Shown here one piece after another: positions 1-64,000 of a DNA stretch of 64,000 nucleotides; within the stretch, counting starts at the first letter, position 1; each line of letters begins with the position of its first letter. A program made the translations under genes and the position numbers. Source of the DNA: a virus (lineage: Duplodnaviria > Heunggongvirae > Uroviricota > Caudoviricetes); IMG/VR virus record IMGVR_UViG_2851938318_000001; one strand, given 5' to 3'. Below the pieces are notes generated by a model. The model saw only the letters and a list, made by a program, of their open reading frames with translations. It searched no databases and was not told the DNA's origin.

Positions 1-159
1 TGTTGCAGGCTAATCTCTTAATTTCTTCTTTCATACCAACTCCTAGCTAACGGATGAAAGTATTCTTACAAAAACTTAAGTATGTATCTACTTATCATTT
101 TAGGTGCAATAGTTCTTTATACTAAGATGCCGGGCATATCCTCAGCCCAGCATTCACCT

Positions 160-573
160 TTAATGAGCTACAGCCTCACTGTTGCACATCTTTCTGTAGA
201 CCTGCTTATAACGCTGTAAATCATGAGGATCATTAGGTGCCAACGACTTCGATAGGATTTTGTATACCACCCCTTTTGAAAACATGCCCTTTGGCTTCAT
301 TTCGAGTTCAACAACATATGAGTGATAGCCCACGTATGCACCAAAGCCATTTTTGGCGTTTAATTCACCACACACAAAGCCTGTCACACTCCCATCATCA
401 TGATCAGTCCTGACAAACTTATCTTTCCTAAACATCACCGACGTGGGATCTTTCATATCATCCGCAATTGCCTGTTGGCCCAGAGTAATAGCCTTCTCGT
501 CTGTAGGCTTACACCCAACTAATGCAAACAAAGACAATAAAGCACCTGTTAAAATCAACTTCTTTTTGCTCAT
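160..573 (-). CDS. putative lipoprotein, unknown function
   Basis: 137 aa; N-terminal signal peptide with lipobox LVGC; segment FVCGELNAKNGFGAYVGY resembles MVCGEVNGKNVLNAYTGA in the 45550..46350 lipoprotein. Confidence 0.5.
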   Translation of the reverse strand: MSKKKLILTGALLSLFALVGCKPTDEKAITLGQQAIADDMKDPTSVMFRKDKFVRTDHDDGSVTGFVCGELNAKNGFGAYVGYHSYVVELEMKPKGMFSKGVVYKILSKSLAPNDPHDLQRYKQVYRKMCNSEAVAH

Positions 574-803
574 TTTGACTTCCCTTTATTTATATTTATC
601 GTAGGTATTAGTTAACCAAAACACGAGCCGTGTCACAATAATTCCATAGCTCATTATCTCTATCGGTGATTAATATCACATCAACTTTACAGTCCATAAA
701 TTAAATTATCAAAGCTGACAGATTAACTAAATTTAAGTACCCTTTTCGCACGCTTGACGCTTGCCGCGTCTAAACTATTCATCCCATATCAACAGAAAAA
801 AAC

Positions 804-1949
804 ATGAAATACATAAAACCTTCATCGTTGCTGGCATTAACTTTGCTTTTTAGCTCTGGATTCGTTAACGCAGACAATAAACAAACGCTGATAGAAGCCG
901 CTAACGCAGGTGATACCGCAGCACAAAGTGAGTTAGGGACAAATTATTTGGATGGTGTCAATGGTTTTGATAAGGATGTAGTTGAGGCCAAGAAGTGGAT
1001 TGATCTCGCTGCAGAAAAGGGAGATAAAGTAGCATATTATGCACTTGGAGTTATGTACACATTTGGCGAGGGTGTAGATAAAGACCTAAATAAAGCTGTT
1101 GAGTACTACAAACTTGCGGGGGATGCTCGTGAAGGTAGAGCCTACAACAATCTTGGTGCTATTTATCAAAAGGGGATGCTTGGTAAAGTAGATCATGCAC
1201 TCGCCATTAAATACTTCAAACTAGCCTCTGATGCCGGGTATGTTAAAGCAACTTCAGTTCTTGGGGCGTATTACCAATATGGTAAAGGCGTTCAAAAGAA
1301 TTATAAAAAGGCTTTTACTTATTACAAAAAGGCGGCAGACCAAGGCAGTTCAGAAGCTATGATAGGATTAGGAATACTATACGATGATGGGTTAGGCGTT
1401 AAACGCAATGATGCAGAAGCAGTTAAGTGGTATAAAAAGGCAGCGGAACTTGGAAACGCCGACGCCATAACCAATCTTGGCATTATGTATGAGAATGGGG
1501 AAGGAGTAAAAAAGGACTATAAAAAAGCAGCCGACCTTTATCAGACTGCTTGCAATAAAGGAGAAAAAAGAGGCTGTGAATACATTACTGAACTGAAAGA
1601 AAGCGGAAAATATCGAGTATCTGATTCCAAAGCCAAATCAAAATCAGATGTACAGCGACTTATTGCTAAATCCATTGATAAAGGCGTTAACGCAACTTTT
1701 ACCTGGCAAGGTGATGACGCCACATTCACCGCTAATGGCGGCAAAATTGACTGCACTTTCCTAAAGGATTTTTCAGAGAAAGGAGGCAATCTGGCTACCT
1801 CGTTTGTTTGCACCGATAACGTTCAAATCATCCTGAAGCAATTCAGAGATACCAAGAATGCCTACCTCGCGGTAATGACTGACAACTTCAACACAGAAGT
1901 TAAATCATTTTCGGTCAATGTTTACGTGACTAATACTGGTTCAAACTAA
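804..1949 (+). CDS. secreted Sel1-like repeat (TPR-like) protein
   Basis: 381 aa; hydrophobic N-terminal signal sequence; several tandem ~36-aa repeats with the A-x-x-W-Y-x-K-A-A-x-x-G pattern followed by G-x-x-Y-x-x-G-x-G-V. Confidence 0.7.
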   Translation: MKYIKPSSLLALTLLFSSGFVNADNKQTLIEAANAGDTAAQSELGTNYLDGVNGFDKDVVEAKKWIDLAAEKGDKVAYYALGVMYTFGEGVDKDLNKAVEYYKLAGDAREGRAYNNLGAIYQKGMLGKVDHALAIKYFKLASDAGYVKATSVLGAYYQYGKGVQKNYKKAFTYYKKAADQGSSEAMIGLGILYDDGLGVKRNDAEAVKWYKKAAELGNADAITNLGIMYENGEGVKKDYKKAADLYQTACNKGEKRGCEYITELKESGKYRVSDSKAKSKSDVQRLIAKSIDKGVNATFTWQGDDATFTANGGKIDCTFLKDFSEKGGNLATSFVCTDNVQIILKQFRDTKNAYLAVMTDNFNTEVKSFSVNVYVTNTGSN

Positions 1950-3194
1950 TGCTGCTATGCCTTTTACCTTGCTTAAAAGTTCAAGCTGTCGTGAGTAAGG
2001 TTTTGCGCAATAGTAGGCTTTGATAATCTTCCCCGGTGTCGCATCGCCGGGGTCGAGTCCTTCCTCGCCCAAACACGCAACTTTGACATTAAGACCGATA
2101 CTGGTCAGTCGCCTGGCTGCGGCCATAGTGTTGCGTATAGCTTGCTTTTCACTATCCCACATCATGATCACATTACGTAACCCACGCGCCTTGAGCGTCA
2201 GGAACGCGCCTAACTGATCTTCTGCATCCTGAGTGGTGTTACCAGATAGATGCATCCCGAACGTTCCTATTGGTTCCACGTAATCACGTAATGTTTCTTC
2301 GTCAAAAATAGCTCGTTTAACCCCCATAACATCGAACGCCCCCTCACAGACAACTACAGTCTGTTTGCCGACTGCATTATGGCCGTTGTAGAGAAACTTA
2401 CCTGAAGCTGGAAGCTGCATAGGAAAGAGGTAGCGGCGTTCTGCTGTACCGGTAATGTCTCGTCCCTGAAATGTCTTCATTACCCCATCCAGATCGTAAA
2501 CCGGTATCAGTATTCGCATATCGAATATCTGCCCTTTTACCTGATCTGTATACGGATCTACATAAGCGTGCTTGCCTTCGACGCAGTATCGTAGGTCAAA
2601 ATACTTTGCCATTTCAGGTGATATGTTTCGTTCAACCAGATAGTCTGGAAGACGGCCATCTATAGGAAGCTCGTAATGACGAGGGAGTGCAACTGGCCCC
2701 TCTAACTCGACTGTGCTTGCAAGCACTAGCTCTTCTTTCTTTGGTGCCCACCCCTGGGAAAGAAGGGCGTTCTGCACATATTCCTCGAACTGTCGTCGTG
2801 ATTTGCCGCTGTAGTACTTGAGGAAGACCAGCTTATTGAACTGAATCTCTTCGGGATGATCACCAGCGAAGCATTTACCGACGCCACTGGTCAGATTGAA
2901 ATATACCTTCCAGTTGGAGCTGCCGCATACCGGACACTCCTTGATATTCACTTCACGACCGCGAGTACTCACGCCTCCACGTCGATAAACGATACCTTCA
3001 GTATCCAACCATTGTTCAAAATCTAATTCGGTAATTAGCTCTTTCAGCTCGCTCACGATAATTCCACTTTTAACAGGCAATATTGTGACCAACCTAAATG
3101 TTGATATAACATAAAGGCTCATGTGTTTTTCTTTTGTGGTTTGGCAAAAGAAAAGTTGTTTCACCAATGAATCAAGCGTGGAGGTGTTCTCCAC
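1941..3194 (-). CDS. DNA primase (zinc-ribbon + Toprim type)
   Basis: 417-aa ORF; CPVCGSSNWKVYF...GKCFAGDH zinc-binding motif; Toprim-like VVVCEGAFDVMG; directly downstream of the helicase gene. True start may be the internal Met at 3122. Confidence 0.6.
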   Translation of the reverse strand: MENTSTLDSLVKQLFFCQTTKEKHMSLYVISTFRLVTILPVKSGIIVSELKELITELDFEQWLDTEGIVYRRGGVSTRGREVNIKECPVCGSSNWKVYFNLTSGVGKCFAGDHPEEIQFNKLVFLKYYSGKSRRQFEEYVQNALLSQGWAPKKEELVLASTVELEGPVALPRHYELPIDGRLPDYLVERNISPEMAKYFDLRYCVEGKHAYVDPYTDQVKGQIFDMRILIPVYDLDGVMKTFQGRDITGTAERRYLFPMQLPASGKFLYNGHNAVGKQTVVVCEGAFDVMGVKRAIFDEETLRDYVEPIGTFGMHLSGNTTQDAEDQLGAFLTLKARGLRNVIMMWDSEKQAIRNTMAAARRLTSIGLNVKVACLGEEGLDPGDATPGKIIKAYYCAKPYSRQLELLSKVKGIAALV

Positions 3195-3203
3195 GCTTAT
3201 TTT

Positions 3204-4544
3204 TTAGGTAACGTCTAAGATTCGCTCAATGAAGCGCATTTGTTCGAGGTTTTGTTTAACGCGAATGCTGATCCCTCCCTGCTGGTTACGCGAACCAGCA
3301 AAGTAGAGACGAGCCTCTCCTTTCGCTTCTTCTTCTTCGGTTTTGTTGATCGTTATTACCAGATCAGCAATACGTACTTTTTCGATGTTGTCGGCAGCGT
3401 GCATCATTGTGGCAACTTCTGACGCGCCACCTTCACGGTTTGTTTGCGACGCCGTGATACCAGCAACGTTATGCTTGTCATAAAGAGCACGTAAATCGGT
3501 GTAGATACTACGAATGTTGGCGCGATCATCACGAAGGTCATAACTGGCACGCATCAAATCTGCGTAGTCGACAACAACCATGTCAGGCACCATACCATTG
3601 GCTTTCATACTGTTAAGCATACGGTCCAGATCTGCCGGTGACATACTTCCTGACGGACGCTCAACAACCCACAAACTACCAATCCCCTTAGAGGCTCCCA
3701 ACTCTGCCAACTTACGATGAACTTCATCGCGCCGTTCCACCAACTTGGACATTTCCGTCTCCGACAATCTTGCATCAAAACGGTCGGACAAAATGTTGGT
3801 GTGAACCTCCAGCGAGAGATACAGAACATTGTAGCCAGCAAGCGTTGCGTTTATGGAAAACTCACCCATTGCGGTCGATTTACCGGATTTAGCGAACCCC
3901 ATGAAGAGCACCATTTCGCGCTTTGCCCAGCCTTTTTGGTACAGCAACCTATCGAGAAGAGGGAGTCCAGTTGTAATACTGTTTGGTACATACTCCTCTG
4001 AAGCCTCATATTCACGCGCTTTCAATCGCTCACTTGCGGAGGTGTAGTAGTCATAGATTCCGGTCGCTTCGTTCGATCCAATCTGCTGAACCTTGGCCAT
4101 GATTGCCATCGCCCCCTGAAAGTCGCCCTTCTCTTTCAGTTCAGCAGCCTTAATCAGAGCATCATCAAACGCTACGCTTTTTGCGAAGGTTGATACCTGG
4201 TCAACCATGTACGAGGTATCGGACAATTTTTCTGCAAGGATGCGCTTAAACGCAGCAACAACATCGGCGAATAGTTCCTCACGGATAGTCTTATCGCGTT
4301 TCGCACGCTTAAGCATATCCAGAATTGCAGATGAAGAGGGCGCGCTCTTGTACATACGGTAATAGCCCGAAACCATATTAACCAATATGGCATTGGCCGC
4401 ATTGGCAAATTGGCTAGGCACAACCAGATCTCCCGCACGAGTAAGAAACTCGTGATCACGACAAAAATATGCCGTCAGTCTGTTCTGGAAATCTTCATCA
4501 AACTCTTCGGACAGCCCGCGTCCTGTATGGCAAAGTTCGGTCAT
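3204..4544 (-). CDS. DnaB-family replicative DNA helicase
   Basis: 446 aa; Walker A GFAKSGKST, Walker B-like MVVVDYADL; N-terminal helical domain plus RecA-like C-terminal domain. Confidence 0.75.
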   Translation of the reverse strand: MTELCHTGRGLSEEFDEDFQNRLTAYFCRDHEFLTRAGDLVVPSQFANAANAILVNMVSGYYRMYKSAPSSSAILDMLKRAKRDKTIREELFADVVAAFKRILAEKLSDTSYMVDQVSTFAKSVAFDDALIKAAELKEKGDFQGAMAIMAKVQQIGSNEATGIYDYYTSASERLKAREYEASEEYVPNSITTGLPLLDRLLYQKGWAKREMVLFMGFAKSGKSTAMGEFSINATLAGYNVLYLSLEVHTNILSDRFDARLSETEMSKLVERRDEVHRKLAELGASKGIGSLWVVERPSGSMSPADLDRMLNSMKANGMVPDMVVVDYADLMRASYDLRDDRANIRSIYTDLRALYDKHNVAGITASQTNREGGASEVATMMHAADNIEKVRIADLVITINKTEEEEAKGEARLYFAGSRNQQGGISIRVKQNLEQMRFIERILDVT

Positions 4545-4587
4545 GTGCTTTCCTTTGTTTTTTAAACAAATTGTTTTCTAGTATTAG

Positions 4588-5337
4588 TTAATTAGATAGG
4601 GGATCAATAAACCGCCGTGCTTCTTCCAGTTCTTCTGGAAAGTGGGCGGAAATAAGGCGCTCTGGAACGATTTCCATTAGCCAGATAGCGGAGAAAATTG
4701 CGCGTATGCGCTTGCTGCGAGGGATGGTGCGCAAACGCTCCAGAATCCACTCAAAATAGCTTTCCTGAATCGGGTTGAACTGCATGTCTCCCATATGCTT
4801 AAAGCTAACAAGAGAGTCATCCAGACGGGTTGTTGCGCGTCTGGCTAATTTCTCTTCAAATATCTCAATCAGTTCTGGCTGCCACAAATGCTGTGGGCGC
4901 GGCAGCTTGTCCCACAGCCGTCGTGCAGCTGCGGAAAGAACGGTGGAGATAAAGTAGTCGTATGAGCAGCAATAGCGATCCGCAAACTGGCGTGCTTTCC
5001 ATAGCGACGTTTTATTGGCAGTCGACAACTCCTGATAAGGCAGGCGTTTTAACCCGGTGGTGAACGGAGCTGTTTCAAAGTGTTCGCGACCGTGCGTCAG
5101 CATGATATTTGAGTACTGACGTTTGTATGCCTCCGTAAAAAGACAGGTGGCCATGAGAGGATGCATGTCGCGGTAATCAAACCACTTCGTCTCGAAGAGT
5201 TCAGCCTCGTCTTTACAGCGCGACAAACCAATGTTTTCAGCGACCCACTTGTCCATAACAGCGGTATTCCACTCTGTCATGAAGTCGTACTGGTCGTTGT
5301 CGATGGTATCGAAAAAGATTTGGCTCATGTGGCTCAC
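4588..5337 (-). CDS. hypothetical protein of the replication module (possible initiator or helicase loader)
   Basis: 249-aa ORF immediately upstream of and co-oriented with the helicase gene; no recognisable motif. Confidence 0.4.
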   Translation of the reverse strand: MSHMSQIFFDTIDNDQYDFMTEWNTAVMDKWVAENIGLSRCKDEAELFETKWFDYRDMHPLMATCLFTEAYKRQYSNIMLTHGREHFETAPFTTGLKRLPYQELSTANKTSLWKARQFADRYCCSYDYFISTVLSAAARRLWDKLPRPQHLWQPELIEIFEEKLARRATTRLDDSLVSFKHMGDMQFNPIQESYFEWILERLRTIPRSKRIRAIFSAIWLMEIVPERLISAHFPEELEEARRFIDPLSN

Positions 5338-5444
5338 CTGGTAGGTAGTTACTTACTTATCACAATGAGCGGATGATAGCGACTGGTGGCAGTTTTTGGA
5401 AGTGGAAACGGAAGGGAGTTGTTCTGGTGGTGTCTTTTAAAAGA

Positions 5445-5499
5445 CCTGCTTCCGTATATATTTAATAAGTTACTTATTATTTATATATACAGAAGCAGG
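5445..5499. repeat. 55-bp near-perfect palindrome, copy 1 of 2
   Basis: cctgcttccgtatatatttaataagttacttattatttatatatacagaagcagg; arms contain CTGTATATAT-like half sites; centre carries the TAAGTTACTTATT motif. Confidence 0.8.
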
Positions 5500-5610
5500 C
5501 ATAACTTGTCGTCTTAGACGCCCAGAAGCTCTACACTTTGAGCCTGTTAAATTGATTAAAAACTTATGTGTAAAATAGAACGCATTAGTCAGTAGCTAAG
5601 AGATGCAATA

Positions 5611-6378
5611 ATGGACGATTTATCGGTATACGCGAGATCATTGGATAAGGCTAAATACTATGTTTACTGTCTCTATGATACAGAAGACAAGATGAAAAGA
5701 CCGTTTTACATAGGAAAAGGCAAATCGACTCGTTGTCTCGATCACATCAAGTATCCCGATGACTCTCCCAAATCCATGCGGATCAAAGAACTTTTGGCTA
5801 ATAAAAAATTAGGCATAGATATTCTTCGTCATGGTATGGATGAAACCACAGCCAAACTTGTTGAGGCGACATGCATCGACCTTATGGGGGTCGGAGAGCT
5901 TACGAATAAGGTACGAGGAAGTGGTTCCATGATGGGCAGAATATCACTGGACGCCTACCATCACTTAGTGCTGCAAGAGGAAACTGAAATTGCTCCTGAG
6001 CACGCCGGTCTTGCCTTCCTGCTAAACAGCACCTACAAGTCAGGAATGTCCGCTCTGGCATTATATGAAGCTACGCGTGGCGTATGGGCAAAGGTTCCAA
6101 GAGACGAGAATCTCAAATATGCCTACGCTACATATGGTGGGCTAATAATGGAAGTTTATCAGATTGAATGCTGGGTCAAAGCCGGTTCTCAGCAGTACTT
6201 TACAAGGGATATAGCTCTTGGCCCCGACACAAAACGTTATGAATTTGTTGGCAGAATAGCCGATGAGCATATTAGAAAACTGTATGTAGGCAAATTAATC
6301 AAGAAGCCACCAAGCTACGGTAGCCCTTTTGTGAAGGTTGGGGTGGTTAGGACTGAACATAGTGTTAGCGCGGCATAA
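5611..6378 (+). CDS. GIY-YIG domain nuclease, possible free-standing homing endonuclease
   Basis: 255 aa; N-terminus YVYCLYD...FYIGKGKSTRCLDH fits the GIY-(10-13)-YIG...R...H pattern; lone plus-strand gene between replication and partition modules. Confidence 0.55.
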   Translation: MDDLSVYARSLDKAKYYVYCLYDTEDKMKRPFYIGKGKSTRCLDHIKYPDDSPKSMRIKELLANKKLGIDILRHGMDETTAKLVEATCIDLMGVGELTNKVRGSGSMMGRISLDAYHHLVLQEETEIAPEHAGLAFLLNSTYKSGMSALALYEATRGVWAKVPRDENLKYAYATYGGLIMEVYQIECWVKAGSQQYFTRDIALGPDTKRYEFVGRIADEHIRKLYVGKLIKKPPSYGSPFVKVGVVRTEHSVSAA

Positions 6379-6430
6379 AGCTGACACTGTAGTTATGCAT
6401 TGGCGCAATGTACGCGCCAATGCATGATTT

Positions 6431-6790
6431 TTAACCTTTCTTCATCAACTCTCGTTTGATTTCATCGGTACGCATCGTGACATCGGCAGCGGTGATCGCC
6501 TCATTCAATTTCACGATGTCCTCGATTTCCTGCGGTGACTTCTCTGCCAGATGGAAAATGGCTGCTCGAATCACGTCAGAACGAGTGAACTTCTCGAAGC
6601 GAGGGATGAACTTCATCATCTCCAGCAGTTCGAAGTATTCGTCCTCCAGTGACATTGTGCGGCTTTTAATTTTCTCTTTGCCACGAGTCGGGCGTCCCTG
6701 TGGTCTGACTGGTTGGCGCAAAGGAGTTGTGTTCTTAGCCGGTGCATCAGGCTCTTTGCGCTTTGCTAGGTCACCCATTTTCATGGACAT
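6431..6790 (-). CDS. small centromere-binding partner of ParA (ribbon-helix-helix, ParG-like)
   Basis: 119 aa; basic N-terminal tail then a beta-strand/helix pattern (TMSLEDEYFELLEMM...RSDVIRAAIFHL); start overlaps the parA stop. Confidence 0.5.
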   Translation of the reverse strand: MSMKMGDLAKRKEPDAPAKNTTPLRQPVRPQGRPTRGKEKIKSRTMSLEDEYFELLEMMKFIPRFEKFTRSDVIRAAIFHLAEKSPQEIEDIVKLNEAITAADVTMRTDEIKRELMKKG

Positions 6791-7458
6791 TATTCTTCTT
6801 CCTCCAGACTCAACAGATAATCTACAAATTCTTCAAACTCGGCTTCCGCCTTTTTGTCGCGCTCGCTACCGGTCATTTCAAAGATAGAACGACCAGACTC
6901 TTCCGCATCATCATAGACGTTGCGGTTATATAGATTGACTGGCGCAGACTCGATTCCAAACGTCTCAACAATCTCTTTAGCCGCCAGAATGCGAGACACT
7001 TGTGATGGCAAAGCCGGGCACTGGTTCATGACCGCGCGGACCTTCACTTTATCGTTTACATTGCGAACATTGTCGATAATAGGATCGATGTCACGTAAAG
7101 ATTTCAAATCACGACGCTTAGGACGCAGCGGGATAATGATAACGTCAGCCATCAGCATCGCTTGTCGCTGAATTTCGGAGTCGAAGCCACCAGCATCTAC
7201 CACTACAAACTCAGCTCTACCCTGAAGCGATTTTAGGTGCTTAATGATGTCATCCTGAACGTATGCAAAAGGAATCAGCTCAAGGTCTTCGTTCTGTCGA
7301 CGGTCTTCACACCAGCTCGTTGTCGTGCGCTGAATATCTATATCGGTAATATAAACCTTCTTCTTCTTTTTGACTTTCAGGCAAACGGCAATTTGCTGGG
7401 CAACGGTGGATTTGCCAGGCCCGCCCTTTGTGCCGCCAACCACAAAGATCTTGGTCAT
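6790..7458 (-). CDS. parA: ParA-family partition ATPase (small, type Ib)
   Basis: 222 aa; deviant Walker A GGTKGGPGKST; second motif VVVDAGG. Confidence 0.8.
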   Translation of the reverse strand: MTKIFVVGGTKGGPGKSTVAQQIAVCLKVKKKKKVYITDIDIQRTTTSWCEDRRQNEDLELIPFAYVQDDIIKHLKSLQGRAEFVVVDAGGFDSEIQRQAMLMADVIIIPLRPKRRDLKSLRDIDPIIDNVRNVNDKVKVRAVMNQCPALPSQVSRILAAKEIVETFGIESAPVNLYNRNVYDDAEESGRSIFEMTGSERDKKAEAEFEEFVDYLLSLEEEE

Positions 7459-7633
7459 TGGAGAGTTCCCTTTGCGTATATAATTATCGTCTGAAACAAC
7501 TTGTTTTCTTATATGTGATATAGCCTAAATGCCTACGGCTGCGGTGTAAAGGTTAAATGGTAGGTTGTGATTAACAATTTGAACCGCCCCGGAAATCCTG
7601 GAGACTAAACTCCCTGAGAAAGAGGTAAACAGG

Positions 7634-7960
7634 ATGACTAAAAATACTCGTTTTTCCCCCGAAGTCCGTCAGCGGGCGATTCGTATGGTTCTGGAAAGTC
7701 AGGATGAATATGACTCACAGTGGGCGGCAATTTGTTCCATTGCCCCAAAGATTGGCTGTACGCCGGAGACTCTGCGTGTCTGGGTTCGCCAGCATGAGCG
7801 GGATACCGGGGGCGGTGATGGTGGGCTCACCAGCGCTGAACGTCAGCGTCTGAAAGAGCTGGAACGTGAAAATCGTGAACTGCGCCGCAGTAACGATATC
7901 CTTCGCCAGGCTTCCGCTTATTTTGCGAAGGCGGAGTTCGACCGCCTCTGGAAAAAATGA
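7634..7960 (+). CDS. IS3-family transposase OrfA (HTH)
   Basis: 108 aa; A-run at the orfA/orfB overlap consistent with -1 frameshifting. Confidence 0.85.
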
Positions 7961-8847
7961 TGCCACTGCTGGATAAGCTGCGTGAGCAGTACGGGGTCGG
8001 ACCGGTATGCAGCGAACTGCATATTGCCCCGTCAACGTATTACCATTGTCAGCAACAGCGACATCATCCGGATAAACGCAGTGCCCGTGCGCAGCACGAC
8101 GACTGGCTGAAGAGAGAGATACAGCGCGTATACGATGAAAATCATCAGGTGTACGGTGTGCGTAAAGTCTGGCGTCAGTTGTTACGGGAAGGAATCAGGG
8201 TGGCCAGATGTACAGTGGCACGTCTCATGGCGGTTATGGGACTTGCCGGTGTTCTCCGGGGTAAAAAGGTCCGTACGACCATCAGCCGGAAAGCCGTTGC
8301 CGCAGGCGACCGCGTAAACCGTCAGTTCGTGGCAGAACGACCTGACCAGCTGTGGGTGGCTGATTTTACTTACGTCAGCACATGGCAGGGCTTCGTCTAT
8401 GTGGCGTTTATCATTGATGTGTTTGCCGGATACATCGTGGGGTGGCGGGTCTCATCGTCTATGGAAACGACATTCGTGCTGGATGCGCTGGAGCAGGCGT
8501 TGTGGGCCCGTCGTCCGTCTGGCACCATCCATCACAGCGATAAAGGCTCTCAGTATGTGTCACTGGCCTATACGGAGCGACTAAAAGAAGCCGGATTACT
8601 GGCATCAACAGGGAGTACAGGCGACTCGTATGACAACGCGATGGCTGAGAGCATCAATGGTCTTTACAAAGCGGAGGTAATACACCGTAAGAGCTGGAAA
8701 AACCGTGCAGAAGTGGAACTGGCCACACTAACGTGGGTGGACTGGTATAACAATCGACGATTGCTGGGAAGGCTGGGCCATACTCCTCCGGCAGAAGCAG
8801 AAAAAGCTTATTATGCTTCCATCGGAAACGATGATCTGGCAGCCTGA
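7957..8847 (+). CDS. IS3-family transposase OrfB (DDE catalytic domain)
   Basis: 296-aa ORF in the -1 frame relative to OrfA. Confidence 0.85.
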
Positions 8848-9089
8848 GTTCACAGATAAAACACTCTCCAGGAAACCCGGGGCGGTTCAATTGGCAATCA
8901 TAGCTTGTATTTGTCTGTTGAAAAAAGTAACAATGACCTCTATATTACAAGTACGGTGATATGCCGTACACAATTTGATAATGCACACGTAATGGGCTAT
9001 AGCCTTTTAAAGTAATTTTTGAGTCGAAAACTCAGTTTGAACAGAGGAGATTGATGGCCTTCCTACATCACGGCCATCAGGAGGAATAC

Positions 9090-9359
9090 ATGTCAGCACT
9101 AAAAAAGCAGCGCATCGATTTGAGATTAACCGATGACGATAAAAGCATCATCGAGGAAGCTGCCGCAATGTCTAACCAGAGCATTACTCAGTTTATGGTT
9201 AGCAGTGCATCTGAACGTGCCGTGAAAGTTATAGAGCAACACCGTAGACTAGTTCTGAATGAAGAATCCTGGAATCTGGTTATGGACGCTATAAGCAATC
9301 CTCCGGCACCGAACGACAAGCTGAAACGAGCTGCTGATCGTCTGAAAAGCATGGAGTAG
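9090..9359 (+). CDS. DUF1778-type antitoxin (TacA-like)
   Basis: Start chosen at ATG 9090 preceded by AGGAGG; about 89 aa; immediately upstream of the GNAT toxin gene. Confidence 0.65.
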   Translation: MSALKKQRIDLRLTDDDKSIIEEAAAMSNQSITQFMVSSASERAVKVIEQHRRLVLNEESWNLVMDAISNPPAPNDKLKRAADRLKSME

Positions 9360-9366
9360 TTTACTC

Positions 9367-9888
9367 GTGAGCAATACAACGATAGAGATTTTCTCTGGAG
9401 AGAAAGATTATGATCTAAACGGTTTTGATTGCGGCGAAGAGTCACTAAACGCCTTTTTAGCCAACCACTTAAAAAGGCAGCATGAGGGAAAAATTCTTCG
9501 TGCTTATGTGCTTTGCACTCAAGAAGAAAGGCCAAAAGTGTTAGGATATTACACTTTGTCAGGTAGTTGTTTTGAAAAGGAGTCCTTACCTTCAAGAAGC
9601 AAACAAAAGAAGGTTCCTTATCGGAATGTTCCAAGTGTTACTTTGGGTAGGCTGGCTTTGGACAAGCCCCTTCAAGGTCAAGGATTTGGCTCAATGCTTG
9701 TAACACATGCAATGCGCGTTGTGTACAATGCATCTCTTGCTGTAGGCATTCATGGACTTTTCGTTGAGGCGTTAAATGACAAAGCCAAGGCGTTTTATAA
9801 AAGTTTAGGCTTTATCCAGCTGGTTGGTAACAACGAGCGTTCTTTGTTCTATCCTACAAAATCTATCGAAAAATTGTTCGAAGAATAA
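9367..9888 (+). CDS. GNAT-family acetyltransferase toxin (TacT-like)
   Basis: 173 aa; acyl-CoA-binding motif QGQGFGSMLV; GTG start 8 nt after antitoxin stop. Confidence 0.65.
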   Translation: MSNTTIEIFSGEKDYDLNGFDCGEESLNAFLANHLKRQHEGKILRAYVLCTQEERPKVLGYYTLSGSCFEKESLPSRSKQKKVPYRNVPSVTLGRLALDKPLQGQGFGSMLVTHAMRVVYNASLAVGIHGLFVEALNDKAKAFYKSLGFIQLVGNNERSLFYPTKSIEKLFEE

Positions 9889-10056
9889 TGTGTTCCCCTC
9901 ATTTGAGGGGAACTTCGACATCACCAACCACAAACCCTCTCTCCCATCGTATTGTGAAAAAGGATTTGGCGTTCGGTTTCTTCAGTCATTACATCATTAT
10001 TGCTGATATAGATAGGCTCAGCCCCATCGCAGAACAACACGCTGGCTGTTTGTGGT

Positions 10057-10308
10057 TTAATGACGCACCCACTTATCATACAACTCACGATGAACGGCAG
10101 AAGCATCTTTCTGACGTATTTTACTGCTCGTCTCATTCACCACTTTCACTGTGTTTTGAAGTCGTTTTCTGTCTTCCTGTTTTGCCTTCTCTTCCATTGC
10201 TCGTCGCGCCGCATTCCCGCCCATCGTGTAAGCGCCGACAAGAACGAAAAGAACGGCAGCCAGCGTAATCAAAGCAACTTTTAGCTTTGTCATCAGGCTG
10301 CCTAGCAT
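10057..10308 (-). CDS. spanin-like protein (N-terminal transmembrane helix + charged coiled region)
   Basis: 83 aa; TM segment LKVALITLAAVLFVLVGAY followed by KAKQEDRKRLQ-rich region; last gene of the lysis-like cassette. Confidence 0.4.
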   Translation of the reverse strand: MLGSLMTKLKVALITLAAVLFVLVGAYTMGGNAARRAMEEKAKQEDRKRLQNTVKVVNETSSKIRQKDASAVHRELYDKWVRH

Positions 10309-10309
10309 A

Positions 10310-11029
10310 TTAGACCATCCCTTTCTGGTGTTTTCTTACCTGCGACCAGGCAATGAATCCTGCCACAACAATAGTGGCAATACCGAAGATAATGCGTACT
10401 GTATCCCCGCTAGAGATATGACCTTGTGCTTTATCCATAGCAGCGGAAACCTGCGGCATAACATCGGCCAGCTGCGCCAGACCAATACCTGCTGTAACAG
10501 TTGCGCCTGCGGTTTCTTTAGTTACAGGAACAGCCTTCACGGTTTTCACCGGCTTAACAACGCCAGCTCGACGCAGACCTTCCTCAATAACTTCTGCCGC
10601 ATACCAGGTGTTCAGCGTTTTTAGCGGGCCTCGGCCATTCTCGTGGCGAATGATTGCCTCAACCAAAGGTCGAAGGATGTCGTAATCATGCAGATCGATG
10701 ATCATGTCTGCGGTTACACCAACGGCTTTAGACACCTCATTAATGTAGGCGTCAGTATTGTTTTCATTCGGCGGTGCCCAGCGTTCAATAACTTCACGAA
10801 TGGTATCGATACTTGTGCCGTCTTTTGCGCGACGTTTATCGTGGTAGGTAATTAGAGTCACCGCCAGCGCACGAATCCCCCAAACAGGGTCTTTAAACGT
10901 GCAAAAGCGCGGTTCGTCTGGATTCGCAACCAGACCTTGCCACGGTGATCCTTTATCAAGATTACCGGGGTTATTATTACGAATGCCTCTCGGAGTCTTC
11001 ATCCTTGATCTCCTGTTATTGCAGTCCAC
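10310..11029 (-). CDS. candidate endolysin or lysis-module protein with C-terminal membrane anchor
   Basis: 239 aa; conserved-looking N-terminal GIRNNNPGNL...W segment; C-terminal TM helix IIFGIATIVVAGFIAW; sits between holin-like and spanin-like genes. Confidence 0.35.
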   Translation of the reverse strand: MDCNNRRSRMKTPRGIRNNNPGNLDKGSPWQGLVANPDEPRFCTFKDPVWGIRALAVTLITYHDKRRAKDGTSIDTIREVIERWAPPNENNTDAYINEVSKAVGVTADMIIDLHDYDILRPLVEAIIRHENGRGPLKTLNTWYAAEVIEEGLRRAGVVKPVKTVKAVPVTKETAGATVTAGIGLAQLADVMPQVSAAMDKAQGHISSGDTVRIIFGIATIVVAGFIAWSQVRKHQKGMV

Positions 11030-11351
11030 TTTTTACGCCATACGCGGCTAACCCCAAAAGCAGTGCGGTAATAATGAACGACGTTATTTTAGAAACAATG
11101 CCGCCAAAGAACCCACTTGAGATGGAATCTAACCGGTTAAGGAGTTTGTCCAGATTGGAGTGTTGAATACTATGTTGCGCCGGGGTCATATCACCAAAGT
11201 AGGTTTTCAGCTGATCATTGACCTCCTGGCCAATTTCTTCACGTAGCTCTTTACCTAATTTGCCAACAACCTCCCGAGCAACGATCGCGGCAATACGCTC
11301 AACTTGCTCTGTTGTAACGCCCGCCATCTCGTTCGACATGTTTTCCTCCAT
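11016..11351 (-). CDS. holin-like small membrane protein
   Basis: 111 aa; one C-terminal TM helix ITSFIITALLLGLAAYGV; first gene of the lysis-like cassette. Confidence 0.35.
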   Translation of the reverse strand: MEENMSNEMAGVTTEQVERIAAIVAREVVGKLGKELREEIGQEVNDQLKTYFGDMTPAQHSIQHSNLDKLLNRLDSISSGFFGGIVSKITSFIITALLLGLAAYGVKSGLQ

Positions 11352-11541
11352 GAAAAGTCAAATCGGGATGGCGGATTTATATCACACTTCCCCTTTCAAT
11401 TATAGGTATATACTTACCTACCTATGCATATACCGTTTAACGGCTGTTCAAATTCGTATCTAGTAACTCACTAATATATCCCTATGATTGCGGCTGTGAG
11501 ATCGCATTTTAAACCTCACAGCCATATAAATAATGTCTAAA

Positions 11542-14500
11542 TCAGTTACTTGTTGCCCCAACAGTACCTGCAAATTTCAGCCATTGACCTGACGGACTTC
11601 TATTACTACGGTAGTGATAAACGAGGATTGCGTTTGTAATCCCACCATAGTCAGCTTTGTGTGACGTCGTTAAACGAATTGTATAATCACCGTTAGGTAG
11701 ATTAAAAACTTCGATTATAGATTCTGCTAATTCTACAGCACCAAATCCCGTTATATTGTTGATACTGCCAGCATTGAATCCCATAGCATCGCCAAAGCCA
11801 ATCCAATAACTTTTGCTAAACGCCCCATTTGATTTTAGGTGGCTAATGAATGCGGACAAGCTCATGCCCATATCCCCACCTGAAACAGAGGAAGTTCGCA
11901 CAGTCATGCTTGGAAGAGCACTGCTCTTCACATAGGAACTTAGAAGGTTTGTTACCTCTGTTTTCGTGTAAGCATTAACATTAGCCGCAGTCAAAGTTAT
12001 ATCGGCAGAGCCATCAAACGCCACACCAGCAATTTTCCTTGCTGTCTGCAATTTTGTGGCGGTTGCGGCATTACCAGTAGTGTTCTGGTTCCCATCTGCA
12101 TTCACACCTGGGATGCTGTCTTTTTTAGTATATATCTGAGTCCAGTCCTCTTCGAACCCATAGCCATCACGTGATGAACGGTAATACAATCCACCATTTT
12201 TATAATGCGCTCGGATTTGGAGAGTCCGACAACTACCTACGCCTGTATAAAAATTTGCAACGATATAAGAATCCCCGGAGCGTGTAACATTATACGCACC
12301 TGATTCGGCATTCCACGGGACCGCACCACTAGTATCGGCATAAGTTCCAGTAGCGCGTCGAGCAAAAGCAGATACATTTGCAGCTGTTAGTGTTATATCA
12401 GCAGAACCATCAAAAGACACGCCGCTTATTTTTCTAGCAGTTTGCAACTTCGTAGCTGTTGAAGCATTACCGTTCAAGCTGCCATTTACGCCACCAGTAA
12501 CATTTAGTCCATTACCAATGGACACAGCACCGCTGGTATTGTTAATTGTAATCGGTCGCAAACCGTTCCATGAACCTAATGTGTCTCCTGATGCTGTTAG
12601 CATGAAATATGTGTTCGACCCATCATTACGGATAAAGAACCCAAAGCTACCGTAAGCAATGCGGAAACCATTTGCATATTTTGAAATGATCTCGCCAGAA
12701 GATGTCAAACCTCCAGATAATGTCCCACCGGTAAGAGGTAATGCACCAACGTCAGATGCTGTTGGTTTATTTTTCGTGTTATATACTCTTCGCCATCCTG
12801 GAGAATAATCTGTGCCATTAAATACATAGATAAACTCCGCATTAGTGAGAGCACCAGAGACACTCGTCGTTGTGGCCGTTGTTATACGGATCGTATAATT
12901 GTTTGAGCTACTACCGTTATTAAATACCTCTATAACAGCTCCTGCCAATGGAATAACGCCACAACCAGTTTCACTATTTGGTATGGTTGCACTATTGGCA
13001 TAGGCCCACGCACATCGAGCAATCCATGACTTTGTGTTAAATGCTCCATTATTTTGCAATAACGTCACTAACTGTGCTGTTGTTATTGCTCCGCCATTAC
13101 TTCCTGTAGTTAACCAACCAGTAGGAGATGCCGGGCAACCTATATTTGCTGGCGATAAGGAAATATTTGCCGAGCCGTCAAACGACACCCCATTAATAGT
13201 ACGCGCAGTCTGCAACTTCGTAGCAGTAGCCGCGTTGCCCGTTGTATTCTGATTACCAGTCGTATTAACACCTGGCAAATTAATATTCGCAGTACCATCA
13301 AAGCTCACGCCGCCGATAGTTCTTGCCGTCTGAAGTTTTGTAGCAGTTGCAGCATTACCAGTGGTGTTCTGATTACCCGTAGTATTTACACCTGGAAGGT
13401 TGATATTTGCAGAACCGTCGAAACCAACTCCACCGATAGATCTTGCCGTCTGCAATTTCGTTGCTGTACTTGCATTACCATTTAATGTTCCGGTGATCCC
13501 ACCAGTAACAGACAACGGACCTGAAACTGTTCCTCCGGTTGTTGGCAGTGCACCAATATCTAACGGCGTCGGTTTCTGATGTGTGCTATACATCGTATAA
13601 ACAACACCATCGGTAACGCTGGAAGGCTTACTCGCTGAATATGTTGGCGATGTATAAATAGAAACTGTCGCATTTGCAGTACAATCCCAATGGATATTTA
13701 CACTCGTCGCATAATTGCCAATCTCAACGTAAATATCATATGTATCGCCGGATGTGTTGATCCAGGCGAAATTCGTTAATCCGACAGCTGTACGCTTCCA
13801 CAAAGCCCCGGTAATTCCTTTGGGGTTTCCATTGCCTGCTCGTAGAACCAGTTCTGAAATGCCTGCCTGATGTGGGGAACCGACGTTGTAACCAGCGCCA
13901 CCAATCAATGCGATGTAAACGATGGAACTCGCTTGTGGCATGGTAACCGTAGCCAGTTTGAACCACCCAGCCCCGCCAGAGAAAGACATCGTTACTGAAT
14001 TTAAAGTACCAATATCTTTCGGCGTTAATGTTATATCCGCAGTCAATGCTTTTCCGTTAACTTTTCGGTTAGATGGCACCCTGCTATTCGCATTGTCATT
14101 GGCTGCTTTAACTGCTTTTGGCGTTGCGGCCAGCGATTCACTGGTGCTGTCGACAGCACTGCTAAGTTTCACAACACCTTTGGTGGTAAGGCTTGCGTCT
14201 TCCATCGCAACTGCACCGGCAATCTCTTCAGCACGATCAGCGGCAGCTTCCGCACGGGTCGCAGCGGATTCAGCAGCAGTTTTGCTCTGAGATGCAGCTG
14301 TCGCACTGCCTGCCGCCTCTGTTGCCTTCGTGGATGCCGTTGAAGCACTGCTCTTCGCTGCTGATGCCTGCTTGGTCGCCTCATCTTTTGAAGCGGATGC
14401 TGAGGTGGCTGATGCAGACGCAGAACTTGCAGATTCAGCAGCTGCCGCCTTAGAGGAAGCAGCATTGTCTTCTGAGGTCTTTGCATTTGTTTCAGAGGTT

Positions 14501-15567
14501 TTTGCTGCCGATGCTGAATTTTTAGCAGCTGTAGCCTGACTCGTCGCCTCTGTCGCTTTTGTGGTAGCTGTTGTCGCGGATGACAATGCGCTATCCGCAG
14601 ATTTTCCTGCCGCTGTTGCACTTGATGAAGCACTATCCGCACTTGCTGAGGCTGCACTTGCTGACGCTTCTGCCACAGATTTCGAACTGTTTGCAGACGA
14701 TGCACTCTGTTCGGCTGCCGTTTCAGATGCTTTTGCGTTTGTCTCTGACGTTTTTGCTGCCTTAGAGGAATTTGCAGCTTCTGTTGCCGATGATGCAGCC
14801 GCGTTTGCACTCGATGAAGCGTTAGTCTCTGATGCTTTGGCTGCATCCTTAGATGCAGAGGCACTGGACGCAGATATTGCAGCCTCCGATGCTTTGGTCG
14901 ATGCTACAGACGCTGATTCTGCTGCCGCTTCTTTGGCGGCCTCTGCGTTCGTTTCAGATCTTTTCGCAGCAGTTGCACTCGCACTTGCAGCACTTTGTGA
15001 GGATGCCGCAGCGGATGCACTTTGAGACGCTTGAGATGCTTTTTCTCCAGCGGTATTGGCGCTTTCTGCCGCTGCGGCAGCACTGGCCGCCGCCTCACGA
15101 GCTTTGTCGCCAGCAGCATCAATCGCGTCAGTGTTATTTTTATACCACTCAACGTTTTCGTTGTGCTCGTTGACGATCTGCATTAGCGGCTTAACGGTCA
15201 CTTCTGTACCGTCTTCACGCTCGATTGTCACCTCATCCAGAGCAGTCAACCAACTGCGCATGGACTTTGAATCAGCCGACATACGCGACATTAGTGCAGT
15301 AAAGCGCGCGCTAAACTGTGTTAAGTCGCCTTCATAGGTCGTAATGATTCGGCACGGAACTTCAGACTGAGTTTCGCCGGTATAAGGTTCTGAGAGAACA
15401 ATGTTCGTATCACTGGTTACGCGCTTGATCTCATACAGCTTGTTGTCGGGGCCAATGACGATCATCCCCGGCAACACACCATTAGCTGTTACGTTCCAGG
15501 CTGTTCCAACACCAACGAGAGTATTGCTACCCTGTGTAAATGTGATAGTACCTTCCCTGTACCACAT
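11542..15567 (-). CDS. side tail fiber protein
   Basis: 1341 aa; long Ala/Ser-rich low-complexity region; three tandem tail-fiber repeats GNAATATKLQTARxIGGVSFDGxANINLPGVNTTGNQNTT. Confidence 0.75.
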   Translation of the reverse strand: MWYREGTITFTQGSNTLVGVGTAWNVTANGVLPGMIVIGPDNKLYEIKRVTSDTNIVLSEPYTGETQSEVPCRIITTYEGDLTQFSARFTALMSRMSADSKSMRSWLTALDEVTIEREDGTEVTVKPLMQIVNEHNENVEWYKNNTDAIDAAGDKAREAAASAAAAAESANTAGEKASQASQSASAAASSQSAASASATAAKRSETNAEAAKEAAAESASVASTKASEAAISASSASASKDAAKASETNASSSANAAASSATEAANSSKAAKTSETNAKASETAAEQSASSANSSKSVAEASASAASASADSASSSATAAGKSADSALSSATTATTKATEATSQATAAKNSASAAKTSETNAKTSEDNAASSKAAAAESASSASASATSASASKDEATKQASAAKSSASTASTKATEAAGSATAASQSKTAAESAATRAEAAADRAEEIAGAVAMEDASLTTKGVVKLSSAVDSTSESLAATPKAVKAANDNANSRVPSNRKVNGKALTADITLTPKDIGTLNSVTMSFSGGAGWFKLATVTMPQASSIVYIALIGGAGYNVGSPHQAGISELVLRAGNGNPKGITGALWKRTAVGLTNFAWINTSGDTYDIYVEIGNYATSVNIHWDCTANATVSIYTSPTYSASKPSSVTDGVVYTMYSTHQKPTPLDIGALPTTGGTVSGPLSVTGGITGTLNGNASTATKLQTARSIGGVGFDGSANINLPGVNTTGNQNTTGNAATATKLQTARTIGGVSFDGTANINLPGVNTTGNQNTTGNAATATKLQTARTINGVSFDGSANISLSPANIGCPASPTGWLTTGSNGGAITTAQLVTLLQNNGAFNTKSWIARCAWAYANSATIPNSETGCGVIPLAGAVIEVFNNGSSSNNYTIRITTATTTSVSGALTNAEFIYVFNGTDYSPGWRRVYNTKNKPTASDVGALPLTGGTLSGGLTSSGEIISKYANGFRIAYGSFGFFIRNDGSNTYFMLTASGDTLGSWNGLRPITINNTSGAVSIGNGLNVTGGVNGSLNGNASTATKLQTARKISGVSFDGSADITLTAANVSAFARRATGTYADTSGAVPWNAESGAYNVTRSGDSYIVANFYTGVGSCRTLQIRAHYKNGGLYYRSSRDGYGFEEDWTQIYTKKDSIPGVNADGNQNTTGNAATATKLQTARKIAGVAFDGSADITLTAANVNAYTKTEVTNLLSSYVKSSALPSMTVRTSSVSGGDMGMSLSAFISHLKSNGAFSKSYWIGFGDAMGFNAGSINNITGFGAVELAESIIEVFNLPNGDYTIRLTTSHKADYGGITNAILVYHYRSNRSPSGQWLKFAGTVGATSN

Positions 15568-15660
15568 GTTGAATATGCTCCTTGATTTGGTGGGCTATCC
15601 TTGCCCACCATAAAGTAAGTACCTACTTATTTTTACCGATGTAAATATTTTTTTCTACTA

Positions 15661-18600
15661 TCACAGAAGGCCAATTCTCACTCGGAGGACGTTGTTATCG
15701 TCATAAACGTCAATCCGCTGACCATTTATGACCAATCGCCCATTGCCGCCGCTATTACCGTTAATCTCAAGCGTTCCATTTTTGCCGAACCGCCATCCAG
15801 ATCTACCGCTAACAAAATTGGTAGATTGCAGATCGCCTACTTTTGCATTGGTGATTGTGCCATCCTTGATATACGCACCATTCATATAGGCGATACTGTT
15901 TTCGATAACAAATGGCGTGGTGATCTTCCCGTTAACAGAGTTGACCAAACCAAATCTGTCCGCCTGCACCAAAAACTGAGAAAGACCGGTGGTGTCGATA
16001 CCAAGCGCAATACCGGCAACATACTTCTGCCCTCCGCTCGTTGAAGTCTCCATTTTCAACGTCCACGCGGTTGAGACTTTTTTGTTGGTATCAGCAATGG
16101 CTGTTGCCTGCTGTTGAATTGTCGCGGTATTTCCATCCACCTCTGCTTTCAGAGTATCGATTCGCCCACTTAGAGCATTATCTGCCTGCGTTCTCGCTGT
16201 CGTTTCAGTTGTGACCGCCGCAGAAATGTTGGCTGCTGTTTGAGACTCTAAGTTTGTGATTTGAGTCGCCAGTGCCGCATCTTGCTCTGTACGCGTTTTC
16301 GTTTCGGTTGCTACAGCCGCTTTAATATCCTCTTTGTATTGAGAGGTCAGCTTGGTGATCTGAGATGACAACGCCGAGTCAGCATCAGTTCGAGCCTGCG
16401 TTTCAACTGCAACGGCCGCACTAATATCTTTCGCAGTCTGTGCTTTTAAACTTGAAACCTCTTTTGTTAAAGCGGTATCACCATCTGCACGAGCCGTTGT
16501 TTCTCTGGCAAGAGATGCCTCGAGATCATTAGCTTTTGCTGTAAGAGACGTAATCTGAGTGGACAATGCACTATCGGCATCAGTCCTTGCCTTTGTCTCT
16601 ACAGCAACCGCTGCGGCAATGTCAGTTCCGGTCTGCGCCCGCAGGATGTTAATTTCTCGTGAGAGCGCCTCGTCAGCACTTGCTCTAGCCTCCTGCTCCT
16701 GAGTGATGGCGGCGGATATATCACCGTCAACCTTTGCTTGAAGCTGGTTTATTTGTTTGGCTAAGGCAGAGTCCCCGCTTGCTCGAGCCTCCTGCTCACT
16801 ACGTATTGCAGCAGAAATATCATCATCAACCTTTGCCTGAAGTTGGGTGATCTGGCTTGCCAGAGCCGAATCTTCCGTTGCTCGGGCTTCTTGCTCCTCC
16901 TTAATAGCTGCGACGATATCGTTGCTTACTTTCGACTCAAGCTGAGTGATCTGTGTCGTCAGAGCTTCATCGGCAGATGTACGAGCCTCCTGCTCTGTAC
17001 TAATCGCCGCGCTGATATCTCCTTCAAACTTAGATTGCAGCTGAGTGACACGCTTTGCCAACGCTTCATCGCCATCGGCACGAGCGGTGGACTCTTCCAG
17101 AATACTGGCCTTAATGTCTTCGCCAATTTCTACGCGAATTTCCTCAACCTTCGTGGCCATTGCAGACATATCATCAGCAAAGGTTTTCTGTGTTGTTGCG
17201 ATCTTCGCGTTATTGACCATCTGCTTGTGCTGGTCTTCATCTTGACGAAGAGCCAGGTCAATGTTTGTTTTGGCCAACGCCTCAATGTTCGTAGTCAGCT
17301 CTGCACTTGCACGATCGACCTCTGCAACCGTCTTTTTCATTTCTTCAACGGCAGCGGAGCTTTCCTCTACCGTTGACTGCAACACTTCCAGTTGTTTAGC
17401 GTTTGCAGCATCGCCTTCAACACGAGCCTCGCTTTCCTTAGCAATAAGAGCCGCCGCTTCATCTCTTGCAGCCTTTATTGCCTCGACTGTATTAGCGAGA
17501 GCTTTATCGTGTTCAGATACGGCGTTTTCGATTTCAACAATTGCAGCATCAGTAGCATCAATTTTTTCAAACGCTTCATTGACCTTGTCGATCGTTGCCG
17601 AAACCTCACCTTTAAGCTCGGTTTGTGCGTTCTCCAAAGCATCGCTACGCTCGTTGAATTTTATTTCAAAATCCGCGAGGTTATCGCTGAACTGCTTATC
17701 TAATTCAGCTATATCTTCCTTAACGTCGTTTACCGCCCCCTCCAAAGATTCGACGCTCTGGTTGATATGCTCATTTAACTCGTCAACTGCTTCTTGAGAG
17801 GCTTTGCTGTTGATGTCCTCAAGCAGAGCCTGACCAAGCTCGGAAGATGTAATTTTGCCAGTCAGGAACGACAGTACATCGCGAGTTGTCGCCTCTGTAC
17901 CCAAGTTTGAGTTCGGAGGACTTAACATACCTCGCTTGTTCGATGCTCGAACCCAGTAATACCACGTTTCACTATCCCCAAGACCAGCATGTGTAAAGGT
18001 GGTGCTTGCAGACTCTGCGATCAGTTTCGCCGTATCCAGATTGTTGGTCTGGGATGCGTAAACATTAATGTGATCAAGGTCTACCGAATCTGGATTAACC
18101 CAATTCAGTATCACATTACGATAGTCTCCAACGGCCGTTAATGACGTTGGTGCATCCGGCGGTGTCATTGTGCCCAGCACCTGATAAACGGTACTGATAA
18201 TTTCTGTTTTTTTACCGTTGAATGAAACCGCATACAGTTGGAAGTCGTAGCGTCCATTCTCCGCGACATTAACGATTTCGTATTGCTCTTCGGTTACACG
18301 CGCCGATTGCCAGTTCGATACATTGTTTTCATCAGAACGTCGCCAACTGATCCAATACTCTGGAGATTTCCCTTCCCATGTTGCAGTCAGTTTTACTGAC
18401 AGGTTGCCCGGGCTTGAGAGATAAGTCCCTTCAGTGATTTGCAGATTAGATGGCTTGGAGTAAGTTGGGTCCAATACCGTCGTATTCTGCGGGATCAGCG
18501 TTGCACCATTGTCGATTGCCTCATATTTAGACGGATTGTTCTCAACAGCGGTGATGTCAAAGCTACCCGGCGTTTCCCCCTGCGCGATGTTAACGATGCG

Positions 18601-19530
18601 AACGCGCATAGGTTCGAGGTCTGGTTCTGTAATAGTCCAGACGCCGTTCAAAACAGGCGTTTCAGCCGAAGACAGGGCTTTTGAAAACGTAACTTTTGTT
18701 ATATTTTCGCCAGTTTCAAGAACATCGCGTTCAACGATTTTGCCTTCCTGATTCAGTATTCGAATAAAGCAGCCGCCTTTGGCTAACGACACAGGCGCAT
18801 CGAGTGTGACGCTGTTTTTGGTAAACGCCACAATTCGACCTGAGTTACGTTTGCCTGCGCGATATTTGTTCTGAATCAGAACGGTTTCACCAGGCATCAG
18901 AAATGACGCGTCTAAGCCGGCAGTAAATGTAATTACATCCGACTCCATTCTGGAGGTATATAAAAGCCACAAACCAACTCGGTGAGCCTGCCCTCGGCTT
19001 GTACAGCCAAATGCTACGACTTCTGTTTTACGCTCACCATAACGGCGCATTGCGTCCTGATCTTCGACGTACTCGATGTTTTGCTTATAACCGTCCTCCT
19101 TGTTGTTGTAGGTTACGAGCGCAACGGATGGGCGATCTTTACGCGCAGAACCTTTATAGGTAAACAATCCATCTTTGACGTTAGAGTTGGTAAACATCAT
19201 TACCGGATCTGATGGGCTATCCTGCATGATGTTAACCATCCCACCAGCCCAAAACACCATGCCGCGGAATGCTCCGGCAATATCCTGAATTAGCCGGTAT
19301 GCGTCCTGTCGACTGGTGATCTGCGTATTGATTGCAAAGCGTTTCTCTTTGCCACCAAAGCCATCATCGACCTCTTCGTCACAATATCGACCAATCTGGT
19401 ACAACTGGCCAAGGTCAATCATAGATTCCGACACATACTGACCAAGGCCATATCGAGCATTGGTCAGCAAATCAAAGAGAATCCACGCGGGGTTCGAAGA
19501 AGACAACAGCTTAAAAGTGCCATCCCATAC
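15661..19530 (-). pseudogene. host-specificity (tail tip) protein J, C-terminal fragment, cut by IS insertion
   Basis: Reading frame stays open up to the IS boundary at 19530 and reads V-WDGTFKLLSSSNPAWILFDLL, contiguous with the lambda J-like N-terminal fragment; central coiled-coil repeats (ISAAI/EQEARA). Confidence 0.8.
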
Positions 19531-19572
19531 TGAACCGCCCCGGGTTTCCTGGAGAGTGTTTTATCTGTGAAC

Positions 19573-20463
19573 TCAGGCTGCCAGATCATCGTTTCCGATG
19601 GAAGCATAATAAGCTTTTTCTGCTTCTGCCGGAGGAGTATGGCCCAGCCTTCCCAGCAATCGTCGATTGTTATACCAGTCCACCCACGTTAGTGTGGCCA
19701 GTTCCACTTCTGCACGGTTTTTCCAGCTCTTACGGTGTATTACCTCCGCTTTGTAAAGACCATTGATGCTCTCAGCCATCGCGTTGTCATACGAGTCGCC
19801 TGTACTCCCTGTTGATGCCAGTAATCCGGCTTCTTTTAGTCGCTCCGTATAGGCCAGTGACACATACTGAGAGCCTTTATCGCTGTGATGGATGGTGCCA
19901 GACGGACGACGGGCCCACAACGCCTGCTCCAGCGCATCCAGCACGAATGTCGTTTCCATAGACGATGAGACCCGCCACCCCACGATGTATCCGGCAAACA
20001 CATCAATGATAAACGCCACATAGACGAAGCCCTGCCATGTGCTGACGTAAGTAAAATCAGCCACCCACAGCTGGTCAGGTCGTTCTGCCACGAACTGACG
20101 GTTTACGCGGTCGCCTGCGGCAACGGCTTTCCGGCTGATGGTCGTACGGACCTTTTTACCCCGGAGAACACCGGCAAGTCCCATAACCGCCATGAGACGT
20201 GCCACTGTACATCTGGCCACCCTGATTCCTTCCCGTAACAACTGACGCCAGACTTTACGCACACCGTACACCTGATGATTTTCATCGTATACGCGCTGTA
20301 TCTCTCTCTTCAGCCAGTCGTCGTGCTGCGCACGGGCACTGCGTTTATCCGGATGATGTCGCTGTTGCTGACAATGGTAATACGTTGACGGGGCAATATG
20401 CAGTTCGCTGCATACCGGTCCGACCCCGTACTGCTCACGCAGCTTATCCAGCAGTGGCATCAT
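19573..20463 (-). CDS. IS3-family transposase OrfB
   Basis: 296-aa ORF identical to the copy-1 OrfB. Confidence 0.85.
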
Positions 20464-20786
20464 TTTTTCCAGAGGCGGTCGAACTCCGCCTTCGCAAAAT
20501 AAGCGGAAGCCTGGCGAAGGATATCGTTACTGCGGCGCAGTTCACGATTTTCACGTTCCAGCTCTTTCAGACGCTGACGTTCAGCGCTGGTGAGCCCACC
20601 ATCACCGCCCCCGGTATCCCGCTCATGCTGGCGAACCCAGACACGCAGAGTCTCCGGCGTACAGCCAATCTTTGGGGCAATGGAACAAATTGCCGCCCAC
20701 TGTGAGTCATATTCATCCTGACTTTCCAGAACCATACGAATCGCCCGCTGACGGACTTCGGGGGAAAAACGAGTATTTTTAGTCAT
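20460..20786 (-). CDS. IS3-family transposase OrfA
   Basis: 108-aa ORF identical to the copy-1 OrfA. Confidence 0.85.
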
Positions 20787-20840
20787 CCTGTTTACCTCTT
20801 TCTCAGGGAGTTTAGTCTCCAGGATTTCCGGGGCGGTTCA

Positions 20841-21707
20841 TACCCCAGCGTAAGTGTTACTGGACTCGTTATAGTTTGAAGGTACTCGAATTTTTAGGCC
20901 ACGCACCAGATAAGAGCGAGATGGCATGGTGCTACCGAATTGCTCAGAGTTTACCTTCAATCCAACCAAAACAGAGTTTGGATAGTTCATCGGTGTATCG
21001 ACAATTTCCCCGATTGAATCCACCCATGTATCGTTATAGAGATACTGGCTACTGTTATCATCGGTAATACGGACTACACGAACCTTGTATGCGCGTCCAG
21101 GCTTAGGCAGCTTCAGCTCGTAGCTACGGTAATAAACGCCGGTCTTCTTTGCTGTTAGCTTAATGCCAACGCTTTTTTCACCTTCCGCGACCACATCTAC
21201 AAATGTTGAGTCGCCATTTGCTATCTGGAACTTGTACTCAACAGTCGTACCGTTCGTGTCACCAGTTTTTTTATCTATGCTTCGCAAAGAAGGAAACTTC
21301 ATGATGACACGAACCCGATCAGCTTCATCGTTATCGATTGAAACCGTTACATAATGTGTTTTTTTTAACTGGATATTGACGGATTTAGGCGTTTCAACGA
21401 AATCAAAGCCAGACATTGGAGTCTGGTCTTGTGAACCGTCGCGAAAATCCCATGTGATTCCGCTGAAGTTGGAGGAACCGTCTTCATTTACAATCGGCAG
21501 ATCGTCGATAAAAATAGATCTTGCGCCATTTACTAAGCCGCCAATTACCCCTTCCCCAAGAAGATCGAGGATAGCGGCCATTGCACGAGAATTTACGGTA
21601 TCGTCGGCTTCAACCGGTGTACGGCTGGAGCTTTTGCTGCTTTTTTTACCACCCGCACCGGCAATAAACAGCGGTAGCTTTTTCTTCTTGAACTGTTCCA
21701 TGTTCAA
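20841..21707 (-). pseudogene. host-specificity protein J, N-terminal fragment
   Basis: 289 codons ending ...VPSNYNESSNTYAGV exactly at the IS boundary; the stop codon is supplied by the IS end (TGA of TGAACC). Confidence 0.8.
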
Positions 21708-21718
21708 AAAATCCTTGT

Positions 21719-22312
21719 TTACATTAGCTGGTCAATCGTGATTGAAGAACTCACAACCTGTGAGCCAACCAGAATTTCCTCGCCATAGATAAGTTGTACT
21801 GGGTTGCCCTGGTTTTCTGTATTTTGAGGGCCGTCGAAATAATAAGAGTTCGAGTTATCTGCCTGTCTCACACTTTCGTTAGTGGCTTGCGGCGATATGA
21901 TTTGTGATATGCCGCCCATCATCAGTGACAAACCGAGAGGTGCTAAAGCAGGCATCACTACCGCCGATACAACCAACAAAGCGGCCCCTACTACCGTCTG
22001 AAACCACCCAAAAGCAGATCCACCGCTTCCTCGCGGAACAGGTGTAATGCGGATTTTGGCAATGTTGTCAGACTGCCCCATCATCTGATATTCACTTTCG
22101 TCAACAGACCACTTGTGGCCCTGTTTATTGGTGATCTGGATGTGGTAACTGTCATAGGTTTTGATATTGCGCTTCATCCATGCTTTAAACCCAGGCTTGT
22201 TGGCTTCAATTAAATCCAGAGCCTGTTTTGTATTGCGCACCTTTAGATGCCAGTGGCGACCAAAATGTTTAGCCATAGGGCCGCCAAGCTGCACATGAAC
22301 TAACTCAGACAC
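21719..22312 (-). CDS. tail assembly protein I-like
   Basis: 197 aa; C-terminal hydrophobic Gly/Ala-rich segment; position between K-like and J-like genes as in lambda. Confidence 0.75.
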   Translation of the reverse strand: MSELVHVQLGGPMAKHFGRHWHLKVRNTKQALDLIEANKPGFKAWMKRNIKTYDSYHIQITNKQGHKWSVDESEYQMMGQSDNIAKIRITPVPRGSGGSAFGWFQTVVGAALLVVSAVVMPALAPLGLSLMMGGISQIISPQATNESVRQADNSNSYYFDGPQNTENQGNPVQLIYGEEILVGSQVVSSSITIDQLM

Positions 22313-23124
22313 GTCTCATCTCCCTTGAGCAAGTCTCTGTGACGCAAGTGATGCGTCGTATGTTTCTGATACATTCCGCCGTAATAAGCACGACAACTAA
22401 GGCGGTCGATCTGGTGATGAAGAATCATTCCATCGCCGATATAAACCGCGCAGTGGTCAGGCATTTTCCCGTATTGGATAAAGAAGATGTCCCCACGTTG
22501 AGGCTCTGTTCCGGGCGCAAGACGCACCAATCCCTCGTTACGGTAGTTCTGATCGAGAATGTCGTTATCGCCGGTGTACCACGATGGAATATGCAGGTGT
22601 GCGTTCGGGTTTAGTTCGACGTTAAACTCACGCTTCAAATAGTCCCGACACAACATCCAGCAATCGAATACGCCAAATACATACGGTCTGCCCAGGTATG
22701 GCATTTCGAAACCATCAGGTGTGATCACATTCATCTCGCTAAAATGGAAAGGGGCATCTCCCTCAACATTCTTGCGAATAGCCAGAATCATCCACGGAAC
22801 TTCCGTCGCTTCGCAGCCTGCACGATCGGCATCAGATGCTTCTGCTGATTCATCAGTATGTGAATGCCAGATTGCGATAACATCACCCGCATCCTCTGCC
22901 GCCATAATGTCGTCAACGTGCATTACAAAAGTGTTCTGCTGGTTCTCCGAAACATTTCGCGCTTCCATAAAGCGATATTTGTCGCCATTAGTTCTAACCA
23001 GAAAGCCACACGCTTCATTAGGGTAGCGATTTATGGCGCAGAGATAGATTTGCTGCATAACGTCAGAGCCAAGCTCAGGGATTGCTTTATTACCCATACC
23101 GCGTAGCTCCAATAAATCCGCCAA
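22300..23124 (-). CDS. tail tip assembly protein K-like (JAB/MPN + NlpC/P60 domains)
   Basis: 274 aa; JAB-like EACGF...HSHTDES motif and Cys/His NlpC-like C-terminal part. Confidence 0.75.
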   Translation of the reverse strand: MADLLELRGMGNKAIPELGSDVMQQIYLCAINRYPNEACGFLVRTNGDKYRFMEARNVSENQQNTFVMHVDDIMAAEDAGDVIAIWHSHTDESAEASDADRAGCEATEVPWMILAIRKNVEGDAPFHFSEMNVITPDGFEMPYLGRPYVFGVFDCWMLCRDYLKREFNVELNPNAHLHIPSWYTGDNDILDQNYRNEGLVRLAPGTEPQRGDIFFIQYGKMPDHCAVYIGDGMILHHQIDRLSCRAYYGGMYQKHTTHHLRHRDLLKGDETCLS

Positions 23125-23820
23125 AATGGATCACACCGTCGGCAAAATAATTTCGACGCGCATTACAGGCGTCATAACGTTTTGTGCAGTAATCCGCACC
23201 AGACATAGACGTCTGCTGGTTATTTTTGTCGAAATATGGACCGGTATAGCCGCATTCTGGCCCTCGGTATTTCCACGGGCAGGTGTTTTTAATGATCTGA
23301 CGATACGGCAGTTGCACCCCCATCAAATCGAACACACTGGACAATTCAAACTCGACAACCTGATGAGTTTCGAGAGTTTTCTGTTCGATAAACCACATTT
23401 CATCCGGGAAATGTTGGTTTGGATCTGCTGTTGGGTTGCCGTCTTAAAATTAACGGCATCGAGGAAGCGAGCCAGCGTCATCTTGCGAATAATGCGGCAG
23501 CCAACAAGATCGTCGTTCGCCTGAACTTCCGCAGAGACGGTTCCGGCAAAGTTCGATACCTGAATTTTTGGACGTGGCAACGTTCCCTGGCCAGTTTTGT
23601 CAAAGCCTGATGCTTTGATTGGCCACGGCTCGTATGTCACTCCTTGCCAGACGACCGGTTGCATCAGTTCGTTTGTTCCGGCGTGGAAGAATAACTTCCC
23701 CCCTGAAGTTGTGTTCGACATATCCAGTACGAACAACTCAATGAGTGCAGAGGGAGATAAGCTCTGAATATCAGCTTTAATTCCCATTGTTTCATCCTTG
23801 AAATAAGTAGGCGCTAACAT
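23090..23820 (-). pseudogene. minor tail protein L-like, frameshifted
   Basis: Two overlapping ORFs (23323..23820 and 23090..23398) each match half of a lambda L-like protein; frames differ by one nt and join inside an A4/T4 run at about 23441..23452. Confidence 0.75.
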
Positions 23821-23869
23821 CCTGTCAGCGCCACAATGATAGTAAATTAGTACTTACTTATCCAGATGC

Positions 23870-24205
23870 TTAAGCCTCAAATACTTGTCTGAATGGAGCG
23901 GTTAATACTGCGTACCCTTGATATCGCTTGACCGTATGACTGTCGCATACAACTACAATCCGTTTTCCTCTTGGATTAACCCAATAGAACGACTCAACGC
24001 CTGCTCGCTCAGTCAGGAAGTCATCGATTGCATTAATTTCGTTGTATGATCTGGTAAAGGTTAACGACCATTCTTCTTTAATACGATTAAGACCTTGAGC
24101 CTGTCGCTGCTCGTAGTCATCACCAAAATTAAGTACCGTTACATTCGGTTTTACGCTTTTTTCAGATTCGTAATCTGGATACCAATTAAACGTTTGTCTT
24201 TCCAT
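23870..24205 (-). CDS. minor tail protein M-like
   Basis: 111 aa; position between tape measure and L. Confidence 0.7.
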   Translation of the reverse strand: MERQTFNWYPDYESEKSVKPNVTVLNFGDDYEQRQAQGLNRIKEEWSLTFTRSYNEINAIDDFLTERAGVESFYWVNPRGKRIVVVCDSHTVKRYQGYAVLTAPFRQVFEA

Positions 24206-24247
24206 CTCACATCCTTGTGAGACTGCCCCGGTCGGGGCAGTCGATAG

Positions 24248-27200
24248 TTAGTTACGTTGAGTGTTTGGGTTGAGTGATCCGCCAGGGCGTTTCTCTTGCG
24301 CGATAGTCTCAAGCGCGATTGCTTTCATCCGTTGAGCGGCATTGTTCCATATGCTTTCTGTATCGCCGGATTCAGTTGTGCTACCGTCACTATGGACGTT
24401 GATCTCAATTGATACCGGAGAAAGAACATTTCCTCCTCCACTCATACCATCGGTACTGAGCGTTACAGGGATTGTTCGACCATCAGGCAATGGAACATAC
24501 GCCTCATTCATAGAACCTTCCCCAAACAACGCTAATTGAGGCGAGTTAGCAATACCGCCTTTCTGGTATGCCCGGAGCGGGATCACGCCGTCTTTTCCGA
24601 ATATTCCTCCATTTGCAAACTTCGGGATTGCAGGAATGCCTTTAGTTCCGTCAGCCACACTGCTGGTTGTGGTTTTAGCAGAGCTTGATGTCACACTATC
24701 GAAACCACCGCCAGCCCAAGCTGAAACAAGACCAGATGCAACCGTTGCTCCAAAACTCAACCACTTATTACCAGAGCCGGAAGCATTAGCTCCAAGCATT
24801 GCAAACGCGGCAGACAGCGCGCCGGTAACAGAGCTGAGGTTCTGCATCGAGAAGATGGAGTCCTTCACGGCTTTTGTCTCGGCATCTTTGGCTTCAGTAC
24901 TATCAAATAGCCCTGATACCCAGCTACCAATCGCATTTGTTGCAGTGCCAATTGCGCTGGTGGTCTGCTGTGTTGTTTGCCCCAATCCAGTTACCGAACT
25001 GGACGTCTCCTTCGTGGCTTCTCCTACCGACTTGTCACCGTTAACAGTGTTGCCCATTCGTACCCCTTGATTGGCAACGGCGGAAGCAACCCCGGTCAGC
25101 AAATTACCACTCTGTGAACTACCAGCTGCGGTGGTTCCCATCCCCAACATGTTCATTAGAGGCAGCGTGATCTGCGACTTCACGACCATATTGGTGATAT
25201 CTTTCAAAATGGACTGAGACAGGCTGGAGAAGCTCATCTTCCCGTTAATAACGAAATCAGTCAGGACATCAGTTAAGCCACTAAACAAATCAGTCCAGGT
25301 GCTTTCGATCTGCTCTGCCAGGTTTTCGTATTCCAGTGCCAACTTCTGCGTCGCAGTCCCCGTCTCTTTAATAAGCGCGGTATTGCCAGCAGCAATAAGT
25401 TGATTGATTTTCTTTGTATAAAGCGCCACGACTTTAGGATCAGACGCCTTATCACGAAGTTCTATCAACGCTTTGAGATTGCGGTTGTAGGTGTCTTCGA
25501 AATCAGCAACTTTCTCTTCACGAGACGGCGTATAGCCAGCACTAATAATGGAATCTGATTCCGGTGCCCAAGTGGAGATCATCTGCTCAACATTGCGGCG
25601 ATTAAACATCTCGCGATATTCAGGTGTCGCATTTTTGAGGTCTTCAAGACGTTTTTTCGCCTTGTCGATCATCTCTTGAGTGATGAACTCGTTAGGAACC
25701 GCATTAGCCAAATCTGTCAGCGATTTCGTTGTATCGCGAAGAGACTGATCAAACGATACCGTAGCCTTAGAGCTTTCACCCATTTGCCCCATAAGCTGAT
25801 CGGCCTTGTCCAGAGCCTTCTGGTATCCGGCTGCCAGTTTCTGTTGCGCTGCCTGTTCCTTCTTGGCCGCACGCTGCGAGGCGTTAGCTGATCGTTGGGC
25901 TGCTTTCTCGGCGGCTGCGGCATCCTGTTCACGAGCTTTAGTCAGTGCGGCAATGGCTGCGGCACGCTCTTCATCGCTCATTTTCTCCAGAGAGCTGGCG
26001 CTGGATGCTTTCTGCAAATTAAGCTGCGTCTTGAGTTGTTTAGGCCCAATAATCGGCTTACCTTCGAAGTCCATCATCGGAGTGCCGTCAGGCAGAGTAC
26101 GCTGATAAGTCGCAGAATCCATCTGGTTTCGCATATATTGCGCCAGCGCCTTCTGAGCTGCTTTATCAGTTGTACCTAACCCCAGAACATCTCCATTGAT
26201 TGACACTAAGCCATTACCACTTTTGGCCGCGTTATCCCTCTTAAACTCTGCCTGAGTCAGTTCCTGAGCAACGACTTCCAAATGCTCCTGATAGCCACGA
26301 ATACTTCCTTGCAGTTTCTGAATCTGCTCGGTATTTCCTTCCTTTTTCGCTTTTTCAAGCTGATCATTAAGAGTCGCGATTTGCTTCTCGGTCGCATTCT
26401 TACGAGAAGAAAGTGAATCAACCAGTTTTTGCGCAGGCTCCAGATAGCTTTTGTTTACCGTTTCACGTAACGGTGCCAATAGCTTGTTCTTTTCGTCATC
26501 CGAAAGTGAACCGTCATCCTTGATTTTCTGGATTTTCTCCAGAGCCTCCTGACGAGCTTTCACGAACGTTGCCGCAAAGTCTCTATTCTCTTCGAGTATT
26601 TTCTCTATCTGGGATTCTGCCGTCTCTTTTGCCAGACGTTTGGCTACAGCCAAATCCCCTCTGGCAATAGTTTCATTGGTTTCATCGCGTTTCTTACGAA
26701 GTTCATTTAGCTCATTTTCTATTCGCTTACGTTCATCATGATTAATCTTTACTGTAGTTCCGGCCATACCCGGCCCATAAACCACCTTTTCGCCAGATTT
26801 TAACTCTTGTTCCTTTTGCGTGATTTGTTGCTCAAGACGCGCTTTATACTCGGCCATCTGTGCACGTTTAGCCGCCGTCATCGCTTCTGGTATTTTCCTA
26901 ATCTCGTCAACGACCTTTGAAGTTTCGCTACGAAGCATGGTCATATACGTGATTAAGCCAGCAACAGCGGTCATTGCAGCAGTGAAAACAAAACCTATCG
27001 GATTCGCCGCAATAAACGCAGTCAGGCCAGCAAAAGCGCCTTTAAGCCCCGTAATCGCCCCACGGATGGCGAAAATAAGAGAGGGGATCGGAGCCAGCCC
27101 CATACGTGCCGCACGATTGAATCGAGTTACTGCTGTAGCGCCGAGGTTAAATGGAGTCTGTATGGCGGTCGCCATCGTGGCAAAGGTGCTAACCATCTGG

Positions 27201-28828
27201 CTGCCAGCACCAACTACCCCCATGATCCCTGCTCGCATCAGTTTGAACGCAACCATCGCGGCCACGACCTTACCGAGATTAATTACCAGCTCTTGGTTCT
27301 TTGCTAACCATTGAGCAAGCTGACGCAACCCATCGATTGCCGTCGTTAACCCCGAACCTAAAGAATTGGCAAACGAAATCCCTTCGGCGCTATTCATGAT
27401 TGAAGCCAGTTCTTTCATCCCCTTTGATAGAGAATCCAGATATCCGGCCTGACCAACTCGATCAGCAAATAACGTGAATGACGTCTGAAGTTGCGCCAGC
27501 GCACCTGTGTAGGTTTGCATCATGTCTTTCGCTGCGTTCTCGTTCTCCGCACGCAGACCAACAAACATCAGAGACAACGCCTGTTTTGCCTCAACCGTAC
27601 CGCTGGCAACAGCTTTAGTCAGTTCCCCCATAGTGATGCCTGCGGCATCTGCCATTGCCTGCATCGCGTTAGGAACGGCTTCACCTAATTGCTGACGTAG
27701 CTCTTCCATTGACACAACGCCCTTACCGGACATCTGCTGAACGGCCACAGCCGCACGTTTCAACAGCTCACTATCACCACCAAAACGAGCAACGGAGTCC
27801 ACCAGCGCCTTCAGAGAACCATCGGTTGGATCTAAGCCAGCAGAACGAAACTTCACGAAGGAATCTGTTAACGCCTGCATCGCGAACGGCGCATTTTGAG
27901 CCATGTCTACGATGTACTTCATATCATCAGCGGCAGCCTGGCCAGGGTTGGACTTCTCCTTATTCAACCCTCGAAGCATCACCCGCATACGTTCCATTTC
28001 GGCCGCAGCTTCAACAATAGGCTTCTGCCACCCAAACATGATGTCAGTAACCGTTCTGGCTGCATCTCCGATCTCGCCAAGCAGGAAAATGTTGCCACGA
28101 AGGCCAGAGAACATACCTCCTTCGTTATTTTTACCGCTGTGACCAGAAGCGCCGCTACGCTGCCCGCTACCACCATCGCCACTTCCAGATGTACGAACGC
28201 GTACCGGCTTGCTAATCAGTTGCTGACGTCCGATAACTTCGTCCATCTGCTCACGAACCTTTTTCAGTCCCTCGGCAGCCTGACTCGTTGTGACCCCCCA
28301 ATTACTGAGTCGCTTCGTCGTGGTATTAAGGCGCGTATTCATGCCACTCACGGACGCAGATGCTTCTTTGACCTCCGTTCCAAAGCGGCTTGCGCTTTTG
28401 CTTGCATAGGTCGCCCAATCAGAGAAATCATTTAGCTCTGATTGCACTTTACGTAATGACGCAGTGAGTTTATCTACTGAAGAAGTTGTCGTATCGACGC
28501 GCTCAATCAGGGCTTTAAGACCAGAATTGAGGCTGGTGATGTTGCCACGCATTTTACGCGTAGCATCTGAAGCAAGCTCAAAACCGGCAGCTACATCCTG
28601 TAGTTTATCTGCCGTAGAATCGAGCTTGCTTTCCAGAACGCCAATGATACGGGCGACCGAACCCAAAGAGCGTTCAAAGGTTTGGATTTTTTGAGCAGGC
28701 TTTGTTACCTGCTCACCAAATCGAGTAAGCAGTTTCCCCGCACGATCGATTGACGCTGTAAACTGTTTGTCTTCCAGCGACAGGATAAACTCTACGTTTT
28801 GTGACATTCCCTTGTCATCCTCTGCCAA
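24248..28828 (-). CDS. tail tape measure protein
   Basis: 1526 aa; long alpha-helical and Gly/Ala-rich hydrophobic segments; position downstream of the G/G-T chaperone genes. Confidence 0.85.
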   Translation of the reverse strand: MAEDDKGMSQNVEFILSLEDKQFTASIDRAGKLLTRFGEQVTKPAQKIQTFERSLGSVARIIGVLESKLDSTADKLQDVAAGFELASDATRKMRGNITSLNSGLKALIERVDTTTSSVDKLTASLRKVQSELNDFSDWATYASKSASRFGTEVKEASASVSGMNTRLNTTTKRLSNWGVTTSQAAEGLKKVREQMDEVIGRQQLISKPVRVRTSGSGDGGSGQRSGASGHSGKNNEGGMFSGLRGNIFLLGEIGDAARTVTDIMFGWQKPIVEAAAEMERMRVMLRGLNKEKSNPGQAAADDMKYIVDMAQNAPFAMQALTDSFVKFRSAGLDPTDGSLKALVDSVARFGGDSELLKRAAVAVQQMSGKGVVSMEELRQQLGEAVPNAMQAMADAAGITMGELTKAVASGTVEAKQALSLMFVGLRAENENAAKDMMQTYTGALAQLQTSFTLFADRVGQAGYLDSLSKGMKELASIMNSAEGISFANSLGSGLTTAIDGLRQLAQWLAKNQELVINLGKVVAAMVAFKLMRAGIMGVVGAGSQMVSTFATMATAIQTPFNLGATAVTRFNRAARMGLAPIPSLIFAIRGAITGLKGAFAGLTAFIAANPIGFVFTAAMTAVAGLITYMTMLRSETSKVVDEIRKIPEAMTAAKRAQMAEYKARLEQQITQKEQELKSGEKVVYGPGMAGTTVKINHDERKRIENELNELRKKRDETNETIARGDLAVAKRLAKETAESQIEKILEENRDFAATFVKARQEALEKIQKIKDDGSLSDDEKNKLLAPLRETVNKSYLEPAQKLVDSLSSRKNATEKQIATLNDQLEKAKKEGNTEQIQKLQGSIRGYQEHLEVVAQELTQAEFKRDNAAKSGNGLVSINGDVLGLGTTDKAAQKALAQYMRNQMDSATYQRTLPDGTPMMDFEGKPIIGPKQLKTQLNLQKASSASSLEKMSDEERAAAIAALTKAREQDAAAAEKAAQRSANASQRAAKKEQAAQQKLAAGYQKALDKADQLMGQMGESSKATVSFDQSLRDTTKSLTDLANAVPNEFITQEMIDKAKKRLEDLKNATPEYREMFNRRNVEQMISTWAPESDSIISAGYTPSREEKVADFEDTYNRNLKALIELRDKASDPKVVALYTKKINQLIAAGNTALIKETGTATQKLALEYENLAEQIESTWTDLFSGLTDVLTDFVINGKMSFSSLSQSILKDITNMVVKSQITLPLMNMLGMGTTAAGSSQSGNLLTGVASAVANQGVRMGNTVNGDKSVGEATKETSSSVTGLGQTTQQTTSAIGTATNAIGSWVSGLFDSTEAKDAETKAVKDSIFSMQNLSSVTGALSAAFAMLGANASGSGNKWLSFGATVASGLVSAWAGGGFDSVTSSSAKTTTSSVADGTKGIPAIPKFANGGIFGKDGVIPLRAYQKGGIANSPQLALFGEGSMNEAYVPLPDGRTIPVTLSTDGMSGGGNVLSPVSIEINVHSDGSTTESGDTESIWNNAAQRMKAIALETIAQEKRPGGSLNPNTQRN

Positions 28829-29200
28829 ATATTTGCATCAGTTGCTCTTTGGCGTCAGGGTCTGCCTTATCCTGGCTTGGATCGTAGACTTTATCTGTTA
28901 CGACTGGTCTTCCAATCCTGAGTTGCAAACCCTCCATGAACGCCTTCACAGCCTCGCCATCCGCCTGGGACGCACGAGCGACTTGTAAGTTGCGGACATC
29001 CTCTTCCGCACGCAGACGGTCTATATTGCGACTGAGCATCCAGAACATCGTGAGAGGGATGTTCAATAGCTCTAATGGCGACACAGCGTAGTGAGCAACT
29101 ACACGACTGAAATAGAATCCGAGATCTATTGAAACGGTCCTTGTCCCGGATTCATCGCGGGAAATTACTTTGCCCCTTCGCCAGCCGCTTTTTCGTTTTC
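28815..29200 (-). CDS. T-frame extension of the tail assembly chaperone (G-T -1 frameshift product)
   Basis: ORF in the -1 frame relative to G; frame stays open through the 3' end of G (checked codon by codon 29085..29198). Confidence 0.45.
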
Positions 29201-29482
29201 TTCATCAATCACTTCCATAGCGAAGGTGAAGATCTGCTGGAGTTGCGGAACAGTCAGTTTTTCAAGAACTTCGTCAGGTACTGAAGGGATAACCTTACGA
29301 ACCAGATCTGCATAAGCTGTCACTTGCTCAACAGGAGACATGTTCATGAGATCTTTACCTTCCATCTGCTTGATGGAAACGAACAGACCTACCGTCATTT
29401 CAACGATGGGATATTCCTGACCGCCAAATTTGATGCTTTTCTTCGGAGGCAGAATGGAATCGAGATCGAGTAATTTGGTCAT
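29165..29482 (-). CDS. tail assembly chaperone G-like
   Basis: 105 aa acidic protein between major tail and tape measure genes; ends ...EKAAGEGAK over an A-rich stretch. Confidence 0.6.
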   Translation of the reverse strand: MTKLLDLDSILPPKKSIKFGGQEYPIVEMTVGLFVSIKQMEGKDLMNMSPVEQVTAYADLVRKVIPSVPDEVLEKLTVPQLQQIFTFAMEVIDEENEKAAGEGAK

Positions 29483-29537
29483 TGGTTAAAATCCTTTTAA
29501 AAGAGAGGCCCATCCTGAGCCTCTGCTTAATTACTGA

Positions 29538-30284
29538 TTAATCTGCGGGGTTAATCGTTACTGACTTAGTAGCCTTCTTAGAACCGCTATTGCTGGTGAA
29601 GGAGATGTTTGCAGTACCCTGCGCCACACCACGTACCAGACCCGTTTGATCTACCGTGGCCTTTTCCTGGTCTTCGGATTCCCAAACACCGGTTTTGTCT
29701 GCGGCATCAGCTGGAGTGATTTCGGCTGTCAGTTGCACAGTTTCTCCAGCTTTTACGGTTGGAGATTCCGGTGTGATCGACACAGTTTTTACCGGTTTGG
29801 GACCGCTCATTTTGCCCAGAACGCCTTCATCATCCGGGTATGCGCTGAACTGAACAGAGAACACACGAACATCATCAGACTGGTAGGTCATAGTGAAGTT
29901 GCCCGCGGTTGCCGCTTTCGGAATGGTCAACACATAGTCGGTGGTGTCCTGCGGAGTCAGAACCAGCTCCTTCGCCACATCGATCAGGTTGACGCCCTGT
30001 GCAGATGTGATCGTGACAGAGTTGTCATCTTCGCTCAGAGTAGAACCGGGCATCAGGTCAACCATGTTTTGGAGTACAGACTCAGCCAGAGGCGCGGTGA
30101 TGGTAATGTTGCGCCCCTGAACTAATTCGGAAATTACGGTCTGCCCCAACTGATCGACGGTGACTTTCAGCGTTTCAGTGGCTACTTCAACCTGAACACC
30201 ACCTTTGGTGTAACCCAAATCCACACCACCAAACGACACCTTACAGGCACCAAGTTTGATGTTTTTTACATGGGTATTAGACAT
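29538..30284 (-). CDS. major tail protein with C-terminal Ig-like domain
   Basis: Start placed at ATG 30284 (AAGGAG 10 nt upstream); C-terminal Ig-like segment VKTVSITPESPTVKAGETVQLTAEITPAD; the ORF could extend to 30320. Confidence 0.65.
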   Translation of the reverse strand: MSNTHVKNIKLGACKVSFGGVDLGYTKGGVQVEVATETLKVTVDQLGQTVISELVQGRNITITAPLAESVLQNMVDLMPGSTLSEDDNSVTITSAQGVNLIDVAKELVLTPQDTTDYVLTIPKAATAGNFTMTYQSDDVRVFSVQFSAYPDDEGVLGKMSGPKPVKTVSITPESPTVKAGETVQLTAEITPADAADKTGVWESEDQEKATVDQTGLVRGVAQGTANISFTSNSGSKKATKSVTINPAD

Positions 30285-30358
30285 TGATGGAAAACTCCTT
30301 TTTCCGTTAATTCTACGCATTCATTGCGCTAATGGTAAGTATATACTTACCTATTGAC

Positions 30359-30715
30359 TTAATTCAATAAATAGCCAGCAAATTCAACAGGAATGCCTGC
30401 TTCTATTAATGCCCCATCATTTTTGGGATAAATGATTGGCATCGCCATCGGTCGTACAAGTCGAAAATAAACACCACCAGATTCCGTTTCCTCTACTGGA
30501 AACATCTCAATGATTTTATTGGCTTTCTCAACCGTCGTAGTAATTGACGAACCACGCACAATGATTGTGAATGATTCGTGATAAAAGCCCTGTAGCTCAT
30601 GATCGATGCAGATGCCGGTATTTGGGTTAATAAGCAAGACGCCAGATTTCACATTGGCAGGCAAGTAGTGACAGAAAATGTCAGTCCCGACCGTGCCAAT
30701 CTTTGCCTTCTGCAT
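30359..30715 (-). CDS. tail terminator / tail completion protein
   Basis: About 119 aa from internal Met 30715; position just upstream of the major tail gene. Confidence 0.45.
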   Translation of the reverse strand: MQKAKIGTVGTDIFCHYLPANVKSGVLLINPNTGICIDHELQGFYHESFTIIVRGSSITTTVEKANKIIEMFPVEETESGGVYFRLVRPMAMPIIYPKNDGALIEAGIPVEFAGYLLN

Positions 30716-30743
30716 CAAACTTGCAAACGCTTCGATAAACACA

Positions 30744-31217
30744 TTAACCTCTCGTAAAACCGGCTTTTCTGGCAGCCTCAAGAATCGCTTCTGAGAACTG
30801 CTTCTCGCTAATTTCCACCGCTCTTTCCAGAAAGTGTGGCCCAACACGAGGTTTAACACCGGCAATTGGTGGATTTGTCACGTTCTTCATTCGAGAAAGA
30901 TAACCGAGTCGATATTTACCCAGCTCCATGTACTTAGCATAGTCACCTACTTCTACGCCCGGATGCCCCTGACGTGGTTTTGCTCCAGACACAGAAAGCT
31001 CAATGCGCAGCCCTGAATAACCTTCTTTAATCACCCTGGCAAAGATAGCTGTCTCCAGAGATCCGGTTTCCAGCGGAGCCATTGCACGGCTGAGACGCTC
31101 AACCAAACGCGCCAGCTTTTCCATGTCCCGAATAAGATATCGCTTAAATGCTTTCTGGCTGTTGTTGAGTCTATTCCCCGCACGTTTGAACTGATGCGCA
31201 TCGTATTTCAGACCCAT
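30744..31217 (-). CDS. head-tail connector / tail completion protein
   Basis: 157 aa; position only. Confidence 0.4.
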   Translation of the reverse strand: MGLKYDAHQFKRAGNRLNNSQKAFKRYLIRDMEKLARLVERLSRAMAPLETGSLETAIFARVIKEGYSGLRIELSVSGAKPRQGHPGVEVGDYAKYMELGKYRLGYLSRMKNVTNPPIAGVKPRVGPHFLERAVEISEKQFSEAILEAARKAGFTRG

Positions 31218-31552
31218 ATATTCGCCCCCACTTCAAGATGCCCAGGTCTTCCTCGTAGCCCCCAGCGACGATGAACACTGGACACCTTTAATTTTTGACC
31301 TTCAAGGATCAGCACATCATCAAGTTGTACAGCCGCTTCTAAAGGGACAACTAACACAGCATCAAACAACTCCAGACTCGCCTTACCACGGCTACCAGAG
31401 CTATCAGCACGAACTGACGATTTCTCATTACTCTGTTCGAACTTAACCACGCCGACATTCGTCTTCCTGACGAATTGCAATTGCGCCTCGCCGTAAACGT
31501 TCTTTGCGCCAAAGCGGTAGATCGCAATTTCTGTTTGCCATGAAATATTCAT
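31208..31552 (-). CDS. head-tail joining protein
   Basis: About 114 aa from ATG 31552 with GGGAGAGAG upstream; position only. Confidence 0.35.
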   Translation of the reverse strand: MNISWQTEIAIYRFGAKNVYGEAQLQFVRKTNVGVVKFEQSNEKSSVRADSSGSRGKASLELFDAVLVVPLEAAVQLDDVLILEGQKLKVSSVHRRWGLRGRPGHLEVGANIWV

Positions 31553-31631
31553 GCTCTCTCCCTGTTGTTGTCGGTCGCTCTCATTACTGGCCAAAAACCA
31601 TTTCGACCAAAAGTAAATAATGCGACTAGCG

Positions 31632-32465
31632 TTACGCACGGCGAACAATCATACGGTTGTTAATGTAACTGACCAGCAAGCGCCAGGTACTGCGAGCCAC
31701 ATGCACGTTTGCAGCTTTACCGGTACGGTACATGTTGGTTGTTTCACCGATGGACTCTGACAAAATGCCATCTTCTCGTGCTGCGGCAACATCATTGCCA
31801 TTTGCGATCTCACACGCTTCGTTGACAACGGCAAGCATCAACGCTTCTTTGAAGTAGTCAGGGAACTCTTCAAACTTCTCCTGCGTCATCTTTTCCCAAT
31901 CGACTAAATCATGCCGGTACGCTCCGTCTGCTCCCCACGGAATGTCATACACATTCAGCATATTTTGAGGGCGATCGTATCGGTCAAAGTCGATACGTAG
32001 AATTTTGCGGATTGAGAACGGTAAAGTTTTAATTCGTCTGGTAGCCTCAATGAGACGCTTGCGCATTAAGCCTTCACCATCCGACAGCAAAGTGTCCCCA
32101 TTCAGCATATCGATCGCCTGCATTTGAGCATCAGCGACAGTTGCAAACGACTGTTCTGGTATCGACAGTTCAAAACTATTCAGCAGAACATACATTTGCC
32201 GCTCTTCATGCGTCAGACCCGATGCAACAGCCTTCACAATGACGTACCGCAGATCGCGTTCTTTCTCAGAGAGCAGGTTATATTCAGCCGACACGACAAC
32301 CGGAATCGACATTTGCCCGCTGGTAATTTCTAGCGGCTCGCCATCAACGAGAATAGCCCCGGTGCTGTCCTTTACTGTGTAGGTGGCAGATTCGATATCC
32401 AGCACGTTGAAGGCAAATGAAAGAGAAACAGCTTCACCGCTACGATACGAGTCGATCTGCGCCAT
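31632..32465 (-). CDS. hypothetical head-tail module protein
   Basis: 277-aa ORF between capsid and tail genes. Confidence 0.35.
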   Translation of the reverse strand: MAQIDSYRSGEAVSLSFAFNVLDIESATYTVKDSTGAILVDGEPLEITSGQMSIPVVVSAEYNLLSEKERDLRYVIVKAVASGLTHEERQMYVLLNSFELSIPEQSFATVADAQMQAIDMLNGDTLLSDGEGLMRKRLIEATRRIKTLPFSIRKILRIDFDRYDRPQNMLNVYDIPWGADGAYRHDLVDWEKMTQEKFEEFPDYFKEALMLAVVNEACEIANGNDVAAAREDGILSESIGETTNMYRTGKAANVHVARSTWRLLVSYINNRMIVRRA

Positions 32466-32899
32466 TACTCACCGCCTTGTGCTTTCAGGATGCCTTCAAT
32501 CATCTCGACAATTCCTTTCGCTTTAACACCAACCTGATTACCAATAACTCGTAGACCGGCAATACCTTCGTTGTCTGCAATGGACTCCAGCTCTTCTCGT
32601 GTGAAAGTCTGGATCTGTTTGGCCGGTTCATCTGGTGTCCCACGTTTCATTGGCACAATGTCAGGCGCTACTGGCTCTGTAATCAGGTCTGCGGCCAATT
32701 CACCACGATCACTGTATGCGGCAGATGGGGAAACATTTTTTCCCTCTACTGTTGACGCTCGCATTGATGCACAAATTCTCTGCTGATCGATAAAAGGCAA
32801 CTCCGCTACGGATACCCCGTTCTCGAACTGAACGCCGCACAGCATTCCCGAATAACCGGAAAATTGCGGTTCTAATAAAACAATTTTTGCTGGTTTCAT
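32465..32899 (-). CDS. hypothetical head module protein
   Basis: 144-aa ORF, start overlapping the stop of the upstream gene. Confidence 0.35.
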   Translation of the reverse strand: MKPAKIVLLEPQFSGYSGMLCGVQFENGVSVAELPFIDQQRICASMRASTVEGKNVSPSAAYSDRGELAADLITEPVAPDIVPMKRGTPDEPAKQIQTFTREELESIADNEGIAGLRVIGNQVGVKAKGIVEMIEGILKAQGGE

Positions 32900-32943
32900 A
32901 ACGCTTTCTCTCCACTTGGGCGGCTTTCGCCGCCCAATATCGG

Positions 32944-33864
32944 TTATTCCTGTGCGGCAGTGACCTCTACGGTCGCTGTCGCTTTGTGGCTACCATCTTG
33001 TGTAGTAACCTCGATTGTGGCAGTGCCAGCCGCAACACCAGTTACAACACCGGTTTCGCTGTCCACCGTTGCAAACTCGGTATTTTTGGATTCCCAAGTA
33101 ACGGTTTTATTTGTGGCTCCTACCGGCTCGACATTTGCGGTCAGCTGAACAGTTTTGTTTGCCTCAACGGTTGTGCTATTTGGGTCGATTTCGACACCAG
33201 TAACAGCCACAACAGGCGCAGTTACTTCCACCGTTGCAGTTGCCTTTTTGCTGCCATCTTGGGAAACGATCTCAATCGTCGCAGTGCCAACTTCTACACC
33301 AGTTACGTTCCCGCTCTGGTCTACCGTTGCCTTATCTTCATTTTTGGAAGACCAGGTAACAGCCTTATTCGTCGCATTTGACGGCTGAACATTCGCTTTC
33401 AGACTGACTGATTTTCCTTTCTCAACAGAGGTTGAGTCTGGCGTTACCGTTACGGATTGAACGGCTACCGGATTTACGGTGACTTCCACTGAAGCGGAAA
33501 GCTGGGTTTCCTGATCAGTTGCAGTAATTTTTACTTTGCCTGGGGCTACGCCAGTTACTAATCCAGTGCCGTTAACGGTTGCAATTTGATCATTGGCTGA
33601 CTTCCAGGTGAATGAACTGGCACTCTTACCCATAGTAATACCTGCACTAAGTTGAACAGTTTTCCCAACCAAAACTGACGGTGAAGCCGGGGTTATGTTT
33701 ACGGATTGGGAGAAGGGAACCGCCTGCAAACAAGCAGATAGCTGACTTTGTTGTCGCTCGGTTAAAGGTTCATCGGAGATAGAATTGGTAAATCCGGCAC
33801 GGCACATATGCCCCGTAAAATCCGAAAATGCCTCTTCCGTAATCTTCATCTTTTGTTCTGGCAT
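32944..33864 (-). CDS. Ig-like (Big_2-type) repeat protein, probable capsid decoration
   Basis: 306 aa; three to four tandem ~80-aa Ig-like repeats (e.g. VTVTPDSTSVEKGKSVSLKANVQPSNATNKAVTWSS); immediately downstream of the capsid gene. Confidence 0.6.
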   Translation of the reverse strand: MPEQKMKITEEAFSDFTGHMCRAGFTNSISDEPLTERQQSQLSACLQAVPFSQSVNITPASPSVLVGKTVQLSAGITMGKSASSFTWKSANDQIATVNGTGLVTGVAPGKVKITATDQETQLSASVEVTVNPVAVQSVTVTPDSTSVEKGKSVSLKANVQPSNATNKAVTWSSKNEDKATVDQSGNVTGVEVGTATIEIVSQDGSKKATATVEVTAPVVAVTGVEIDPNSTTVEANKTVQLTANVEPVGATNKTVTWESKNTEFATVDSETGVVTGVAAGTATIEVTTQDGSHKATATVEVTAAQE

Positions 33865-33937
33865 TTCTCGCTCCTACAAAAAGGGTGGGCGTATAGCCCA
33901 CCCTTTAACATAGATAATTACTTATCTACTGCACTGA

Positions 33938-34813
33938 TTAAATTTTTACATTGGTCAGTGCAGCGATAGCCTTATCGTGCTTATTCGCCAGAGAGCAGTA
34001 CCACTTCACACGGGTACGTACTGCGTCTTTGTTCTGTACAGTACCAATGTTTTCAACAACGATACCTGCGTTGTCGCCGCCATACAGACCAGTAACGCCG
34101 TTCTCTTCTGACAGATGCAGGCAGTAGATGCTTGCTTTGCCAGAATCGGTCGGGATGAAGTCGTTGATGATGAACGGAACGCCGTTGTGACACAGCATCG
34201 GACGACCGAAGTTCTCCATCATGATTTCAGACGGACCTACGTTTACTGTACGCAGCAGCGCACGGTAAGCACGCAGGTGCTCTGAACGCATCATGATGCA
34301 GTCAGCACCAAGATCTTTCACCGCATCGACCAGTTCGTCGAACATGGAGAAAGTCATAGATGCACCTGCGATGTCGATCTTCTGATCTTCATGCATCAGG
34401 CGTGGAATACCGTCGAACGCTTTGTTGTTGGAGCTGGAGTCACCCAAAATCAGGTTGCGGCGGAACGCACGAGCCAGACCTTTAACTTTCTGACGAACCT
34501 GAATAGCCAACTGGTTATTGGTGTCGGCCATAGTGGTTGCCAGGAATTTATCAACGTCTACGTCACCAGCCAGAATACGCAGTTTCGCAACGCATTCTTC
34601 GAAGGTTGCTGCACCTTCAGGGATGGTGTCGTTAACGTCGATGAAGGTAGCTTCACTCAGCGTTTTTTCACGGTTGTACAGATATGCCTTTGAATTAATT
34701 TTCATAAAAGGCAAGATGGCAAACAGGTCATCGCGATCGATGATAGTTTCGATCACACCCTGTTCAAGTTCGTTGTTAGACAGCTTTTCAGCTTCTTCAC
34801 GCAGTAATGGCAT
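33938..34813 (-). CDS. major capsid protein
   Basis: 291 aa; position directly after the scaffold gene. Confidence 0.6.
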   Translation of the reverse strand: MPLLREEAEKLSNNELEQGVIETIIDRDDLFAILPFMKINSKAYLYNREKTLSEATFIDVNDTIPEGAATFEECVAKLRILAGDVDVDKFLATTMADTNNQLAIQVRQKVKGLARAFRRNLILGDSSSNNKAFDGIPRLMHEDQKIDIAGASMTFSMFDELVDAVKDLGADCIMMRSEHLRAYRALLRTVNVGPSEIMMENFGRPMLCHNGVPFIINDFIPTDSGKASIYCLHLSEENGVTGLYGGDNAGIVVENIGTVQNKDAVRTRVKWYCSLANKHDKAIAALTNVKI

Positions 34814-34838
34814 CTATCAATTCCCTTTGATTTAGATG

Positions 34839-35726
34839 TTACTTAAGTCCAATTTTCCCCAGACCGGAGGCCAACTTATCCATAGTCGACTTGTTCTTCG
34901 GTTGGGATATTGTGTAGGTCGATTTGGAATGTGAGCCTACACCCTGCTTGGCTTCGCTACGCATCAATGCGTCAGCTTCCGGATCTGCCCGCACAATGCG
35001 TTCAATCGCGGATTCAAACGGCAACGGCTTACCTTCACCGTCAACCAGAACAGCTCGTTCTTTATGACCTGCCGGTTTGTCATAACCCACTACGCTACCG
35101 TCTTCACCCACTTCAAAATGAGAACCGTAGATCACGCGGGCTTTTGCCGGAGTCATCAGAACTTTGTCACGTAGGAAGAGAGAGTTACTGAAGGAAGCGC
35201 CCACGGTCATCTCGACTAATTGAGATTTCAGTGATGCGTTTTCACTTTCCAGTGCTGCATAACGTTCGTCACGCTGTGCCAGCTCTGCCTGGTGTGCTTC
35301 GATCATCTGTTTTTTAACAGCATCGAACTCACCACGACGCTCCAGTTCAGCTTGCTCCGCCTCACGACGTGCATTTTCTGCGGCCTGTTCAGCTTCTAAA
35401 AGCTGGCGAGCACGCGCCGGGTCGATATCACCGTACTGAGCAAGCTGATCGGCCAATGTGCGCTCTTTCTCTTTGCGCTTCATGTTCTCTTTCAGCAGTT
35501 CAGCACCAGCTTTCTTGGTTTTACGAAGTTCGGCCAGTAACTCTTCATGAGTCATGCCAGCGTATTCGTCATCACCCTTCGGCTGCTCTTTTTGTTCACC
35601 CTGTTTGTCAGGATTTTGTGTACTCTGCTCATTATCAGCAGCTACACCGCCAGCGCCTCCACGCTCATGCGCTTCAGCAACATTCATCAGACCACGACGG
35701 GCCAAAAGCATTTGCCACAGTTTCAT
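34839..35726 (-). CDS. scaffolding protein
   Basis: 295 aa; Glu/Ala/Arg/Gln-rich predicted coiled coil; between portal and capsid genes. Confidence 0.6.
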   Translation of the reverse strand: MKLWQMLLARRGLMNVAEAHERGGAGGVAADNEQSTQNPDKQGEQKEQPKGDDEYAGMTHEELLAELRKTKKAGAELLKENMKRKEKERTLADQLAQYGDIDPARARQLLEAEQAAENARREAEQAELERRGEFDAVKKQMIEAHQAELAQRDERYAALESENASLKSQLVEMTVGASFSNSLFLRDKVLMTPAKARVIYGSHFEVGEDGSVVGYDKPAGHKERAVLVDGEGKPLPFESAIERIVRADPEADALMRSEAKQGVGSHSKSTYTISQPKNKSTMDKLASGLGKIGLK

Positions 35727-35747
35727 AAAAATTCCCTTTGTTACTTA

Positions 35748-37322
35748 TCACTCGTTCTCTTGAGTAGATGAGTCCCCATTCCCTCGGGGTTGATCTTGCC
35801 CGCTTTCTTGGGCCGCGCCTTGATCATAAGTAAGTACTGACTTATTTTCAAGGGTATTTAGATCATTTTTTGGCGGAAAATTCAAGAGATCTTTATCAAA
35901 TTCCTTCTTCATCGCCTCAGTGATGTTCGGGAAAATCTTCTCAATAAGCATTTCCATCTGGTGACGACGTACAGAGTCCGGTGCCTGGAGTAATGACAGT
36001 TTCTCGGCAACAGAAAATTCATCAGTAAGGCCACGAATATCAAAACTTTCTGGATACGCAATTAAAGAGTGGTCTTCGTCCAGATCTACCCCCATCCATT
36101 TCGCAACCAGTAGCATGATTTGGCGTTCAGCCCTTTCCAGACGCTCTGCTTTTGTGACAAGCAAGCTATTTACACGCTGGAAGTCATACATTTTTGCGGC
36201 ACCAGATGAGTTATCGATTCCCTGTGCGTTGTCCTGCTTCGTTCGCTCACCAGCTACACCAACTGAATGGTAGATTTCGTTAATCACCGTCTTAATCGTA
36301 GTGATGATCATCTGAGCTTGTTTCGGGTCTGGTGACAGATAAAACGGCTGGTTTCCACCTTCAGAATCGTAGGTGAAGACTCGCTTTGTGCCCATTTCAA
36401 GCACTTTAGTGTGGTTTTCATCACCAGGTAAAAGCGACTGTACCGGTATAGCCAACTGGCTAAATGTCTGATCCTGAATAATGGCATCAAGGTTTGACAG
36501 ATAGTTTGCAACCGCACGATCAAGATAAGCGATATCATCGATCAACGATGGGCTGAAATACGGTGATTCGCTTTCTCCAATACAATCAACAGGAAACACA
36601 GGAACTACGCCGAGATTATGCGCACCGCTATCCTCTAAAATAACTTTTGCCTGACGGCGACCTGCTCCACCAGCGCCCTTCTTCACTTCCTCACGGAACA
36701 GATACCACTCGTTTTGTGTCCACAGACGATAACGTTGGTATTCCTGACCTGTAGAAGTAAAAGGATCTGCGTCATCACGAGCGACTTCCACAATTAACGC
36801 CCACAACATATTCCCGTCGTCGTCCCATGCCACATCCAGCATTTGCTGAGGTGAAATCCAGTAGGCGTAGGCGCGAGCATCTTTCTTTTTCTCGTCAGCT
36901 ACTGACTCAACATCACCACTCATCGTGCTATCGACAACAACCCATATGCGACCGTAAATAGACGACTGCAAATCAATAGCGGCCATAAATGAGTCAATAG
37001 AGGCATTCTGGCGGGTCGCACGTTTCCAGAAATTGCGGATCTGCTCTGGTGCCTCTTCGATATTTCTATGAATGTCTTCTTTAAAGAGATATTTGTTGAT
37101 GAGGTTTACCACCTCACGAGTGTGGTTGAAGCGATAAGCACGCTCAACTCGCTCCTTAAACTCCTGATCTCCCTCTTTAAAGTAACGAAAGATATTGTCT
37201 GTAAACCAACCACGCCCGCCAGCGTAAGTGCTGGCGAGGAAGTCCCAATGTTCTTTTTTCTTTTCGTATTCCGGGTGGCGTCGCGCCACCAGATCCTTAA
37301 TTTGTTTGTCGTTCAATTCCAT
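35748..37322 (-). CDS. portal protein
   Basis: 524 aa; position immediately downstream of the terminase large subunit. Confidence 0.65.
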   Translation of the reverse strand: MELNDKQIKDLVARRHPEYEKKKEHWDFLASTYAGGRGWFTDNIFRYFKEGDQEFKERVERAYRFNHTREVVNLINKYLFKEDIHRNIEEAPEQIRNFWKRATRQNASIDSFMAAIDLQSSIYGRIWVVVDSTMSGDVESVADEKKKDARAYAYWISPQQMLDVAWDDDGNMLWALIVEVARDDADPFTSTGQEYQRYRLWTQNEWYLFREEVKKGAGGAGRRQAKVILEDSGAHNLGVVPVFPVDCIGESESPYFSPSLIDDIAYLDRAVANYLSNLDAIIQDQTFSQLAIPVQSLLPGDENHTKVLEMGTKRVFTYDSEGGNQPFYLSPDPKQAQMIITTIKTVINEIYHSVGVAGERTKQDNAQGIDNSSGAAKMYDFQRVNSLLVTKAERLERAERQIMLLVAKWMGVDLDEDHSLIAYPESFDIRGLTDEFSVAEKLSLLQAPDSVRRHQMEMLIEKIFPNITEAMKKEFDKDLLNFPPKNDLNTLENKSVLTYDQGAAQESGQDQPRGNGDSSTQENE

Positions 37323-37348
37323 TTGAATAACCTTAGATAATTACTTAC

Positions 37349-38605
37349 CTATCGAGAACCACCAAGAATAACACGGTTTTTGACTGGATACCTACGATGT
37401 ACTGGATAGCCCAATGCGTCTGCACTATGCTCAATGCCACCTGTCTTATCCATATCTCGTGTTCCAGGCTTGTAGATGACCTTTTCCAGTGAATCAATCA
37501 AATGCTTGCACTTCGGATCGATATACAGCCGGATATCTCCAGATGCGGTCATCAGCATTCGGTTAACAGCATTAACACGATCCGCAATTGGCGGGTGCTT
37601 TTTCGAATAATCGACACGTAAGAATCCCTTCTCTTTGAATATGTCTACGTCAGACTCCCCGCGAGCATGTTGGCGATAAGCACCTGCCGGATCTGGAAAT
37701 ACCGTTATCTGTGATTTCCAGCGCCAGAAGCGCCTCTCAAGCTCATCACAAACCTCTGCCGTGTTAGAGGAAAAGAGCACCAATTCATCAATTGCCCATA
37801 GCTCACCATTTGGCTGAGGTTGCAAAATTACGGAAGACATCGGGTCAATGTTGAAGTCCTGTCCTACCCATATAGGCAACCGAGGGTTGAACTGAAGCGG
37901 TTTAACATGCACGTTTCGATCGAACGGGTAGTAAACGCGCCCGGACATATTTTCAAAGCTGGCCAGGTACTCCTGAGCGAACGATTTAGGGTCCATATCG
38001 TTCTTAGCAGCTTCAATTTCCGCCGTAGGCACAAACGGCGAATCAGCAGTTACAAACTGCCAGCTCTTCCACTGTCCCTTTCTTTGCAGCTCTACGTTCT
38101 GGCCTATAGTCCACAGTTTGTGAAATTCCGAGAAGCCTTTTGGCGTACCAATAATCAGTGCACCGCCGCGTGTCGATGAAAGAGTAGGTCGTAACACCTT
38201 GTACCAGGTGTCAGCCTTCATATCCTGAAATTCATCAAGCACTACAAAATGCAACGCTACGCCGCGCAGAGTGTCAGGTTTATCAGCTCCTTTGAGGGCG
38301 ATCTCCGAACCGTTCTTCAACACGATTGTCATCGTGGTGTCGTTCTTTTTCCTAACCCACTTACGGGGCAGAACTTCCTGTAGATCGTCCCACAAAATCT
38401 GGCGAGCCATCTGGTAAGTAGGAGCGACATACCAGACCCTTTGCTTTTTTTCCTTTGCCGCCGCACGAATAATAGTGGAGATCGACAACCGGGATTTTCC
38501 CCAGCGTCGACCAGCACAAACAACTTTAAATCGATGCGGAGACTGGAAGACTTTCATCTGTCCAGAATGCAGTTGCACAAGACTGAGCGAGGACGGGATT
38601 GCCAT
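37349..38605 (-). CDS. terminase large subunit
   Basis: 418 aa; Walker A-like GRRWGKS, Walker B-like FVVLDEFQD; start overlaps the small-subunit stop. Confidence 0.8.
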   Translation of the reverse strand: MAIPSSLSLVQLHSGQMKVFQSPHRFKVVCAGRRWGKSRLSISTIIRAAAKEKKQRVWYVAPTYQMARQILWDDLQEVLPRKWVRKKNDTTMTIVLKNGSEIALKGADKPDTLRGVALHFVVLDEFQDMKADTWYKVLRPTLSSTRGGALIIGTPKGFSEFHKLWTIGQNVELQRKGQWKSWQFVTADSPFVPTAEIEAAKNDMDPKSFAQEYLASFENMSGRVYYPFDRNVHVKPLQFNPRLPIWVGQDFNIDPMSSVILQPQPNGELWAIDELVLFSSNTAEVCDELERRFWRWKSQITVFPDPAGAYRQHARGESDVDIFKEKGFLRVDYSKKHPPIADRVNAVNRMLMTASGDIRLYIDPKCKHLIDSLEKVIYKPGTRDMDKTGGIEHSADALGYPVHRRYPVKNRVILGGSR

Positions 38606-39237
38606 TATTCGTCCTCCCCTTCACTTCCATCATCTGTCGCATCAAATTCGCTTAGAGCTTCTTCTTCCAACGTCTCAAGCAATTCGTCATCGATGATTTC
38701 AGGCTCGTCGTCTTCCTGACGTAATTTCGCCACCTGGGAAGGCGTAAGCTCACCAAATACCAGGTTCGGAATTTCTTCCTCGTCATTTTCCGCATGATCC
38801 ATGCCCAATGCTTTGGACGAAACTTCAAAGCATTTTGCAAGGGTATTACTGGCTCTCTGTAAGCTCTTGAGAGAACCCTCAATCGCCCCTAAAGGCTTAC
38901 CCTCACGTTTGGCCGTAGTGACTTCGACCATCACCATCTGCCCCAACGCATACGCCCAGCCGTCATAACGTGTACGACGTTCTTCTATCTTTTCCGCACG
39001 GGCTTTAGCGCGAAGCTCTGCGTCAGATTTAAGAGACTCACGAACCATCTTCCCAACAGAGTCCGCGCCTTTCTCTAATCCTCGCTTTTTGAAATGTCTG
39101 GAGAGTGTTTCACGACGAATGCCGTACTCTTCCTCCAGCTTTGAGAGTGTATATTCGCCTGACGTCCATTTGGCTTCAGCTTCGGCCCACTCCGCTGGTG
39201 TCAGGCGAGTTTTTACCTCGTCTTTTTCGACAGTCAT
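38605..39237 (-). CDS. terminase small subunit (putative)
   Basis: 210 aa; N-terminal helix-turn-helix-like region and highly acidic C-terminus. Confidence 0.5.
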   Translation of the reverse strand: MTVEKDEVKTRLTPAEWAEAEAKWTSGEYTLSKLEEEYGIRRETLSRHFKKRGLEKGADSVGKMVRESLKSDAELRAKARAEKIEERRTRYDGWAYALGQMVMVEVTTAKREGKPLGAIEGSLKSLQRASNTLAKCFEVSSKALGMDHAENDEEEIPNLVFGELTPSQVAKLRQEDDEPEIIDDELLETLEEEALSEFDATDDGSEGEDE

Positions 39238-39354
39238 AGATCCCTCTAAAACACACAGAGCGCGTCCATGCGCTCTAAAACAACTTGTTTACTGCATCTG
39301 CTAACCAACTTGTTTTCTGGTGTGTCTAATTAGGTCTGGGCATGTCTTACTAAG

Positions 39355-39411
39355 CCTGCTTCTGTATATATATTTAATAAGTTACTTATTATTTATATAT
39401 ACAGAAGCAGG
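39355..39411. repeat. 57-bp palindrome, copy 2 of 2
   Basis: cctgcttctgtatatatatttaataagttacttattatttatatatacagaagcagg; nearly identical to 5445..5499. Confidence 0.8.
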
Positions 39412-39435
39412 TCTTTAAATAACGTCCCAGACCGA

Positions 39436-39702
39436 TTACATCACCAGTAACTTCGCTTTGGCTCGACCTAAAGTGGTTAACCCAAGAGTCCGGCGGTGAT
39501 AGCGATTGTCACTGCGTTGGCGCGTATGCCCTTTCTCCACCAGCCCCTTTTTTATCAGAGCGCGAATTGAGAACTGGATACTTTGCTTTGTTGTCTTGTA
39601 CGGCAAAACTTCAAGCAATTCGTCCAGATCAAGTAGATGACCTCGCTCATAACCGAGATTGAGCGTTTTGATGATGTCCTTTTGTTTGTCGGTTAACGTC
39701 AT
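39436..39702 (-). CDS. small winged-helix DNA-binding protein
   Basis: 88 aa, basic; last gene of the ParB/ATPase operon. Confidence 0.4.
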   Translation of the reverse strand: MTLTDKQKDIIKTLNLGYERGHLLDLDELLEVLPYKTTKQSIQFSIRALIKKGLVEKGHTRQRSDNRYHRRTLGLTTLGRAKAKLLVM

Positions 39703-39711
39703 GGCAAATCC

Positions 39712-40602
39712 TTATGCCGGTAAAGCAATTTCTAACGGTTTATCCAAAGGTTGTTTGTCGAATGCCAGCAGTGGCAGCGTGTCAGGCAGTCGACGACCAA
39801 AGTCAGGGTTTCGATACACACCATACAACGGAGACGTAAAGCTCAGGTTGTGAATGTCCTTGAGCAGCTTCACAATGCTGGCCTCGTCCACCAGACTGTC
39901 GGCAATGTCCTGAATCGTCGTGCCACGATTCCGCCCAGCTTTTGCCAGGGAACTGTTCTTGTGGTAGTCCGCCACCAGATCACGCAGTGCACGGCGACGA
40001 CGTGACTCGCTCATTGCGAACAACTCTTTGACGATCGCCTCGTTATCACCCGGGTCGGAGCGGAAATGGCGCTGGAACACACGCAGTGCACTTTCATAGC
40101 TCTTCGGTCGCTCAGGGCGGATGAACTTGAACCCTGCTTTCATGGCGAAGGGATTGTATTTGCTCATCGAGGATTGGATCTCAATGATTGGCCGGTCATG
40201 CATCCTGCTAACCAGGTTAATCATTCGATAAGAGACGCCTACGCCACGGTACTGAGTATCCACAACTGAGCGGCTGATCACCGCAAAGTTGTTATTCACG
40301 TACCGGCCCCAGTACTGGTTAGCCACGGTGGTATTGGTGGTTGGTTTCAACTTAGGAAACATGCGATGGCGAGGTGCCAGCAGAAGTTTCGGGTAAGCCA
40401 TAACCACGACGCCCACCAGACGGTCATCCAGTTCGCAGCGATAGTATGTTGGCGCGAAAGGTTTGCCGTCTGTTTTGTAGTGAAGCGACTTAAGAGCGTG
40501 CCAGTCCTCTACAGTTCCCTTTGTGACAGTCATTCGCTCCAGAAAGTCCAGATGACGCGGAAACTCTTCAGGGCGGTAGCGTTTAATGATGATGTCCGTC
40601 AT
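39712..40602 (-). CDS. GNAT-like protein (putative acyltransferase fold)
   Basis: 296 aa; motif ISRSVVDTQYRGVGVSYRMINL resembles the GNAT acyl-CoA loop; start overlaps the ATPase stop by 4 nt. Confidence 0.35.
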   Translation of the reverse strand: MTDIIIKRYRPEEFPRHLDFLERMTVTKGTVEDWHALKSLHYKTDGKPFAPTYYRCELDDRLVGVVVMAYPKLLLAPRHRMFPKLKPTTNTTVANQYWGRYVNNNFAVISRSVVDTQYRGVGVSYRMINLVSRMHDRPIIEIQSSMSKYNPFAMKAGFKFIRPERPKSYESALRVFQRHFRSDPGDNEAIVKELFAMSESRRRRALRDLVADYHKNSSLAKAGRNRGTTIQDIADSLVDEASIVKLLKDIHNLSFTSPLYGVYRNPDFGRRLPDTLPLLAFDKQPLDKPLEIALPA

Positions 40603-41264
40603 GAATGGACCTCATCATAACTACCATTGTGATATTCCACCTTCACGCGTTCTTTGTAGTGCTTGGTGATCTGCATATCCGGGCGCAGCGCGTTCTTCAG
40701 GTCTTCGTGAGTCGTCGCCACCATTACCGTCGCACCAACCTTTCGAGCGGCACGCTGGAGGTTAGATGCCACAACCTGAGCGGTTACACGGTCTAGAACA
40801 GCACCGAACTCGTCAGCAGCCCACACTTTAGCGCCTGACTCAATCAGTTTGGCAATCTTGAGACGATATTTCTGACCGTCTGACATTTCAGAAGGCTTGC
40901 GAACAAACAGATATGCATCGTTCAGACCAGCCATAGATAACAACCCAAGCGCATCGCTGGTCGTTTTGCCCAACTGATCGATGACGTTAACCTCATTATC
41001 GAAGGTAAAATCATCGATGGAGGCTACAGACAGCCCTTCATCCTTCATCTGGCGTTGCAGCTCGCGCAACACAACGGATTTACCTGAACCGGATTGGCCG
41101 GTGATGTACACCACATCGCCCTGCTTCACTTCCAGCTCCAGATTGTCGTAAAGCGTCCACTCTTTTTCGTCCAGGCCAAGCCCGAACGACTCAGCGATTT
41201 CCAACGTGCGCGTGGTTTTATTTACGCGTGTCTGAAACGATACGTTGATGATGTATTTACTCAT
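40599..41264 (-). CDS. ABC-type P-loop ATPase (stand-alone)
   Basis: 221 aa; Walker A GQSGSGKS, signature-like MSDGQKYRL, Walker B VWAADEF, H-loop TTHE. Confidence 0.65.
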   Translation of the reverse strand: MSKYIINVSFQTRVNKTTRTLEIAESFGLGLDEKEWTLYDNLELEVKQGDVVYITGQSGSGKSVVLRELQRQMKDEGLSVASIDDFTFDNEVNVIDQLGKTTSDALGLLSMAGLNDAYLFVRKPSEMSDGQKYRLKIAKLIESGAKVWAADEFGAVLDRVTAQVVASNLQRAARKVGATVMVATTHEDLKNALRPDMQITKHYKERVKVEYHNGSYDEVHS

Positions 41265-41929
41265 GCAGCCATCTCCCCGGAAGAGATCTTCTCCGCATAT
41301 GCCACAAATGCGTCTACCCCGCTTTCTCCCGTCATTTCTTCCATATGGGCAAGCAAATCACCAACAACAATGGCAGAGCCAGCAGGGAGCGTTTTAAAGC
41401 CCAATACGTCGACAACACGTACTTCTTCCGCTGCAACTTCACGACTGATCTCGGTGTGTTCATCCTTCTGTCGTTTAGTTTCTTCGCCAAGATCGATAAC
41501 TAGCGAGTCGGTGTCCATTTCTTCTGTCATACTGCCAACGAGAACATTCAACTCACGCTCTTCAAAGCCGAAAACCTCGATATCGTCCAGAACAAGCGAC
41601 TCAAGCTCTTTCTGTAGCTTAATTGCATCGTAATCAATGCTGGCAAGTCGGTTATCTTCAAGGCGCTTCGCACGAACCTCGTCATCACTGAGATCATCGC
41701 GAACAATAACCGGTACGCGCTCAAGTCCAGCAAAAATTGCAGCCTCACGGCGGCCGTGGCCAGTAATAATTACGTCGTTCTTATCGACCGTAATTGGCTG
41801 GTCAAATCCGCGCTTTTTAATGGCTGCGGCCAGATCTCGGATCTGCTGTTCATCATGCTTTTTGGCATTCATCTCATAGGGAATAAGATCTGCCGGGTCG
41901 CGATATACGATTTCAAACTTTTTGGTCAT
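41261..41929 (-). CDS. ParB/Srx-domain protein 1
   Basis: ParB box-II-like ITGHGRREAAIFAG; start taken at Met 41929, sharing one nt with the upstream stop. Confidence 0.65.
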   Translation of the reverse strand: MTKKFEIVYRDPADLIPYEMNAKKHDEQQIRDLAAAIKKRGFDQPITVDKNDVIITGHGRREAAIFAGLERVPVIVRDDLSDDEVRAKRLEDNRLASIDYDAIKLQKELESLVLDDIEVFGFEERELNVLVGSMTEEMDTDSLVIDLGEETKRQKDEHTEISREVAAEEVRVVDVLGFKTLPAGSAIVVGDLLAHMEEMTGESGVDAFVAYAEKISSGEMAA

Positions 41930-42627
41930 TACATACGCTCCTTGTAGTAGTCGACCAGCCACACCAGAGCCTCACCAGCGTTCTCCATTTCATTACCGGT
42001 GTTAATAGCCTGCTCTTTGATGATGTTTTTTATGGTTTCTGCAACACGATCTGACGCATCGAAAGTTACTTTGAAGCGCATGGTCTGATGTTCCGCCCCC
42101 ACACGTTCGGTTTTCTCTCGTTTGTCGGTATCGACAGGCTCATCACTACCACGAGACAACGCCTCCAGTGCTTCAAGGTCGATTGCCGCCTCTTTTGCTA
42201 AAACCATCGAGATTTCGTCGTCATACGGGGCGATTTCAGACAGTTGATAGTCAAGTTCTGACTGAATTTCTTCAATGAAGCGTTGCAATGCGATTTGGTC
42301 GTCTTCACCGTATCGCTCGTTGTCCACCAGTGACATCTGTTTAGCTACGACATCGCTAATTTTGCCCACAGAAAGCACCGGAACCGTTGAAATTCCTTGC
42401 TCAATAGCAGCACGCCAGCGATGTTCGCCGCCGAGGATTTCAAAAAATCCATCTTCAAGTTCACGAGCCAAAATTGGCTTAAAAAAGCCCAATTTTTCGA
42501 TAGAACCTTTCAGTTTTTCAAAATTCTGCGCACCAACCGAATTGGTGTTCCAGGTATTCGGGCGAAGGTTGGCAACATCAACCTGCAAAATCGTGATTTT
42601 TACATCCATTTTATTGCTACAATCCAC
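41929..42627 (-). CDS. ParB/Srx-domain protein 2
   Basis: 232 aa; ParB box-II-like ILGGEHRWRAAIEQGI; first gene of the operon; phage palindromic motif at 42627..42648. Confidence 0.65.
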   Translation of the reverse strand: MDCSNKMDVKITILQVDVANLRPNTWNTNSVGAQNFEKLKGSIEKLGFFKPILARELEDGFFEILGGEHRWRAAIEQGISTVPVLSVGKISDVVAKQMSLVDNERYGEDDQIALQRFIEEIQSELDYQLSEIAPYDDEISMVLAKEAAIDLEALEALSRGSDEPVDTDKREKTERVGAEHQTMRFKVTFDASDRVAETIKNIIKEQAINTGNEMENAGEALVWLVDYYKERM

Positions 42628-42691
42628 TAAGTAATTACTTACTTATTATAATAGCCAAATAACATACAAAAGGCACTAAGGAAAGAGGTTT

Positions 42692-44251
42692 ATGACTGTT
42701 CGGATTGTATCTAACGCAGTAAATGCGCTTATTTCTGGCGCAGATGACAAGGTAAAGCAACTGGTGCAGCAAATGTTGAGCTACGAAGTCGAGACTGGCG
42801 ACTGGAAGGGCACAAGCACGATGTTCAACTGGAGTAAAAACTCGTTCCCTGCTGGCTTTGCCAAGCCTGTAGCAGCGAACTTGAACAAGGCGGGCATCAA
42901 ATGTGTTCATATCCGCAAAGACAAAGCCCCGGCGCTTGGTAAACCAAATCCGGCGGTTAACCCATTCCCATACAATCCTGATTATGCGTATCAGGATCAG
43001 ACTGTGGAAACACTGGTTCGAGAGGGAATGATGATTGCGCAGATCGCTACTGGTGGCGGGAAATCTAATGTTGCCTGCAAAGCAGCTGCACGTATCGGTC
43101 GAATGACATTATTTTTAACAACCCGCTCTGTTCTGATGTTTCAGATGGCCGAAAACTTCCAGAGATCCATCGACTACCGCGCCGAAAATGGCGAACCGTG
43201 GTTAAAAGACCAAAAGGTTGGAGTAATTGGCTCGGGTGAGTTCCAGGTATCACGACATATCAACGTCGCTACAGTTCAAACTCTTGCAAGTTTCCTTGAA
43301 GAACCACCACGCGATGCAACTCCAGATAAGAAAAGCTACCACCTCAAACGTCGGGAGTTGGTGAAACGCTTCCTTTCAAGTGTCTCTCTTCTTATTCTGG
43401 AAGAGGCGCATGAGTCTTCAGGCTCTAATTTCTATGACATTGCCAGATTATGTGCGAACGCAGACTATCGCCTGGCGCTTACGGCAACGCCGTTCATGAA
43501 GGATTCTACGGAAGCCAACATGCGTCTGATGGCTGTAGCCGGGCGAATTGAAATAAAAGTCACGGAAAAGTACCTGATTGATAGAGGAATTCTGGCAAAG
43601 CCATACTTCCTTTATCATAAAGTTGCCTACAAACCGGACGAGGTCAGAATCAAGGCAGAACTTGCTAACAAACACCTCAATTTTAGAGTAGGTATGAGCA
43701 CTGCCTACCAAAAGGCTTATCAGTTGGGGATCGTGTATAATTTGGGACGTAACGAGGCCATTGTGCGCGAAGCATTGCTCTATAAGCAACACTCTCTCAA
43801 CTGCATGACTCTGGTTCGTCTTAAACGCCACGGGCAAATCCTGATGGAGATGATGAAGGAGTCCGGTCTTAGAGTTGACTTCATCTATGGGGAATCGAAC
43901 CAGGCGACAAGGCAAGCAAAGCTGAACAGTTTAGCGTCTGGTGAAATAGATGTTTTAATAGGCTCGACTATTCTGGATGTCGGTGTTGATGTGCCAAGCG
44001 TTGGTGCGGTCATTCTTGCTGGTGGCGGGAAAGCAGAAGTTGAAATGAGACAACGTGTCGGTCGTGGCTTACGAGCCAAGAAGAATCAGGCAAACGTGTG
44101 TTTTATCACTGATTTCATTGACATTAGCAACAAATACCTGTTGTCTCACTCTTATGAGCGAAAACACATCATCGACACTACACCTGGCTTTGCAGAAGGT
44201 GTATTGCCAATTGATGGCACATTCGATTTTGGAGTTCTGAAACGAGATTAG
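42692..44251 (+). CDS. SF2 DEAD/DEAH-box family helicase
   Basis: 519 aa; motif I TGGGKS, motif II LEEAHE, motif III LTATP, motif VI QRVGRGLR; ATG preceded by AAGAGG. Confidence 0.75.
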   Translation: MTVRIVSNAVNALISGADDKVKQLVQQMLSYEVETGDWKGTSTMFNWSKNSFPAGFAKPVAANLNKAGIKCVHIRKDKAPALGKPNPAVNPFPYNPDYAYQDQTVETLVREGMMIAQIATGGGKSNVACKAAARIGRMTLFLTTRSVLMFQMAENFQRSIDYRAENGEPWLKDQKVGVIGSGEFQVSRHINVATVQTLASFLEEPPRDATPDKKSYHLKRRELVKRFLSSVSLLILEEAHESSGSNFYDIARLCANADYRLALTATPFMKDSTEANMRLMAVAGRIEIKVTEKYLIDRGILAKPYFLYHKVAYKPDEVRIKAELANKHLNFRVGMSTAYQKAYQLGIVYNLGRNEAIVREALLYKQHSLNCMTLVRLKRHGQILMEMMKESGLRVDFIYGESNQATRQAKLNSLASGEIDVLIGSTILDVGVDVPSVGAVILAGGGKAEVEMRQRVGRGLRAKKNQANVCFITDFIDISNKYLLSHSYERKHIIDTTPGFAEGVLPIDGTFDFGVLKRD

Positions 44252-44253
44252 TT

Positions 44254-44532
44254 ATGAGCGAAAAGAAAACAACTTATTGCCAAGTGGCATTGTCTGATAA
44301 AGCCAATGAAAAACTTGGAAAATTTCAAATAAAACTCAAAGAGAAAAAAATCAAGATGTCTAAGGCTGAAGTTATCAATGCCATTCTGGAGACGATGACT
44401 ATGGCTGAATTTGACAAAGTCACATCTGCCGTTGGGGTTTCCGCTAAGACGCGTGAGAAAATCATGCGCATCTATGAGAACTCCAATATGACAAAAAAAG
44501 ATCTAGAGGAAATACTGAGCAGGTTGCCGTAA
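44254..44532 (+). CDS. hypothetical small protein
   Basis: 92-aa Lys-rich ORF starting 3 nt after the helicase stop. Confidence 0.4.
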   Translation: MSEKKTTYCQVALSDKANEKLGKFQIKLKEKKIKMSKAEVINAILETMTMAEFDKVTSAVGVSAKTREKIMRIYENSNMTKKDLEEILSRLP

Positions 44533-44597
44533 CATTTCATATTTACCCCCTATCTACTAAATCTATGATGTGCTCACTTGTTAGAAAGGAGCACATC

Positions 44598-45164
44598 ATG
44601 AGTTGGTTAAAAGAATTATCATTTGTTGACACCACTGGCGCTAAGAAAAATCATTCTTTCTGGAAAGTCAGCGATCCTTCTGATTTTCTTGTTGGTGCTA
44701 ATGCTGCTTTTGAATTGCTTAACTTTTATCAACGTTATCCTGAAATGAAACACAGTCCACTCCTGTACAGAATAACAAACGATATGAATAGGTCTGGTTT
44801 ATTATCAAGTGAGTCAGCGAAAGGCTTTTTTAGCAAAATTACGCCTCACATATCATTCGATGCAGCAAACGAAATTGATTATCTATCCACAAAATCTCAA
44901 GAACAATTATCTGTGCCACCTGAGAAAAAAGAAAGACGAATTGCCAGCATTGAAAATATATCGAAAGAGCTTCGCACAACAACGTTGAGGCTGCTGAACT
45001 TTCTTACGCTACTTAATTGGATAGATGATCAAACATTGATTCCATCAACCGATGCGTTGGATAACAGAGTCCTTAGGCTGAACAAAAAATCGCAATTTGG
45101 TTTTGTGTTCACCAAAAAAGGTGAAGATTTAATCAAAAGAAAATATAGATTATTGAATGATTAA
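44598..45164 (+). CDS. hypothetical protein
   Basis: ATG 44598 preceded by AAAGGAG; AT-rich codon usage. Confidence 0.4.
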   Translation: MSWLKELSFVDTTGAKKNHSFWKVSDPSDFLVGANAAFELLNFYQRYPEMKHSPLLYRITNDMNRSGLLSSESAKGFFSKITPHISFDAANEIDYLSTKSQEQLSVPPEKKERRIASIENISKELRTTTLRLLNFLTLLNWIDDQTLIPSTDALDNRVLRLNKKSQFGFVFTKKGEDLIKRKYRLLND

Positions 45165-45549
45165 TAGTCTACATGCAGGTGTATGAGAGCACCTGCATGT
45201 GACATTCATCACATTTTTGAATGTATATACCTTCGGCTGAAAAAAGATCTTGATAGGCTGAATGATATTTGTAGGCTTCGCCTCCGAAGAAATTCGGAGG
45301 ATATATGCGACAATTTATAAAAACGTGTGACCTAAGAAATATAGTAGATGATATTGCATGTGATGAAATTAGCAAAAAAGAGAAGAACAAAAACGCCAAT
45401 TAACGCTATCTACCTATAAATCTGAAGAGTTCAATAGGATACATATCTGAAACACGCCCTCGACAATACCAAAAAGATTTGTCGAGGGCGTCGGGCTTTC
45501 CCTATGTCTGAACGATTAAATTTTACAGCAATTAAATATTTTGTATATG

Positions 45550-46350
45550 TTATTCTTCTGGTGGTACGACAAAATCGTCGAGCTTATTCTTTTCGTCCCG
45601 AAGCAACCTGATTTCTTCTTCTGTTATGCATTTGTCATAATCTGTTTGTTCAGAATGGCACAGCGCAACTGCGAATGGATAGCCGGTGTAAGACAGCCCT
45701 CTAACAGGTTCTAATTCACCGTTGTCTTTTTTCCTAAATTTGTAAAAGTCAGGAGTGTCATAATTGGTGACGCTAACAAGAGCATATTTATCATTTTCTC
45801 TTGCATACACTTCACTAACACCTCTCGATTCTCCCAACTCTCTACTCACATATGTCGAATCACTTGCAGCATCAAACACAGCCTGACCTAATGGAGTTTT
45901 TTTTAAATCATCTATTTTCTCTTTTTCTTTCCTGATTTTAGATTCGTTTTCCAGATAAAGTTTCACACCATTTTCTTTACATGCTAGATTTTGGCGTTCA
46001 AAACGTAATCGTTCACTTGCCGAGTTGGTACTTTTATCCATTGTAACGAATACAATCGGGTTACGTTCACGAACATCAAAGATGTGTGCATTGAATGCGG
46101 TCGCACCTGTATAGGCGTTCAAGACGTTTTTGCCATTCACCTCTCCACATACCATATATGAATAGCTATTTTCACCTAACTGAATAGCTCGCATATTCGT
46201 GAACCGACCAGCATCAGGATCTAGCAGTGTAGAGCGAATATCCTTTTCAACTAGATTTATGACTCGCTCTTCATCAGAATCACAACCTGTTAATAGTAAA
46301 GCCGCTATTAACAATGCTAATGAGTATTTTTTATTCACCCCATTCTTCAT
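45550..46350 (-). CDS. putative lipoprotein
   Basis: 266 aa; signal peptide with lipobox LTGC; shares a domain with the 160..573 lipoprotein. Confidence 0.5.
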   Translation of the reverse strand: MKNGVNKKYSLALLIAALLLTGCDSDEERVINLVEKDIRSTLLDPDAGRFTNMRAIQLGENSYSYMVCGEVNGKNVLNAYTGATAFNAHIFDVRERNPIVFVTMDKSTNSASERLRFERQNLACKENGVKLYLENESKIRKEKEKIDDLKKTPLGQAVFDAASDSTYVSRELGESRGVSEVYARENDKYALVSVTNYDTPDFYKFRKKDNGELEPVRGLSYTGYPFAVALCHSEQTDYDKCITEEEIRLLRDEKNKLDDFVVPPEE

Positions 46351-46452
46351 GAAACTTATTCCATAATCAATTTTTGGTGGAATGTACGGTTAGTCTGTCT
46401 ACGCATCATAGAGATGTATATAATGACCAAAAAAGACTTAAAAAGGTAGACT

Positions 46453-46974
46453 ATGGTTAAAGACATCACCTACGGCATACCGGCTGAAGTCTGGCCGCGA
46501 GACTACGAACATGCTGAAAACATACTTATGTTCTGGCGGAAGAACAACATTCCTGTAAGAGTCACGCTTGAAGACGGTCAGGTGTTTTGCATGTACGTTC
46601 AGGGGACAATGCCTTCCCGCAATAAGCTAGATTTATGCCCGCTTCCATATGATAAAGAAAATCGTATAAGACTCCCACTTGAGCGCATTAGCACAATTGA
46701 ATCAGGTGTAATCGATGGCATTGCTCGCGAGTTCAAAGGTAGGCTAACAATACATCCAGACTATGTTGACAATCAGCCATCACGCCGTGACTTTTTTGCG
46801 ATATGTCGCAAGGCTTATCAAAACGACCAATCTATAAGGGTCTACATGGCAGACGGTCGTGAAATAGAAGGGGTGTCAAGAGGCGTTGATGCTTGCCAGG
46901 TCACTCTTAAGTTAGAAGACGGCAGAAAAATACTTGTTTTCTTCGATTGGGTTGAACGAATCCTTCCTTTTTAA
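46453..46974 (+). CDS. hypothetical protein with an internally duplicated domain
   Basis: 173 aa; two similar halves (IPVRVTLEDGQVF / IRVYMADGREIEGV). Confidence 0.4.
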   Translation: MVKDITYGIPAEVWPRDYEHAENILMFWRKNNIPVRVTLEDGQVFCMYVQGTMPSRNKLDLCPLPYDKENRIRLPLERISTIESGVIDGIAREFKGRLTIHPDYVDNQPSRRDFFAICRKAYQNDQSIRVYMADGREIEGVSRGVDACQVTLKLEDGRKILVFFDWVERILPF

Positions 46975-47269
46975 ATCTATAAGGGTAATAACCGGCTAAG
47001 TCCGGTTATTATTTTACATGCCATTCATTTAAAACTCTTTCAATGCTACGCTGTATAAATATATAAGGTTAAAAGCCTGAATTGATTATTTATTTAGGGA
47101 ACACCTTCGACGATCTCGCTTTTATTTCTAGGACTTTCATCCCTGCAAAAAATTTAAAAAAAACACTTGCAATCTTTTTTCACGTATCGATAATTGAACT
47201 CGTCGAAAGCGAGCTAGCTAACGACAGTAAAAAATAAATTCATTTTAATTTTTCGTAAGGATGTCCATC

Positions 47270-47920
47270 ATGGCTAACATTATCATTTCTAAAAAATCCA
47301 TCATTGAAGCTGCTTCCATTGTATCCGATGAACTGCGCGAAAAAGCAGATCTGGCAACTCAAACATATAACGAACATTATAAAAATGGTACGCACACTAA
47401 AGCAGACAAAGCAAATATGCAAGCTGCGACCACTAAACTTGCTTACTTCATCAACAACGTTGTAAACGCTGTTGAAGACGAAAAATTATGCTCTGTTTTC
47501 TACTATGCAATTAAAGCAAGCAAACAAGCGCCAGAAGTATTTTTCCGTGATGCAATGACTAATAGTTATTCACTGGAAAAACTGGTTTATCTGGTTAAAT
47601 CCATTAAAGCTGGTAAATGTGTTTATTCCGTCGCTGATATGTCAGGATCTCGTGTATTCGCTTTAATCGATATGATTAACGACGAGATCGACACGTTCAC
47701 CAATGGCGCTGTTTTCGATTTAATGAATGAAGCTAAAAAAGCGTGTGAAATTAAATTGGACGCTGGATATACTCAAGCCAACCAGTTGATCAATCTTTGC
47801 GAACGTCTCGGACTTGTTGAAAAAGTCAAAGGAGCTGGGAGCGCCAAAGCTGGTACGCAGCAATATCGCTTCATTAAAAATGATTTCTACAATTATTTAG
47901 CTGATGCTTTCAAAGCGTAA
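47270..47920 (+). CDS. hypothetical protein
   Basis: Start placed at second ATG (47270), 9 nt after TAAGGA; hairpin gcgcccactttgggcgc follows the stop. Confidence 0.4.
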   Translation: MANIIISKKSIIEAASIVSDELREKADLATQTYNEHYKNGTHTKADKANMQAATTKLAYFINNVVNAVEDEKLCSVFYYAIKASKQAPEVFFRDAMTNSYSLEKLVYLVKSIKAGKCVYSVADMSGSRVFALIDMINDEIDTFTNGAVFDLMNEAKKACEIKLDAGYTQANQLINLCERLGLVEKVKGAGSAKAGTQQYRFIKNDFYNYLADAFKA

Positions 47921-47942
47921 TTAATGGAATCAAGCGCCCACT

Positions 47943-48173
47943 TTGGGCGCTTTAAAGGAGCTTTCAAAAATGGTCAGCTATGACAAGATCCGCGCGGAAT
48001 ATCGCGCAAAGTATCGCGCTTATAAACTGGAATTAATCGATGATTTGATCGCGCAACGCGACCAATTAAATTTTACGTTTTCTGATTTGCTTAACAGTAA
48101 ACGAGATTGTAAGCGTAAACGTGAATATTTACGTTTAAGCGCATTAATCGGAAAACTGCAAAATTCTATTTAA
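47943..48173 (+). CDS. hypothetical small basic protein
   Basis: 76-aa ORF, Arg/Lys-rich. Confidence 0.35.
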   Translation: MGALKELSKMVSYDKIRAEYRAKYRAYKLELIDDLIAQRDQLNFTFSDLLNSKRDCKRKREYLRLSALIGKLQNSI

Positions 48174-48193
48174 TTTTTTTAAGGAGCTTAATC

Positions 48194-48421
48194 ATGGTTA
48201 TTTTCATCTCTGGCGTAAATATCAATAATCATACTCTTGTTTATGATATTGCTGGTTTAGCTGGATATGCTCTAAGTTCTGAAGTGGTTGATGAAACAAC
48301 GTTTAAAATAAACATCAATGACGTAGAACATAGAGCGCGCGTAGGAATCAATGAAGCTGATGTTACTTTAATGCTTCAAGAATTTTTAAACGCTGGCTTT
48401 AATATTCACTTAGAAAAATAA
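48194..48421 (+). CDS. hypothetical small protein
   Basis: 75-aa ORF followed by a strong terminator. Confidence 0.35.
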   Translation: MVIFISGVNINNHTLVYDIAGLAGYALSSEVVDETTFKININDVEHRARVGINEADVTLMLQEFLNAGFNIHLEK

Positions 48422-48428
48422 AAACAAT

Positions 48429-48453
48429 AGCGCCCACTATGGGCGCTTTTTTT
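48429..48453 (+). terminator. rho-independent terminator closing the plus-strand accessory genes
   Basis: Hairpin agcgcccactatgggcgct followed by a T7 run; a second hairpin cgcgccaatgatggcgcg plus T-run lies at about 48476..48500. Confidence 0.6.
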
Positions 48454-48736
48454 CGTTTCCAATACTCCCACCATAACGCGCCAATGATGGCGCGTTTTTT
48501 ATTGTCTTTAACTCACTCCAACAACATAAAAATAAGCACCAAAATAACGCCATAGACGCGCTTTTATATCCTTGCCAGTACATACCCATTACTTAACACA
48601 TTAACGCGCTTAAAACGCGTTATAGCGCATAGTTAATCATTGGCTTTTAGTCTTGCTATGTAATCCGCGTTTAATTGTCGGCGCGGATCGGCATTTTGTG
48701 TTGTTCTGTATCCGCTCGCGTATTATGTGCGCGTGA

Positions 48737-49020
48737 TTTTTCACATAATCACACCACTTAATCACGTATGTGATTACGCTACGAAAGAAATCTGGATGTC
48801 TCAGGCGACGAAAGTCATCATAATTTTCCCCGCTCGCCTGTCCGACAACCGCTGGTTGGATTCCACCAGCTTCCCGATGTTTTTTCTACACAAAGGCGAA
48901 TGCAGCCGTTTCCCGAAAAAATCCTGGCCGTTCCCCGTCGGCTCATGAATACGTTCCTCGCCGTTTCTGAAAATTTCCCTGCGGCAGCTGGTGGCTATAG
49001 AGAAAGGGCCGTTTCTGGCC
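48737..49020. repeat. iteron-like direct repeat cluster 1 with a DnaA-box-like site
   Basis: GCCGTT(T)CC cores at 48905, 48927, 48960 and 49008 (22-, 33-, 48-bp steps); TTTTTCACA at 48737..48745. Confidence 0.5.
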
Positions 49021-49030
49021 CTCTTCTCAG

Positions 49031-49513
49031 TTACACGCCATCAAGGATGTGGATGCGGTTGCTTGCGTATACATTCAGCATAAAGTTAGCGCAAAACAGT
49101 TTCCATGTGTCAACGCCAGCGGTATACGTAATATTTTTGCATTTAATTGCATTGTTGGCGATCCGCATCCCCTGCGATACTGCTTCATCGTCGGAAAATT
49201 TGAACGACGATTGAGTTTTAATCCAGACAGAAATCTGCGTAGCGAACTCAATCAGCTTGGACTGGCAGAATCGCCCGGAGCGCACCGGAAAGACGAACGT
49301 TCCGAATCCAGAATTTACCACATACGCTTTCTCAAATACCCGCGAGTAACGACGATTACCAATGATGTCACGTGCAATAATGCATTTTTCTTGTGCTGAC
49401 AGTTCTACCGTCTCATTGTCGCGCCATGCACCAAGTACTCGTTTTTCAATGTCAGAGAACGTTACAGCGATATTGCCATGTGCGGGTGCGTTTACAGTAG
49501 CGATAAAATTCAT
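49031..49513 (-). CDS. hypothetical protein (early small-gene array)
   Basis: 160-aa ORF; conserved AAACAA-N-TTGTTTTCTT element at 49535..49570 upstream. Confidence 0.45.
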   Translation of the reverse strand: MNFIATVNAPAHGNIAVTFSDIEKRVLGAWRDNETVELSAQEKCIIARDIIGNRRYSRVFEKAYVVNSGFGTFVFPVRSGRFCQSKLIEFATQISVWIKTQSSFKFSDDEAVSQGMRIANNAIKCKNITYTAGVDTWKLFCANFMLNVYASNRIHILDGV

Positions 49514-49717
49514 GATTAATTCCTTATCGTAAATAACAAATTGTTTTCTTGTTGTTGTTAATTATCGCTGTACGAATAAGGCGTCAAAGTTGAAAACTAC
49601 GGTAGCCGGACGGGAACAGGTGGGTTTGTCGGTTGCCTGGAGGTAAGAGGTTGGTGTTTTTAGCCTGCGGGAAACAAGATGGTCATTTAAGGCCACCAGC
49701 ATTGGTGGCCTTATTCT

Positions 49718-49999
49718 TTAGTGGAGTAGAGCGATGTCGATGGTATCCCCTGAATCATCCACACGGATCATCAGCATGGCGAAGGCGTTTAGTGGATAAC
49801 TGGCGTGCCATTCAGGGAAGCGGTCATCTCGCATGAAGTCAGCAATGTCGTAAACGCAGCCCTCAAAGTGGAAGAATCGCGTGCTTACCTGCTCGTCATA
49901 ATCCACATGATCCATTTCTTGCTGTTCTGTTTCCGGCAAGTCCAGCCATGATTCGAGGAATACATTTTGTGCTTTGGTGGTAATGGTGAAATCAGTCAT
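49718..49999 (-). CDS. hypothetical small protein (array member)
   Basis: Start at second Met (49999), 7 nt after AGGA; N-terminal 19 codons lie in a 57-bp repeat shared with 50482..50540. Confidence 0.45.
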   Translation of the reverse strand: MTDFTITTKAQNVFLESWLDLPETEQQEMDHVDYDEQVSTRFFHFEGCVYDIADFMRDDRFPEWHASYPLNAFAMLMIRVDDSGDTIDIALLH

Positions 50000-50191
50000 G
50001 AGCATATCCTAACTGCGTAAACATGTTGTTTTCTTGTTGGTGTAATTATCGCAGTGTAGATAAGGCATAAAAGAAGTTAATACAGGCTGAATACGCAAGA
50101 AAGGTTCTGGAAGTTGATAGCTAGGTTTCAAACTAACCTTCGGTTATTAAAAGTCATTTAAGGCCACCAGCGTTAACTGGTGGCCTATATC

Positions 50192-50455
50192 TCATTGCTT
50201 TCGATGTGCTGCAACGAACTCTTTCAACGTTTCTAGCGCATGATAAAGACCGACGATATTTGAGCCGTAGTCGATGCAAACAGGGGAAAGTGATGTCTTC
50301 CCGTCGTGCGATGAATATGCCGATGTGGTAGTTGCAGGGTAATCGTGGCGATAGCAAACCGCAGTTTTTGGGTGTCGCAGATACGCTATCCCTCTTTCAA
50401 GATCATAAATTGCGCGTCGCAGGTCATGCTCCTGCGCTCTGGTCAATTTTGCCAT
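50192..50455 (-). CDS. hypothetical small protein (array member)
   Basis: About 87 aa from Met 50455. Confidence 0.4.
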   Translation of the reverse strand: MAKLTRAQEHDLRRAIYDLERGIAYLRHPKTAVCYRHDYPATTTSAYSSHDGKTSLSPVCIDYGSNIVGLYHALETLKEFVAAHRKQ

Positions 50456-50469
50456 CGTAATACTCTCAC

Positions 50470-50730
50470 TTAATGCGGCAAAGCCAGCCATGATTCGAGG
50501 AATACATTTTGTGCTTTTGGGGTAATGGTGAAATCAGTCATCGTGCCCCCCATCTCCTGCAACTGTGCAACGGTGATATCTGGACACAGCCCGTCGATCC
50601 ACACCCACACGTCAATGATGCTGTCACCGGCTTCAAAATGGTGAAATGCGCGCTCAAGCTGCTGATTGTTATCCACAGGCTCATTTGCTAGCTGCGCCCA
50701 GATTTGCTGGACTTGAGTAATAGTTTTCAT
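50470..50730 (-). CDS. hypothetical small protein, apparently chimeric
   Basis: 86 aa; last 24 codons (TMTDFTITPKAQNVFLESWLALPH) are a copy of the N-terminus of the 49718..49999 product; SD AGAGGA upstream. Confidence 0.45.
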   Translation of the reverse strand: MKTITQVQQIWAQLANEPVDNNQQLERAFHHFEAGDSIIDVWVWIDGLCPDITVAQLQEMGGTMTDFTITPKAQNVFLESWLALPH

Positions 50731-50843
50731 CTGCTTTCCTCTTGTTTTCTTGTTGTTGTAATTATCGAAGTTTAGATAAGGCAGAAAATAAATTGTTATC
50801 GGGCATAAGAAAATGGCGCGGTTTACGCGCCATTCAAAGAGGA

Positions 50844-51239
50844 TTAAGCGAATACGCTTTCAGGGATTAAGGTGTCGGCAGGAATGCCAGAGGTAATGCG
50901 CAGGCCGTACTGACCAATCCAGGTGGTGCTGGTGTTCAGGCTGGAGGTGAATACGGAATTAACCATACTCATCATGGTTTCAAACACCTCTTCATCAACC
51001 TGGCGGAAGTAGTTCTCGATTTTCAGCAGCAGTGGGTCAGTTGCATCGAGAATGGACTGGTATTGAGTCGCGTACTCGCCGCCGGAGGCATCACCTTTAC
51101 GCACGATCGTACTGGCCTGGACTTCGGCACCAGTTTCGGTGTTGTACGTAACAACGGTGATTTTTGCCACATTCTTACCTTCGGCAGTTTCAGAGGCATA
51201 GTAAACATCAACTGTCAGTTTTTCGCGTTTAACGGTCAT
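50844..51239 (-). CDS. hypothetical protein
   Basis: 131-aa ORF; palindromic motif gtaggtatgtacttac at 51283..51298 upstream. Confidence 0.4.
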   Translation of the reverse strand: MTVKREKLTVDVYYASETAEGKNVAKITVVTYNTETGAEVQASTIVRKGDASGGEYATQYQSILDATDPLLLKIENYFRQVDEEVFETMMSMVNSVFTSSLNTSTTWIGQYGLRITSGIPADTLIPESVFA

Positions 51240-51365
51240 TTCACTCTCCGTAGTGTATTGGTTATTTTTCTATTTTATAGTCGTAGGTATGTACTTACAA
51301 TACAAAAAAGCCCCGTAAGGATGGCGGGGCTGTCGTACTGTCGACTAATTACCACTTGCACATTA

Positions 51366-51707
51366 TCAGGCTATTGCCATCACTGATGCTCTCTGAATTT
51401 CTTGCTGGGCCACGCGGTTAACTTCCATCAAAGCCAGTTCGAGCTGATGTTCCGGCCACATTCTTTGAAATGCCACCCAGCCTTTTCCACGCTGGCGGCG
51501 AACATTCATTACATAACGAGTAAAGGTGTTTTTATCGAAAGACACCGCGGTTTCACGGAACAGACGAATAGAGGTTCCATTGGCAACGATGTCCAGCAAA
51601 GTTAATTGAGCAACCAGTGCAGGCTTCTCTTTTCTCTTCTGGTCTTTGTCCAGACCAAGAACCAATGATTTTTTCATCACAACTCCGTAAACAACTTGTT
51701 TTCTCAA
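51366..51707 (-). CDS. hypothetical basic protein
   Basis: 113-aa ORF; conserved upstream element at about 51700..51720. Confidence 0.35.
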   Translation of the reverse strand: MRKQVVYGVVMKKSLVLGLDKDQKRKEKPALVAQLTLLDIVANGTSIRLFRETAVSFDKNTFTRYVMNVRRQRGKGWVAFQRMWPEHQLELALMEVNRVAQQEIQRASVMAIA

Positions 51708-51830
51708 TGGCGTAAATAATACCAGTAAGAAAACGGCTACAAAGCATATTGATCAGGTGCATGAGCGATATGCAGGTTCTTCCCTGCGGCTACAGATTAA
51801 GTTAAGCCAGCAATGCTGGCTTAGATTGGT

Positions 51831-52181
51831 TTACGCGAATACCTCAAGAAACTCCTGAACGTCCCAATGCTGGACGAGGTGAAGATAGACCTTAGAAATC
51901 ACGTCATTCTCGCTATCGCATGTGAAGTAGTACTTCTGGCTGCGGTTGTATGTGTCCACACAAAATTCGCTCATATCCATAAAGTCAGCATCTTCACCCA
52001 GGTCGCAAATCATCAAAGCAGGTGCGTCATCACGAGTCATCAGCTCAAGCACCCACCGCGAATTGATCAGAGTGGAAGACCAACCTTCTAACTCATAAAA
52101 CTGATCAAACTCTTTTTGAGTTAATTTCTTGATTTGGTTGATGTCGATATGTGCAAACATAAAGCAATCCTTAAACAACAT
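51831..52181 (-). CDS. hypothetical acidic protein
   Basis: 116-aa ORF; conserved upstream element at 52176..52210. Confidence 0.4.
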   Translation of the reverse strand: MLFKDCFMFAHIDINQIKKLTQKEFDQFYELEGWSSTLINSRWVLELMTRDDAPALMICDLGEDADFMDMSEFCVDTYNRSQKYYFTCDSENDVISKVYLHLVQHWDVQEFLEVFA

Positions 52182-52334
52182 GTTTTCTTGTTGGTGTTAT
52201 TATCGTAATAACGCACAGGCGAAAAAGGATTTTATTCCGGTGAATGTGGTTTTGGCAGTGAGTTTTCAGGTTCAGTACCGAGTACACTTTTTACATTATT
52301 CTGATTTAGTGGCCGAAGGTGGCTGGTGGACAGA

Positions 52335-52652
52335 ATAATCCTCTCCCCGAAAACCTACTGAAATCGATTGTGACCCGCTGACTGTCTGGCACAATTACGC
52401 TGTAGCTGGGCATTCAGAGGGAATCCAGCGGTAAGCAAGTCCGCCTGCACGTGAGCGCCTCTCTTCTTCCCGCACATTGCAGGTGGGTAGCCGCAACTCT
52501 CCCTCTCGCTATACCGGTACGCCGCCGTTCCTGAACCGGCATTGAGCCTTTTCCCGAAATCCACACAGGCAACTCGACCGTTTCCCTGAAAACCTCCAGC
52601 CGTTCCCAAAGGCAACCCAGCCGTTTCTGTAGCGGGATGCAGCCTTTCCCCT
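52335..52652. repeat. iteron-like direct repeat cluster 2
   Basis: GCCGTT/GCCTTT cores at 52524, 52546, 52578, 52599, 52620 and 52642 (mostly 21-22-bp steps); related ctccccgaaaacc at 52335. Confidence 0.55.
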
Positions 52653-52789
52653 GTATGGACCGAAGGCTGACCGTAGGGGTGTTACGGGGGATAAAATCAG
52701 GAGTTGAATAAATACGAAAAAGGAGGCGACCCCCCTCCTTCCCTCCCCACTTATACATACCTGGCTTCTTCGCTATACATGTTGTGTTT

Positions 52790-53560
52790 TCTTCGTGTTT
52801 TATCTGTCTCAACCTCTCTATAGGCGTTAATGCTCACACCTTCCAGAACGTTCTATACGGCGACTAATTCTGTTGGTGAATTGGGTGTGTTGTTCTCTCT
52901 GTCGGTGTAAATGGTTTCGTTAGTTTTGCGGTGGTTCTTCTGTGGGATGTTCTCGTCGTTTTGGTGATTGTTCTTCTCCGTGTATGGAGTAAAGGCAGGT
53001 GGGCGATTCCTTTCGTTATTGTGTTTGAGTTGTTTGTCTGGAGTGTGTGAAGGGCTTTTGTAGTTATTCGTGTATTGGGTAATGGCGTTTCCCGTGATTG
53101 TTATGTTTCGTGTCTTTTGGGATTGAGAGAATCCTTGCGGTTACAGGCTTCGTTGGGGTTTCAGTGATTCTGGTGTTTCTTCGCTGTTTGGGTAATGGCG
53201 TGTCGTGGGTATCGCGCGTATGGAAGTTTCGAATTGCCTGTGAAAGTTAGGTTGGTTGTCCGGTAGCCTGCCATAAAGAGGTTGGTTGTTTTTGGAATGG
53301 CATATGTGTTATTTGGTTGTTTTGTTATACCTGAAAATAAGTTGTTTATATGGTTGTGTAACGCAACGGGAGCGATTTTGAGCGTGTGTTTTTGTTGGTA
53401 GTGTGTTTGGTCGTCTGTGGTGAAAATTGGACGCTGTGGCGCTGTCTGCTGCGTAGAATTACGGGTATAAGCAGTGATGTGTGAAAACGTCAATTTTTTA
53501 GACCAAATCGGGTGAAAGCGTTGATGTTTCGTTGATCTGTTATTCAGTTGTTTTCTTATT
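52790..53560. other. ORF-free GT-skewed tract (candidate non-coding RNA or origin-associated region)
   Basis: About 770 bp rich in G and T on the plus strand with short degenerate repeats (gggtaatggcgt twice; ggttggttgt several times); bounded by upstream-element-like sequences at 52787..52815 and 53536..53560. Confidence 0.4.
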
Positions 53561-53690
53561 GGTATAAACAACTATAACCTATTGATATTTAAGGATGTGA
53601 TTGCAGGTATAGAATGGGGGTAGTGGCGATCAACGGATTCTTATAGAAAAGAATCAAATTGTGACCGCCATTATCAATGAGTTGCAACCG

Positions 53691-54260
53691 TTAGTTGTTC
53701 AGATAAACATTTGGAACACGGACGTAGAAGTTCCTGTCGCCGGTAAGTTCCAGAGTAATGTTAATGTCATTACCATTGTCTAGTGTAGCCGTTGCTCTAT
53801 AGAACTTATCCGTCACCTTGTCCTCTATTGTCACCTTCATACATTTTGGTGCAGTCGAACCGTTATTCTCTTTCAGAATAGTTGTCACGAGAGGGCAGGC
53901 TGCTTCTTCAAGAGCAACCTCGTCCTTGTGTGGGATGCCGATGAAGATAACCCAAGCCAGCGACGCAACGATTATGATAAATGGCACTCTGCTGCCTTTT
54001 GTAATAGTCGCGCGCTTCCAGAGATAGACAGGCAGGAGGAATACCCCCCATAGAATTGAAGGTGGTTCACAGCCAGACTCCGATAGAGCCATTCTGTCAG
54101 CTACTAACAAACCGATGGTAGTTACACCCCCAATTATAATAGCGTAATTGGTATACTCTTCCGGCGATACTCCAAAGAAGAAAGGCATGAACGCTAGAAT
54201 CCACGCATAAATGTTATTCAGAGGTTTTGTTTGTTGGTTCTGGGTTTCCATCACATCCAT
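53691..54260 (-). CDS. hypothetical membrane protein
   Basis: 189 aa; about four predicted TM helices then a soluble C-terminal domain. Confidence 0.45.
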   Translation of the reverse strand: MDVMETQNQQTKPLNNIYAWILAFMPFFFGVSPEEYTNYAIIIGGVTTIGLLVADRMALSESGCEPPSILWGVFLLPVYLWKRATITKGSRVPFIIIVASLAWVIFIGIPHKDEVALEEAACPLVTTILKENNGSTAPKCMKVTIEDKVTDKFYRATATLDNGNDINITLELTGDRNFYVRVPNVYLNN

Positions 54261-54413
54261 TCCATCACATAAAAATCGCGTTTATATATTATCAATTTTC
54301 TCACTTGTATAACCTAAATACGCATCCGTTTATCAATCCACCTTCCACAAACATCAGCTTTAGCTATGAAAAATAACAATCTCAAAGTGAAAACCATTAT
54401 CATAGGATAACGA

Positions 54414-54599
54414 TTAGATGAGATGGTCTAATTCATCATCTATCATTGCTTTAACACTTGAGTCATTAACCCCGTATTGATTTATGAACCGTTTCAGCTC
54501 CGGTGAAAACTGAAGGTAGATATCGTGAGCGTTTTTCACTGTAGGTTCAACGCCACGCATTTCAAGCGCCTTTAGTAGATATGAGTCTTCTTTAAGCAT
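54414..54599 (-). CDS. hypothetical small protein
   Basis: 61-aa ORF. Confidence 0.3.
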   Translation of the reverse strand: MLKEDSYLLKALEMRGVEPTVKNAHDIYLQFSPELKRFINQYGVNDSSVKAMIDDELDHLI

Positions 54600-54635
54600 A
54601 AATTCTCCGTTGTCTAGTATGAAGCGATTGCCGGA

Positions 54636-54944
54636 TTACCATTGCCAGCACTCTAGCCCTTCAACGACCGGTGCACCACAATCAAAATGTACAGAGTCAA
54701 AGCCTACATCAAGTACTTTCTGAATGTTCGCAATCGCGCCCTCGGATATACCATATCGACGCAACTCATCTTTCCAGTCATCGTCCTGTAACCCAGCGTG
54801 GACAATGCAACCGTACTCAATTTGTGAAACCCAATCCAGCTCATTGCTTGCGATCATGAATCGGCGAGCATCTTCCTCTGATGTATGAGATGAGCTGATC
54901 AATGCCACCTGGTAGGCTTGGGTAATGTTCAACATTTCAACCAC
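54636..54944 (-). CDS. hypothetical small acidic protein
   Basis: 102-aa ORF; conserved upstream element at 54950..55010. Confidence 0.4.
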   Translation of the reverse strand: MVEMLNITQAYQVALISSSHTSEEDARRFMIASNELDWVSQIEYGCIVHAGLQDDDWKDELRRYGISEGAIANIQKVLDVGFDSVHFDCGAPVVEGLECWQW

Positions 54945-55042
54945 TCCAAAACAAGTTGTTTTCTTATGTGGTTTATTATCTCCATCAACAAAAGGCAGAA
55001 AACAAATTGTTTTAGGTACTGTGTAAATCAGAAGGGATTGTG

Positions 55043-55075
55043 TCTATATGAAAATGCCCGGCGTGTTGCCGGGCA
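55043..55075 (-). terminator. probable metG terminator
   Basis: Hairpin atgcccggc-gtgtt-gccgggcat just downstream of the metG stop, followed on the minus strand by a short T-rich run. Confidence 0.5.
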
Positions 55076-55096
55076 TTGCGAAGAGAGGTTGTTTAA

Positions 55097-57130
55097 TTAC
55101 TTAACCTGGTGGCCAGGTTTAGCACCAGCATCCGGGCTTAACAGGAAGATATCTTTCCCGCCGGGGCCAGCAGCCATCACCATGCCTTCAGAGATACCGA
55201 AGCGCATTTTACGTGGTGCCAGGTTAGCCACCATAATGGTGTGACGACCAATCAGTGCCTGTGGATCTGGATAAGCGGAACGGATGCCTGAGAAGACATT
55301 ACGCTTTTCACCACCGAGATCCAGCGTCAGGCGAAGCAGTTTGTCAGAACCTTCTACAAACTCTGCGTTTTCAATCAGCGCCACGCGCAGGTCAACTTTG
55401 GCGAAGTCGTCAAAGGTGATAGTTTCCTGAATCGGGTCGTCAGCCAGTGGGCCAGTTACCGGTGCGGCTGTGGCTTTCACTTCTTCTTTGGATGCTTCCA
55501 CCAGTGCTTCAACCTGCTTCATATCGATGCGGTTATACAGTGCCTTGAACGGATTCACTTTATGGCCCAGCAGCGGTTGCTGGATACCATCCCAGGTCAG
55601 TTCTGTATTCAGGAATGCTTCTGCACGTTCAGTCAGTTTCGGCAGTACCGGCTTCAGGTACGTCATCAGCACGCGGAACAGGTTAATGCCCATAGAGCAA
55701 ATCGCCTGCAGATCGGCATCGCGTCCTTCCTGCTTCGCCACCACCCACGGAGCCTGTTCATCGACATAGCGGTTAGCCAGGTCAGCCAATGCCATGATTT
55801 CACGGATAGCTTTACCAAATTCGCGGCTTTCCCACGCTTCACCAATCACTTCAGCGGCATCAGTGAAGGTTTTGTACAACTGCGGGTCAGCCAATTCGCT
55901 TGCCAGCACGCCGTCAAAACGCTTGTTGATAAAGCCCGCATTACGAGAGGCCAGGTTAACCACTTTGTTCACGATATCGGCATTCACGCGCTGAACGAAA
56001 TCCTCCAGGTTGAGATCGATATCATCAATGCGCGAAGAGAGTTTCGCAGTGTAGTAGTAACGCAGGCTGTCGGCGTCAAAATGATTCAGCCAGGTGCTGG
56101 CTTTAATAAAGGTGCCGCGAGACTTGGACATCTTCGCGCCGTTCACCGTCACATAGCCGTGAACAAACAGGTTGGTCGGCTTGCGGAAGTTGCTGCCTTC
56201 CAGCATGGCAGGCCAGAACAGGCTGTGGAAGTAAACAATATCTTTACCGATGAAGTGGTACAGCTCGGCGGTGGAGTCTTTCTTCCAGTATTCATCGAAG
56301 CTGGAGGTGTCGCCGCGTTTGTCGCACAGATTCTTGAAGGAACCCATGTAGCCAATCGGCGCGTCCAGCCAGACGTAGAAATATTTGCCCGGTGCGTTCG
56401 GAATTTCAAAACCGAAGTACGGCGCATCGCGGGAGATATCCCACTGTTGCAGACCAGATTCAAACCACTCCTGCATTTTGTTTGCCACCTGCTCCTGCAA
56501 CGCACCGCTGCGGGTCCATGCCTGCAACATTTCGCTGAAAGAAGGCAGATCAAAGAAGAAGTGTTCGGAATCACGCATTACCGGCGTAGCACCAGAAACT
56601 ACCGATTTCGGCTCGATCAGTTCAGTAGGGCTGTATGTCGCGCCGCAGACTTCACAGTTATCGCCGTATTGATCCGGCGCTTTACATTTCGGGCATGTGC
56701 CTTTCACAAAACGGTCCGGCAGGAACATGCCTTTTTCCGGGTCGTACAGCTGAGAGATGGTGCGGTTTTTAATAAAACCGTTCTCTTTCAGGCGAGTATA
56801 GATAAGCTCGGACAACTGACGGTTCTCTTCGCTGTGCGTCGAGTGATAGTTGTCATAGCTGATGTTAAAGCCTGCAAAATCAGTCTGGTGTTCCTGACTC
56901 ATTTCGCCAATCATCTGTTCCGGTGTGATACCAAGCTGCTGTGCTTTCAGCATGATCGGTGTGCCGTGGGCATCGTCGGCACAGATGAAATTAACCTCGT
57001 GGCCGCGCATTCGCTGGTAACGAACCCAGACATCAGCCTGGATGTGCTCCAGCATATGGCCGAGGTGGATTGAGCCGTTAGCGTACGGCAGCGCGCACGT
57101 CACCAGAATTTTCTTCGCGACTTGGGTCAT
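55097..57130 (-). CDS. metG: methionyl-tRNA synthetase
   Basis: 677 aa from [26 protein letters not shown] (HIGH motif), KMSKS motif present; the 720-aa track ORF has an N-terminal extension upstream of the real start. Confidence 0.95.
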
Positions 57131-57287
57131 AGTAGGCATTACTTCTTTGTAGTGAAAAGGGGCTTGATAGTAACAAAATGGCCTTATGTCTGCCATGTGA
57201 TAACAGCATTTCTCATAAATGATTAAATGCCGTAGCTGGAGTACACTACAAGGCGACAATTGCGCAAATTAAAATAAAGGAGACGGG

Positions 57288-58388
57288 ATGAGCGAGTCCA
57301 AATCGCCGGATGCCCTGAGAGCAATGGTAGCCGGTACGCTGGCTAATTTTCAGCACCCAACCCTGAAACACAATCTGACTACGCTTAAAGCGTTACACCA
57401 TGTTGCGTTGATGGATGACACACTGCATGTCGAACTAATCATGCCTTTCGTGTGGAATAAGCCTTTTGAAGACCTGAAAGAGCAATGTAGTGGTGATCTG
57501 CTCCGTATCACTGGCGCAAAGGCTATTGACTGGAAGCTGTCGTACAACATTGCCACGCTTAAGCGCGTCAAAAACCAACCAGGCATTAATGGCGTGAAGA
57601 ACATTATCGCCGTCAGCTCAGGCAAGGGCGGCGTTGGTAAATCCTCCACGGCGGTAAACCTGGCACTGGCGTTGGCTGCTGAAGGTGCGAAAGTTGGTAT
57701 TTTGGATGCCGATATCTACGGGCCATCAATTCCAACCATGCTTGGCGCGGAAAACCAACGTCCAACCTCACCGGACGGTACTCACATGGCACCGATTATG
57801 TCTCATGGACTGGCAACCAATTCAATTGGTTATCTGGTAACTGACGACAATGCGATGGTGTGGCGTGGTCCGATGGCGAGCAAGGCGTTAATGCAGATGT
57901 TGCAGGAAACTCTATGGCCTGATCTGGACTATCTCGTTCTCGATATGCCGCCGGGTACTGGTGATATTCAGCTGACGCTGGCGCAGAACATTCCTGTAAC
58001 TGGTGCTGTTGTGGTAACTACGCCGCAAGATATCGCGCTGATCGATGCGAAGAAAGGCATTGTGATGTTCGAAAAAGTCGAAGTGCCGGTACTGGGTATC
58101 GTCGAAAACATGAGTGTGCATATTTGCAGTAACTGCGGTCATCACGAGCCAATTTTTGGCACCGGTGGCGCACAGAAGCTGGCCGAGAAATACAACACGC
58201 AGTTGTTAGGCCAAATGCCACTTCATATCTCTCTTCGTGAAGATCTGGATAACGGAACACCAACCGTTATTAGTCGTCCAGATAGCGAATTTACGGCTAT
58301 TTATCGTGACCTCGCAGATCGCGTTGCTGCCCAAATGTATTGGCAAGGTGAAGTAATACCTGGCGAAATCGCATTCCGCGCAGTGTGA
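57288..58388 (+). CDS. apbC: iron-sulfur cluster carrier ATPase Mrp/ApbC
   Basis: 366 aa; deviant Walker A SGKGGVGKSS; CxxC near the C-terminus; divergent from metG as in E. coli. Confidence 0.9.
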   Translation: MSESKSPDALRAMVAGTLANFQHPTLKHNLTTLKALHHVALMDDTLHVELIMPFVWNKPFEDLKEQCSGDLLRITGAKAIDWKLSYNIATLKRVKNQPGINGVKNIIAVSSGKGGVGKSSTAVNLALALAAEGAKVGILDADIYGPSIPTMLGAENQRPTSPDGTHMAPIMSHGLATNSIGYLVTDDNAMVWRGPMASKALMQMLQETLWPDLDYLVLDMPPGTGDIQLTLAQNIPVTGAVVVTTPQDIALIDAKKGIVMFEKVEVPVLGIVENMSVHICSNCGHHEPIFGTGGAQKLAEKYNTQLLGQMPLHISLREDLDNGTPTVISRPDSEFTAIYRDLADRVAAQMYWQGEVIPGEIAFRAV

Positions 58389-58414
58389 TAAAAAGGTGGT
58401 GCAATGCACCACCT
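58389..58414 (-). terminator. rho-independent terminator after the UmuD'-like gene
   Basis: Hairpin aggtggtgca-t-tgcaccacct followed on the minus strand by TTTTTAT. Confidence 0.5.
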
Positions 58415-58425
58415 AAACAGTTCTC

Positions 58426-58815
58426 CTACATCACAGGACAATCATCAAACTCGCCACTTCTTGCGTCGTTGATAATGTGAGTGATCACACCAAACACGGC
58501 ATTGCTGCCCGTGCATCCATCATCATCCTTTGGCAATGCTTCCTTCTTACCAGTTCTTAAATCCTCCAGATGCTGACGTGGATACTTCCGGTATCTTTTT
58601 ACGCGATATTCCCCATCCAGAGCACATACAAGAAGAGATCCATCAACAGGAGTGAGTGAGGAATCGACCACCAGCAATGCACCCTGCAATATTCCCTCAC
58701 GATGATGGCTGTCTGCCGCCCTCATGAAGTAGGTCGCTGAAGGATGTCTAATTATCTGCTGATCAAGAGAAATACGGCTCTCAGCATAATCCGCCGCAGG
58801 AGAAGGGAAGCCCAT
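58426..58815 (-). CDS. UmuD'-like S24 peptidase-fold protein (lacks the N-terminal arm and Cys-Gly cleavage site)
   Basis: 129 aa starting MGFPSPAADY, matching the start of processed UmuD'; conserved Ser (AADS) and Lys (YRVKRY); in-frame TAA four codons upstream of the ATG; SD AGAGG. Confidence 0.65.
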   Translation of the reverse strand: MGFPSPAADYAESRISLDQQIIRHPSATYFMRAADSHHREGILQGALLVVDSSLTPVDGSLLVCALDGEYRVKRYRKYPRQHLEDLRTGKKEALPKDDDGCTGSNAVFGVITHIINDARSGEFDDCPVM

Positions 58816-58831
58816 AATACTCGCCTCTTAA

Positions 58832-58851
58832 TACTGTATATACATACAGTA
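58832..58851. promoter_or_regulatory. LexA box (SOS operator)
   Basis: TACTGTATATACATACAGTA: perfect CTGT-N8-ACAG palindrome just upstream of the SD and ATG of the UmuD'-like gene. Confidence 0.75.
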
Positions 58852-59477
58852 TATGTTGAAGCTATATATTTTTGAACTCTATCTCTTAAAAAAGATGTTA
58901 ATAAGATGCTAACTATTGAAAGGCATAAATATATACAATTCCAACAAACGTTATTTTTAACAAATTTTTTCTCTCTGTTGACTTTTGCGAAAGCCTTGTC
59001 TGGCCTAAATTGCGCGGAAGCTACTTTTTCCTTCCTGAGTTATCCACAGAGTTATGCACTTGCATGCATAACCTATACACACTATCTTAATTCGCAAGAC
59101 ACTGATGTTGCGGTATTGAAGGTTCATTGGGTTAAAAATAGACATTAAAAAGCCCAGTTGACTAGGCTGGGCTTTTTAAAAGGAAACAGAGTTTGCGGCT
59201 CTGTTCCTGAGCCATAAGTATCTGGCGACTGAATTAAGATTAACCGAATGTACTGGATTCATCAAGAAACGTTGAGTGGTCATACCAGGTAATAATGACC
59301 ATTTACTAAACATCGTTGTTCTCAAAGAAGATTTAAGTCCAGGTTTTTGGTGACTCTAAAACCTTACCTTAACTCGAAATCGTGCCGTAAGTATCTGGCG
59401 ACTACAGATATTGCAACTGCAAAGGCAAGCCCAAAGGTATTTGCAGCTAGGCGCGATAAAACTAAGTGAGGCCTGTT

Positions 59478-59561
59478 ATGGTTAACTTACTGTTCAAAAT
59501 CGTGCCGCCGATGTTCGCGATTATCAAAGCGATCATTGAGTACGTAAACCAGCGTCCATAA
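59478..59561 (+). CDS. small hydrophobic peptide (27 aa), candidate small membrane protein or type I toxin
   Basis: ATG 59478 with GTGAGG 7 nt upstream; MVNLLFKIVPPMFAIIKAIIEYVNQRP; terminator hairpin after the stop; too short for the ORF track. Confidence 0.35.
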   Translation: MVNLLFKIVPPMFAIIKAIIEYVNQRP

Positions 59562-59574
59562 CGCTAGTTGCTAC

Positions 59575-59608
59575 AGGCCCCATCAAGAGCATGGGGCCTC
59601 TTTATCGT
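59575..59608 (+). terminator. rho-independent terminator
   Basis: Hairpin aggcccca-tcaagagca-tggggcct followed by CTTTAT. Confidence 0.5.
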
Positions 59609-59616
59609 ACTATTGC

Positions 59617-60243
59617 TTATTTTTTACGGACTGAGTTGTTCACTGCTCTGGCAATCTTCTCCCGCAATTGCTGCGTTCCGTGGTACTGAACCGCAATATC
59701 TCTCAACTCGTTCACCAGTTCTCGAATCTGGTGATCTTTAAGCTCATTATTTGGGTGATGGGTAACAACTCTGGTTAATTCACCCTTGTCTTTTGCTCTT
59801 ACGTATGCAGCTCTTGTGCATTCGACCCATGTATTACCGCCTACATTAACTTCGTAGATTAGGCTGGACTTATCTGTCAATTCGGAACAAATACGGGCCG
59901 TGGTCTGGCAACTAGAGCATTCGCAGTTATCGCGGAAACCGTGATCTACCGGTCGAGAAAGAGGTTTAACTTTTTCATCCAACTTCATCACAGCATCGTG
60001 ATAAGCGTTCCAGCCGTCATCTTTACCAAGTTGATAAATCTCTGAAGGCTCCATGTAGTCTATATCGCAACCTTCTTCATCCGATCTATCTGGTCGCTTC
60101 CCTGGTAATCGCTCATAAAAACGATTTCTGTCTCGACGTTCGGCTCTCAGTGCTAACGCAAGAAGTTGCTCAAGCGAGGTATTTGCACCAGCAATAATTT
60201 CATTGAGAATATCTTCTGTGAGATCTTTCGCTACCGTGCTCAT
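59617..60243 (-). CDS. hypothetical prophage protein
   Basis: 208-aa ORF with several Cys pairs (CECSSC). Confidence 0.4.
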   Translation of the reverse strand: MSTVAKDLTEDILNEIIAGANTSLEQLLALALRAERRDRNRFYERLPGKRPDRSDEEGCDIDYMEPSEIYQLGKDDGWNAYHDAVMKLDEKVKPLSRPVDHGFRDNCECSSCQTTARICSELTDKSSLIYEVNVGGNTWVECTRAAYVRAKDKGELTRVVTHHPNNELKDHQIRELVNELRDIAVQYHGTQQLREKIARAVNNSVRKK

Positions 60244-60623
60244 TTATCTCTCTCAGTATGTTGCGATGGCGTAAATTTGACGACATCAAATATTTTGGAT
60301 GGCATCAACTTTATCCGCGAGCTTAGTTCGGCTCTTCTCTGTAATGCGGTTAATAATGTTTTCGTTCTGACGCCTTCGTGTATCCTCATCCCTGGCACAA
60401 GAACTACATCGCAGGGGAGATGCTCAGGTGACAAATCATTTTGGGCATCGCTAATCAGTCGTGTAATCTCTCTTTCAAGCCGACCGCCTAGCTCTGTTTT
60501 AGTGCAATGTTCTGACCAATCGCCAGCCTCAAGCAGCGCGAGAATGCTTAAAATATCGTCCAATAGATCAGTGGTATTATCGACTTCCTTCTGAAACTCA
60601 CCGGCTACTGATTTATGCATCAT
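60240..60623 (-). CDS. hypothetical prophage protein
   Basis: 127-aa ORF with overlapping start/stop to its neighbours. Confidence 0.4.
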   Translation of the reverse strand: MMHKSVAGEFQKEVDNTTDLLDDILSILALLEAGDWSEHCTKTELGGRLEREITRLISDAQNDLSPEHLPCDVVLVPGMRIHEGVRTKTLLTALQRRAELSSRIKLMPSKIFDVVKFTPSQHTERDK

Positions 60624-61537
60624 TCGTCATCCTCATCCGAGTCATCCTCATCACAGGATGAGAGTAGTGGGTTAGTCATTCGCCCTACTTGAGTGGCGTA
60701 GCCACGCCGACAGAGATTGCGCAGCACACTGTATATTTCGAACATCTCGGTTCGTTCATCGCCAACATCAAGCTCAGATGCTATAGCGTGGCATTCAGTC
60801 GCGAGAGCCGATATTTTCTGAAATAACTCTGCATTATTCACTGTTCGACTCCTGCGGCGTTCTGGTAGTGGCATCCAGTGTGTGACATTGCTAATCAGAC
60901 CATATTCATTAGTTTGAGGATGGTTGCCGTTATCGTCTCCGTATTTAAGACTCTCCATAAAGCCATAATGCCTATCACCATTAACGCTCACAAAGCCGTA
61001 ATAAGCTGGTATAACGCCGATCTCACACGTAATCAGCAAAGGAAAACCAGTTCTCCAATTTAACTCGCCGATTACAGGCATTCGCTCACTACAGCTTATC
61101 CAACCATCCTTAATGCAATTATCTTGACTCTGAAGCATAGCGGCACGACAGGCGTTCCAGCCTCTCACCTCTGCAATAGCGGCAACAGCATCAACCGCGT
61201 ACATGCTAAGAGGATTAGGCATTGGTTTTTCTTCCGGTACTACTGGCACTGGAGGGGCGGCGTATACTTCAATTGTCCCATTATCAATAGGCCATTCTCC
61301 ATCCTTGAGGTAGTCACTTGTGCCGTCAACTTGCTGTTCTGCAATGTGGAATGCACCTATTGGTTTTGCCTCAAGCGAGGCCAGTGCAATTCGTGCCAGT
61401 TTTAGATCTCGTGCAACCATCTCAATAACAACTTTGCAGTCCGCACCTTCTTTACTAACACGTCCTTTCAAGTCTTCCAGATAACTAACGCTTTCGCGTG
61501 CATGGGAGATTAACTGTTCTTTGGTTAAGGTGGTCAT
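60620..61537 (-). CDS. DUF551-like prophage protein
   Basis: 305 aa; C-terminal region with the HWMPLPE motif I associate with DUF551-type prophage proteins. Confidence 0.45.
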   Translation of the reverse strand: MTTLTKEQLISHARESVSYLEDLKGRVSKEGADCKVVIEMVARDLKLARIALASLEAKPIGAFHIAEQQVDGTSDYLKDGEWPIDNGTIEVYAAPPVPVVPEEKPMPNPLSMYAVDAVAAIAEVRGWNACRAAMLQSQDNCIKDGWISCSERMPVIGELNWRTGFPLLITCEIGVIPAYYGFVSVNGDRHYGFMESLKYGDDNGNHPQTNEYGLISNVTHWMPLPERRRSRTVNNAELFQKISALATECHAIASELDVGDERTEMFEIYSVLRNLCRRGYATQVGRMTNPLLSSCDEDDSDEDDE

Positions 61538-61722
61538 TAGGCAGCTCTCTCAACAACAAGCAATTCGTCGTAGTCATAATCCGTTTCGGAACCATCCGTA
61601 CCGAACAGAGTCACTTTGTCACCTTCCATCCAGAAAGATTTAACCGCACATCGTTTGCCTTTAGATGTTATGACCACATCACCTGGGGTTACATCTTCAG
61701 CGCGAACTTCTACTGTTCTCAT
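61537..61722 (-). CDS. hypothetical small prophage protein
   Basis: About 61 aa from internal Met 61722. Confidence 0.3.
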   Translation of the reverse strand: MRTVEVRAEDVTPGDVVITSKGKRCAVKSFWMEGDKVTLFGTDGSETDYDYDELLVVERAA

Positions 61723-62263
61723 AATGCTGACCCTCTTTGGTGAAAACGCCTGATGCAATACTGTTTATGATGCTGTCAGTACAGGGAGTAGAAAGCTGGG
61801 CATCTCCAGCTATTTTCATGACTTCGACATTCGCATATCGAATACCGAGGTGTATCAGACCTGCTATACCTGACTTAAGTCGAACATTTTCCATAAACAG
61901 ATCCTTTTCCCGCTGTTTAACGGTCTCCAGCTCAACACGCAGTTTCTCAAGCGTTAGGGCCATCTCTACGTTCTCCTGCTCAAGACGTCGGATGTGTTGC
62001 TGTCTTTTATCCAGTTCGTCCAGCAGTGCAATCACATCGGGATCACTATCATCAACTACTGTTACGCGTGATTTTTCATAATGTTCGTCTGCAAAAGTAC
62101 GCCCTATCTTAAAATATCCGTCATCACTCTCACCGGAACAGGCATAAACAACATGTGCTCCAGATATGCGCTGTATTGACATTTCCTCGCCACAAACAGA
62201 GCATTTAGGCGCTGGTTTTGGTGAATAACGTTCACGTAACGTCAGGTAGTAAATCTCATTCAC
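61697..62263 (-). CDS. coiled-coil prophage early-region protein (Ead/Ea22-like)
   Basis: 188 aa; CxxC near N-terminus and a long heptad-like coiled coil. Confidence 0.4.
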   Translation of the reverse strand: MNEIYYLTLRERYSPKPAPKCSVCGEEMSIQRISGAHVVYACSGESDDGYFKIGRTFADEHYEKSRVTVVDDSDPDVIALLDELDKRQQHIRRLEQENVEMALTLEKLRVELETVKQREKDLFMENVRLKSGIAGLIHLGIRYANVEVMKIAGDAQLSTPCTDSIINSIASGVFTKEGQHYENSRSSR

Positions 62264-62715
62264 TGTTTATTTCCTGTACGAAGCTCAGCGGCAAAAGCTA
62301 CTGCGTGATCATGATGTTCAAGTGTGTATGCGCACTCAGCAAACATCTCCACGCCCTGCGCACGTACTTCAGCCAGAAAAGCATCGGTGGCTGGAGTCTC
62401 CGTTAATTCGCTAACCCAATTATCTCCGTGTTCCTCGGCACACATCGCATCGAATGCTCGCTCAGATTCTTTCAGGGCTGCATTCTCCGCCGCTAATGCG
62501 TCTCTCTGCGCCCGCAACTTCTCAATTTCAGCAGCCATGTAGTAACCAACCATAGCGAAGACGGCAAAAGAGTTGTCTGCCTCATCAGGCGACACTGAGG
62601 CCATTAGCAGGCCATCGTAAAAATCGTGACTCCCATTGGTGATCGCCACCGCATAGGAGTCGTGGTTCTCGCGCTTGTGAATGAGAACTACGGGATTTTC
62701 GATTTTGTTACTCAT
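62260..62715 (-). CDS. coiled-coil prophage early-region protein (Ead/Ea22-like)
   Basis: 151 aa; central coiled coil EIEKLRAQRDALAAENAALKE. Confidence 0.4.
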   Translation of the reverse strand: MSNKIENPVVLIHKRENHDSYAVAITNGSHDFYDGLLMASVSPDEADNSFAVFAMVGYYMAAEIEKLRAQRDALAAENAALKESERAFDAMCAEEHGDNWVSELTETPATDAFLAEVRAQGVEMFAECAYTLEHHDHAVAFAAELRTGNKQ

Positions 62716-62853
62716 GTGTTTTTCTCTTCTTTGCTGTTACATAAGCACTACCAAGTGCTGGTTTATTTTCACAAATAAGAAAAGGTAGAAAACAATTTAT
62801 TTAAGGCCATAAGTTATGGCCTTTATTTATTCATGCAGAAGGATTTGTAGCGC

Positions 62854-63234
62854 CTAATTGCCGTATAAAATGGGTTGAGGTGCTTGCCAGTAAGCTCCAC
62901 CGTCCCATGTGAACCCCATGCGAATAAGAGTGTTTATTGCGGCTTTGGTAGACTCTGATTCGACGCTGACTTTTCGAAACTCTTGAACCTCTTTCGCCAA
63001 CTTGTATGTAATTGTGCAGGGGACGATTGCAGCCCAGCCTTTCTCATGACTGTTAATGACCATCTGGATGTGACCATCCAGAATAGGTTGATCAGGCATG
63101 TTATTGAAAACGTCTGCCTGTTTTTGAATGTGAAGAAAAAGCCTTGCCAGCTCCATTTGCTCACTACGAGACAAGGGATTATCAAGAGGGCTTTTTGCAA
63201 AAGCTGCTATACGCTGTGCATCAATGCCAAACAT
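62854..63234 (-). CDS. hypothetical prophage protein
   Basis: 126-aa ORF. Confidence 0.35.
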   Translation of the reverse strand: MFGIDAQRIAAFAKSPLDNPLSRSEQMELARLFLHIQKQADVFNNMPDQPILDGHIQMVINSHEKGWAAIVPCTITYKLAKEVQEFRKVSVESESTKAAINTLIRMGFTWDGGAYWQAPQPILYGN

Positions 63235-63938
63235 CAGCGCACCTCACCATCTTTATGGCTGGAGTTAACTTCCGTCATTAAATGTCTGACGTAATCGACA
63301 AGAGAGCCGCCTGGTGGAATCTGGCATTCCTCAACTAACTGGAAGTAGATATCCGCTGCATTACGTGTATTGCTACCCGCGCATATTCTTTCTTCCCGAA
63401 GTGCATGAAGCTCGTTGATCAAACGGTCACACTCTCCGTTACGCTGATCCACAACAGCCTCAAGTTCTGCGACGCGTTCACCTGGCGTCTTACCTTCTTT
63501 GCGTTGGATGGTAACGACGAAATCGCCAATTGCAGGGACGTTGTAATCCAGCTCAAGGTAGTTTTTGGCACCGCTGCGGACGAACTCACCCGCGAACATG
63601 GTGGCGAACATCGCAGAGGCCACTTCGCCGTTGAAAAGTGACTCCAGATCTAACGGAGTCCCGGCAGCAAGAGCCTCTTTTGCTGTATCCATTGCATCCA
63701 TGAACCGATCAAACTCACTAGCGCGCTTTTCCAGGTCTTTCCATTGCTCGCTCCAACGTTTGGCAACGAAGTCTATGAATGTTTTCGCGGATTCATCAAA
63801 ATTCCCCTCAAACTTAACGATGCCTTTATCAATAATGATCTGGCCTACCGCATCCTCTGCATAACCTTTCAATGTAAACTTGAAAGGAAAATCAGAATGG
63901 CCTGTGACGTTAAAATGCTCTAACTGGAGGTTGTTCAT
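63234..63938 (-). CDS. hypothetical prophage protein
   Basis: 234-aa ORF; phage palindromic motif taagtaagtatttacctat at 63982..64000 upstream. Confidence 0.4.
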   Translation of the reverse strand: MNNLQLEHFNVTGHSDFPFKFTLKGYAEDAVGQIIIDKGIVKFEGNFDESAKTFIDFVAKRWSEQWKDLEKRASEFDRFMDAMDTAKEALAAGTPLDLESLFNGEVASAMFATMFAGEFVRSGAKNYLELDYNVPAIGDFVVTIQRKEGKTPGERVAELEAVVDQRNGECDRLINELHALREERICAGSNTRNAADIYFQLVEECQIPPGGSLVDYVRHLMTEVNSSHKDGEVR

Positions 63939-64000
63939 GTGTTTTTCTCTTATCGTTTAGTTACTACATTCTTACACAAATTAAGTAAGTATTTACCTAT

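Follow-up and report, generated by a model that had tools for sequence, protein, structure and literature searches.

Iteron origins and copy-control arrays (P1 oriR/incA, F, R6K and RK2), and origins that are activated by transcription or primed by RNA, are among the described systems closest to the locus reported here. The locus resembles the iteron systems in that its left array consists of 5–6 direct repeats about two helical turns apart. Also, a second related set lies in the opposite orientation some hundred bp off, and the region holds no gene and occurs once on the replicon. On the other hand, the tract lacks a rep gene beside it, an AT-rich unwinding element and DnaA boxes, and its repeats are unrelated to the RepA iterons of the same element. 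We know of no iteron origin with a 0.7-kb keto/amino-skewed spacer. Among RNA-based origins, those of cluster A mycobacteriophage prophages use an origin RNA which is expressed in lysogens and needed for maintenance (PMC7157519). In contrast, the locus of the SSU5-type tract is silent.

The window (the whole 64-kb stretch of DNA analysed) comes from pRM9131-1, a 117-kb E. coli plasmid and a phage-plasmid of the SSU5/Cyrano type. Such elements are common and carry resistance and virulence cargo. The RepA replicon is the only one recognised so far in them. In pRM9131-1, repA and its iterons (ccactatagagag type) are located at 1–1056 and 116.4–117.1 kb of the record, 45 kb from the tract, and the iterons are unrelated in sequence to the tract repeats. 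Therefore, the tract was rejected as the plasmid oriR/incA. The plasmid itself encodes a DnaB-like helicase, primase, dnaE, ligase and rnhA. A literature search found no paper on the tract region or on the lytic origin of SSU5-type elements. The best explanation of our results is that the tract is the centre of a conserved, non-coding and cis-acting module of about 1.2 kb (approximately 52460–53690). From its sequence features, we tentatively suggest that it may be a lysogeny-silent, transcription-activated second (lytic) zone of replication initiation and control, which is possible rather than probable.

Results

The features of the region are as follows.

52322–52329, plus strand: Chi site GCTGGTGG at the left edge of the gene-free gap, kept in 18 of 30 homologues.
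52460–52660, minus strand: mirrored array of 5–6 GGGAAA(C/A)GGC(TGG) motifs, spaced by about 20–31 bp, mostly about 22 bp.
52707–52750, minus strand: G-run block (GTGGGGAGGGAAGGAGGGGGG) merging into an intrinsic terminator (stem 52743–52716, then TTTTT).
52750–52757, no strand: left arm of an inverted repeat, CTTATAC(A) on the plus strand here (7 of 8 positions) and CTTATACC in the SSU5 type.
52751–52815, minus strand: cassette of the E. coli lineage (GATAAA −10, CA-rich leader) with an ATG and the 9-codon ORF MYSEEARYV-stop (52780–52751).
52830–53460, no strand: core skewed tract, non-coding, G+T-rich on the plus and C+A-rich on the minus strand.
52974–53001, plus strand: 28-nt unit 1 (TTCTCCGTGTATGGAGTAAAGGCAGGTG), degenerate, carrying a GTAATGGC-type motif.
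53064–53091, plus strand: 28-nt unit 2, with an exact GGGTAATGGC at 53077.
53177–53204, plus strand: 28-nt unit 3, with an exact GGGTAATGGC at 53190.
53236–53295, plus strand: two tandem 30-nt units (GCCTG..A.AG.GGTTGGTTGT), with GGTTGGTTGT exact at 53250 and 53280.
53288–53305, plus strand: degenerate fourth motif copy, TTGGAATGGCAT here and GGGTAATGGC in most homologues.
53304–53345, no strand: leader-like dyad, degenerate here, 84% identical to 53535–53559.
53464–53471, no strand: right arm of the inverted repeat, 8 bp, GGTATAAG on the plus and CTTATACC on the minus strand, overlapping the −10-like hexamer.
53465–53493, minus strand: promoter-like element directed into the tract, with an A-tract, TTGACG (53493–53488), a 17-nt variable spacer and TTATAC (53470–53465).
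53488–53536, no strand: cluster of GTTGAY/RTCAAC hexamers (CGTCAA at 53488, GTTGAT at 53520 and 53531).
53532–53567, minus strand: degenerate promoter and CA-rich-leader cassette, with AAGAAAACAAC at 53547–53557 invariant, the −10 decayed and no ATG.
53624–53670, minus strand: conserved dyad/hairpin directly downstream of the variable upstream gene, with outer arms TGGCGATCA and TGACCGCCA and, here, the inner stem GATTCTT/AAGAATC.

The G+T fraction on the plus strand of 52830–53460 is 0.70–0.71, the extreme of the whole 117-kb plasmid, and the minus strand is composed of 39% A, 31% C, 17% U and 13% G. Over 52830–53545 (A119, C95, G220, T282), G+T is 0.70, the GC skew is +0.40 and the AT skew is –0.41. 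In 200-nt windows across 52900–53500, the GC skew runs from +0.43 to +0.50 and the AT skew from –0.31 to –0.57. All 700-nt windows of the 64-kb stretch have a mean G+T of 0.501 (sd 0.030). The peak of 0.713 at 52851 is about 7 sd above this mean and the 12 highest windows all fall in the tract, which confirms the GT-skewed tract claimed in a sequence-only reading of this DNA. On the CA-rich strand, the mean C minus G is +20 per 100 nt (range +12 to +28) over 620 nt, and 15 of 26 windows exceed the 99.5th percentile of the 117-kb plasmid. The skew is equally strong outside the recognisable repeats (G+T 0.72 vs 0.70 inside), and the GC content of the gap is 0.42–0.57. The GC skew flips its sign at about 52780, because the region to the left (52460–52660) is G-rich on the minus strand. 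Among young within-clade variants, the per-site rates were 0.102 for keto to amino and 0.097 for amino to keto. As these rates are symmetric, the skew is not driven by mutation, and mutational bias was ruled out as its origin. The counts (199 keto-to-amino vs 87 amino-to-keto) give a net flux toward loss of the skew. A replication-driven skew from oriR was rejected by inference, since the polarity is opposite to the keto enrichment of a leading strand.

The gap is conserved in phage-plasmids of E. coli, Salmonella, Klebsiella, Enterobacter, Citrobacter, Cronobacter and Kluyvera. A G+T fraction of 0.63–0.74 is kept in every clade at only 57–67% between-clade identity. The skew is present in 44/44 homologues found by DNA pattern; a search by way of a neighbouring protein yielded 70 loci, about 60 of which have it. 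Thus, both the tract and its strand skew, on whose conservation the sequence-only reading had made its proposal depend, are conserved in related elements. Column conservation is 0.7–0.95 over 52500–53685 vs roughly 0.45 in the right-flank gene, and the genes on either side are less conserved than the gap. Matches to the module were found in 825 PLSDB plasmids, and 239 of 5426 complete E. coli genomes have it, in each case on a plasmid. All of the 103 recovered tracts have the same orientation relative to both flanks. Cyrano and SSU5 are reported to share 81% identity genome-wide. The between-clade identity of the tract is lower than this, so constraint is weak at most positions, which counts against an origin. 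Natural deletions also exist. Variants L138 and L086 lack the right ~550 nt and the promoter block, and L133 lacks the whole region; the L138 deletion arose by recombination at the promoter/leader cassette. Therefore, the module is dispensable, at least for persistence, and this too counts against an origin. An independent occurrence in large Klebsiella IncFIB plasmids was rejected, because that copy begins abruptly at an IS3-family transposase fragment; it is a captured piece of a Klebsiella phage-plasmid with DUF262/RM neighbours. No paralogous copy of the tract was detected in the 64-kb stretch by blastn.

The gene-free gap containing the tract is approximately 1.5 kb long, and all neighbouring genes read on the minus strand. 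A Pfam/PHROGs search of the neighbouring proteins yielded no DNA-binding candidate. RefSeq annotates nothing in the gap of this plasmid and of relatives in six genera, where PGAP calls no gene, and the tRNA/tmRNA search of the region was negative. The record of Cyrano has the hypothetical CDSs CYRAN_103 and CYRAN_104 in the tract, and that of SSU5 has different ORFs, SSU5_108 and SSU5_109. The ORF at 53161–53571 (minus strand, 136 aa) is the only one of at least 100 aa within the tract. It had been called both sole and spurious. The second judgement is borne out by a frame that is not conserved, but the first overlooked a 50-aa ORF at 53098–53250 (plus strand) and a 132-aa ORF at 52414–52812 (minus strand) that overlaps the left edge of the tract. 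No ORF in the gap is conserved, small ORFs included, and the positions and frames of open frames differ among homologues. Stop codons are rare and long open frames appear in every frame because T and G are scarce on the CA-rich strand. Variation shows no 3-nt periodicity; of 250 indels, 157 have lengths not divisible by 3, and those of 1 nt are common. The tract is non-coding.

Rfam 15 gave no match in the region at its gathering threshold, which only two IS3 ALIL pseudoknots elsewhere passed. The best E-values within 52000–54500 (0.21 and 0.75) fall short of the threshold, and matches up to E 10 are at chance level only; RNAI and related families matched elsewhere only and sub-threshold. The fold z-scores are –1.2 for the minus strand and +2.4 for the plus strand, which folds worse than all 20 shuffles. 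The minus-strand RNA has an MFE of –6.2 kcal per 100 nt vs –21.8 ± 6.7 for random plasmid windows. In 120-nt windows on both strands, RNAalifold gives a structure conservation index of no more than 0.39 and practically no covariation. These folding models predict that either strand would be almost structure-free if single-stranded. Of the candidates suggested earlier, a long non-coding RNA of a structured form is not supported by these values, and a single-strand initiation region of the hairpin type is contradicted by them.

In the published strand-resolved RNA-seq of LF82/Cyrano, the ORF covering about 53215–53571 has a log2(fpkm+5) of 2.32 (FPKM 0) in both LB replicates, a value that applies to the right-hand portion of the tract in lysogens grown in LB. 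The ORF at the same locus is barely over the floor in macrophages, and the gene just upstream of the tract reaches 5.6–9.2. Therefore, a lysogenic long non-coding RNA is unsupported, and the earlier view that the minus strand is probably transcribed is not supported for this portion in LB lysogens. Transcription of the upstream gene stops around the dyad at 53624–53670, falling from log2 5.6–9.2 to the floor. The dyad has no U-tract, and its arms are invariant without covariation.

In 30 non-redundant homologues, the TTGACG and TTATAC hexamers of the promoter-like element are invariant and the spacer is variable. The TTGACG-17-TTATAC element is unique in the plasmid. TTATAC is a weak –10 because A is missing at –11 (or T at –7 in an alternative register), and a consensus promoter scanner makes no call on the element, which counts against an origin activated from it. 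The GTTGAY/RTCAAC hexamers form direct and inverted repeats around the –35, and by sequence 53488–53536 is a candidate operator or protein-binding block. Its column conservation of 0.92–0.96 is partly inflated, since the search pattern was drawn from the same block. A dispersed operator family was rejected because the motifs of this right block occur nowhere else in the plasmid. The arms of the inverted repeat are 699–761 bp apart in all homologues. Their variable position pairs as CG in 17, UA in 3 and UG in 1, and is never unpaired; one double change is found, in the Klebsiella clade. At the far end, the G-run block has a hairpin of terminator quality in the E. coli and Klebsiella lineages. 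It is weak in the SSU5 type, which again counts against an origin.

Copies of a conserved upstream element had been placed at both flanks of the tract. The family is real and the flanks are promoter-like. It is a cassette of about 69 nt, composed of a promoter and a CA-rich leader, before at least six small minus-strand genes, and AAGAAAACAAC has 12 matches vs 2.2 expected. However, the copy at 53532–53567 is degenerate, and that at 52751–52815 is an insertion limited to the E. coli lineage, absent in the SSU5, Klebsiella, Enterobacter and Cronobacter types. With a column conservation of 0.24, the left copy is outside the conserved module.

The repeat pair previously placed at about 53069 and 53181 was verified as exact GGGTAATGGCGT at 53077 and 53190, within 28-nt units, and a third, degenerate unit was found at 52974. 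This unit 1 is the most conserved part of the tract (column conservation 0.90–0.92). Each tract has 4–6 GGGTAATGGC motifs, all on the same strand; GTAATGGC has 4–7 plus-strand copies in every homologue and 0 minus-strand copies within 52830–53460. The GGGTAATGGC spacings of 41–142 bp show no helical phasing, which counts against an origin, and a search for phasing or bending gave just a weak ~11.5-bp TT signal and a 31–32-nt lag. Two of four claimed ggttggttgt-like copies are the exact GGTTGGTTGT at 53250 and 53280, and the other two are merely loosely similar. Cyrano and SSU5 have three 31-nt units in place of the two 30-nt tandem units, and a related pair lies at 49616–49661 beside a working promoter/leader cassette. 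The leader-like dyad reads GTTGTTTTC-N8-GAAAACAAC in the SSU5 type.

The left array (52460–52660), with 5–6 direct repeats of one motif mostly ~22 bp apart, exceeds the three helically spaced repeats required of an iteron origin. Together with the tract motifs, it is described by the joint motif GGG[AT]AA[ACT]GG[CT], which forms two divergent arrays (11 sites in L002 vs 0.35 expected). RNA pairing between the arrays was rejected by hand, because one or two central U.U or A.A/C.A mismatches are always present and no compensating change occurs. Since no clean pairing is possible, a shared DNA-binding motif is more likely. Two further candidates failed. A Chi-like decoy was rejected because Chi-like octamers are only at shuffle level. 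CGGTAGCCTG in the 30-bp repeat resembles the RfaH ops element at 8/10 positions, with about 0.6 such matches expected by chance (by hand); as ops it would serve plus-strand transcription only, and no promoter was found for that strand.

Discussion

The proposed lytic origin would not be the same as the RepA/IncFIB plasmid origin, which lies at a distance of 45 kb. Read along the minus strand, the module begins with the dyad/hairpin ending upstream transcription, followed by the unique operator-like block with the promoter-like TTGACG-17-TTATAC, which is off in lysogens. Next come about 0.7 kb built, on each strand, almost entirely of non-pairing bases (C+A on one, G+T on the other), with the same-orientation GGGTAATGGC sites, the 30-bp repeats and the 8-bp inverted-repeat bracket. 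The G-run/terminator block and the mirrored, ~22-bp-spaced, iteron-like array complete it. Upon induction, firing of the promoter would activate the origin by transcription and/or prime synthesis at the G-run block, together with the RNase HI that the element encodes. Some phage-plasmid protein could occupy both divergent motif arrays. The pairing-incompetent tract would then offer a long stretch of single strand, free of hairpins, on which the DnaB-like helicase, primase and Pol III alpha encoded by the element could act. The data show the conservation, the non-coding nature, the architecture, the lysogenic silence, the lack of structure and the absence of a mutational bias able to create the skew; protein binding, promoter induction and any replication role are what we infer.

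A transcription-activated origin is a viable model, and judging from the repeat architecture it would be the best fit. No other intergenic region near the helicase, primase, dnaE, ligase and rnhA genes has a repeat array, which counts for an origin here. As in R-loop origins, a G-run block (52730–52750) is conserved on the transcript strand and rnhA is present on the plasmid. The promoter-like TTGACG-17-TTATAC element is conserved, with FPKM 0 in lysogens. A structured primer RNA with an antisense regulator was not found. Several points count against an origin. No initiator gene adjoins the tract and no ORF in the gap is conserved. An AT-rich unwinding element is absent across the gap, with one 13-mer-like site at 2 mismatches, and no DnaA box, IHF box or GATC cluster in the gap is conserved across clades. 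Moreover, Rho should terminate on a 0.7-kb untranslated leader with C>G before RNA polymerase reaches the G-run block.

We consider another reading somewhat unlikely. The element TTGACG-17-TTATAC may drive, leftward and in the lytic phase, an unstructured CA-rich non-coding RNA of about 0.7 kb. Being untranslated, C-rich, G-poor and unfolded, it would work through RNA-binding factors, as a very long rut zone or attenuator gating read-through to the downstream cassettes, or as a decoy or sponge of Rho or of a protein recognising GCCAUUACCC. A conserved promoter-like element aimed into the tract, a far-end terminator in the E. coli and Klebsiella lineages, and the C excess (+20 per 100 nt over 620 nt) with an MFE of –6.2 kcal per 100 nt are consistent with such an RNA. 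So is one short motif in 4–6 copies with a single orientation and irregular spacing, as in sponge RNAs. Also, an FljA-like RNA-binding protein (PF03614, E = 5e-81) is conserved and encoded 6 kb from the tract. However, the tract shows no likeness to the fliC 5'UTR, the known FljA target, and mimicry of that binding site was rejected because the alignments score no better than shuffles. Lysogens give an FPKM of 0, and YC dimers are not enriched (12.7 vs 11.1 per 100 nt). Hfq-type ARN, AAnAAnAA and ACA (MazF) motifs are at shuffle level and not beyond composition. A Rho terminator requires about 100 nt, not 700, and the 53624–53670 dyad already stops upstream transcription. The RNA would leave unexplained the mirrored minus-strand left array and the inverted-repeat bracket, one arm of which is within the promoter and hence untranscribed.

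A DNA scaffold for a nucleoprotein complex that does not initiate replication is a further candidate, which we regard as unlikely. The scaffold could be a centromere for the type Ib ParA system, a packaging/recognition site or a looped regulatory region, with the skew as a by-product of, or an aid to, oriented binding. The two divergent motif arrays and the 30-bp tandem repeats suit it, and the fixed-spacing inverted repeat with a lineage-specific concerted change fits a single binding site present twice. Lysogenic silence is compatible with a DNA site. The plasmid encodes a ParA-like ATPase and a 119-aa partner, an IS abuts the par promoter, and no obvious centromere was found beside these genes. 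On the other hand, no tract motif is found near the par operon, and the terminase genes, with their own 475-bp upstream gap, are 14 kb from the tract. Binding sites alone are insufficient, as the skew is equal outside the repeats, and 0.7 kb of pairing-incompetent sequence is not something that a centromere or an operator usually requires.

A duplex of about 0.7 kb that is incompetent for pairing, with almost only G+T on one strand and C+A on the other, and gives long hairpin-free single strands on demand could be maintained by selection on its base composition as such. These might serve as a new type of initiation zone for the helicase/primase/Pol III set that the element encodes or, equally, as a decoy RNA capturing Rho or another host factor in lytic growth. 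We consider such selection quite unlikely. To our knowledge, neither a pairing-incompetent initiation zone nor a structure-free decoy RNA has been described for phage-plasmids.

Alternatively, the region could be a functionless relic in which duplicated promoter/CA-rich-leader cassettes have accumulated with intergenic repeats and decayed, and whose leader-derived composition is slowly eroding. Degenerate cassette copies at 53532–53567, 53304–53328 and 52751–52815, the relative of the 30-bp repeat at 49616–49661 beside a working cassette, a between-clade identity of just 57–67%, the net flux toward skew loss (199 vs 87) and the deletion variants all point in this direction. However, the region is more conserved than its flanking genes, with blocks of 0.85–0.96 and a length of 699–761 bp, and is kept in seven genera and 239/5426 complete E. 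coli genomes. Real leaders are about 20 nt long, and the 64-kb stretch has no blastn paralogue of the tract. Furthermore, symmetric mutation demands an ancestor at about 0.76–0.78 G+T, which itself would need explanation. We consider a relic decidedly unlikely.

The remaining explanations are far weaker. Proteins encoded in the tract, as annotated in Cyrano and SSU5, are very improbable: the ORFs at 53161–53571 (136 aa) and 52414–52812 (132 aa) on the minus strand and the depositors' hypothetical CDSs are outweighed by unconserved frames, the lack of 3-nt periodicity, frequent 1-nt indels, the absence of PGAP calls, FPKM 0 and a TTG start that lies upstream of the two promoter-like elements. 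A regulatory RNA with a defined structure, be it a riboswitch, a ribozyme or an antisense regulator, or a single-strand initiation/primosome site of the hairpin type would suit a conserved non-coding region with promoter-like flanks, but is highly improbable and largely refuted by the lack of an Rfam match, fold stability at or below shuffle level, the structure conservation index of ≤0.39 and the absence of lysogenic expression. A fimS-like invertible promoter switch or miniature transposable element marked by the 8-bp inverted repeats is barely credible, since the bracketed ~710-bp promoter-containing segment has the same orientation in 103/103 tracts, lacks a target-site duplication and is single-copy in each plasmid.

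The tract region is the largest conserved non-coding region of SSU5/Cyrano-type phage-plasmids and is left unannotated by RefSeq. Two phage records mis-annotate it as hypothetical proteins, and annotators should cease to call ORFs there. If the lytic origin or control region is true, it would be a handle for mapping induction, for building vectors and for explaining incompatibility or interference between co-resident phage-plasmids. If the decoy RNA or the Rho-loading zone is true, it would be a new device of host takeover.

Finally, the locus can be set beside known systems. Like rut regions and Rho-dependent attenuators, the tract transcript would be untranslated, unstructured and richer in C than in G, over 620 nt where at least 80 nt are required, and then meet a pause/terminator hairpin. 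However, the tract is about seven times the needed length, A+C-rich rather than pyrimidine-rich and not enriched in YC, and it has conserved sequence-specific repeats. It shares with sponge RNAs (CsrB/RsmZ, CrcZ) a single motif recurring in one orientation at irregular spacing over a few hundred nt. In contrast to theirs, its motif is not in hairpin loops and matches neither the GGA nor the A-rich Hfq/Crc motifs, and no expression is seen in the sampled conditions. We know of no binder of the repeated motif GCCAUUACCC. The T4-type PeSL elements and the lambdoid 'boundary sequences' are mobile promoter cassettes, and the likeness is to the upstream element and not to the tract. Both concern a promoter-and-leader unit (~69 nt here) repeated before many small accessory genes in a hyperplastic region, but they have no known sequence relationship to the ~69-nt cassette. 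As for ColE1, its RNA II is highly structured and has the antisense RNA I, whereas the tract RNA would be unstructured and no antisense partner was seen. R-loops along the tract are disfavoured because its RNA is C-rich. With the transcription-activated and RNA-primed origins as a group (P1 oriL under the C1-repressed P53 promoter, lambda ori, ColE1 RNA II and the T4 R-loop origins), the locus shares, in its promoter-like element, a promoter that would be off in lysogens and aimed into a non-coding region, a G-run block that ends the leader and an RNase HI encoded by the element.

Source plasmid

The window is the reverse complement of positions 34546-98545 of pRM9131-1 (NZ_CP028430.1; 117,123 bp; IncFIB; Escherichia coli RM9131), with a 100% match. 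pRM9131-1 is an SSU5-family phage-plasmid. Siphovirus structural genes lie in the window, together with a type Ib ParA-like gene and genes for a DnaB-like helicase and a primase. A helicase, a primase, Pol III alpha, a ligase and RNase HI are all encoded by the element itself. Its repA and iterons, the one recognised replicon, lie outside the window, 45 kb away from the GT-skewed tract (core about 52830-53460). The nearest phage record is Escherichia phage Cyrano (= pLF82), at 94% over window 52300-53679. The match to Salmonella phage SSU5 is 65%, and those to Klebsiella phage-plasmids are patchy, at 70-76%.

Other features of the plasmid were also recorded. Host-like metG, apbC/mrp and a umuD-like S24 peptidase gene, present in the E. 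coli-lineage phage-plasmids, occupy window 55097-58815, and a perfect LexA box (TACTGTATATACATACAGTA, 58833-58852) stands upstream of the S24 gene. The 800-bp stretch at 58815-59617 has no annotated gene; it contains a terminator-like hairpin (about 59150-59178) and gave only below-threshold Rfam matches (AgrB, 27.6 bits; RNAI, 23.1 bits). Two ALIL frameshift pseudoknots (Rfam RF01497, 121.5 bits each) at 7915-8031 (plus) and 20389-20505 (minus) mark IS1203/IS3-family copies at about 7634-8847 and 19573-20786, the second amid tail genes; six such copies or more are present in the plasmid as a whole. The ParA-like ATPase (222 aa) is encoded with a 119-aa partner of no known family at 6431-7458 (minus), and an IS adjoins the upstream region, the expected place of a centromere. 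There are 13 Chi sites (GCTGGTGG) in the window and 20 in the full 117-kb plasmid; we estimate the expected number at about 3-4. Its window positions are 7187, 19241, 24956, 27799, 36667, 39537, 44018, 48863, 48987, 49693, 50164, 52322 and 58668, several of them within intergenic spacers of the accessory region.

Conservation and anatomy of the module

The module, the wider non-coding region of about 52460-53690, is conserved and is not a gene. RefSeq carries no annotation at window 52161-53692, nor under the matching stretch of other complete E. coli genomes, and relatives from Escherichia, Enterobacter, Citrobacter, Cronobacter, Klebsiella and Salmonella have a gene-free gap of about 1.5 kb in the corresponding position. 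The depositors of Cyrano and SSU5 annotated ORFs here, but not the same ones. Long open frames arise on the CA-rich strand because stop codons require T and G. Their positions and frames vary from homologue to homologue, the variation lacks a 3-nt period, 157 of the 250 indels have lengths not divisible by three, and no conserved small ORF was found in the gap. Full-length homologues (44) were collected with a DNA pattern and thinned to 30 sequences of less than 97% identity. Column conservation is 0.7-0.95 over 52500-53685 versus about 0.45 in the right-hand flanking gene, whose place is taken by unrelated genes in other clades. The segment 52764-52803, the site of the left cassette copy, is an insertion confined to the E. 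coli lineage. The module is the largest conserved non-coding region of SSU5-family phage-plasmids; blastn found no paralogue of the whole region in the window.

An IS-truncated copy of its right ~750 bp was seen in a homologous locus (L004, 4605-5400) of NZ_CP075882.1 and similar large Klebsiella IncFIB plasmids, accompanied by DUF262 and type I restriction-modification genes of Klebsiella phage-plasmids. This copy shows that phage-plasmid segments were transferred into large conjugative-type plasmids.

Features of the module, read right to left on the minus strand, the direction of all neighbouring genes
53670-53624: conserved dyad, immediately beyond the variable upstream gene's stop codon
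53567-53532: degenerate cassette copy with invariant AAGAAAACAA and no ATG
53536-53488: GTTGAY/RTCAAC hexamers in direct and inverted arrangement
53493-53465, minus: promoter-like element (A-tract, TTGACG, 17-nt clade-variable spacer, TTATAC)
53460-52830: skewed tract, with four to six GTAATGGC (at most one mismatch) on the plus strand only, within a unit of about 28 nt
In the tract: tandem units of 30-31 bp, two here and three elsewhere
In the tract: leader-like dyad
Near 52750 and at 53464: 8-bp inverted repeat bracketing the tract (CTTATACC and GGTATAAG)
52751-52815: cassette copy with an ATG and a 9-codon ORF
52750-52707: conserved G-run block running into an intrinsic terminator
52660-52460, minus: five to six GGGAAA(C/A)GGC(TGG) motifs, mostly spaced about 22 bp
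Outside the module, 49535-49600, 50018-50086, 50734-50802, 51690-51744, 52172-52240 and 54948-55016: cassette copies before small accessory genes

The repeats described in the sequence-only reading are real at slightly shifted coordinates (GGGTAATGGCGT at 53077 and 53190, GGTTGGTTGT at 53250 and 53280), and its conserved upstream element proved to be a genuine family. This cassette of about 69 nt consists of a -10-like GATAAT, a CA-rich leader of about 20 nt without a Shine-Dalgarno sequence, and an ATG. At least six small minus-strand genes have it upstream, and it is reminiscent of the mobile promoter cassettes in T4-type phages. Two adjacent small genes, tandem paralogous accessory genes, have as their 5' ends a shared 66-nt segment (49934-49999 and 50476-50541; 94% identity).

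Invariant hexamers around a varying spacer give the element at 53493-53465 the look of a promoter; a consensus scanner makes no call there, and its -10 is poor. The arms of the inverted repeat are 699-761 bp apart in all homologues. The Klebsiella clade has CTTATATC/GATATAAG, with one change per arm, and one sequence is intermediate. In a 21-row alignment the variable pair is CG in 17, UA in 3 and UG in 1, and it is never unpaired; 12 of 500 shuffles reached the covariation score. This covariation is suggestive and is based on one event. The intrinsic terminator varies in strength, from strong in the E. coli lineage to weak in the SSU5 type; the Klebsiella lineage has it too.

The left-hand and right-hand motifs fit one degenerate pattern, GGG[AT]AA[ACT]GG[CT], with 11 sites in the SSU5 homologue versus 0.35 expected. 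Nearly every left-hand site is on the minus strand and every right-hand site on the plus strand, so that the two arrays diverge around about 52780, the place of the sign change in GC skew. The plasmid has no second copy of the right-hand block. The GGGTAATGGC and GGGAAAMGGC arrays are candidate binding sites of a protein. A second gene-poor gap lies at window 48421-49031; twin hairpins (AGCGCCCAC..GGGCGCT at 47933 and 48429) are tied to it, and the GGRAACGGC motifs that form a small cluster at 48900-48990 are akin to the left-hand array.

Base-composition skew

The GT skew first noticed in the sequence-only reading was borne out. The plus strand at 52830-53545 contains A119, C95, G220 and T282 (G+T = 0.70). 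Over all 700-nt windows the mean G+T is 0.501 (sd 0.030) and the peak is 0.713 at 52851; every one of the 12 top windows overlaps the tract. In 200-nt windows of the tract the GC skew is up to +0.50 and the AT skew to -0.57. The complementary strand has a mean C-G of +20 per 100 nt across 620 nt, with 15 of 26 windows above the 99.5th percentile of the entire plasmid. Conservation of the tract and its skew, proposed earlier as a check, was found in all 44 homologues (G+T 0.63-0.74). The skew was ascertained independently with loci gathered via a neighbouring 160-aa protein, not via the tract: about 60 of the 70 loci with enough flank had a 600-nt window of C+A 0.67-0.75, 2-4 kb upstream of the gene for this protein.

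Tract identity between the major clades is merely 57-67%. Mutation bias was assessed in four clades from their rare variants (103 tracts, of which 64 were unique). There were 199 keto-to-amino and 87 amino-to-keto changes, in agreement with the site ratio, and the per-site rates were 0.102 and 0.097. Therefore, mutation is symmetric and tends to wear down the skew, and mutational bias is ruled out as its origin. That all clades have kept the skew nevertheless points towards selection on composition or an even more extreme ancestor, neither being proven.

RNA folding and expression

No Rfam family matches the module. The minus-strand RNA (871 nt) folds at -137.8 kcal/mol (z = -1.2), and its mean is -6.2 kcal/mol per 100 nt versus -21.8 +/- 6.7 for random plasmid windows. 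The plus-strand RNA folds less stably than 20 of 20 shuffles (z = +2.4). The structure and covariation analysis suggested earlier for a candidate non-coding RNA went against a structured one: RNAalifold in 120-nt windows of the 30-sequence alignment gave a structure conservation index of at most 0.39, with covariation nearly nil on both strands. The tract does not act as folded RNA, whatever its role. Its distinctive physical trait is that self-pairing is impossible for either strand.

Strand-resolved RNA-seq values, as log2(fpkm+5), have been published for LF82, the carrier of Cyrano (PMC9928086, S1 Table). CYRAN_103 (window about 53215-53571) has 2.32, or FPKM 0, in both LB samples and 2.7-4.3 in other conditions (PMC9928086), so that the minus-strand transcript thought probable from the sequence was not seen over this stretch in LB. 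CYRAN_102, directly upstream, has 5.6-9.2 (PMC9928086). The difference indicates that upstream transcription ends at about the 53624-53670 dyad, and the FPKM of 0 that the promoter-like element is off in lysogens.

Discussion

A mechanism for the module has to cover the mirrored oriented arrays, the fixed-length bracket, the silent inward promoter, the G-run/terminator beside an iteron-like array, and a 0.7-kb pairing-incompetent duplex. We tentatively propose that the module is a second zone of replication initiation, used in the lytic phase and activated or primed when the silent promoter is transcribed from; this reading fits more of these features than any other. Once driven, the promoter-like element would activate or prime lytic replication initiation at the module. 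A real difficulty is that the C-rich leader should draw Rho before RNA polymerase gets to the G-run block. Rho on this leader might instead be a safety catch, with the origin kept silent until the promoter is driven hard. The other intergenic regions examined near the helicase, primase, polymerase, ligase and RNase HI genes have no repeat arrays. An AT-rich unwinding element, DnaA boxes, IHF boxes and an adjacent initiator gene were sought at the module and none was found; therefore, it is not of the classical iteron-origin family.

An unstructured CA-rich RNA of the lytic phase, in the role of a Rho-loading zone or protein decoy, seems unlikely. Composition and single-orientation motif repeats agree with it, but there is no enrichment of YC dimers, Hfq-type motifs or ACA sites, and the mirrored array and the inverted-repeat bracket are left unexplained. 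Mimicry of the fliC leader for the FljA-like protein of the element was tested and failed. The gene for this protein, a 'repressor of phase-1 flagellin' (46453-46974, plus; PF03614, E = 5e-81; weak Hfq-like match), is kept in SSU5, Cyrano and Klebsiella phage-plasmids; FljA itself binds RNA and represses translation.

We consider it rather improbable that the module is a non-replicative nucleoprotein site. Such a site accounts for the repeats but not for the skew between them, which is equally strong inside (0.70) and outside (0.72) recognisable repeats.

More doubtful still is a decaying relic of duplicated promoter-leader cassettes. The degenerate cassette copies, the weak per-site constraint and natural variants speak for it: two homologous loci (L138 and L086) have the right ~550 nt and the promoter block swapped for a cassette and a small ORF, the L138 deletion having arisen by recombination at such a cassette, and a third (L133) lacks the whole region. 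However, conservation above that of the flanks, the conserved length and the spread over genera oppose it. Coding, structured-RNA, invertible-switch and MITE readings are essentially excluded.

The module matters because the phage-plasmid family is common: the module occurs in 825 PLSDB plasmids and in 239 of 5426 complete E. coli genomes, plasmid-borne in all cases. No description of it was found in the searchable literature. P1 oriL, lambda ori and ColE1 are comparable transcription-activated origins. The RNA-based prophage origins of mycobacteriophages are a comparable case (PMC7157519). The module does not qualify as a member of any of these systems; what it most resembles is a transcription-activated phage origin with iteron-like arrays.

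Follow-up and report, generated by a model that had tools for sequence, protein, structure and literature searches.

A humD gene with a predicted LexA box on an SSU5-like phage-plasmid, and the conservation of its pre-truncated UmuD'-like family

The minus strand of the window (the whole stretch of phage DNA analysed here, 64,000 nucleotides in length) carries, next to an mrp gene, an open reading frame whose predicted product begins where the activated form of E. coli UmuD begins. Such a locus raises the question of whether a UmuD'-like protein that is encoded in shortened form, and without a umuC gene beside it, is a working part of the SOS response or what is left of a umuDC operon, and, if it works, with which partner. 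We identify the gene at 58426..58815, on the strength of its sequence, as humD, an ordinary member of its family, carried by an SSU5-like phage-plasmid. HumD is already known: the family was first described in phage P1 and was characterised in 1999 (McLenigan et al., J Bacteriol 181:7005), and as an annotated member of that family the gene has little discovery value. The comparative pattern within the family, set out below, is a clean natural experiment on which part of UmuD' counts when no cleavage is required.

Identity and predicted control of the gene

Translation of the ORF (58426..58815, minus strand; Table 1) yields 129 aa with MGFPSPAADY as the first residues, as a sequence-only reading of the window had stated, and an in-frame TAA separated from the ATG by four codons (upstream translation ...YIQY-stop-EASIM) bars a longer N-terminus, again in agreement with that reading. 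Full-length alignment to UmuD' structures places residue 2 of the product at UmuD Gly25, the first residue of UmuD', and the GFPSPAADY arm is identical in the two, which bears out the proposed relationship of this N-terminus to that of UmuD'. In the same alignment Ser60 and Lys97 of UmuD correspond to Ser36 (AADSHH) and Lys73 (VKRY), and the alignment and the upstream stop together leave the product with neither the N-terminal arm of UmuD nor its cleavage site. The best matches among solved structures are UmuD' (1umu, E = 6.7e-23) and UmuD (8gmt). UmuD' lacks two parts of the product, an insertion at residues ~86-105 and a C-terminal tail. A Peptidase S24 domain (Pfam PF00717) scores 37.9 bits against a cut-off of 23.3, and the equivalog model NCBIfam NF051876, 'HumD family translesion DNA polymerase', scores 219.8 bits against a cut-off of 120, in a match that covers residues 1-129 of the protein and positions 1-129 of the 129 in the profile; with 87 bits, the product stays under the cut-off of 110 set for the subfamily of autoproteolytic UmuD proteins (NCBIfam NF007621 / PRK10276). 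The protein is identical to phage P1 HumD at 118 of 129 residues (91%) and has a 100% identical counterpart in Escherichia phage Cyrano, and close copies are labelled 'HumD family translesion DNA polymerase' in RefSeq.

Table 1. Features of the humD unit and of the two genes downstream of it (positions in the window).
Feature	Position	Strand	Basis
metG, phage-plasmid cargo, outside the humD unit	55097..57130	-	RefSeq annotation of pRM9131-1
apbC (mrp), phage-plasmid cargo, convergent with humD, outside the humD unit	57288..58388	+	RefSeq annotation of pRM9131-1
Predicted intrinsic humD terminator, 9-bp GC-rich hairpin followed by TTTTT	58389..58414	-	Terminator scan, RNA fold
humD, pre-truncated UmuD' analogue, 129 aa	58426..58815	-	NF051876, Pfam Peptidase_S24, PDB UmuD' 1umu
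TAA (58830..58828) overlapping Shine-Dalgarno AAGAGG (58829..58824), 8 nt before ATG	58824..58830	-	Translation, sequence reading
Predicted LexA (SOS) box TACTGTATATACATACAGTA, 16 nt upstream of ATG	58832..58851	.	Only window match
Putative sigma-70-like promoter, TTCAAA-17 nt-TATACT	58848..58876	-	Consensus scan, 9/12 matches

The predicted LexA box, TACTGTATATACATACAGTA, is the sole match in the 64-kb window to TACTGT-N8-ACAGTA when up to one mismatch is allowed, where 0.07 matches would be expected by chance and at least one occurs in 6 of 100 shuffles, and by our own count 19 of its 20 positions agree with the palindromic consensus TACTGTATATATATACAGTA. In minus-strand orientation, 16 nt that include AAGAGG separate the box from the ATG at 58815, an order that confirms the earlier description of a box lying directly upstream of a Shine-Dalgarno sequence and a start codon. 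The putative -10 hexamer (TATACT) overlaps the left half of the box. The promoter scan of the region returned 2 sites against 2.9 expected from shuffled sequence; the assignment of this putative promoter rests on its position and draws no support from the statistics. At the other end of the gene, the hairpin and T-run of the predicted terminator (58414..58394) fold at -15.3 kcal/mol (z = -2.85), and 0 of 200 shuffles fold as well. Because it has its own promoter, box and terminator, and because the next gene is convergent, the humD unit is predicted to be a self-contained, monocistronic, LexA-boxed gene.

The 760-bp gap between humD and the next annotated gene upstream (58852..59616) holds no RefSeq gene. 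A divergent ORF of 80 aa within it (58906..59148, plus strand) matches phrog_28987, a family with no assigned function, from end to end (E = 6e-58); we rejected this ORF as a homologue of P1 Lxr, to which it has no similarity. At Rfam gathering thresholds no RNA family was found in the gap, and the only Rfam matches in the whole window are two IS3-type ALIL pseudoknots. The gap also contains a second terminator-like hairpin, at 59168..59151, and two direct repeats that have no Rfam match, GCCRTAAGTATCTGGCGACT at 59211..59230 and 59384..59403 (173 nt apart) and TCRAAATCGTGCCG at 59374..59387 and 59494..59507 (120 nt apart).

The carrier replicon and the spread of the gene

Over its whole length the window is 99.998-100% identical to pRM9131-1, a circular plasmid of 117 kb from E. 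coli RM9131. The RefSeq annotation of this replicon combines plasmid functions (repA and ParB-type partition genes) with structural genes of a phage (terminase, portal, major capsid, tape measure and tail genes) and with genes of DNA metabolism (dnaE, nrdAB, thymidylate synthase (thyA), dfrA51, DNA ligase, primase and helicase), and it also lists tRNAs. Because of this gene make-up, and because dfrA51 is the SSU5 gene (PMC12217456), we classify pRM9131-1 by its gene content as an SSU5-like, siphovirus-type phage-plasmid. The humD-apbC-metG arrangement is the same in the isolated phage Cyrano.

Two identical copies of IS1203 (IS3 family) lie in the window in opposite orientation, at 7580..8889 and 19531..20840, each with an ALIL frameshift pseudoknot, and four further copies are found elsewhere on pRM9131-1. 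One IS1203 copy directly borders gpJ, a tail-tip gene that is truncated. Elsewhere on pRM9131-1, IS1203 copies lie next to the genes for an exonuclease and an AAA ATPase, both annotated as partial, and nrdA is in two parts, one on either side of an IS91 transposase gene. On account of these IS copies and disrupted genes, pRM9131-1 itself is probably defective as a phage. A toxin-antitoxin-like pair of genes, for a GNAT-family acetyltransferase and a DUF1778 protein (~9089..9887, RefSeq annotation), adjoins one of the IS1203 copies. A tRNA-linked integration site was ruled out, there being no tRNA in the window.

The mrp gene that the sequence-only reading had placed 38 bp from the UmuD'-like gene is apbC; the adjacency holds, and the distance is to be corrected, as 37 nt separate one stop codon from the other. 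The plasmid copies of metG and apbC share ~90% DNA identity with the chromosomal pair, which 5425 of 5426 E. coli genomes carry, and the homology to the chromosome spans metG-apbC only, ending at the apbC stop codon. In a chromosome of the K-12 type, apbC is followed by yehE, without humD. The earlier assumption of a chromosomal mrp locus has therefore to be abandoned, both because the replicon is plasmid pRM9131-1 and because the chromosomal neighbour of apbC is yehE, and a comparison of the mrp locus across strains, which had been proposed as a check, finds the chromosomal locus without humD and the SSU5-type junction with apbC in 110 genomes. At ~90% identity, the block 55097..58388 (metG and apbC) may have its source in another Escherichia-like lineage and not in E. 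coli itself. In Shigella sonnei, antimicrobial tolerance has been associated with metG carried by a phage-plasmid (Tam et al., as cited in PMC12452169); umuD, metG and LexA go unmentioned in a large survey of phage-plasmids.

A search for umuC with K-12 UmuC (tblastn), against the window and against four pieces covering the 117-kb replicon, gave no match at E <= 10, and umuC is absent from the annotation of pRM9131-1 too, such that the earlier remark that no umuC follows the gene extends to the whole replicon. Nearly all complete E. coli genomes carry a host umuDC (5422 of 5426).

When the window is compared with P1 DNA, similarity starts at the LexA box and stops at the stop codon, with unrelated sequence outside, and the match to a P1-like plasmid is confined to 58434..58860. 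With these boundaries, the LexA box and humD behave as a portable cassette. An orphan, pre-truncated gene of this kind is also found in P1, D6, phiKO2, HK140, BTP1, APC_JM3.2, vB_Ecl_MII_001 and Pocitis76, among which phiKO2 is a linear plasmid-prophage, HK140 is lambdoid, BTP1 and APC_JM3.2 are P22-like, vB_Ecl_MII_001 is an Enterobacter phage and Pocitis76 is a Hafnia phage. The gene usually lies between conversion genes and int in BTP1, APC_JM3.2, vB_Ecl_MII_001 and Pocitis76, and it adjoins a dinI homologue and attP in HK140. In P1, Cyrano, BTP1, Pocitis76, vB_Ecl_MII_001 and, in degenerate form, APC_JM3.2, a CTGT-N8-ACAG box precedes the start by 16-19 nt; in phiKO2 the distance is 44 nt. 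The shorter spacing is kept although the flanking DNA differs among P1, Cyrano, BTP1, Pocitis76 and vB_Ecl_MII_001, and a LexA site is annotated in the P1 and phiKO2 records. The 1.4-kb region made up of humD and its flanks is matched in 820 of 5426 complete E. coli genomes (~15%), mostly on P1-like and SSU5-like phage-plasmids.

The neighbourhood of the gene in two of these phages is also of interest for its second member. In phiKO2 (locus excerpt 1181..1884) the orphan humD-like gene and a dinI homologue diverge across a shared LexA box, and in HK140 (locus excerpt 910..1890) the two genes adjoin each other, suggesting that a humD-like gene and dinI may make up a small phage-borne module for SOS modulation.

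The Ser/Lys dyad, the N-terminal arm and the mode of action

We searched 1.84 billion cluster representatives with the humD product, aligned those of 105-210 aa among the best 150 matches (MAFFT), and retained those whose alignment spans 100 or more of the 129 query positions, with a residue at each site of the dyad. Two groups were compared, pre-truncated proteins (Met directly before G-F-P-S-P-A, n = 35) and proteins whose N-terminal arm is 15 residues or longer (n = 43). Ser and Lys are both kept in 2 of the 35 pre-truncated representatives and in 38 of the 43 with an arm (Fisher p = 3e-14), Ser in 5/35 and 39/43 (p = 3e-12), and Lys in 13/35 and 39/43 (p = 6e-7), with the caveat that the grouping depends on how MAFFT placed the residues near a one-residue indel and on the starts chosen by gene callers, and that the representatives are phylogenetically non-independent. 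The residue after Ser is Met in 37 of 43 full-length clusters versus 3 of 35 pre-truncated ones. At a clustering level of 50% identity, the pre-truncated UmuD'-like proteins among the best 150 matches fall into at least 35 clusters, the cluster of the window's own humD is one of the two that keep both dyad residues, and the best-conserved block in the 35 representatives is the N-terminal arm M-G-F-P-S-P-A-x-D-Y-x-E. In a published model of Pol V, one UmuD' subunit reaches with exactly this segment into the cleft between the palm and the little finger of UmuC, close to the active site (PMC12926913). We infer that the protease becomes dispensable, and so decays, once the gene is born truncated, while the arm that binds UmuC stays under selection. 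The conserved arm and the decayed dyad therefore support a UmuC-directed function of the family.

The sequence-only reading had judged the Ser and Lys positions to be retained. This is correct as far as the residues go, since Ser36 and Lys73 are present in the humD product, and it does not carry over to protease activity: the conserved GDSM is replaced by ADSH and most pre-truncated relatives have lost the dyad, and for these reasons its retention here is weak evidence that the protein cleaves anything. The dyad in the P1/SSU5 clade more likely reflects inertia than activity. A literature search, which did not take in the primary HumD paper, found no paper on dyad decay or on trans-cleavage by HumD.

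By analogy with the 91%-identical HumD of P1, the product of humD, which is predicted to be under LexA control, very probably replaces UmuD' and pairs with host UmuC and RecA as a Pol V-like enzyme. In an undamaged cell, host LexA would sit on the box over the -10 hexamer and keep the monocistronic gene off; DNA damage would then lead to LexA cleavage and to transcription of humD. Methionine aminopeptidase removes Met1 before Gly, a rule under which the mature N-terminus would be GFPSPAADY, the same as that of UmuD'. To judge from its homology with P1 HumD, the protein would need no RecA-stimulated self-cleavage and would not have to wait for the slow cleavage of UmuD, and it would dimerise and bind host chromosomal UmuC and RecA to give a Pol V-like translesion polymerase. 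From what is generally known of UmuD, HumD would also be free of the N-terminal degradation signals of that protein. After damage, the element and the cell would gain lesion bypass and mutagenesis that set in earlier or are stronger. Two proposals of the earlier reading, that the gene would make a UmuD'-like protein under SOS control with the cleavage step bypassed and that it may modulate host translesion synthesis, are in line with what has been published for P1 HumD.

Other readings of the gene have been weighed against this one. If humD were the decaying leftover of a umuDC operon, chromosomal or prophage-borne, next to mrp, with a deleted N-terminus, a lost umuC and no independent function, the missing 24-residue arm and the missing umuC would both be accounted for, and pRM9131-1 does carry many IS copies and several disrupted genes. 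The earlier reading had likewise considered a domesticated prophage or a deletion of umuDC. A comparison of the window's humD with that of P1, however, gives dN = 0.042 and dS = 1.03 (dN/dS = 0.04). The gene is under strong purifying selection, and this ratio leads us to regard it as functional and not as a remnant. Moreover, among 120 close homologues (at least 67% identity; from Escherichia, Citrobacter, Klebsiella, Enterobacter, Salmonella, Kluyvera and Trabulsiella) 110 start exactly at MGFPSPA, and the extensions of the ten longer calls resemble translated upstream non-coding region. An identical start codon, LexA box and length recur in many phages, the carrier is a phage-plasmid and no chromosome, the chromosomal apbC has yehE and no humD beside it, and the gene has a promoter, a ribosome-binding site and a terminator of its own, all predicted. 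We therefore give practically no credence to the remnant reading, which the comparative data refute. A different possibility is that the HumD proteins of this clade act as S24 proteases in trans, for example on host UmuD or on another LexA-like repressor, and would thus be enzymes as well as stand-ins for UmuD'. Cleavage of UmuD is known to be intermolecular, Ser36 and Lys73 are kept both here and in P1, and the clade is among only two of 35 pre-truncated clusters that keep the two residues. Yet G-D-S-M has become ADSH, with the Gly and Met of full-length homologues gone, Met after Ser is a mark of the full-length clusters and rare among the pre-truncated ones, and the Ser position, which is Ser in 75 of the 120 close homologues, is Thr in 43 and Ala in 2, such that selection on a nucleophilic Ser looks weak; a protease role in trans is very improbable.

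HumD might instead act mainly without UmuC, binding RecA filaments or the replisome and tuning SOS, recombination or replication, in the manner of a checkpoint or anti-SOS factor, with mutagenesis as a side effect. The dinI homologue next to the gene in phiKO2 and HK140 is a RecA-filament modulator, UmuD and DinI are described as binding the same groove of the RecA filament (PMC9926225), and the gene occupies moron-like positions near att or int in several phages, all of which would fit such a role. Against it, the best-conserved part of the protein is the N-terminal arm, which is the UmuC contact in the Pol V model (PMC12926913), and P1 HumD is reported, in the summary given in PMC7092418, to complement UmuD' in mutagenesis. 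We consider a mainly UmuC-independent function unlikely and favour the pairing of HumD with host UmuC and RecA. A broader proposal, that the orphan, pre-truncated UmuD' genes are a large and varied family borne by phages, that selection in it has moved entirely to the UmuC-binding arm while the S24 site decays, and that the P1/SSU5 clade, as a rare exception, may also be a trans-protease on host UmuD, is speculative and unlikely.

Because nearly every host has umuC, a pre-activated UmuD' induced through LexA could raise damage-induced mutagenesis, for example under fluoroquinolones. The elements that carry humD also bear resistance or tolerance cargo, such as dfrA51 on pRM9131-1 and the metG gene next to humD.

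Comparison with known systems

Phage-borne UmuD homologues are also found in Klebsiella phage ST846-OXA48phi9.2 and Cronobacter phage ENT39118, the latter with a LexA box. In both, the protein is a full-length UmuD (N-terminal arm, GDSM motif and Lys) and umuC follows directly, whereas the humD of the window has no N-terminal arm, no GDSM motif and no umuC directly after it. With E. coli UmuD and UmuD' (1umu, 1i4v, 8gmt) the humD product shares the S24 domain, the GFPSPAADY arm and the presence of Ser and Lys. It differs from UmuD in having no 24-residue N-terminal arm, no Cys24-Gly25 site and no umuC in an operon with it, and from UmuD' in having an extra loop and a C-terminal tail; with neither the arm nor the Cys24-Gly25 site, HumD would have no RecA-dependent activation step.

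A closer resemblance is to phiKO2 gp23 (N15/phiKO2), HK140_028 and the corresponding proteins of BTP1, vB_Ecl_MII_001 and Pocitis76, which are pre-truncated orphans of ~125-129 aa like the humD product. They are 45-71% identical to it and share its conserved N-terminal arm, and most have an upstream LexA box. Unlike the protein encoded here, those of phiKO2, HK140 and vB_Ecl have Thr in place of the catalytic Ser, and that of Pocitis76 has Tyr at this position and Arg in place of Lys.

The closest system is that of P1. The P1 record states that HumD 'functionally complements E. coli UmuD'' and lists a 'LexA binding site in the regulatory region of lxr and humD', 20 nt before humD. Like P1 HumD, the protein encoded in the window has 129 aa, starts with MGFPSPAADY and keeps Ser and Lys in ADSH and (V/I)KRY contexts, and like the P1 gene it has a LexA box 16-19 nt upstream, has no umuC and is borne by a phage-plasmid. 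Unlike P1, the carrier is an SSU5-like, siphovirus-type phage-plasmid, and in place of the divergent lxr and the downstream phd-doc of P1 the gene has the phrog_28987 ORF divergent from it and apbC-metG downstream. P1 HumD is reported to dimerise, to associate with UmuC and with RecA filaments and, given good expression, to restore mutagenesis; it is also said to be poorly expressed, and to complement well only from a high-copy plasmid. If its expression is as poor as that, the natural benefit to the phage is uncertain. According to the published summary of the original study, P1 HumD is a functional, pre-shortened analogue of UmuD' without a umuC partner (McLenigan et al. 1999, summarised in PMC7092418).

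What the first reader, a model, noticed from the sequence alone, without database searches (positions are those of the whole stretch)
59200..59608. Well-formed 27-codon ORF with SD and terminator, preceded by a long leader carrying a 16-bp direct repeat
Seen in sequence: ATG 59478 (GTGAGG 7 nt upstream) encodes MVNLLFKIVPPMFAIIKAIIEYVNQRP and is followed by a strong hairpin terminator (59575..59608). The leader contains two copies of taagtatctggcgact (59217..59232 and 59389..59404). Inference: small membrane peptide genes with structured leaders are often type I toxins or regulatory small proteins; it lies between the SOS-controlled UmuD'-like gene and the prophage early block.
Basis: partly seen in the sequence, partly recalled or inferred. 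Interest (0 to 1): 0.4.

Follow-up and report, generated by a model that had tools for sequence, protein, structure and literature searches.

The report
Unannotated sRNA-controlled small toxin module
The 27-codon ORF is a real, conserved gene for a small hydrophobic peptide, and one of the two "leader repeats" is actually the 5' end of an unannotated 84-nt RNA made from the opposite strand that can pair with the other repeat in the peptide's leader: the layout of a type I toxin-antitoxin pair (like zorO/orzO of E. coli), here in a family not found in the databases searched, carried by E. coli phage-plasmids.

Summary
The ORF (ATG 59478, stop 59561), its GAGG and the hairpin 59575-59608 are as described. 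The 16-nt repeat lies at 59215-59230 and 59388-59403, 1-2 nt off the stated positions; 0.03 such matches are expected by chance.

The interpretation needs one correction. Copy 1 is most likely not leader. It templates the 5' end of a minus-strand sRNA (59230 to about 59147). This sRNA has a promoter conserved in all intact relatives (-35, always 17 nt, -10, 6 nt, +1 A), a covarying stem-loop and a terminator. Its first 20 nt pair with the leader at 59384-59403, 75-94 nt upstream of the ATG.

Across 19 distinct relatives, 11 of 23 intermolecular pairs show compensatory changes. Every one-sided change in positions 2-20 is a G.U wobble, and at least four or five specificity alleles exist.

The ORF evolves as coding sequence and belongs to a two-subtype peptide family (26-28 aa, hydrophobic).

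No Rfam, Pfam, NCBIfam, PHROGs or PADLOC family matches, and no record annotates it. The geometry nearly superimposes on zorO/orzO, without detectable homology.

Best reading: an apparently undescribed type I toxin-antitoxin-like family on SSU5-type phage-plasmids. Toxicity, transcripts and the toxin promoter remain untested.

The parts
59147..59230 (-). Predicted 84-nt sRNA (candidate antitoxin). It has a single-stranded 5' seed AGUCGCCAGAUACUUAUGGC, a stem-loop GGAACAGAG/CUCUGUUUCC, and an intrinsic terminator GCCCAG...CUGGGC followed by U5.
   Evidence: MFE -31.2 kcal/mol, z = -5.0 against shuffles. Terminator-like site on the minus strand. The stem-loop and terminator covary in relatives. 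Only sub-threshold Rfam hits: AgrB 27.6 bits against a threshold of 40.
59237..59265 (-). sRNA promoter: -35 TTGATG (59265..59260), 17-nt spacer, -10 TAATCT (59242..59237), 6-nt discriminator, +1 A opposite 59230.
   Evidence: All 17 distinct promoter versions keep TTGAAG/TTGATG/TTGTAG, exactly 17 nt of variable sequence, TAAGCT/TAATCT/TAAGAT, then 6 nt and the seed.
59211..59230 (-). Seed template. This is repeat copy 1 (59215-59230) extended to 20 nt, equal to sRNA nt 1-20.
59384..59403 (+). sRNA target in the 5' leader. This is repeat copy 2 (59388-59403) extended to 20 nt, 75-94 nt upstream of the ATG.
   Evidence: 20 contiguous pairs including one G.U, -38.5 kcal/mol. Intermolecular covariation: 11 of 23 pairs compensatory, 95.7% of cells paired, 0 of 500 shuffles reach the observed values.
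59341..59364 (+). Leader hairpin H1 (AGGUUU/AAACCU).
   Evidence: RNAalifold consensus with compensatory changes.
59380..59456 (+). Leader helix H2: UCGUGCC (59380-59386) pairs with GGCGCGA (59450-59456). It closes a junction that holds H3 and H4, and its 5' strand overlaps the sRNA binding site.
   Evidence: RNAalifold consensus. Seven pairs are kept in 12 sequences with one-sided G.U/A-U changes. In the window an alternative partner, AUCGUGCC, exists inside the ORF at 59497-59504.
59390..59413 (+). Target hairpin H3: stem AGUAUCUG/CAGAUAUU with GCGACUA in the loop, complementary to the sRNA 5' end.
   Evidence: The 3' arm changes together with the seed (GUAUC/GAUAC, GUAUCUG/CAGGUAC, CACUG/CAGUG).
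59417..59446 (+). Leader hairpin H4 (CUGCAAA...UUUGCAG), invariant in all relatives.
   Evidence: It served as the search anchor.
59466..59471 (+). Shine-Dalgarno region GTGAGG (GAGG at 59468-59471).
   Evidence: A purine-rich SD is kept in relatives. It is predicted to pair with CUUAC at 59487-59491 in the window's MFE fold.
59478..59561 (+). 27-codon ORF (candidate toxin, subtype B): MVNLLFKIVPPMFAIIKAIIEYVNQRP.
   Evidence: Variable columns by codon position are 15/6/22. The in-frame synonymous fraction is 46% against 18% and 10% in the other frames. ATG is replaced by GTG in some variants. Best 19-aa Kyte-Doolittle window is 1.85. Profile match to subtype A has E = 2e-6.
59575..59608 (+). 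Intrinsic terminator of the peptide mRNA.
   Evidence: A GC-rich hairpin plus T-run follows the last small ORF in every relative, with different stem sequences.
59060..59088 (+). Conserved promoter P2 (TTGCAT, 17 nt, TATCTT) pointing into the sRNA terminator. Its relation to the module is unresolved: a convergent transcript or a long toxin leader.
   Evidence: The position is conserved in all lineages (others have TTGTAC-16-TAGAAT or TTGAAC-16-TACAAT) while spacer and downstream sequence vary. No complementarity to other window sequence.

Best explanation
This is a type I toxin-antitoxin-like module with the divergent, short-complementarity layout of zorO/orzO, tisB/istR-1 and shoB/ohsC.

A plus-strand mRNA carries a structured 5' leader of roughly 140-180 nt. 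It encodes a 27-aa hydrophobic peptide (59478-59561) and ends at the terminator 59575-59608. An 84-nt sRNA is transcribed from the minus strand (59230 to about 59147) from its own promoter.

The sRNA's single-stranded 5' end (AGUCGCC...) first meets the GCGACU loop of leader hairpin H3. [quoted passage not shown] This opens H3 and the closing helix H2.

By analogy with OrzO and IstR-1, the duplex blocks ribosome loading (standby site or remodelling of the leader), or creates an RNase III substrate, or both. Either way the peptide is not made while the sRNA is present.

The peptide is inferred to insert into the inner membrane and to be harmful when made. On a low-copy phage-plasmid, the most likely pay-off is post-segregational killing (maintenance) or exclusion of competitors.

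Shown computationally: the coding status of the ORF, the sRNA gene signals, the base-pairing and its covariation, and the leader helices.

Inferred: transcription itself, repression, RNase III or standby involvement, toxicity, and biological role.
For: (1) Pairing. On 19 distinct sRNA-plus-target combinations, the intermolecular helix has 23 pairs and 11 show changes on both sides. 95.7% of cells are paired, against 32-39% when the partner is slid by 1-3 columns. 0 of 500 shuffles reach the observed values.

(2) Direction. In positions 2-20 there are 20 cells where the two repeat copies differ. All are U.G or G.U, provided the RNA is the antisense of copy 1 and the target is the sense of copy 2. 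None is a mismatch. In the opposite orientation they would all be A.C.

(3) Whole seeds are swapped in both copies at once: AAGUAUCU, AAUGUAUCU, GUUGUUAACC, GUAAAACAC, and GGCAGC or GGCUAC. The 3' arm of the target hairpin follows suit.

(4) sRNA gene signals. The -35, 17 nt, -10, 6 nt, +1 arrangement is invariant while the spacer sequence varies. The terminator is always functional in the minus orientation. The fold has z = -5.0.

(5) The ORF is coding. Codon-position variability is 15/6/22 for subtype B and 9/4/15 for subtype A. Synonymous changes are enriched only in frame. Among E. coli variants I count 7 synonymous against 3 non-synonymous sites, and ATG becomes GTG. Subtypes A and B are colinear paralogues (hhalign E = 2e-6).

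(6) Hydrophobic segments score 1.85-2.26.

(7) Geometry matches zorO/orzO. There the complementarity is 18 nt at the sRNA 5' end, 73-91 nt upstream of the start, with a 29-aa toxin. In the E. coli Nissle zor/orz locus the repeat spacing is 166 nt, against 173 here, and the target ends 80 nt from the ATG, against 75 here.

(8) In one decayed locus (L175) a deletion between the two repeat copies removed both promoters. Its ORF carries an in-frame TAG.

(9) Carriers are mostly non-mobilizable 85-135-kb phage-plasmids, and in Citrobacter the module sits next to the replication genes.
Against: No transcript, translation or toxicity data exist.

The toxin promoter is not identified in the window. 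Most relatives have a weak sigma-70-like pair at a 17-nt spacing just upstream of H1, but the window has 24 nt there. The consensus scan finds none.

The peptide is less hydrophobic than TisB, DinQ, ZorO or ShoB. It has Lys residues and Pro-Pro in the middle of its hydrophobic stretch (the comparison sequences are from memory, except ZorO, which was read).

One short metagenomic contig (L180) has leader plus intact ORF but no recognisable sRNA gene.

Covariation between two direct DNA repeats could in principle also come from gene conversion. Only the wobble asymmetry and the third covarying arm argue specifically for RNA pairing.
Confidence: 0.7

Rival explanations
1. The sRNA and its pairing with the leader are real, but the peptide is not a toxin. 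It would be a small membrane protein with a regulatory or phage-related job, such as superinfection exclusion, modulation of a transporter, or lysis timing. The sRNA would simply tune its level.
For: Moderate hydrophobicity, with conserved K7, P10, Y22 and N24, suggests a specific interaction surface rather than a generic pore-former. An orphan ORF without the sRNA exists (L180). No known toxin family matches.
Against: The whole architecture matches the divergent type I systems: tight repression far upstream, a structured RBS, a dedicated neighbouring sRNA with diversifying specificity, tandem paralogues, and carriage on plasmids and prophages. The decayed locus lost both regulation and the ORF.
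Confidence: 0.2
2. The peptide mRNA starts at the conserved upstream promoter P2 (59060-59088), so both repeat copies lie in one long leader. The sRNA would then be a true cis-antisense RNA over copy 1 that additionally pairs with copy 2.
For: P2 is the only well-conserved plus-strand promoter in the module. In the Citrobacter and Enterobacter lineages the sRNA terminator has no T-run in the plus orientation, so read-through is plausible. No convincing promoter lies between the sRNA gene and H1 in the window.
Against: In the window and all E. coli-type loci the hairpin is a symmetric A5-stem-T5 terminator that should stop most P2 transcripts at about 59177. The sequence between P2 and the terminator is poorly conserved and variable in length. 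Most relatives do have a -35/-10-like pair at fixed spacing just upstream of H1.
Confidence: 0.15
3. The two repeat copies are DNA-level elements, such as operators or iteron-like binding sites for a protein, or recombination sites, and no sRNA-mRNA pairing occurs.
For: They are direct repeats and are kept identical or nearly so. A deletion between them has occurred in L175. In some plasmids the module lies next to an iteron origin.
Against: All 20 differing cells are transitions in the one direction that gives G.U in the proposed RNA duplex. A third element, the 3' arm of hairpin H3, covaries with them. Copy 1 sits exactly at +1 of a conserved promoter and upstream of a conserved stem-loop and terminator. 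A protein site would not need seeds that differ completely between lineages.
Confidence: 0.03
4. The ORF is a chance reading frame in a non-coding leader or sRNA region.
For: 27-codon ORFs are common. No annotation pipeline calls this one.
Against: Codon-position substitution pattern, frame-specific synonymous excess, conserved length, SD and start, a start-codon swap from ATG to GTG, and full-length profile similarity between two paralogous subtypes.
Confidence: 0.03

Closest known systems
zorO/orzO (and zorP/orzP) type I toxin-antitoxin loci of E. coli/Shigella (Fozo 2010, PMC2887945; Wen 2014, PMC3919570)
   Same: The sRNA gene is divergent and next to the toxin gene. The seed lies at the very 5' end of a roughly 80-nt sRNA that ends in an intrinsic terminator. 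[quoted passage not shown] The toxin is a 29-aa (here 27-aa) hydrophobic peptide followed by a terminator. Repeat spacing is 166 against 173 nt. A variable stretch inside the seed sets specificity between paralogous pairs, like the V1 region.
   Different: No detectable homology. The Rfam OrzO-P model gives no hit on the window and 34.2 bits (threshold 60) on one relative. nhmmer of the module profile against the zor/orz locus finds only a terminator-like 2.7-bit match. BLASTP of ZorO against the peptide finds nothing. The present family lives on phage-plasmids and prophages rather than at a fixed chromosomal site. It can carry two different tandem ORFs behind one leader, and it has an extra conserved upstream promoter block.
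tisB/istR-1 (E. coli)
   Same: A divergent sRNA whose 5' part pairs about 20 nt far upstream of a structurally closed RBS. Standby-site occlusion is the model mechanism (summarised in PMC3919570).
   Different: tisB is LexA-controlled. Here the only LexA box (58832-58851) belongs to the humD-like gene, and the module occurs without it. There is no Rfam IstR hit and no TisB protein family hit.
dinQ/agrB (E. coli)
   Same: A small (27-aa active form, from memory) membrane peptide and a divergent sRNA with a repeat shared between the sRNA gene and the toxin leader. AgrB is the best, but sub-threshold, Rfam hit for the window sRNA.
   Different: AgrB scores 27.6 bits against a gathering score of 40, and the match rests on the stem-loop plus terminator shape. 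There is no LexA box at the peptide promoter and no protein similarity.
hok/sok plasmid addiction systems
   Same: Plasmid-borne, sRNA-repressed small membrane toxin. The probable role is post-segregational killing.
   Different: Hok is about 50 aa and is translated through an overlapping mok frame, and Sok is cis-antisense. None of these features is present here, and no sok or Hok model matches the module.

Membership tests
Type I toxin-antitoxin systems (class, as defined in PMC2887945 and PMC3919570) | Small (<60 aa) hydrophobic protein | tested here: met
   27 aa. The best 19-aa Kyte-Doolittle window is 1.85 (subtype A relatives 2.26). The C-terminus is polar. The ORF is under coding selection.
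Type I toxin-antitoxin systems (class, as defined in PMC2887945 and PMC3919570) | sRNA encoded at the same locus with complementarity to the toxin mRNA | tested here: met
   A predicted 84-nt minus-strand sRNA with a conserved promoter and terminator. A 20-bp duplex with the leader. Covariation in 11 of 23 pairs, with differences being wobble only. Transcription itself was not observed.
Type I toxin-antitoxin systems (class, as defined in PMC2887945 and PMC3919570) | Protein is toxic when overproduced | not testable with these tools
   Only indirect evidence: the decayed locus L175 lost its promoters and has a stop codon in the ORF.
Type I toxin-antitoxin systems (class, as defined in PMC2887945 and PMC3919570) | sRNA represses toxin synthesis | not testable with these tools
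   Inferred from pairing, covariation and analogy with OrzO and IstR-1.
zor/orz family | sRNA matches the Rfam OrzO-P covariance model (RF02083) at its gathering score | tested here: not met
   No hit at E<=1 on the window. 34.2 bits against 60 on relative L004.
zor/orz family | Toxin homologous to ZorO/ZorP | tested here: not met
   BLASTP finds no alignment at E<=100. nhmmer of the module profile against the zor/orz locus gives only a 2.7-bit terminator match.
zor/orz family | [quoted passage not shown] | tested here: met
   20 nt, 75-94 nt upstream, compared with 18 nt and 73-91 nt for zorO.
dinQ/agrB | sRNA matches Rfam AgrB (RF02891) at its gathering score | tested here: not met
   27.6 bits against 40; 15.2 bits on L004.
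dinQ/agrB and tisB/istR-1 | LexA operator at the toxin promoter (SOS induction) | tested here: not met
   The only consensus LexA box (58832-58851) abuts the humD-like gene, about 450 nt upstream of leader hairpin H1. Relatives without that gene keep the module.
hok/sok | Hok-family protein (Pfam or NCBIfam model) and sok RNA (RF01794) | tested here: not met
   No protein family hit at E<=10. No sok hit in the module.

The most novel reading that the evidence does not exclude
The module is a three-RNA circuit rather than a two-part system. The conserved promoter P2 (59060-59088) drives a transcript that converges on the sRNA gene. This transcript would interfere with sRNA transcription or base-pair with the sRNA as an anti-antitoxin (or be attenuated at the bidirectional terminator in the E. 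coli type). The peptide would then be released only when P2 fires, for example on phage-plasmid induction or loss of a repressor. The diversified seed/target alleles would act as immunity or incompatibility barcodes among co-resident phage-plasmids.
Probability: 0.12. Interest if true: 0.7.

Novelty: new member of a known kind. Interest (0 to 1): 0.5.

Why it matters
Type I toxin-antitoxin systems are notoriously missed by annotation, and here none of about 230 matching E. coli records annotates either gene. [quoted passage not shown]

It would also be a case that lives on phage-plasmids. SSU5-type IncFIB elements are common in clinical and livestock E. coli, Shigella, Citrobacter and Enterobacter, so it is a candidate addiction or exclusion function for them.

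The natural allelic series is a ready-made data set on how sRNA-target specificity evolves and how cross-talk is avoided. It comprises at least four or five seed/target specificities, with a third covarying hairpin arm.

The close geometric match to zor/orz without sequence similarity points either to very old common ancestry or to convergence on one workable design for repression from 75-90 nt upstream.

Tried and rejected
(1) Homology searches for the peptides found nothing, apart from one 0.16 E-value PHROG of unknown function. Libraries searched: Pfam, NCBIfam, PHROGs, PADLOC and a PDB profile. The search for homologous proteins refuses queries under 40 aa. An exhaustive phmmer of the 31-aa form against 1.84 billion representatives found only itself and one 56-aa protein. 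An exact look-up finds only 'hypothetical' entries.

(2) Rfam gave only sub-threshold hits (AgrB, RNAI, OrzO-P), driven by the stem-loop plus terminator shape.

(3) A loose two-copy DNA pattern scan of viral contigs returned only chance matches, verified with nhmmer.

(4) Literature searches for the peptide or seed strings, and for type I systems on phage-plasmids, found no description.

(5) Attempts to pin down the peptide promoter failed. The consensus scanner finds none. Manual alignment gives a weak -35/-10 pair at 17 nt in most lineages, but 24 nt in the window. TTGAGT (59272) with TAATGA/AATAAT has a 13-15-nt spacer. This is left unresolved.

(6) Idea tested: GGCGCGA (59450-59456) toggles between the leader partner and an identical AUCGUGCC inside the ORF (59497-59504), acting as an sRNA-driven switch. 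The ORF partner carries a central mismatch in most relatives, whereas the leader partner is conserved. The switch is therefore not supported family-wide.

(7) The P2 transcript was tested as a regulator of the peptide mRNA, the sRNA or other window genes. Its duplex energy lies within the shuffle distribution and there is no complementarity of 11 nt or more.

(8) SOS control of the module was rejected, for the reasons given in the membership test.
Full report
**Observation.** An ORF runs from ATG 59478 to TAA 59559-59561 and encodes MVNLLFKIVPPMFAIIKAIIEYVNQRP. GTGAGG lies at 59466-59471, and a 9-bp hairpin at 59575-59599 carries a T-rich tail. The 16-mer TAAGTATCTGGCGACT occurs exactly twice in the 64-kb window, at 59215-59230 and 59388-59403. 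That is 2 and 1 nt lower than reported. Shuffles expect 0.03 matches. The flanks are an S24/HumD-type gene (58426-58815, minus strand), with a consensus LexA box at 58832-58851, and lambdoid early-type genes from 59617 on the minus strand.

**Where it occurs.** The roughly 800-bp gap between these genes is unannotated in every record inspected.
- The segment 59130-59620 is present in 114 of 5,426 complete E. coli genomes: 105 places on plasmids of about 90-135 kb and 10 on chromosomes.
- It is present in plasmids of Escherichia, Shigella, Citrobacter, Klebsiella, Enterobacter and Kosakonia. 92 of 97 are typed non-mobilizable.
- It is also present in the deposited phages Cyrano and CMS-2020a.
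- These carriers are IncFIB phage-plasmids of the SSU5 super-community.
- In one chromosomal lambdoid prophage the module travels with a truncated piece of the S24 gene.
- In Citrobacter and Enterobacter plasmids it sits in other contexts, once directly beside the RepB iteron origin.

DNA pattern scans anchored on an invariant leader hairpin, followed by an nhmmer profile, gave 43 distinct versions of the module. Several of these are strongly diverged.

**The ORF is a gene.** Among the 91-97% identical E. coli variants I count seven synonymous third-position changes and three conservative replacements (V2L, I8V, K17E). In two variants the start codon changes from ATG to GTG.
- Across 14 distinct 84-nt subtype-B genes, the variable columns fall 15/6/22 on codon positions 1/2/3. 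46% of pairwise codon differences are synonymous in frame, against 18% and 10% in the other two frames.
- Subtype A behaves the same way, at 9/4/15.
- Relatives carry subtype B alone (the window), subtype A alone (for example MFLLLLKLAHPVAVIIMTLLEYWKDR), or A followed by B, each with its own SD. A terminator always follows.
- The two subtypes align over their full length in a profile-profile comparison (89% probability, E = 2e-6).
- M1, L4, K7, P10, I15, Y22 and N24 are invariant in subtype B.
- The peptides have a hydrophobic core (best 19-aa Kyte-Doolittle window 1.85-2.26) and a polar C-terminus.

**Copy 1 belongs to a minus-strand sRNA gene.** On the minus strand, copy 1 is preceded by TTGATG (59265..59260), 17 nt, TAATCT (59242..59237), 6 nt, and then A opposite 59230.
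- All 17 distinct promoter versions keep a TTGAAG-like -35, exactly 17 nt of variable sequence, TAAGCT/TAATCT/TAAGAT, and 6 variable nt before the seed.
- Downstream on that strand come a stem-loop whose arms covary (CAGAG/CUCUG, UUGAG/CUCAA, GGAG/CUCC, AAGAG/CUCUU) and a GC-rich hairpin. That hairpin has a U-run in the minus orientation in every lineage.
- The 84-nt RNA (59230 to 59147) folds at -31.2 kcal/mol, z = -5.0. Its first nucleotides are unpaired.

**Pairing with the leader.** The first 20 nt of this RNA pair without interruption, with one G.U, to 59384-59403 in the leader, at -38.5 kcal/mol. In relatives the duplex is 20-25 bp and -38 to -49 kcal/mol. I concatenated the sRNA and target of 19 distinct loci (alignment A1) and counted a 23-pair intermolecular helix.
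- 95.7% of cells are paired, against 32-39% when the partner is slid.
- 11 pairs have changes on both sides.
- 0 of 500 shuffles reach the observed values.
- Whole seeds differ between lineages yet are identical in both copies: AAGUAUCU in the window, AAUGUAUCU, GUUGUUAACC, GUAAAACAC, and GGCAGC or GGCUAC in place of GGCGAC.
- Where the two copies differ inside positions 2-20 (20 cells), the difference is always A in copy 1 against G in copy 2, or C against T. That gives U.G or G.U only if the RNA is the antisense of copy 1 and the target is the sense of copy 2. The reverse assignment would give A.C mismatches.

This asymmetry argues for RNA-RNA pairing rather than a pair of protein sites kept alike by conversion. 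So does the fact that the 3' arm of the target hairpin changes along with the seed.

Cognate pairs have 20-24 contiguous base pairs. The window sRNA has at most 13 with any other group, and the L189 and L197 types have at most 9 with the rest. For OrzO, 15 contiguous pairs are needed. So at least four or five mutually orthogonal specificities exist.

**Leader anatomy.** RNAalifold on 12 diverse leaders gives four helices:
- H1 (59341-59364), which covaries.
- H2, the closing helix: UCGUGCC 59380-59386 with GGCGCGA 59450-59456.
- H3 (59390-59413), the target hairpin, which presents GCGACU in its loop to the sRNA 5' end AGUCGC.
- H4 (59417-59446), which is invariant.

sRNA binding must open H3 and the 5' strand of H2. 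In the window's own MFE fold, the SD pairs with codons 3-5, and GGCGCGAU pairs with an identical AUCGUGCC inside the ORF. That second partner is imperfect in most relatives, so I do not rely on it.

The site of pairing is 75-94 nt upstream of the start. This is essentially the geometry reported for zorO (73-91 nt, 18 nt of complementarity, the 5' end of OrzO sufficient, RNase III required). It is also the standby-site arrangement of tisB.

**Comparison with known systems.** I fetched the zor/orz locus of E. coli Nissle. It has the same order of parts:
- terminator, sRNA body, repeat copy 1, divergent promoters, repeat copy 2, SD, a 29-codon ORF, and a terminator;
- 166 nt between copies, against 173 here;
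- 80 nt from target to ATG, against 75 here.

Sequence homology is nonetheless not detectable.
- The module profile finds only a 2.7-bit terminator-like match.
- ZorO and the window peptide give no BLASTP alignment.
- Rfam OrzO-P scores 34.2 bits against a threshold of 60 on one relative and nothing on the window, whose best hit is AgrB at 27.6 against 40.
- No protein library has a family for the peptides.
- The exact sequences exist in public collections only as 'hypothetical protein'.
- An exhaustive search of 1.84 billion representatives found two proteins.
- Literature searches for the sequences, or for such a system on phage-plasmids, found nothing.

[quoted passage not shown] It is not a member of zor/orz, dinQ/agrB, tisB/istR or hok/sok.

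**What remains open.** Nothing here shows transcription, repression or toxicity.
- The only hint of harm is a decayed locus (L175). There, recombination between the two copies removed both promoters, and the ORF has an in-frame stop.
- An orphan leader plus ORF without an sRNA gene (L180) cuts the other way.
- The peptide promoter is unresolved in the window.
- A well-conserved plus-strand promoter, P2 (59060-59088), points into the sRNA terminator. In the E. coli type that hairpin is a symmetric A5-stem-T5 terminator, so P2 should give an RNA of about 85 nt. In other lineages it lacks a plus-strand T-run, so P2 transcripts may read antisense through the sRNA gene or even form a long peptide leader. 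Its 5' part has no significant complementarity to anything in the window.
- The LexA box belongs to the humD-like gene and is not part of the module.

**Verdict.** It is most likely an undescribed type I toxin-antitoxin-like family on phage-plasmids, with strong comparative support for the RNA-RNA interaction. It is of moderate interest to specialists and directly testable.

Noticed in passing
window 59060-59088 (+), transcript about 59096-59177: A conserved sigma-70-like promoter P2 (TTGCAT, 17 nt, TATCTT; TTGTAC-16-TAGAAT in other lineages) points into the sRNA terminator. It would give a convergent RNA of about 85 nt in the E. coli type, or a read-through antisense or long leader elsewhere. 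Its function is unknown.
   Followed up: partly
window 58935-59000 (+): A further conserved block upstream of P2: a T-run followed by TTGAC (about 58975-58983) and CCAGGCCTTATAAGACGCGC-like sequence in relatives. The spacing to any -10-like element is not conserved, and no ORF is present. Its role is unknown.
   Followed up: partly
window 59548..59520 (-): A promoter-like site inside the small ORF on the opposite strand (TTTACG, 17 nt, GATAAT). It is built from the conserved Y-V-N and I-I codons. Equivalent sites occur in other subtype-B ORFs and in a subtype-A ORF (L003 2882..2853). It could be a cis-antisense promoter or a by-product of codon choice.
   Followed up: partly
window 59278-59300 (+): An inverted repeat GGTCAT-N11-ATGACC lies between the sRNA promoter and the leader. 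It shows a compensatory change in variant L007 (AGTCAT..ATGACT). It is specific to the E. coli-type module and could be an operator or an RNA hairpin.
   Followed up: no
L175 (metagenome contig Ga0209281_1000619), about 9989-10313: A decayed copy of the module. Repeat copy 1 is fused directly to the sequence downstream of copy 2, a deletion that removes both promoters. The sRNA terminator is degenerate and the ORF has an in-frame TAG at codon 21.
   Followed up: yes
L180 (metagenome contig OLHG01029296.1): Leader plus intact ORF (MVNLIIKIVPAMIVIIEAIFEYVNQRP, with PP changed to PA), but the position of the sRNA gene is occupied by what looks like coding sequence. This is a possible orphan toxin.
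   Followed up: partly
window 55097-58388: Full-length copies of the housekeeping genes metG (methionine-tRNA ligase) and apbC/mrp are carried on the phage-plasmid next to the module. The arrangement is identical to pRM9131-1. In the E. coli chromosome, metG lies a few kb from the zor/orz site (yehI-yehL); that placement is from memory of the K-12 map.
   Followed up: no
window 7915-8031 (+) and 20389-20505 (-): Two identical ALIL pseudoknot matches (IS3-family frameshift signals, 121.5 bits each) in inverted orientation, about 12.5 kb apart. This is a possible composite transposon.
   Followed up: no
L026/L198-type loci, about 50-60 nt upstream of the sRNA terminator: A perfect 16-bp palindrome CCACTACATGTAGTGG (variants ACTACATGTAGT, CTATATGTAG) lies downstream of P2 in the non-E. 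coli lineages. It is absent from the window.
   Followed up: no
L003 2214-2233 and L006 1997-2015: Degenerate LexA-box-like sequences (CTGTGCATACATACAC, CTGTACATACATACAA) at the left edge of the module in Citrobacter plasmids that lack the S24 gene there. They may be remnants of the humD promoter region.
   Followed up: no
L014 (JAEWTL010000044.1, labelled 'MAG: Bacillota bacterium'): This contig carries a module identical to that of E. coli plasmid pTB212 (L007). The likely cause is a binning or contamination artefact rather than presence in Bacillota.
   Followed up: no
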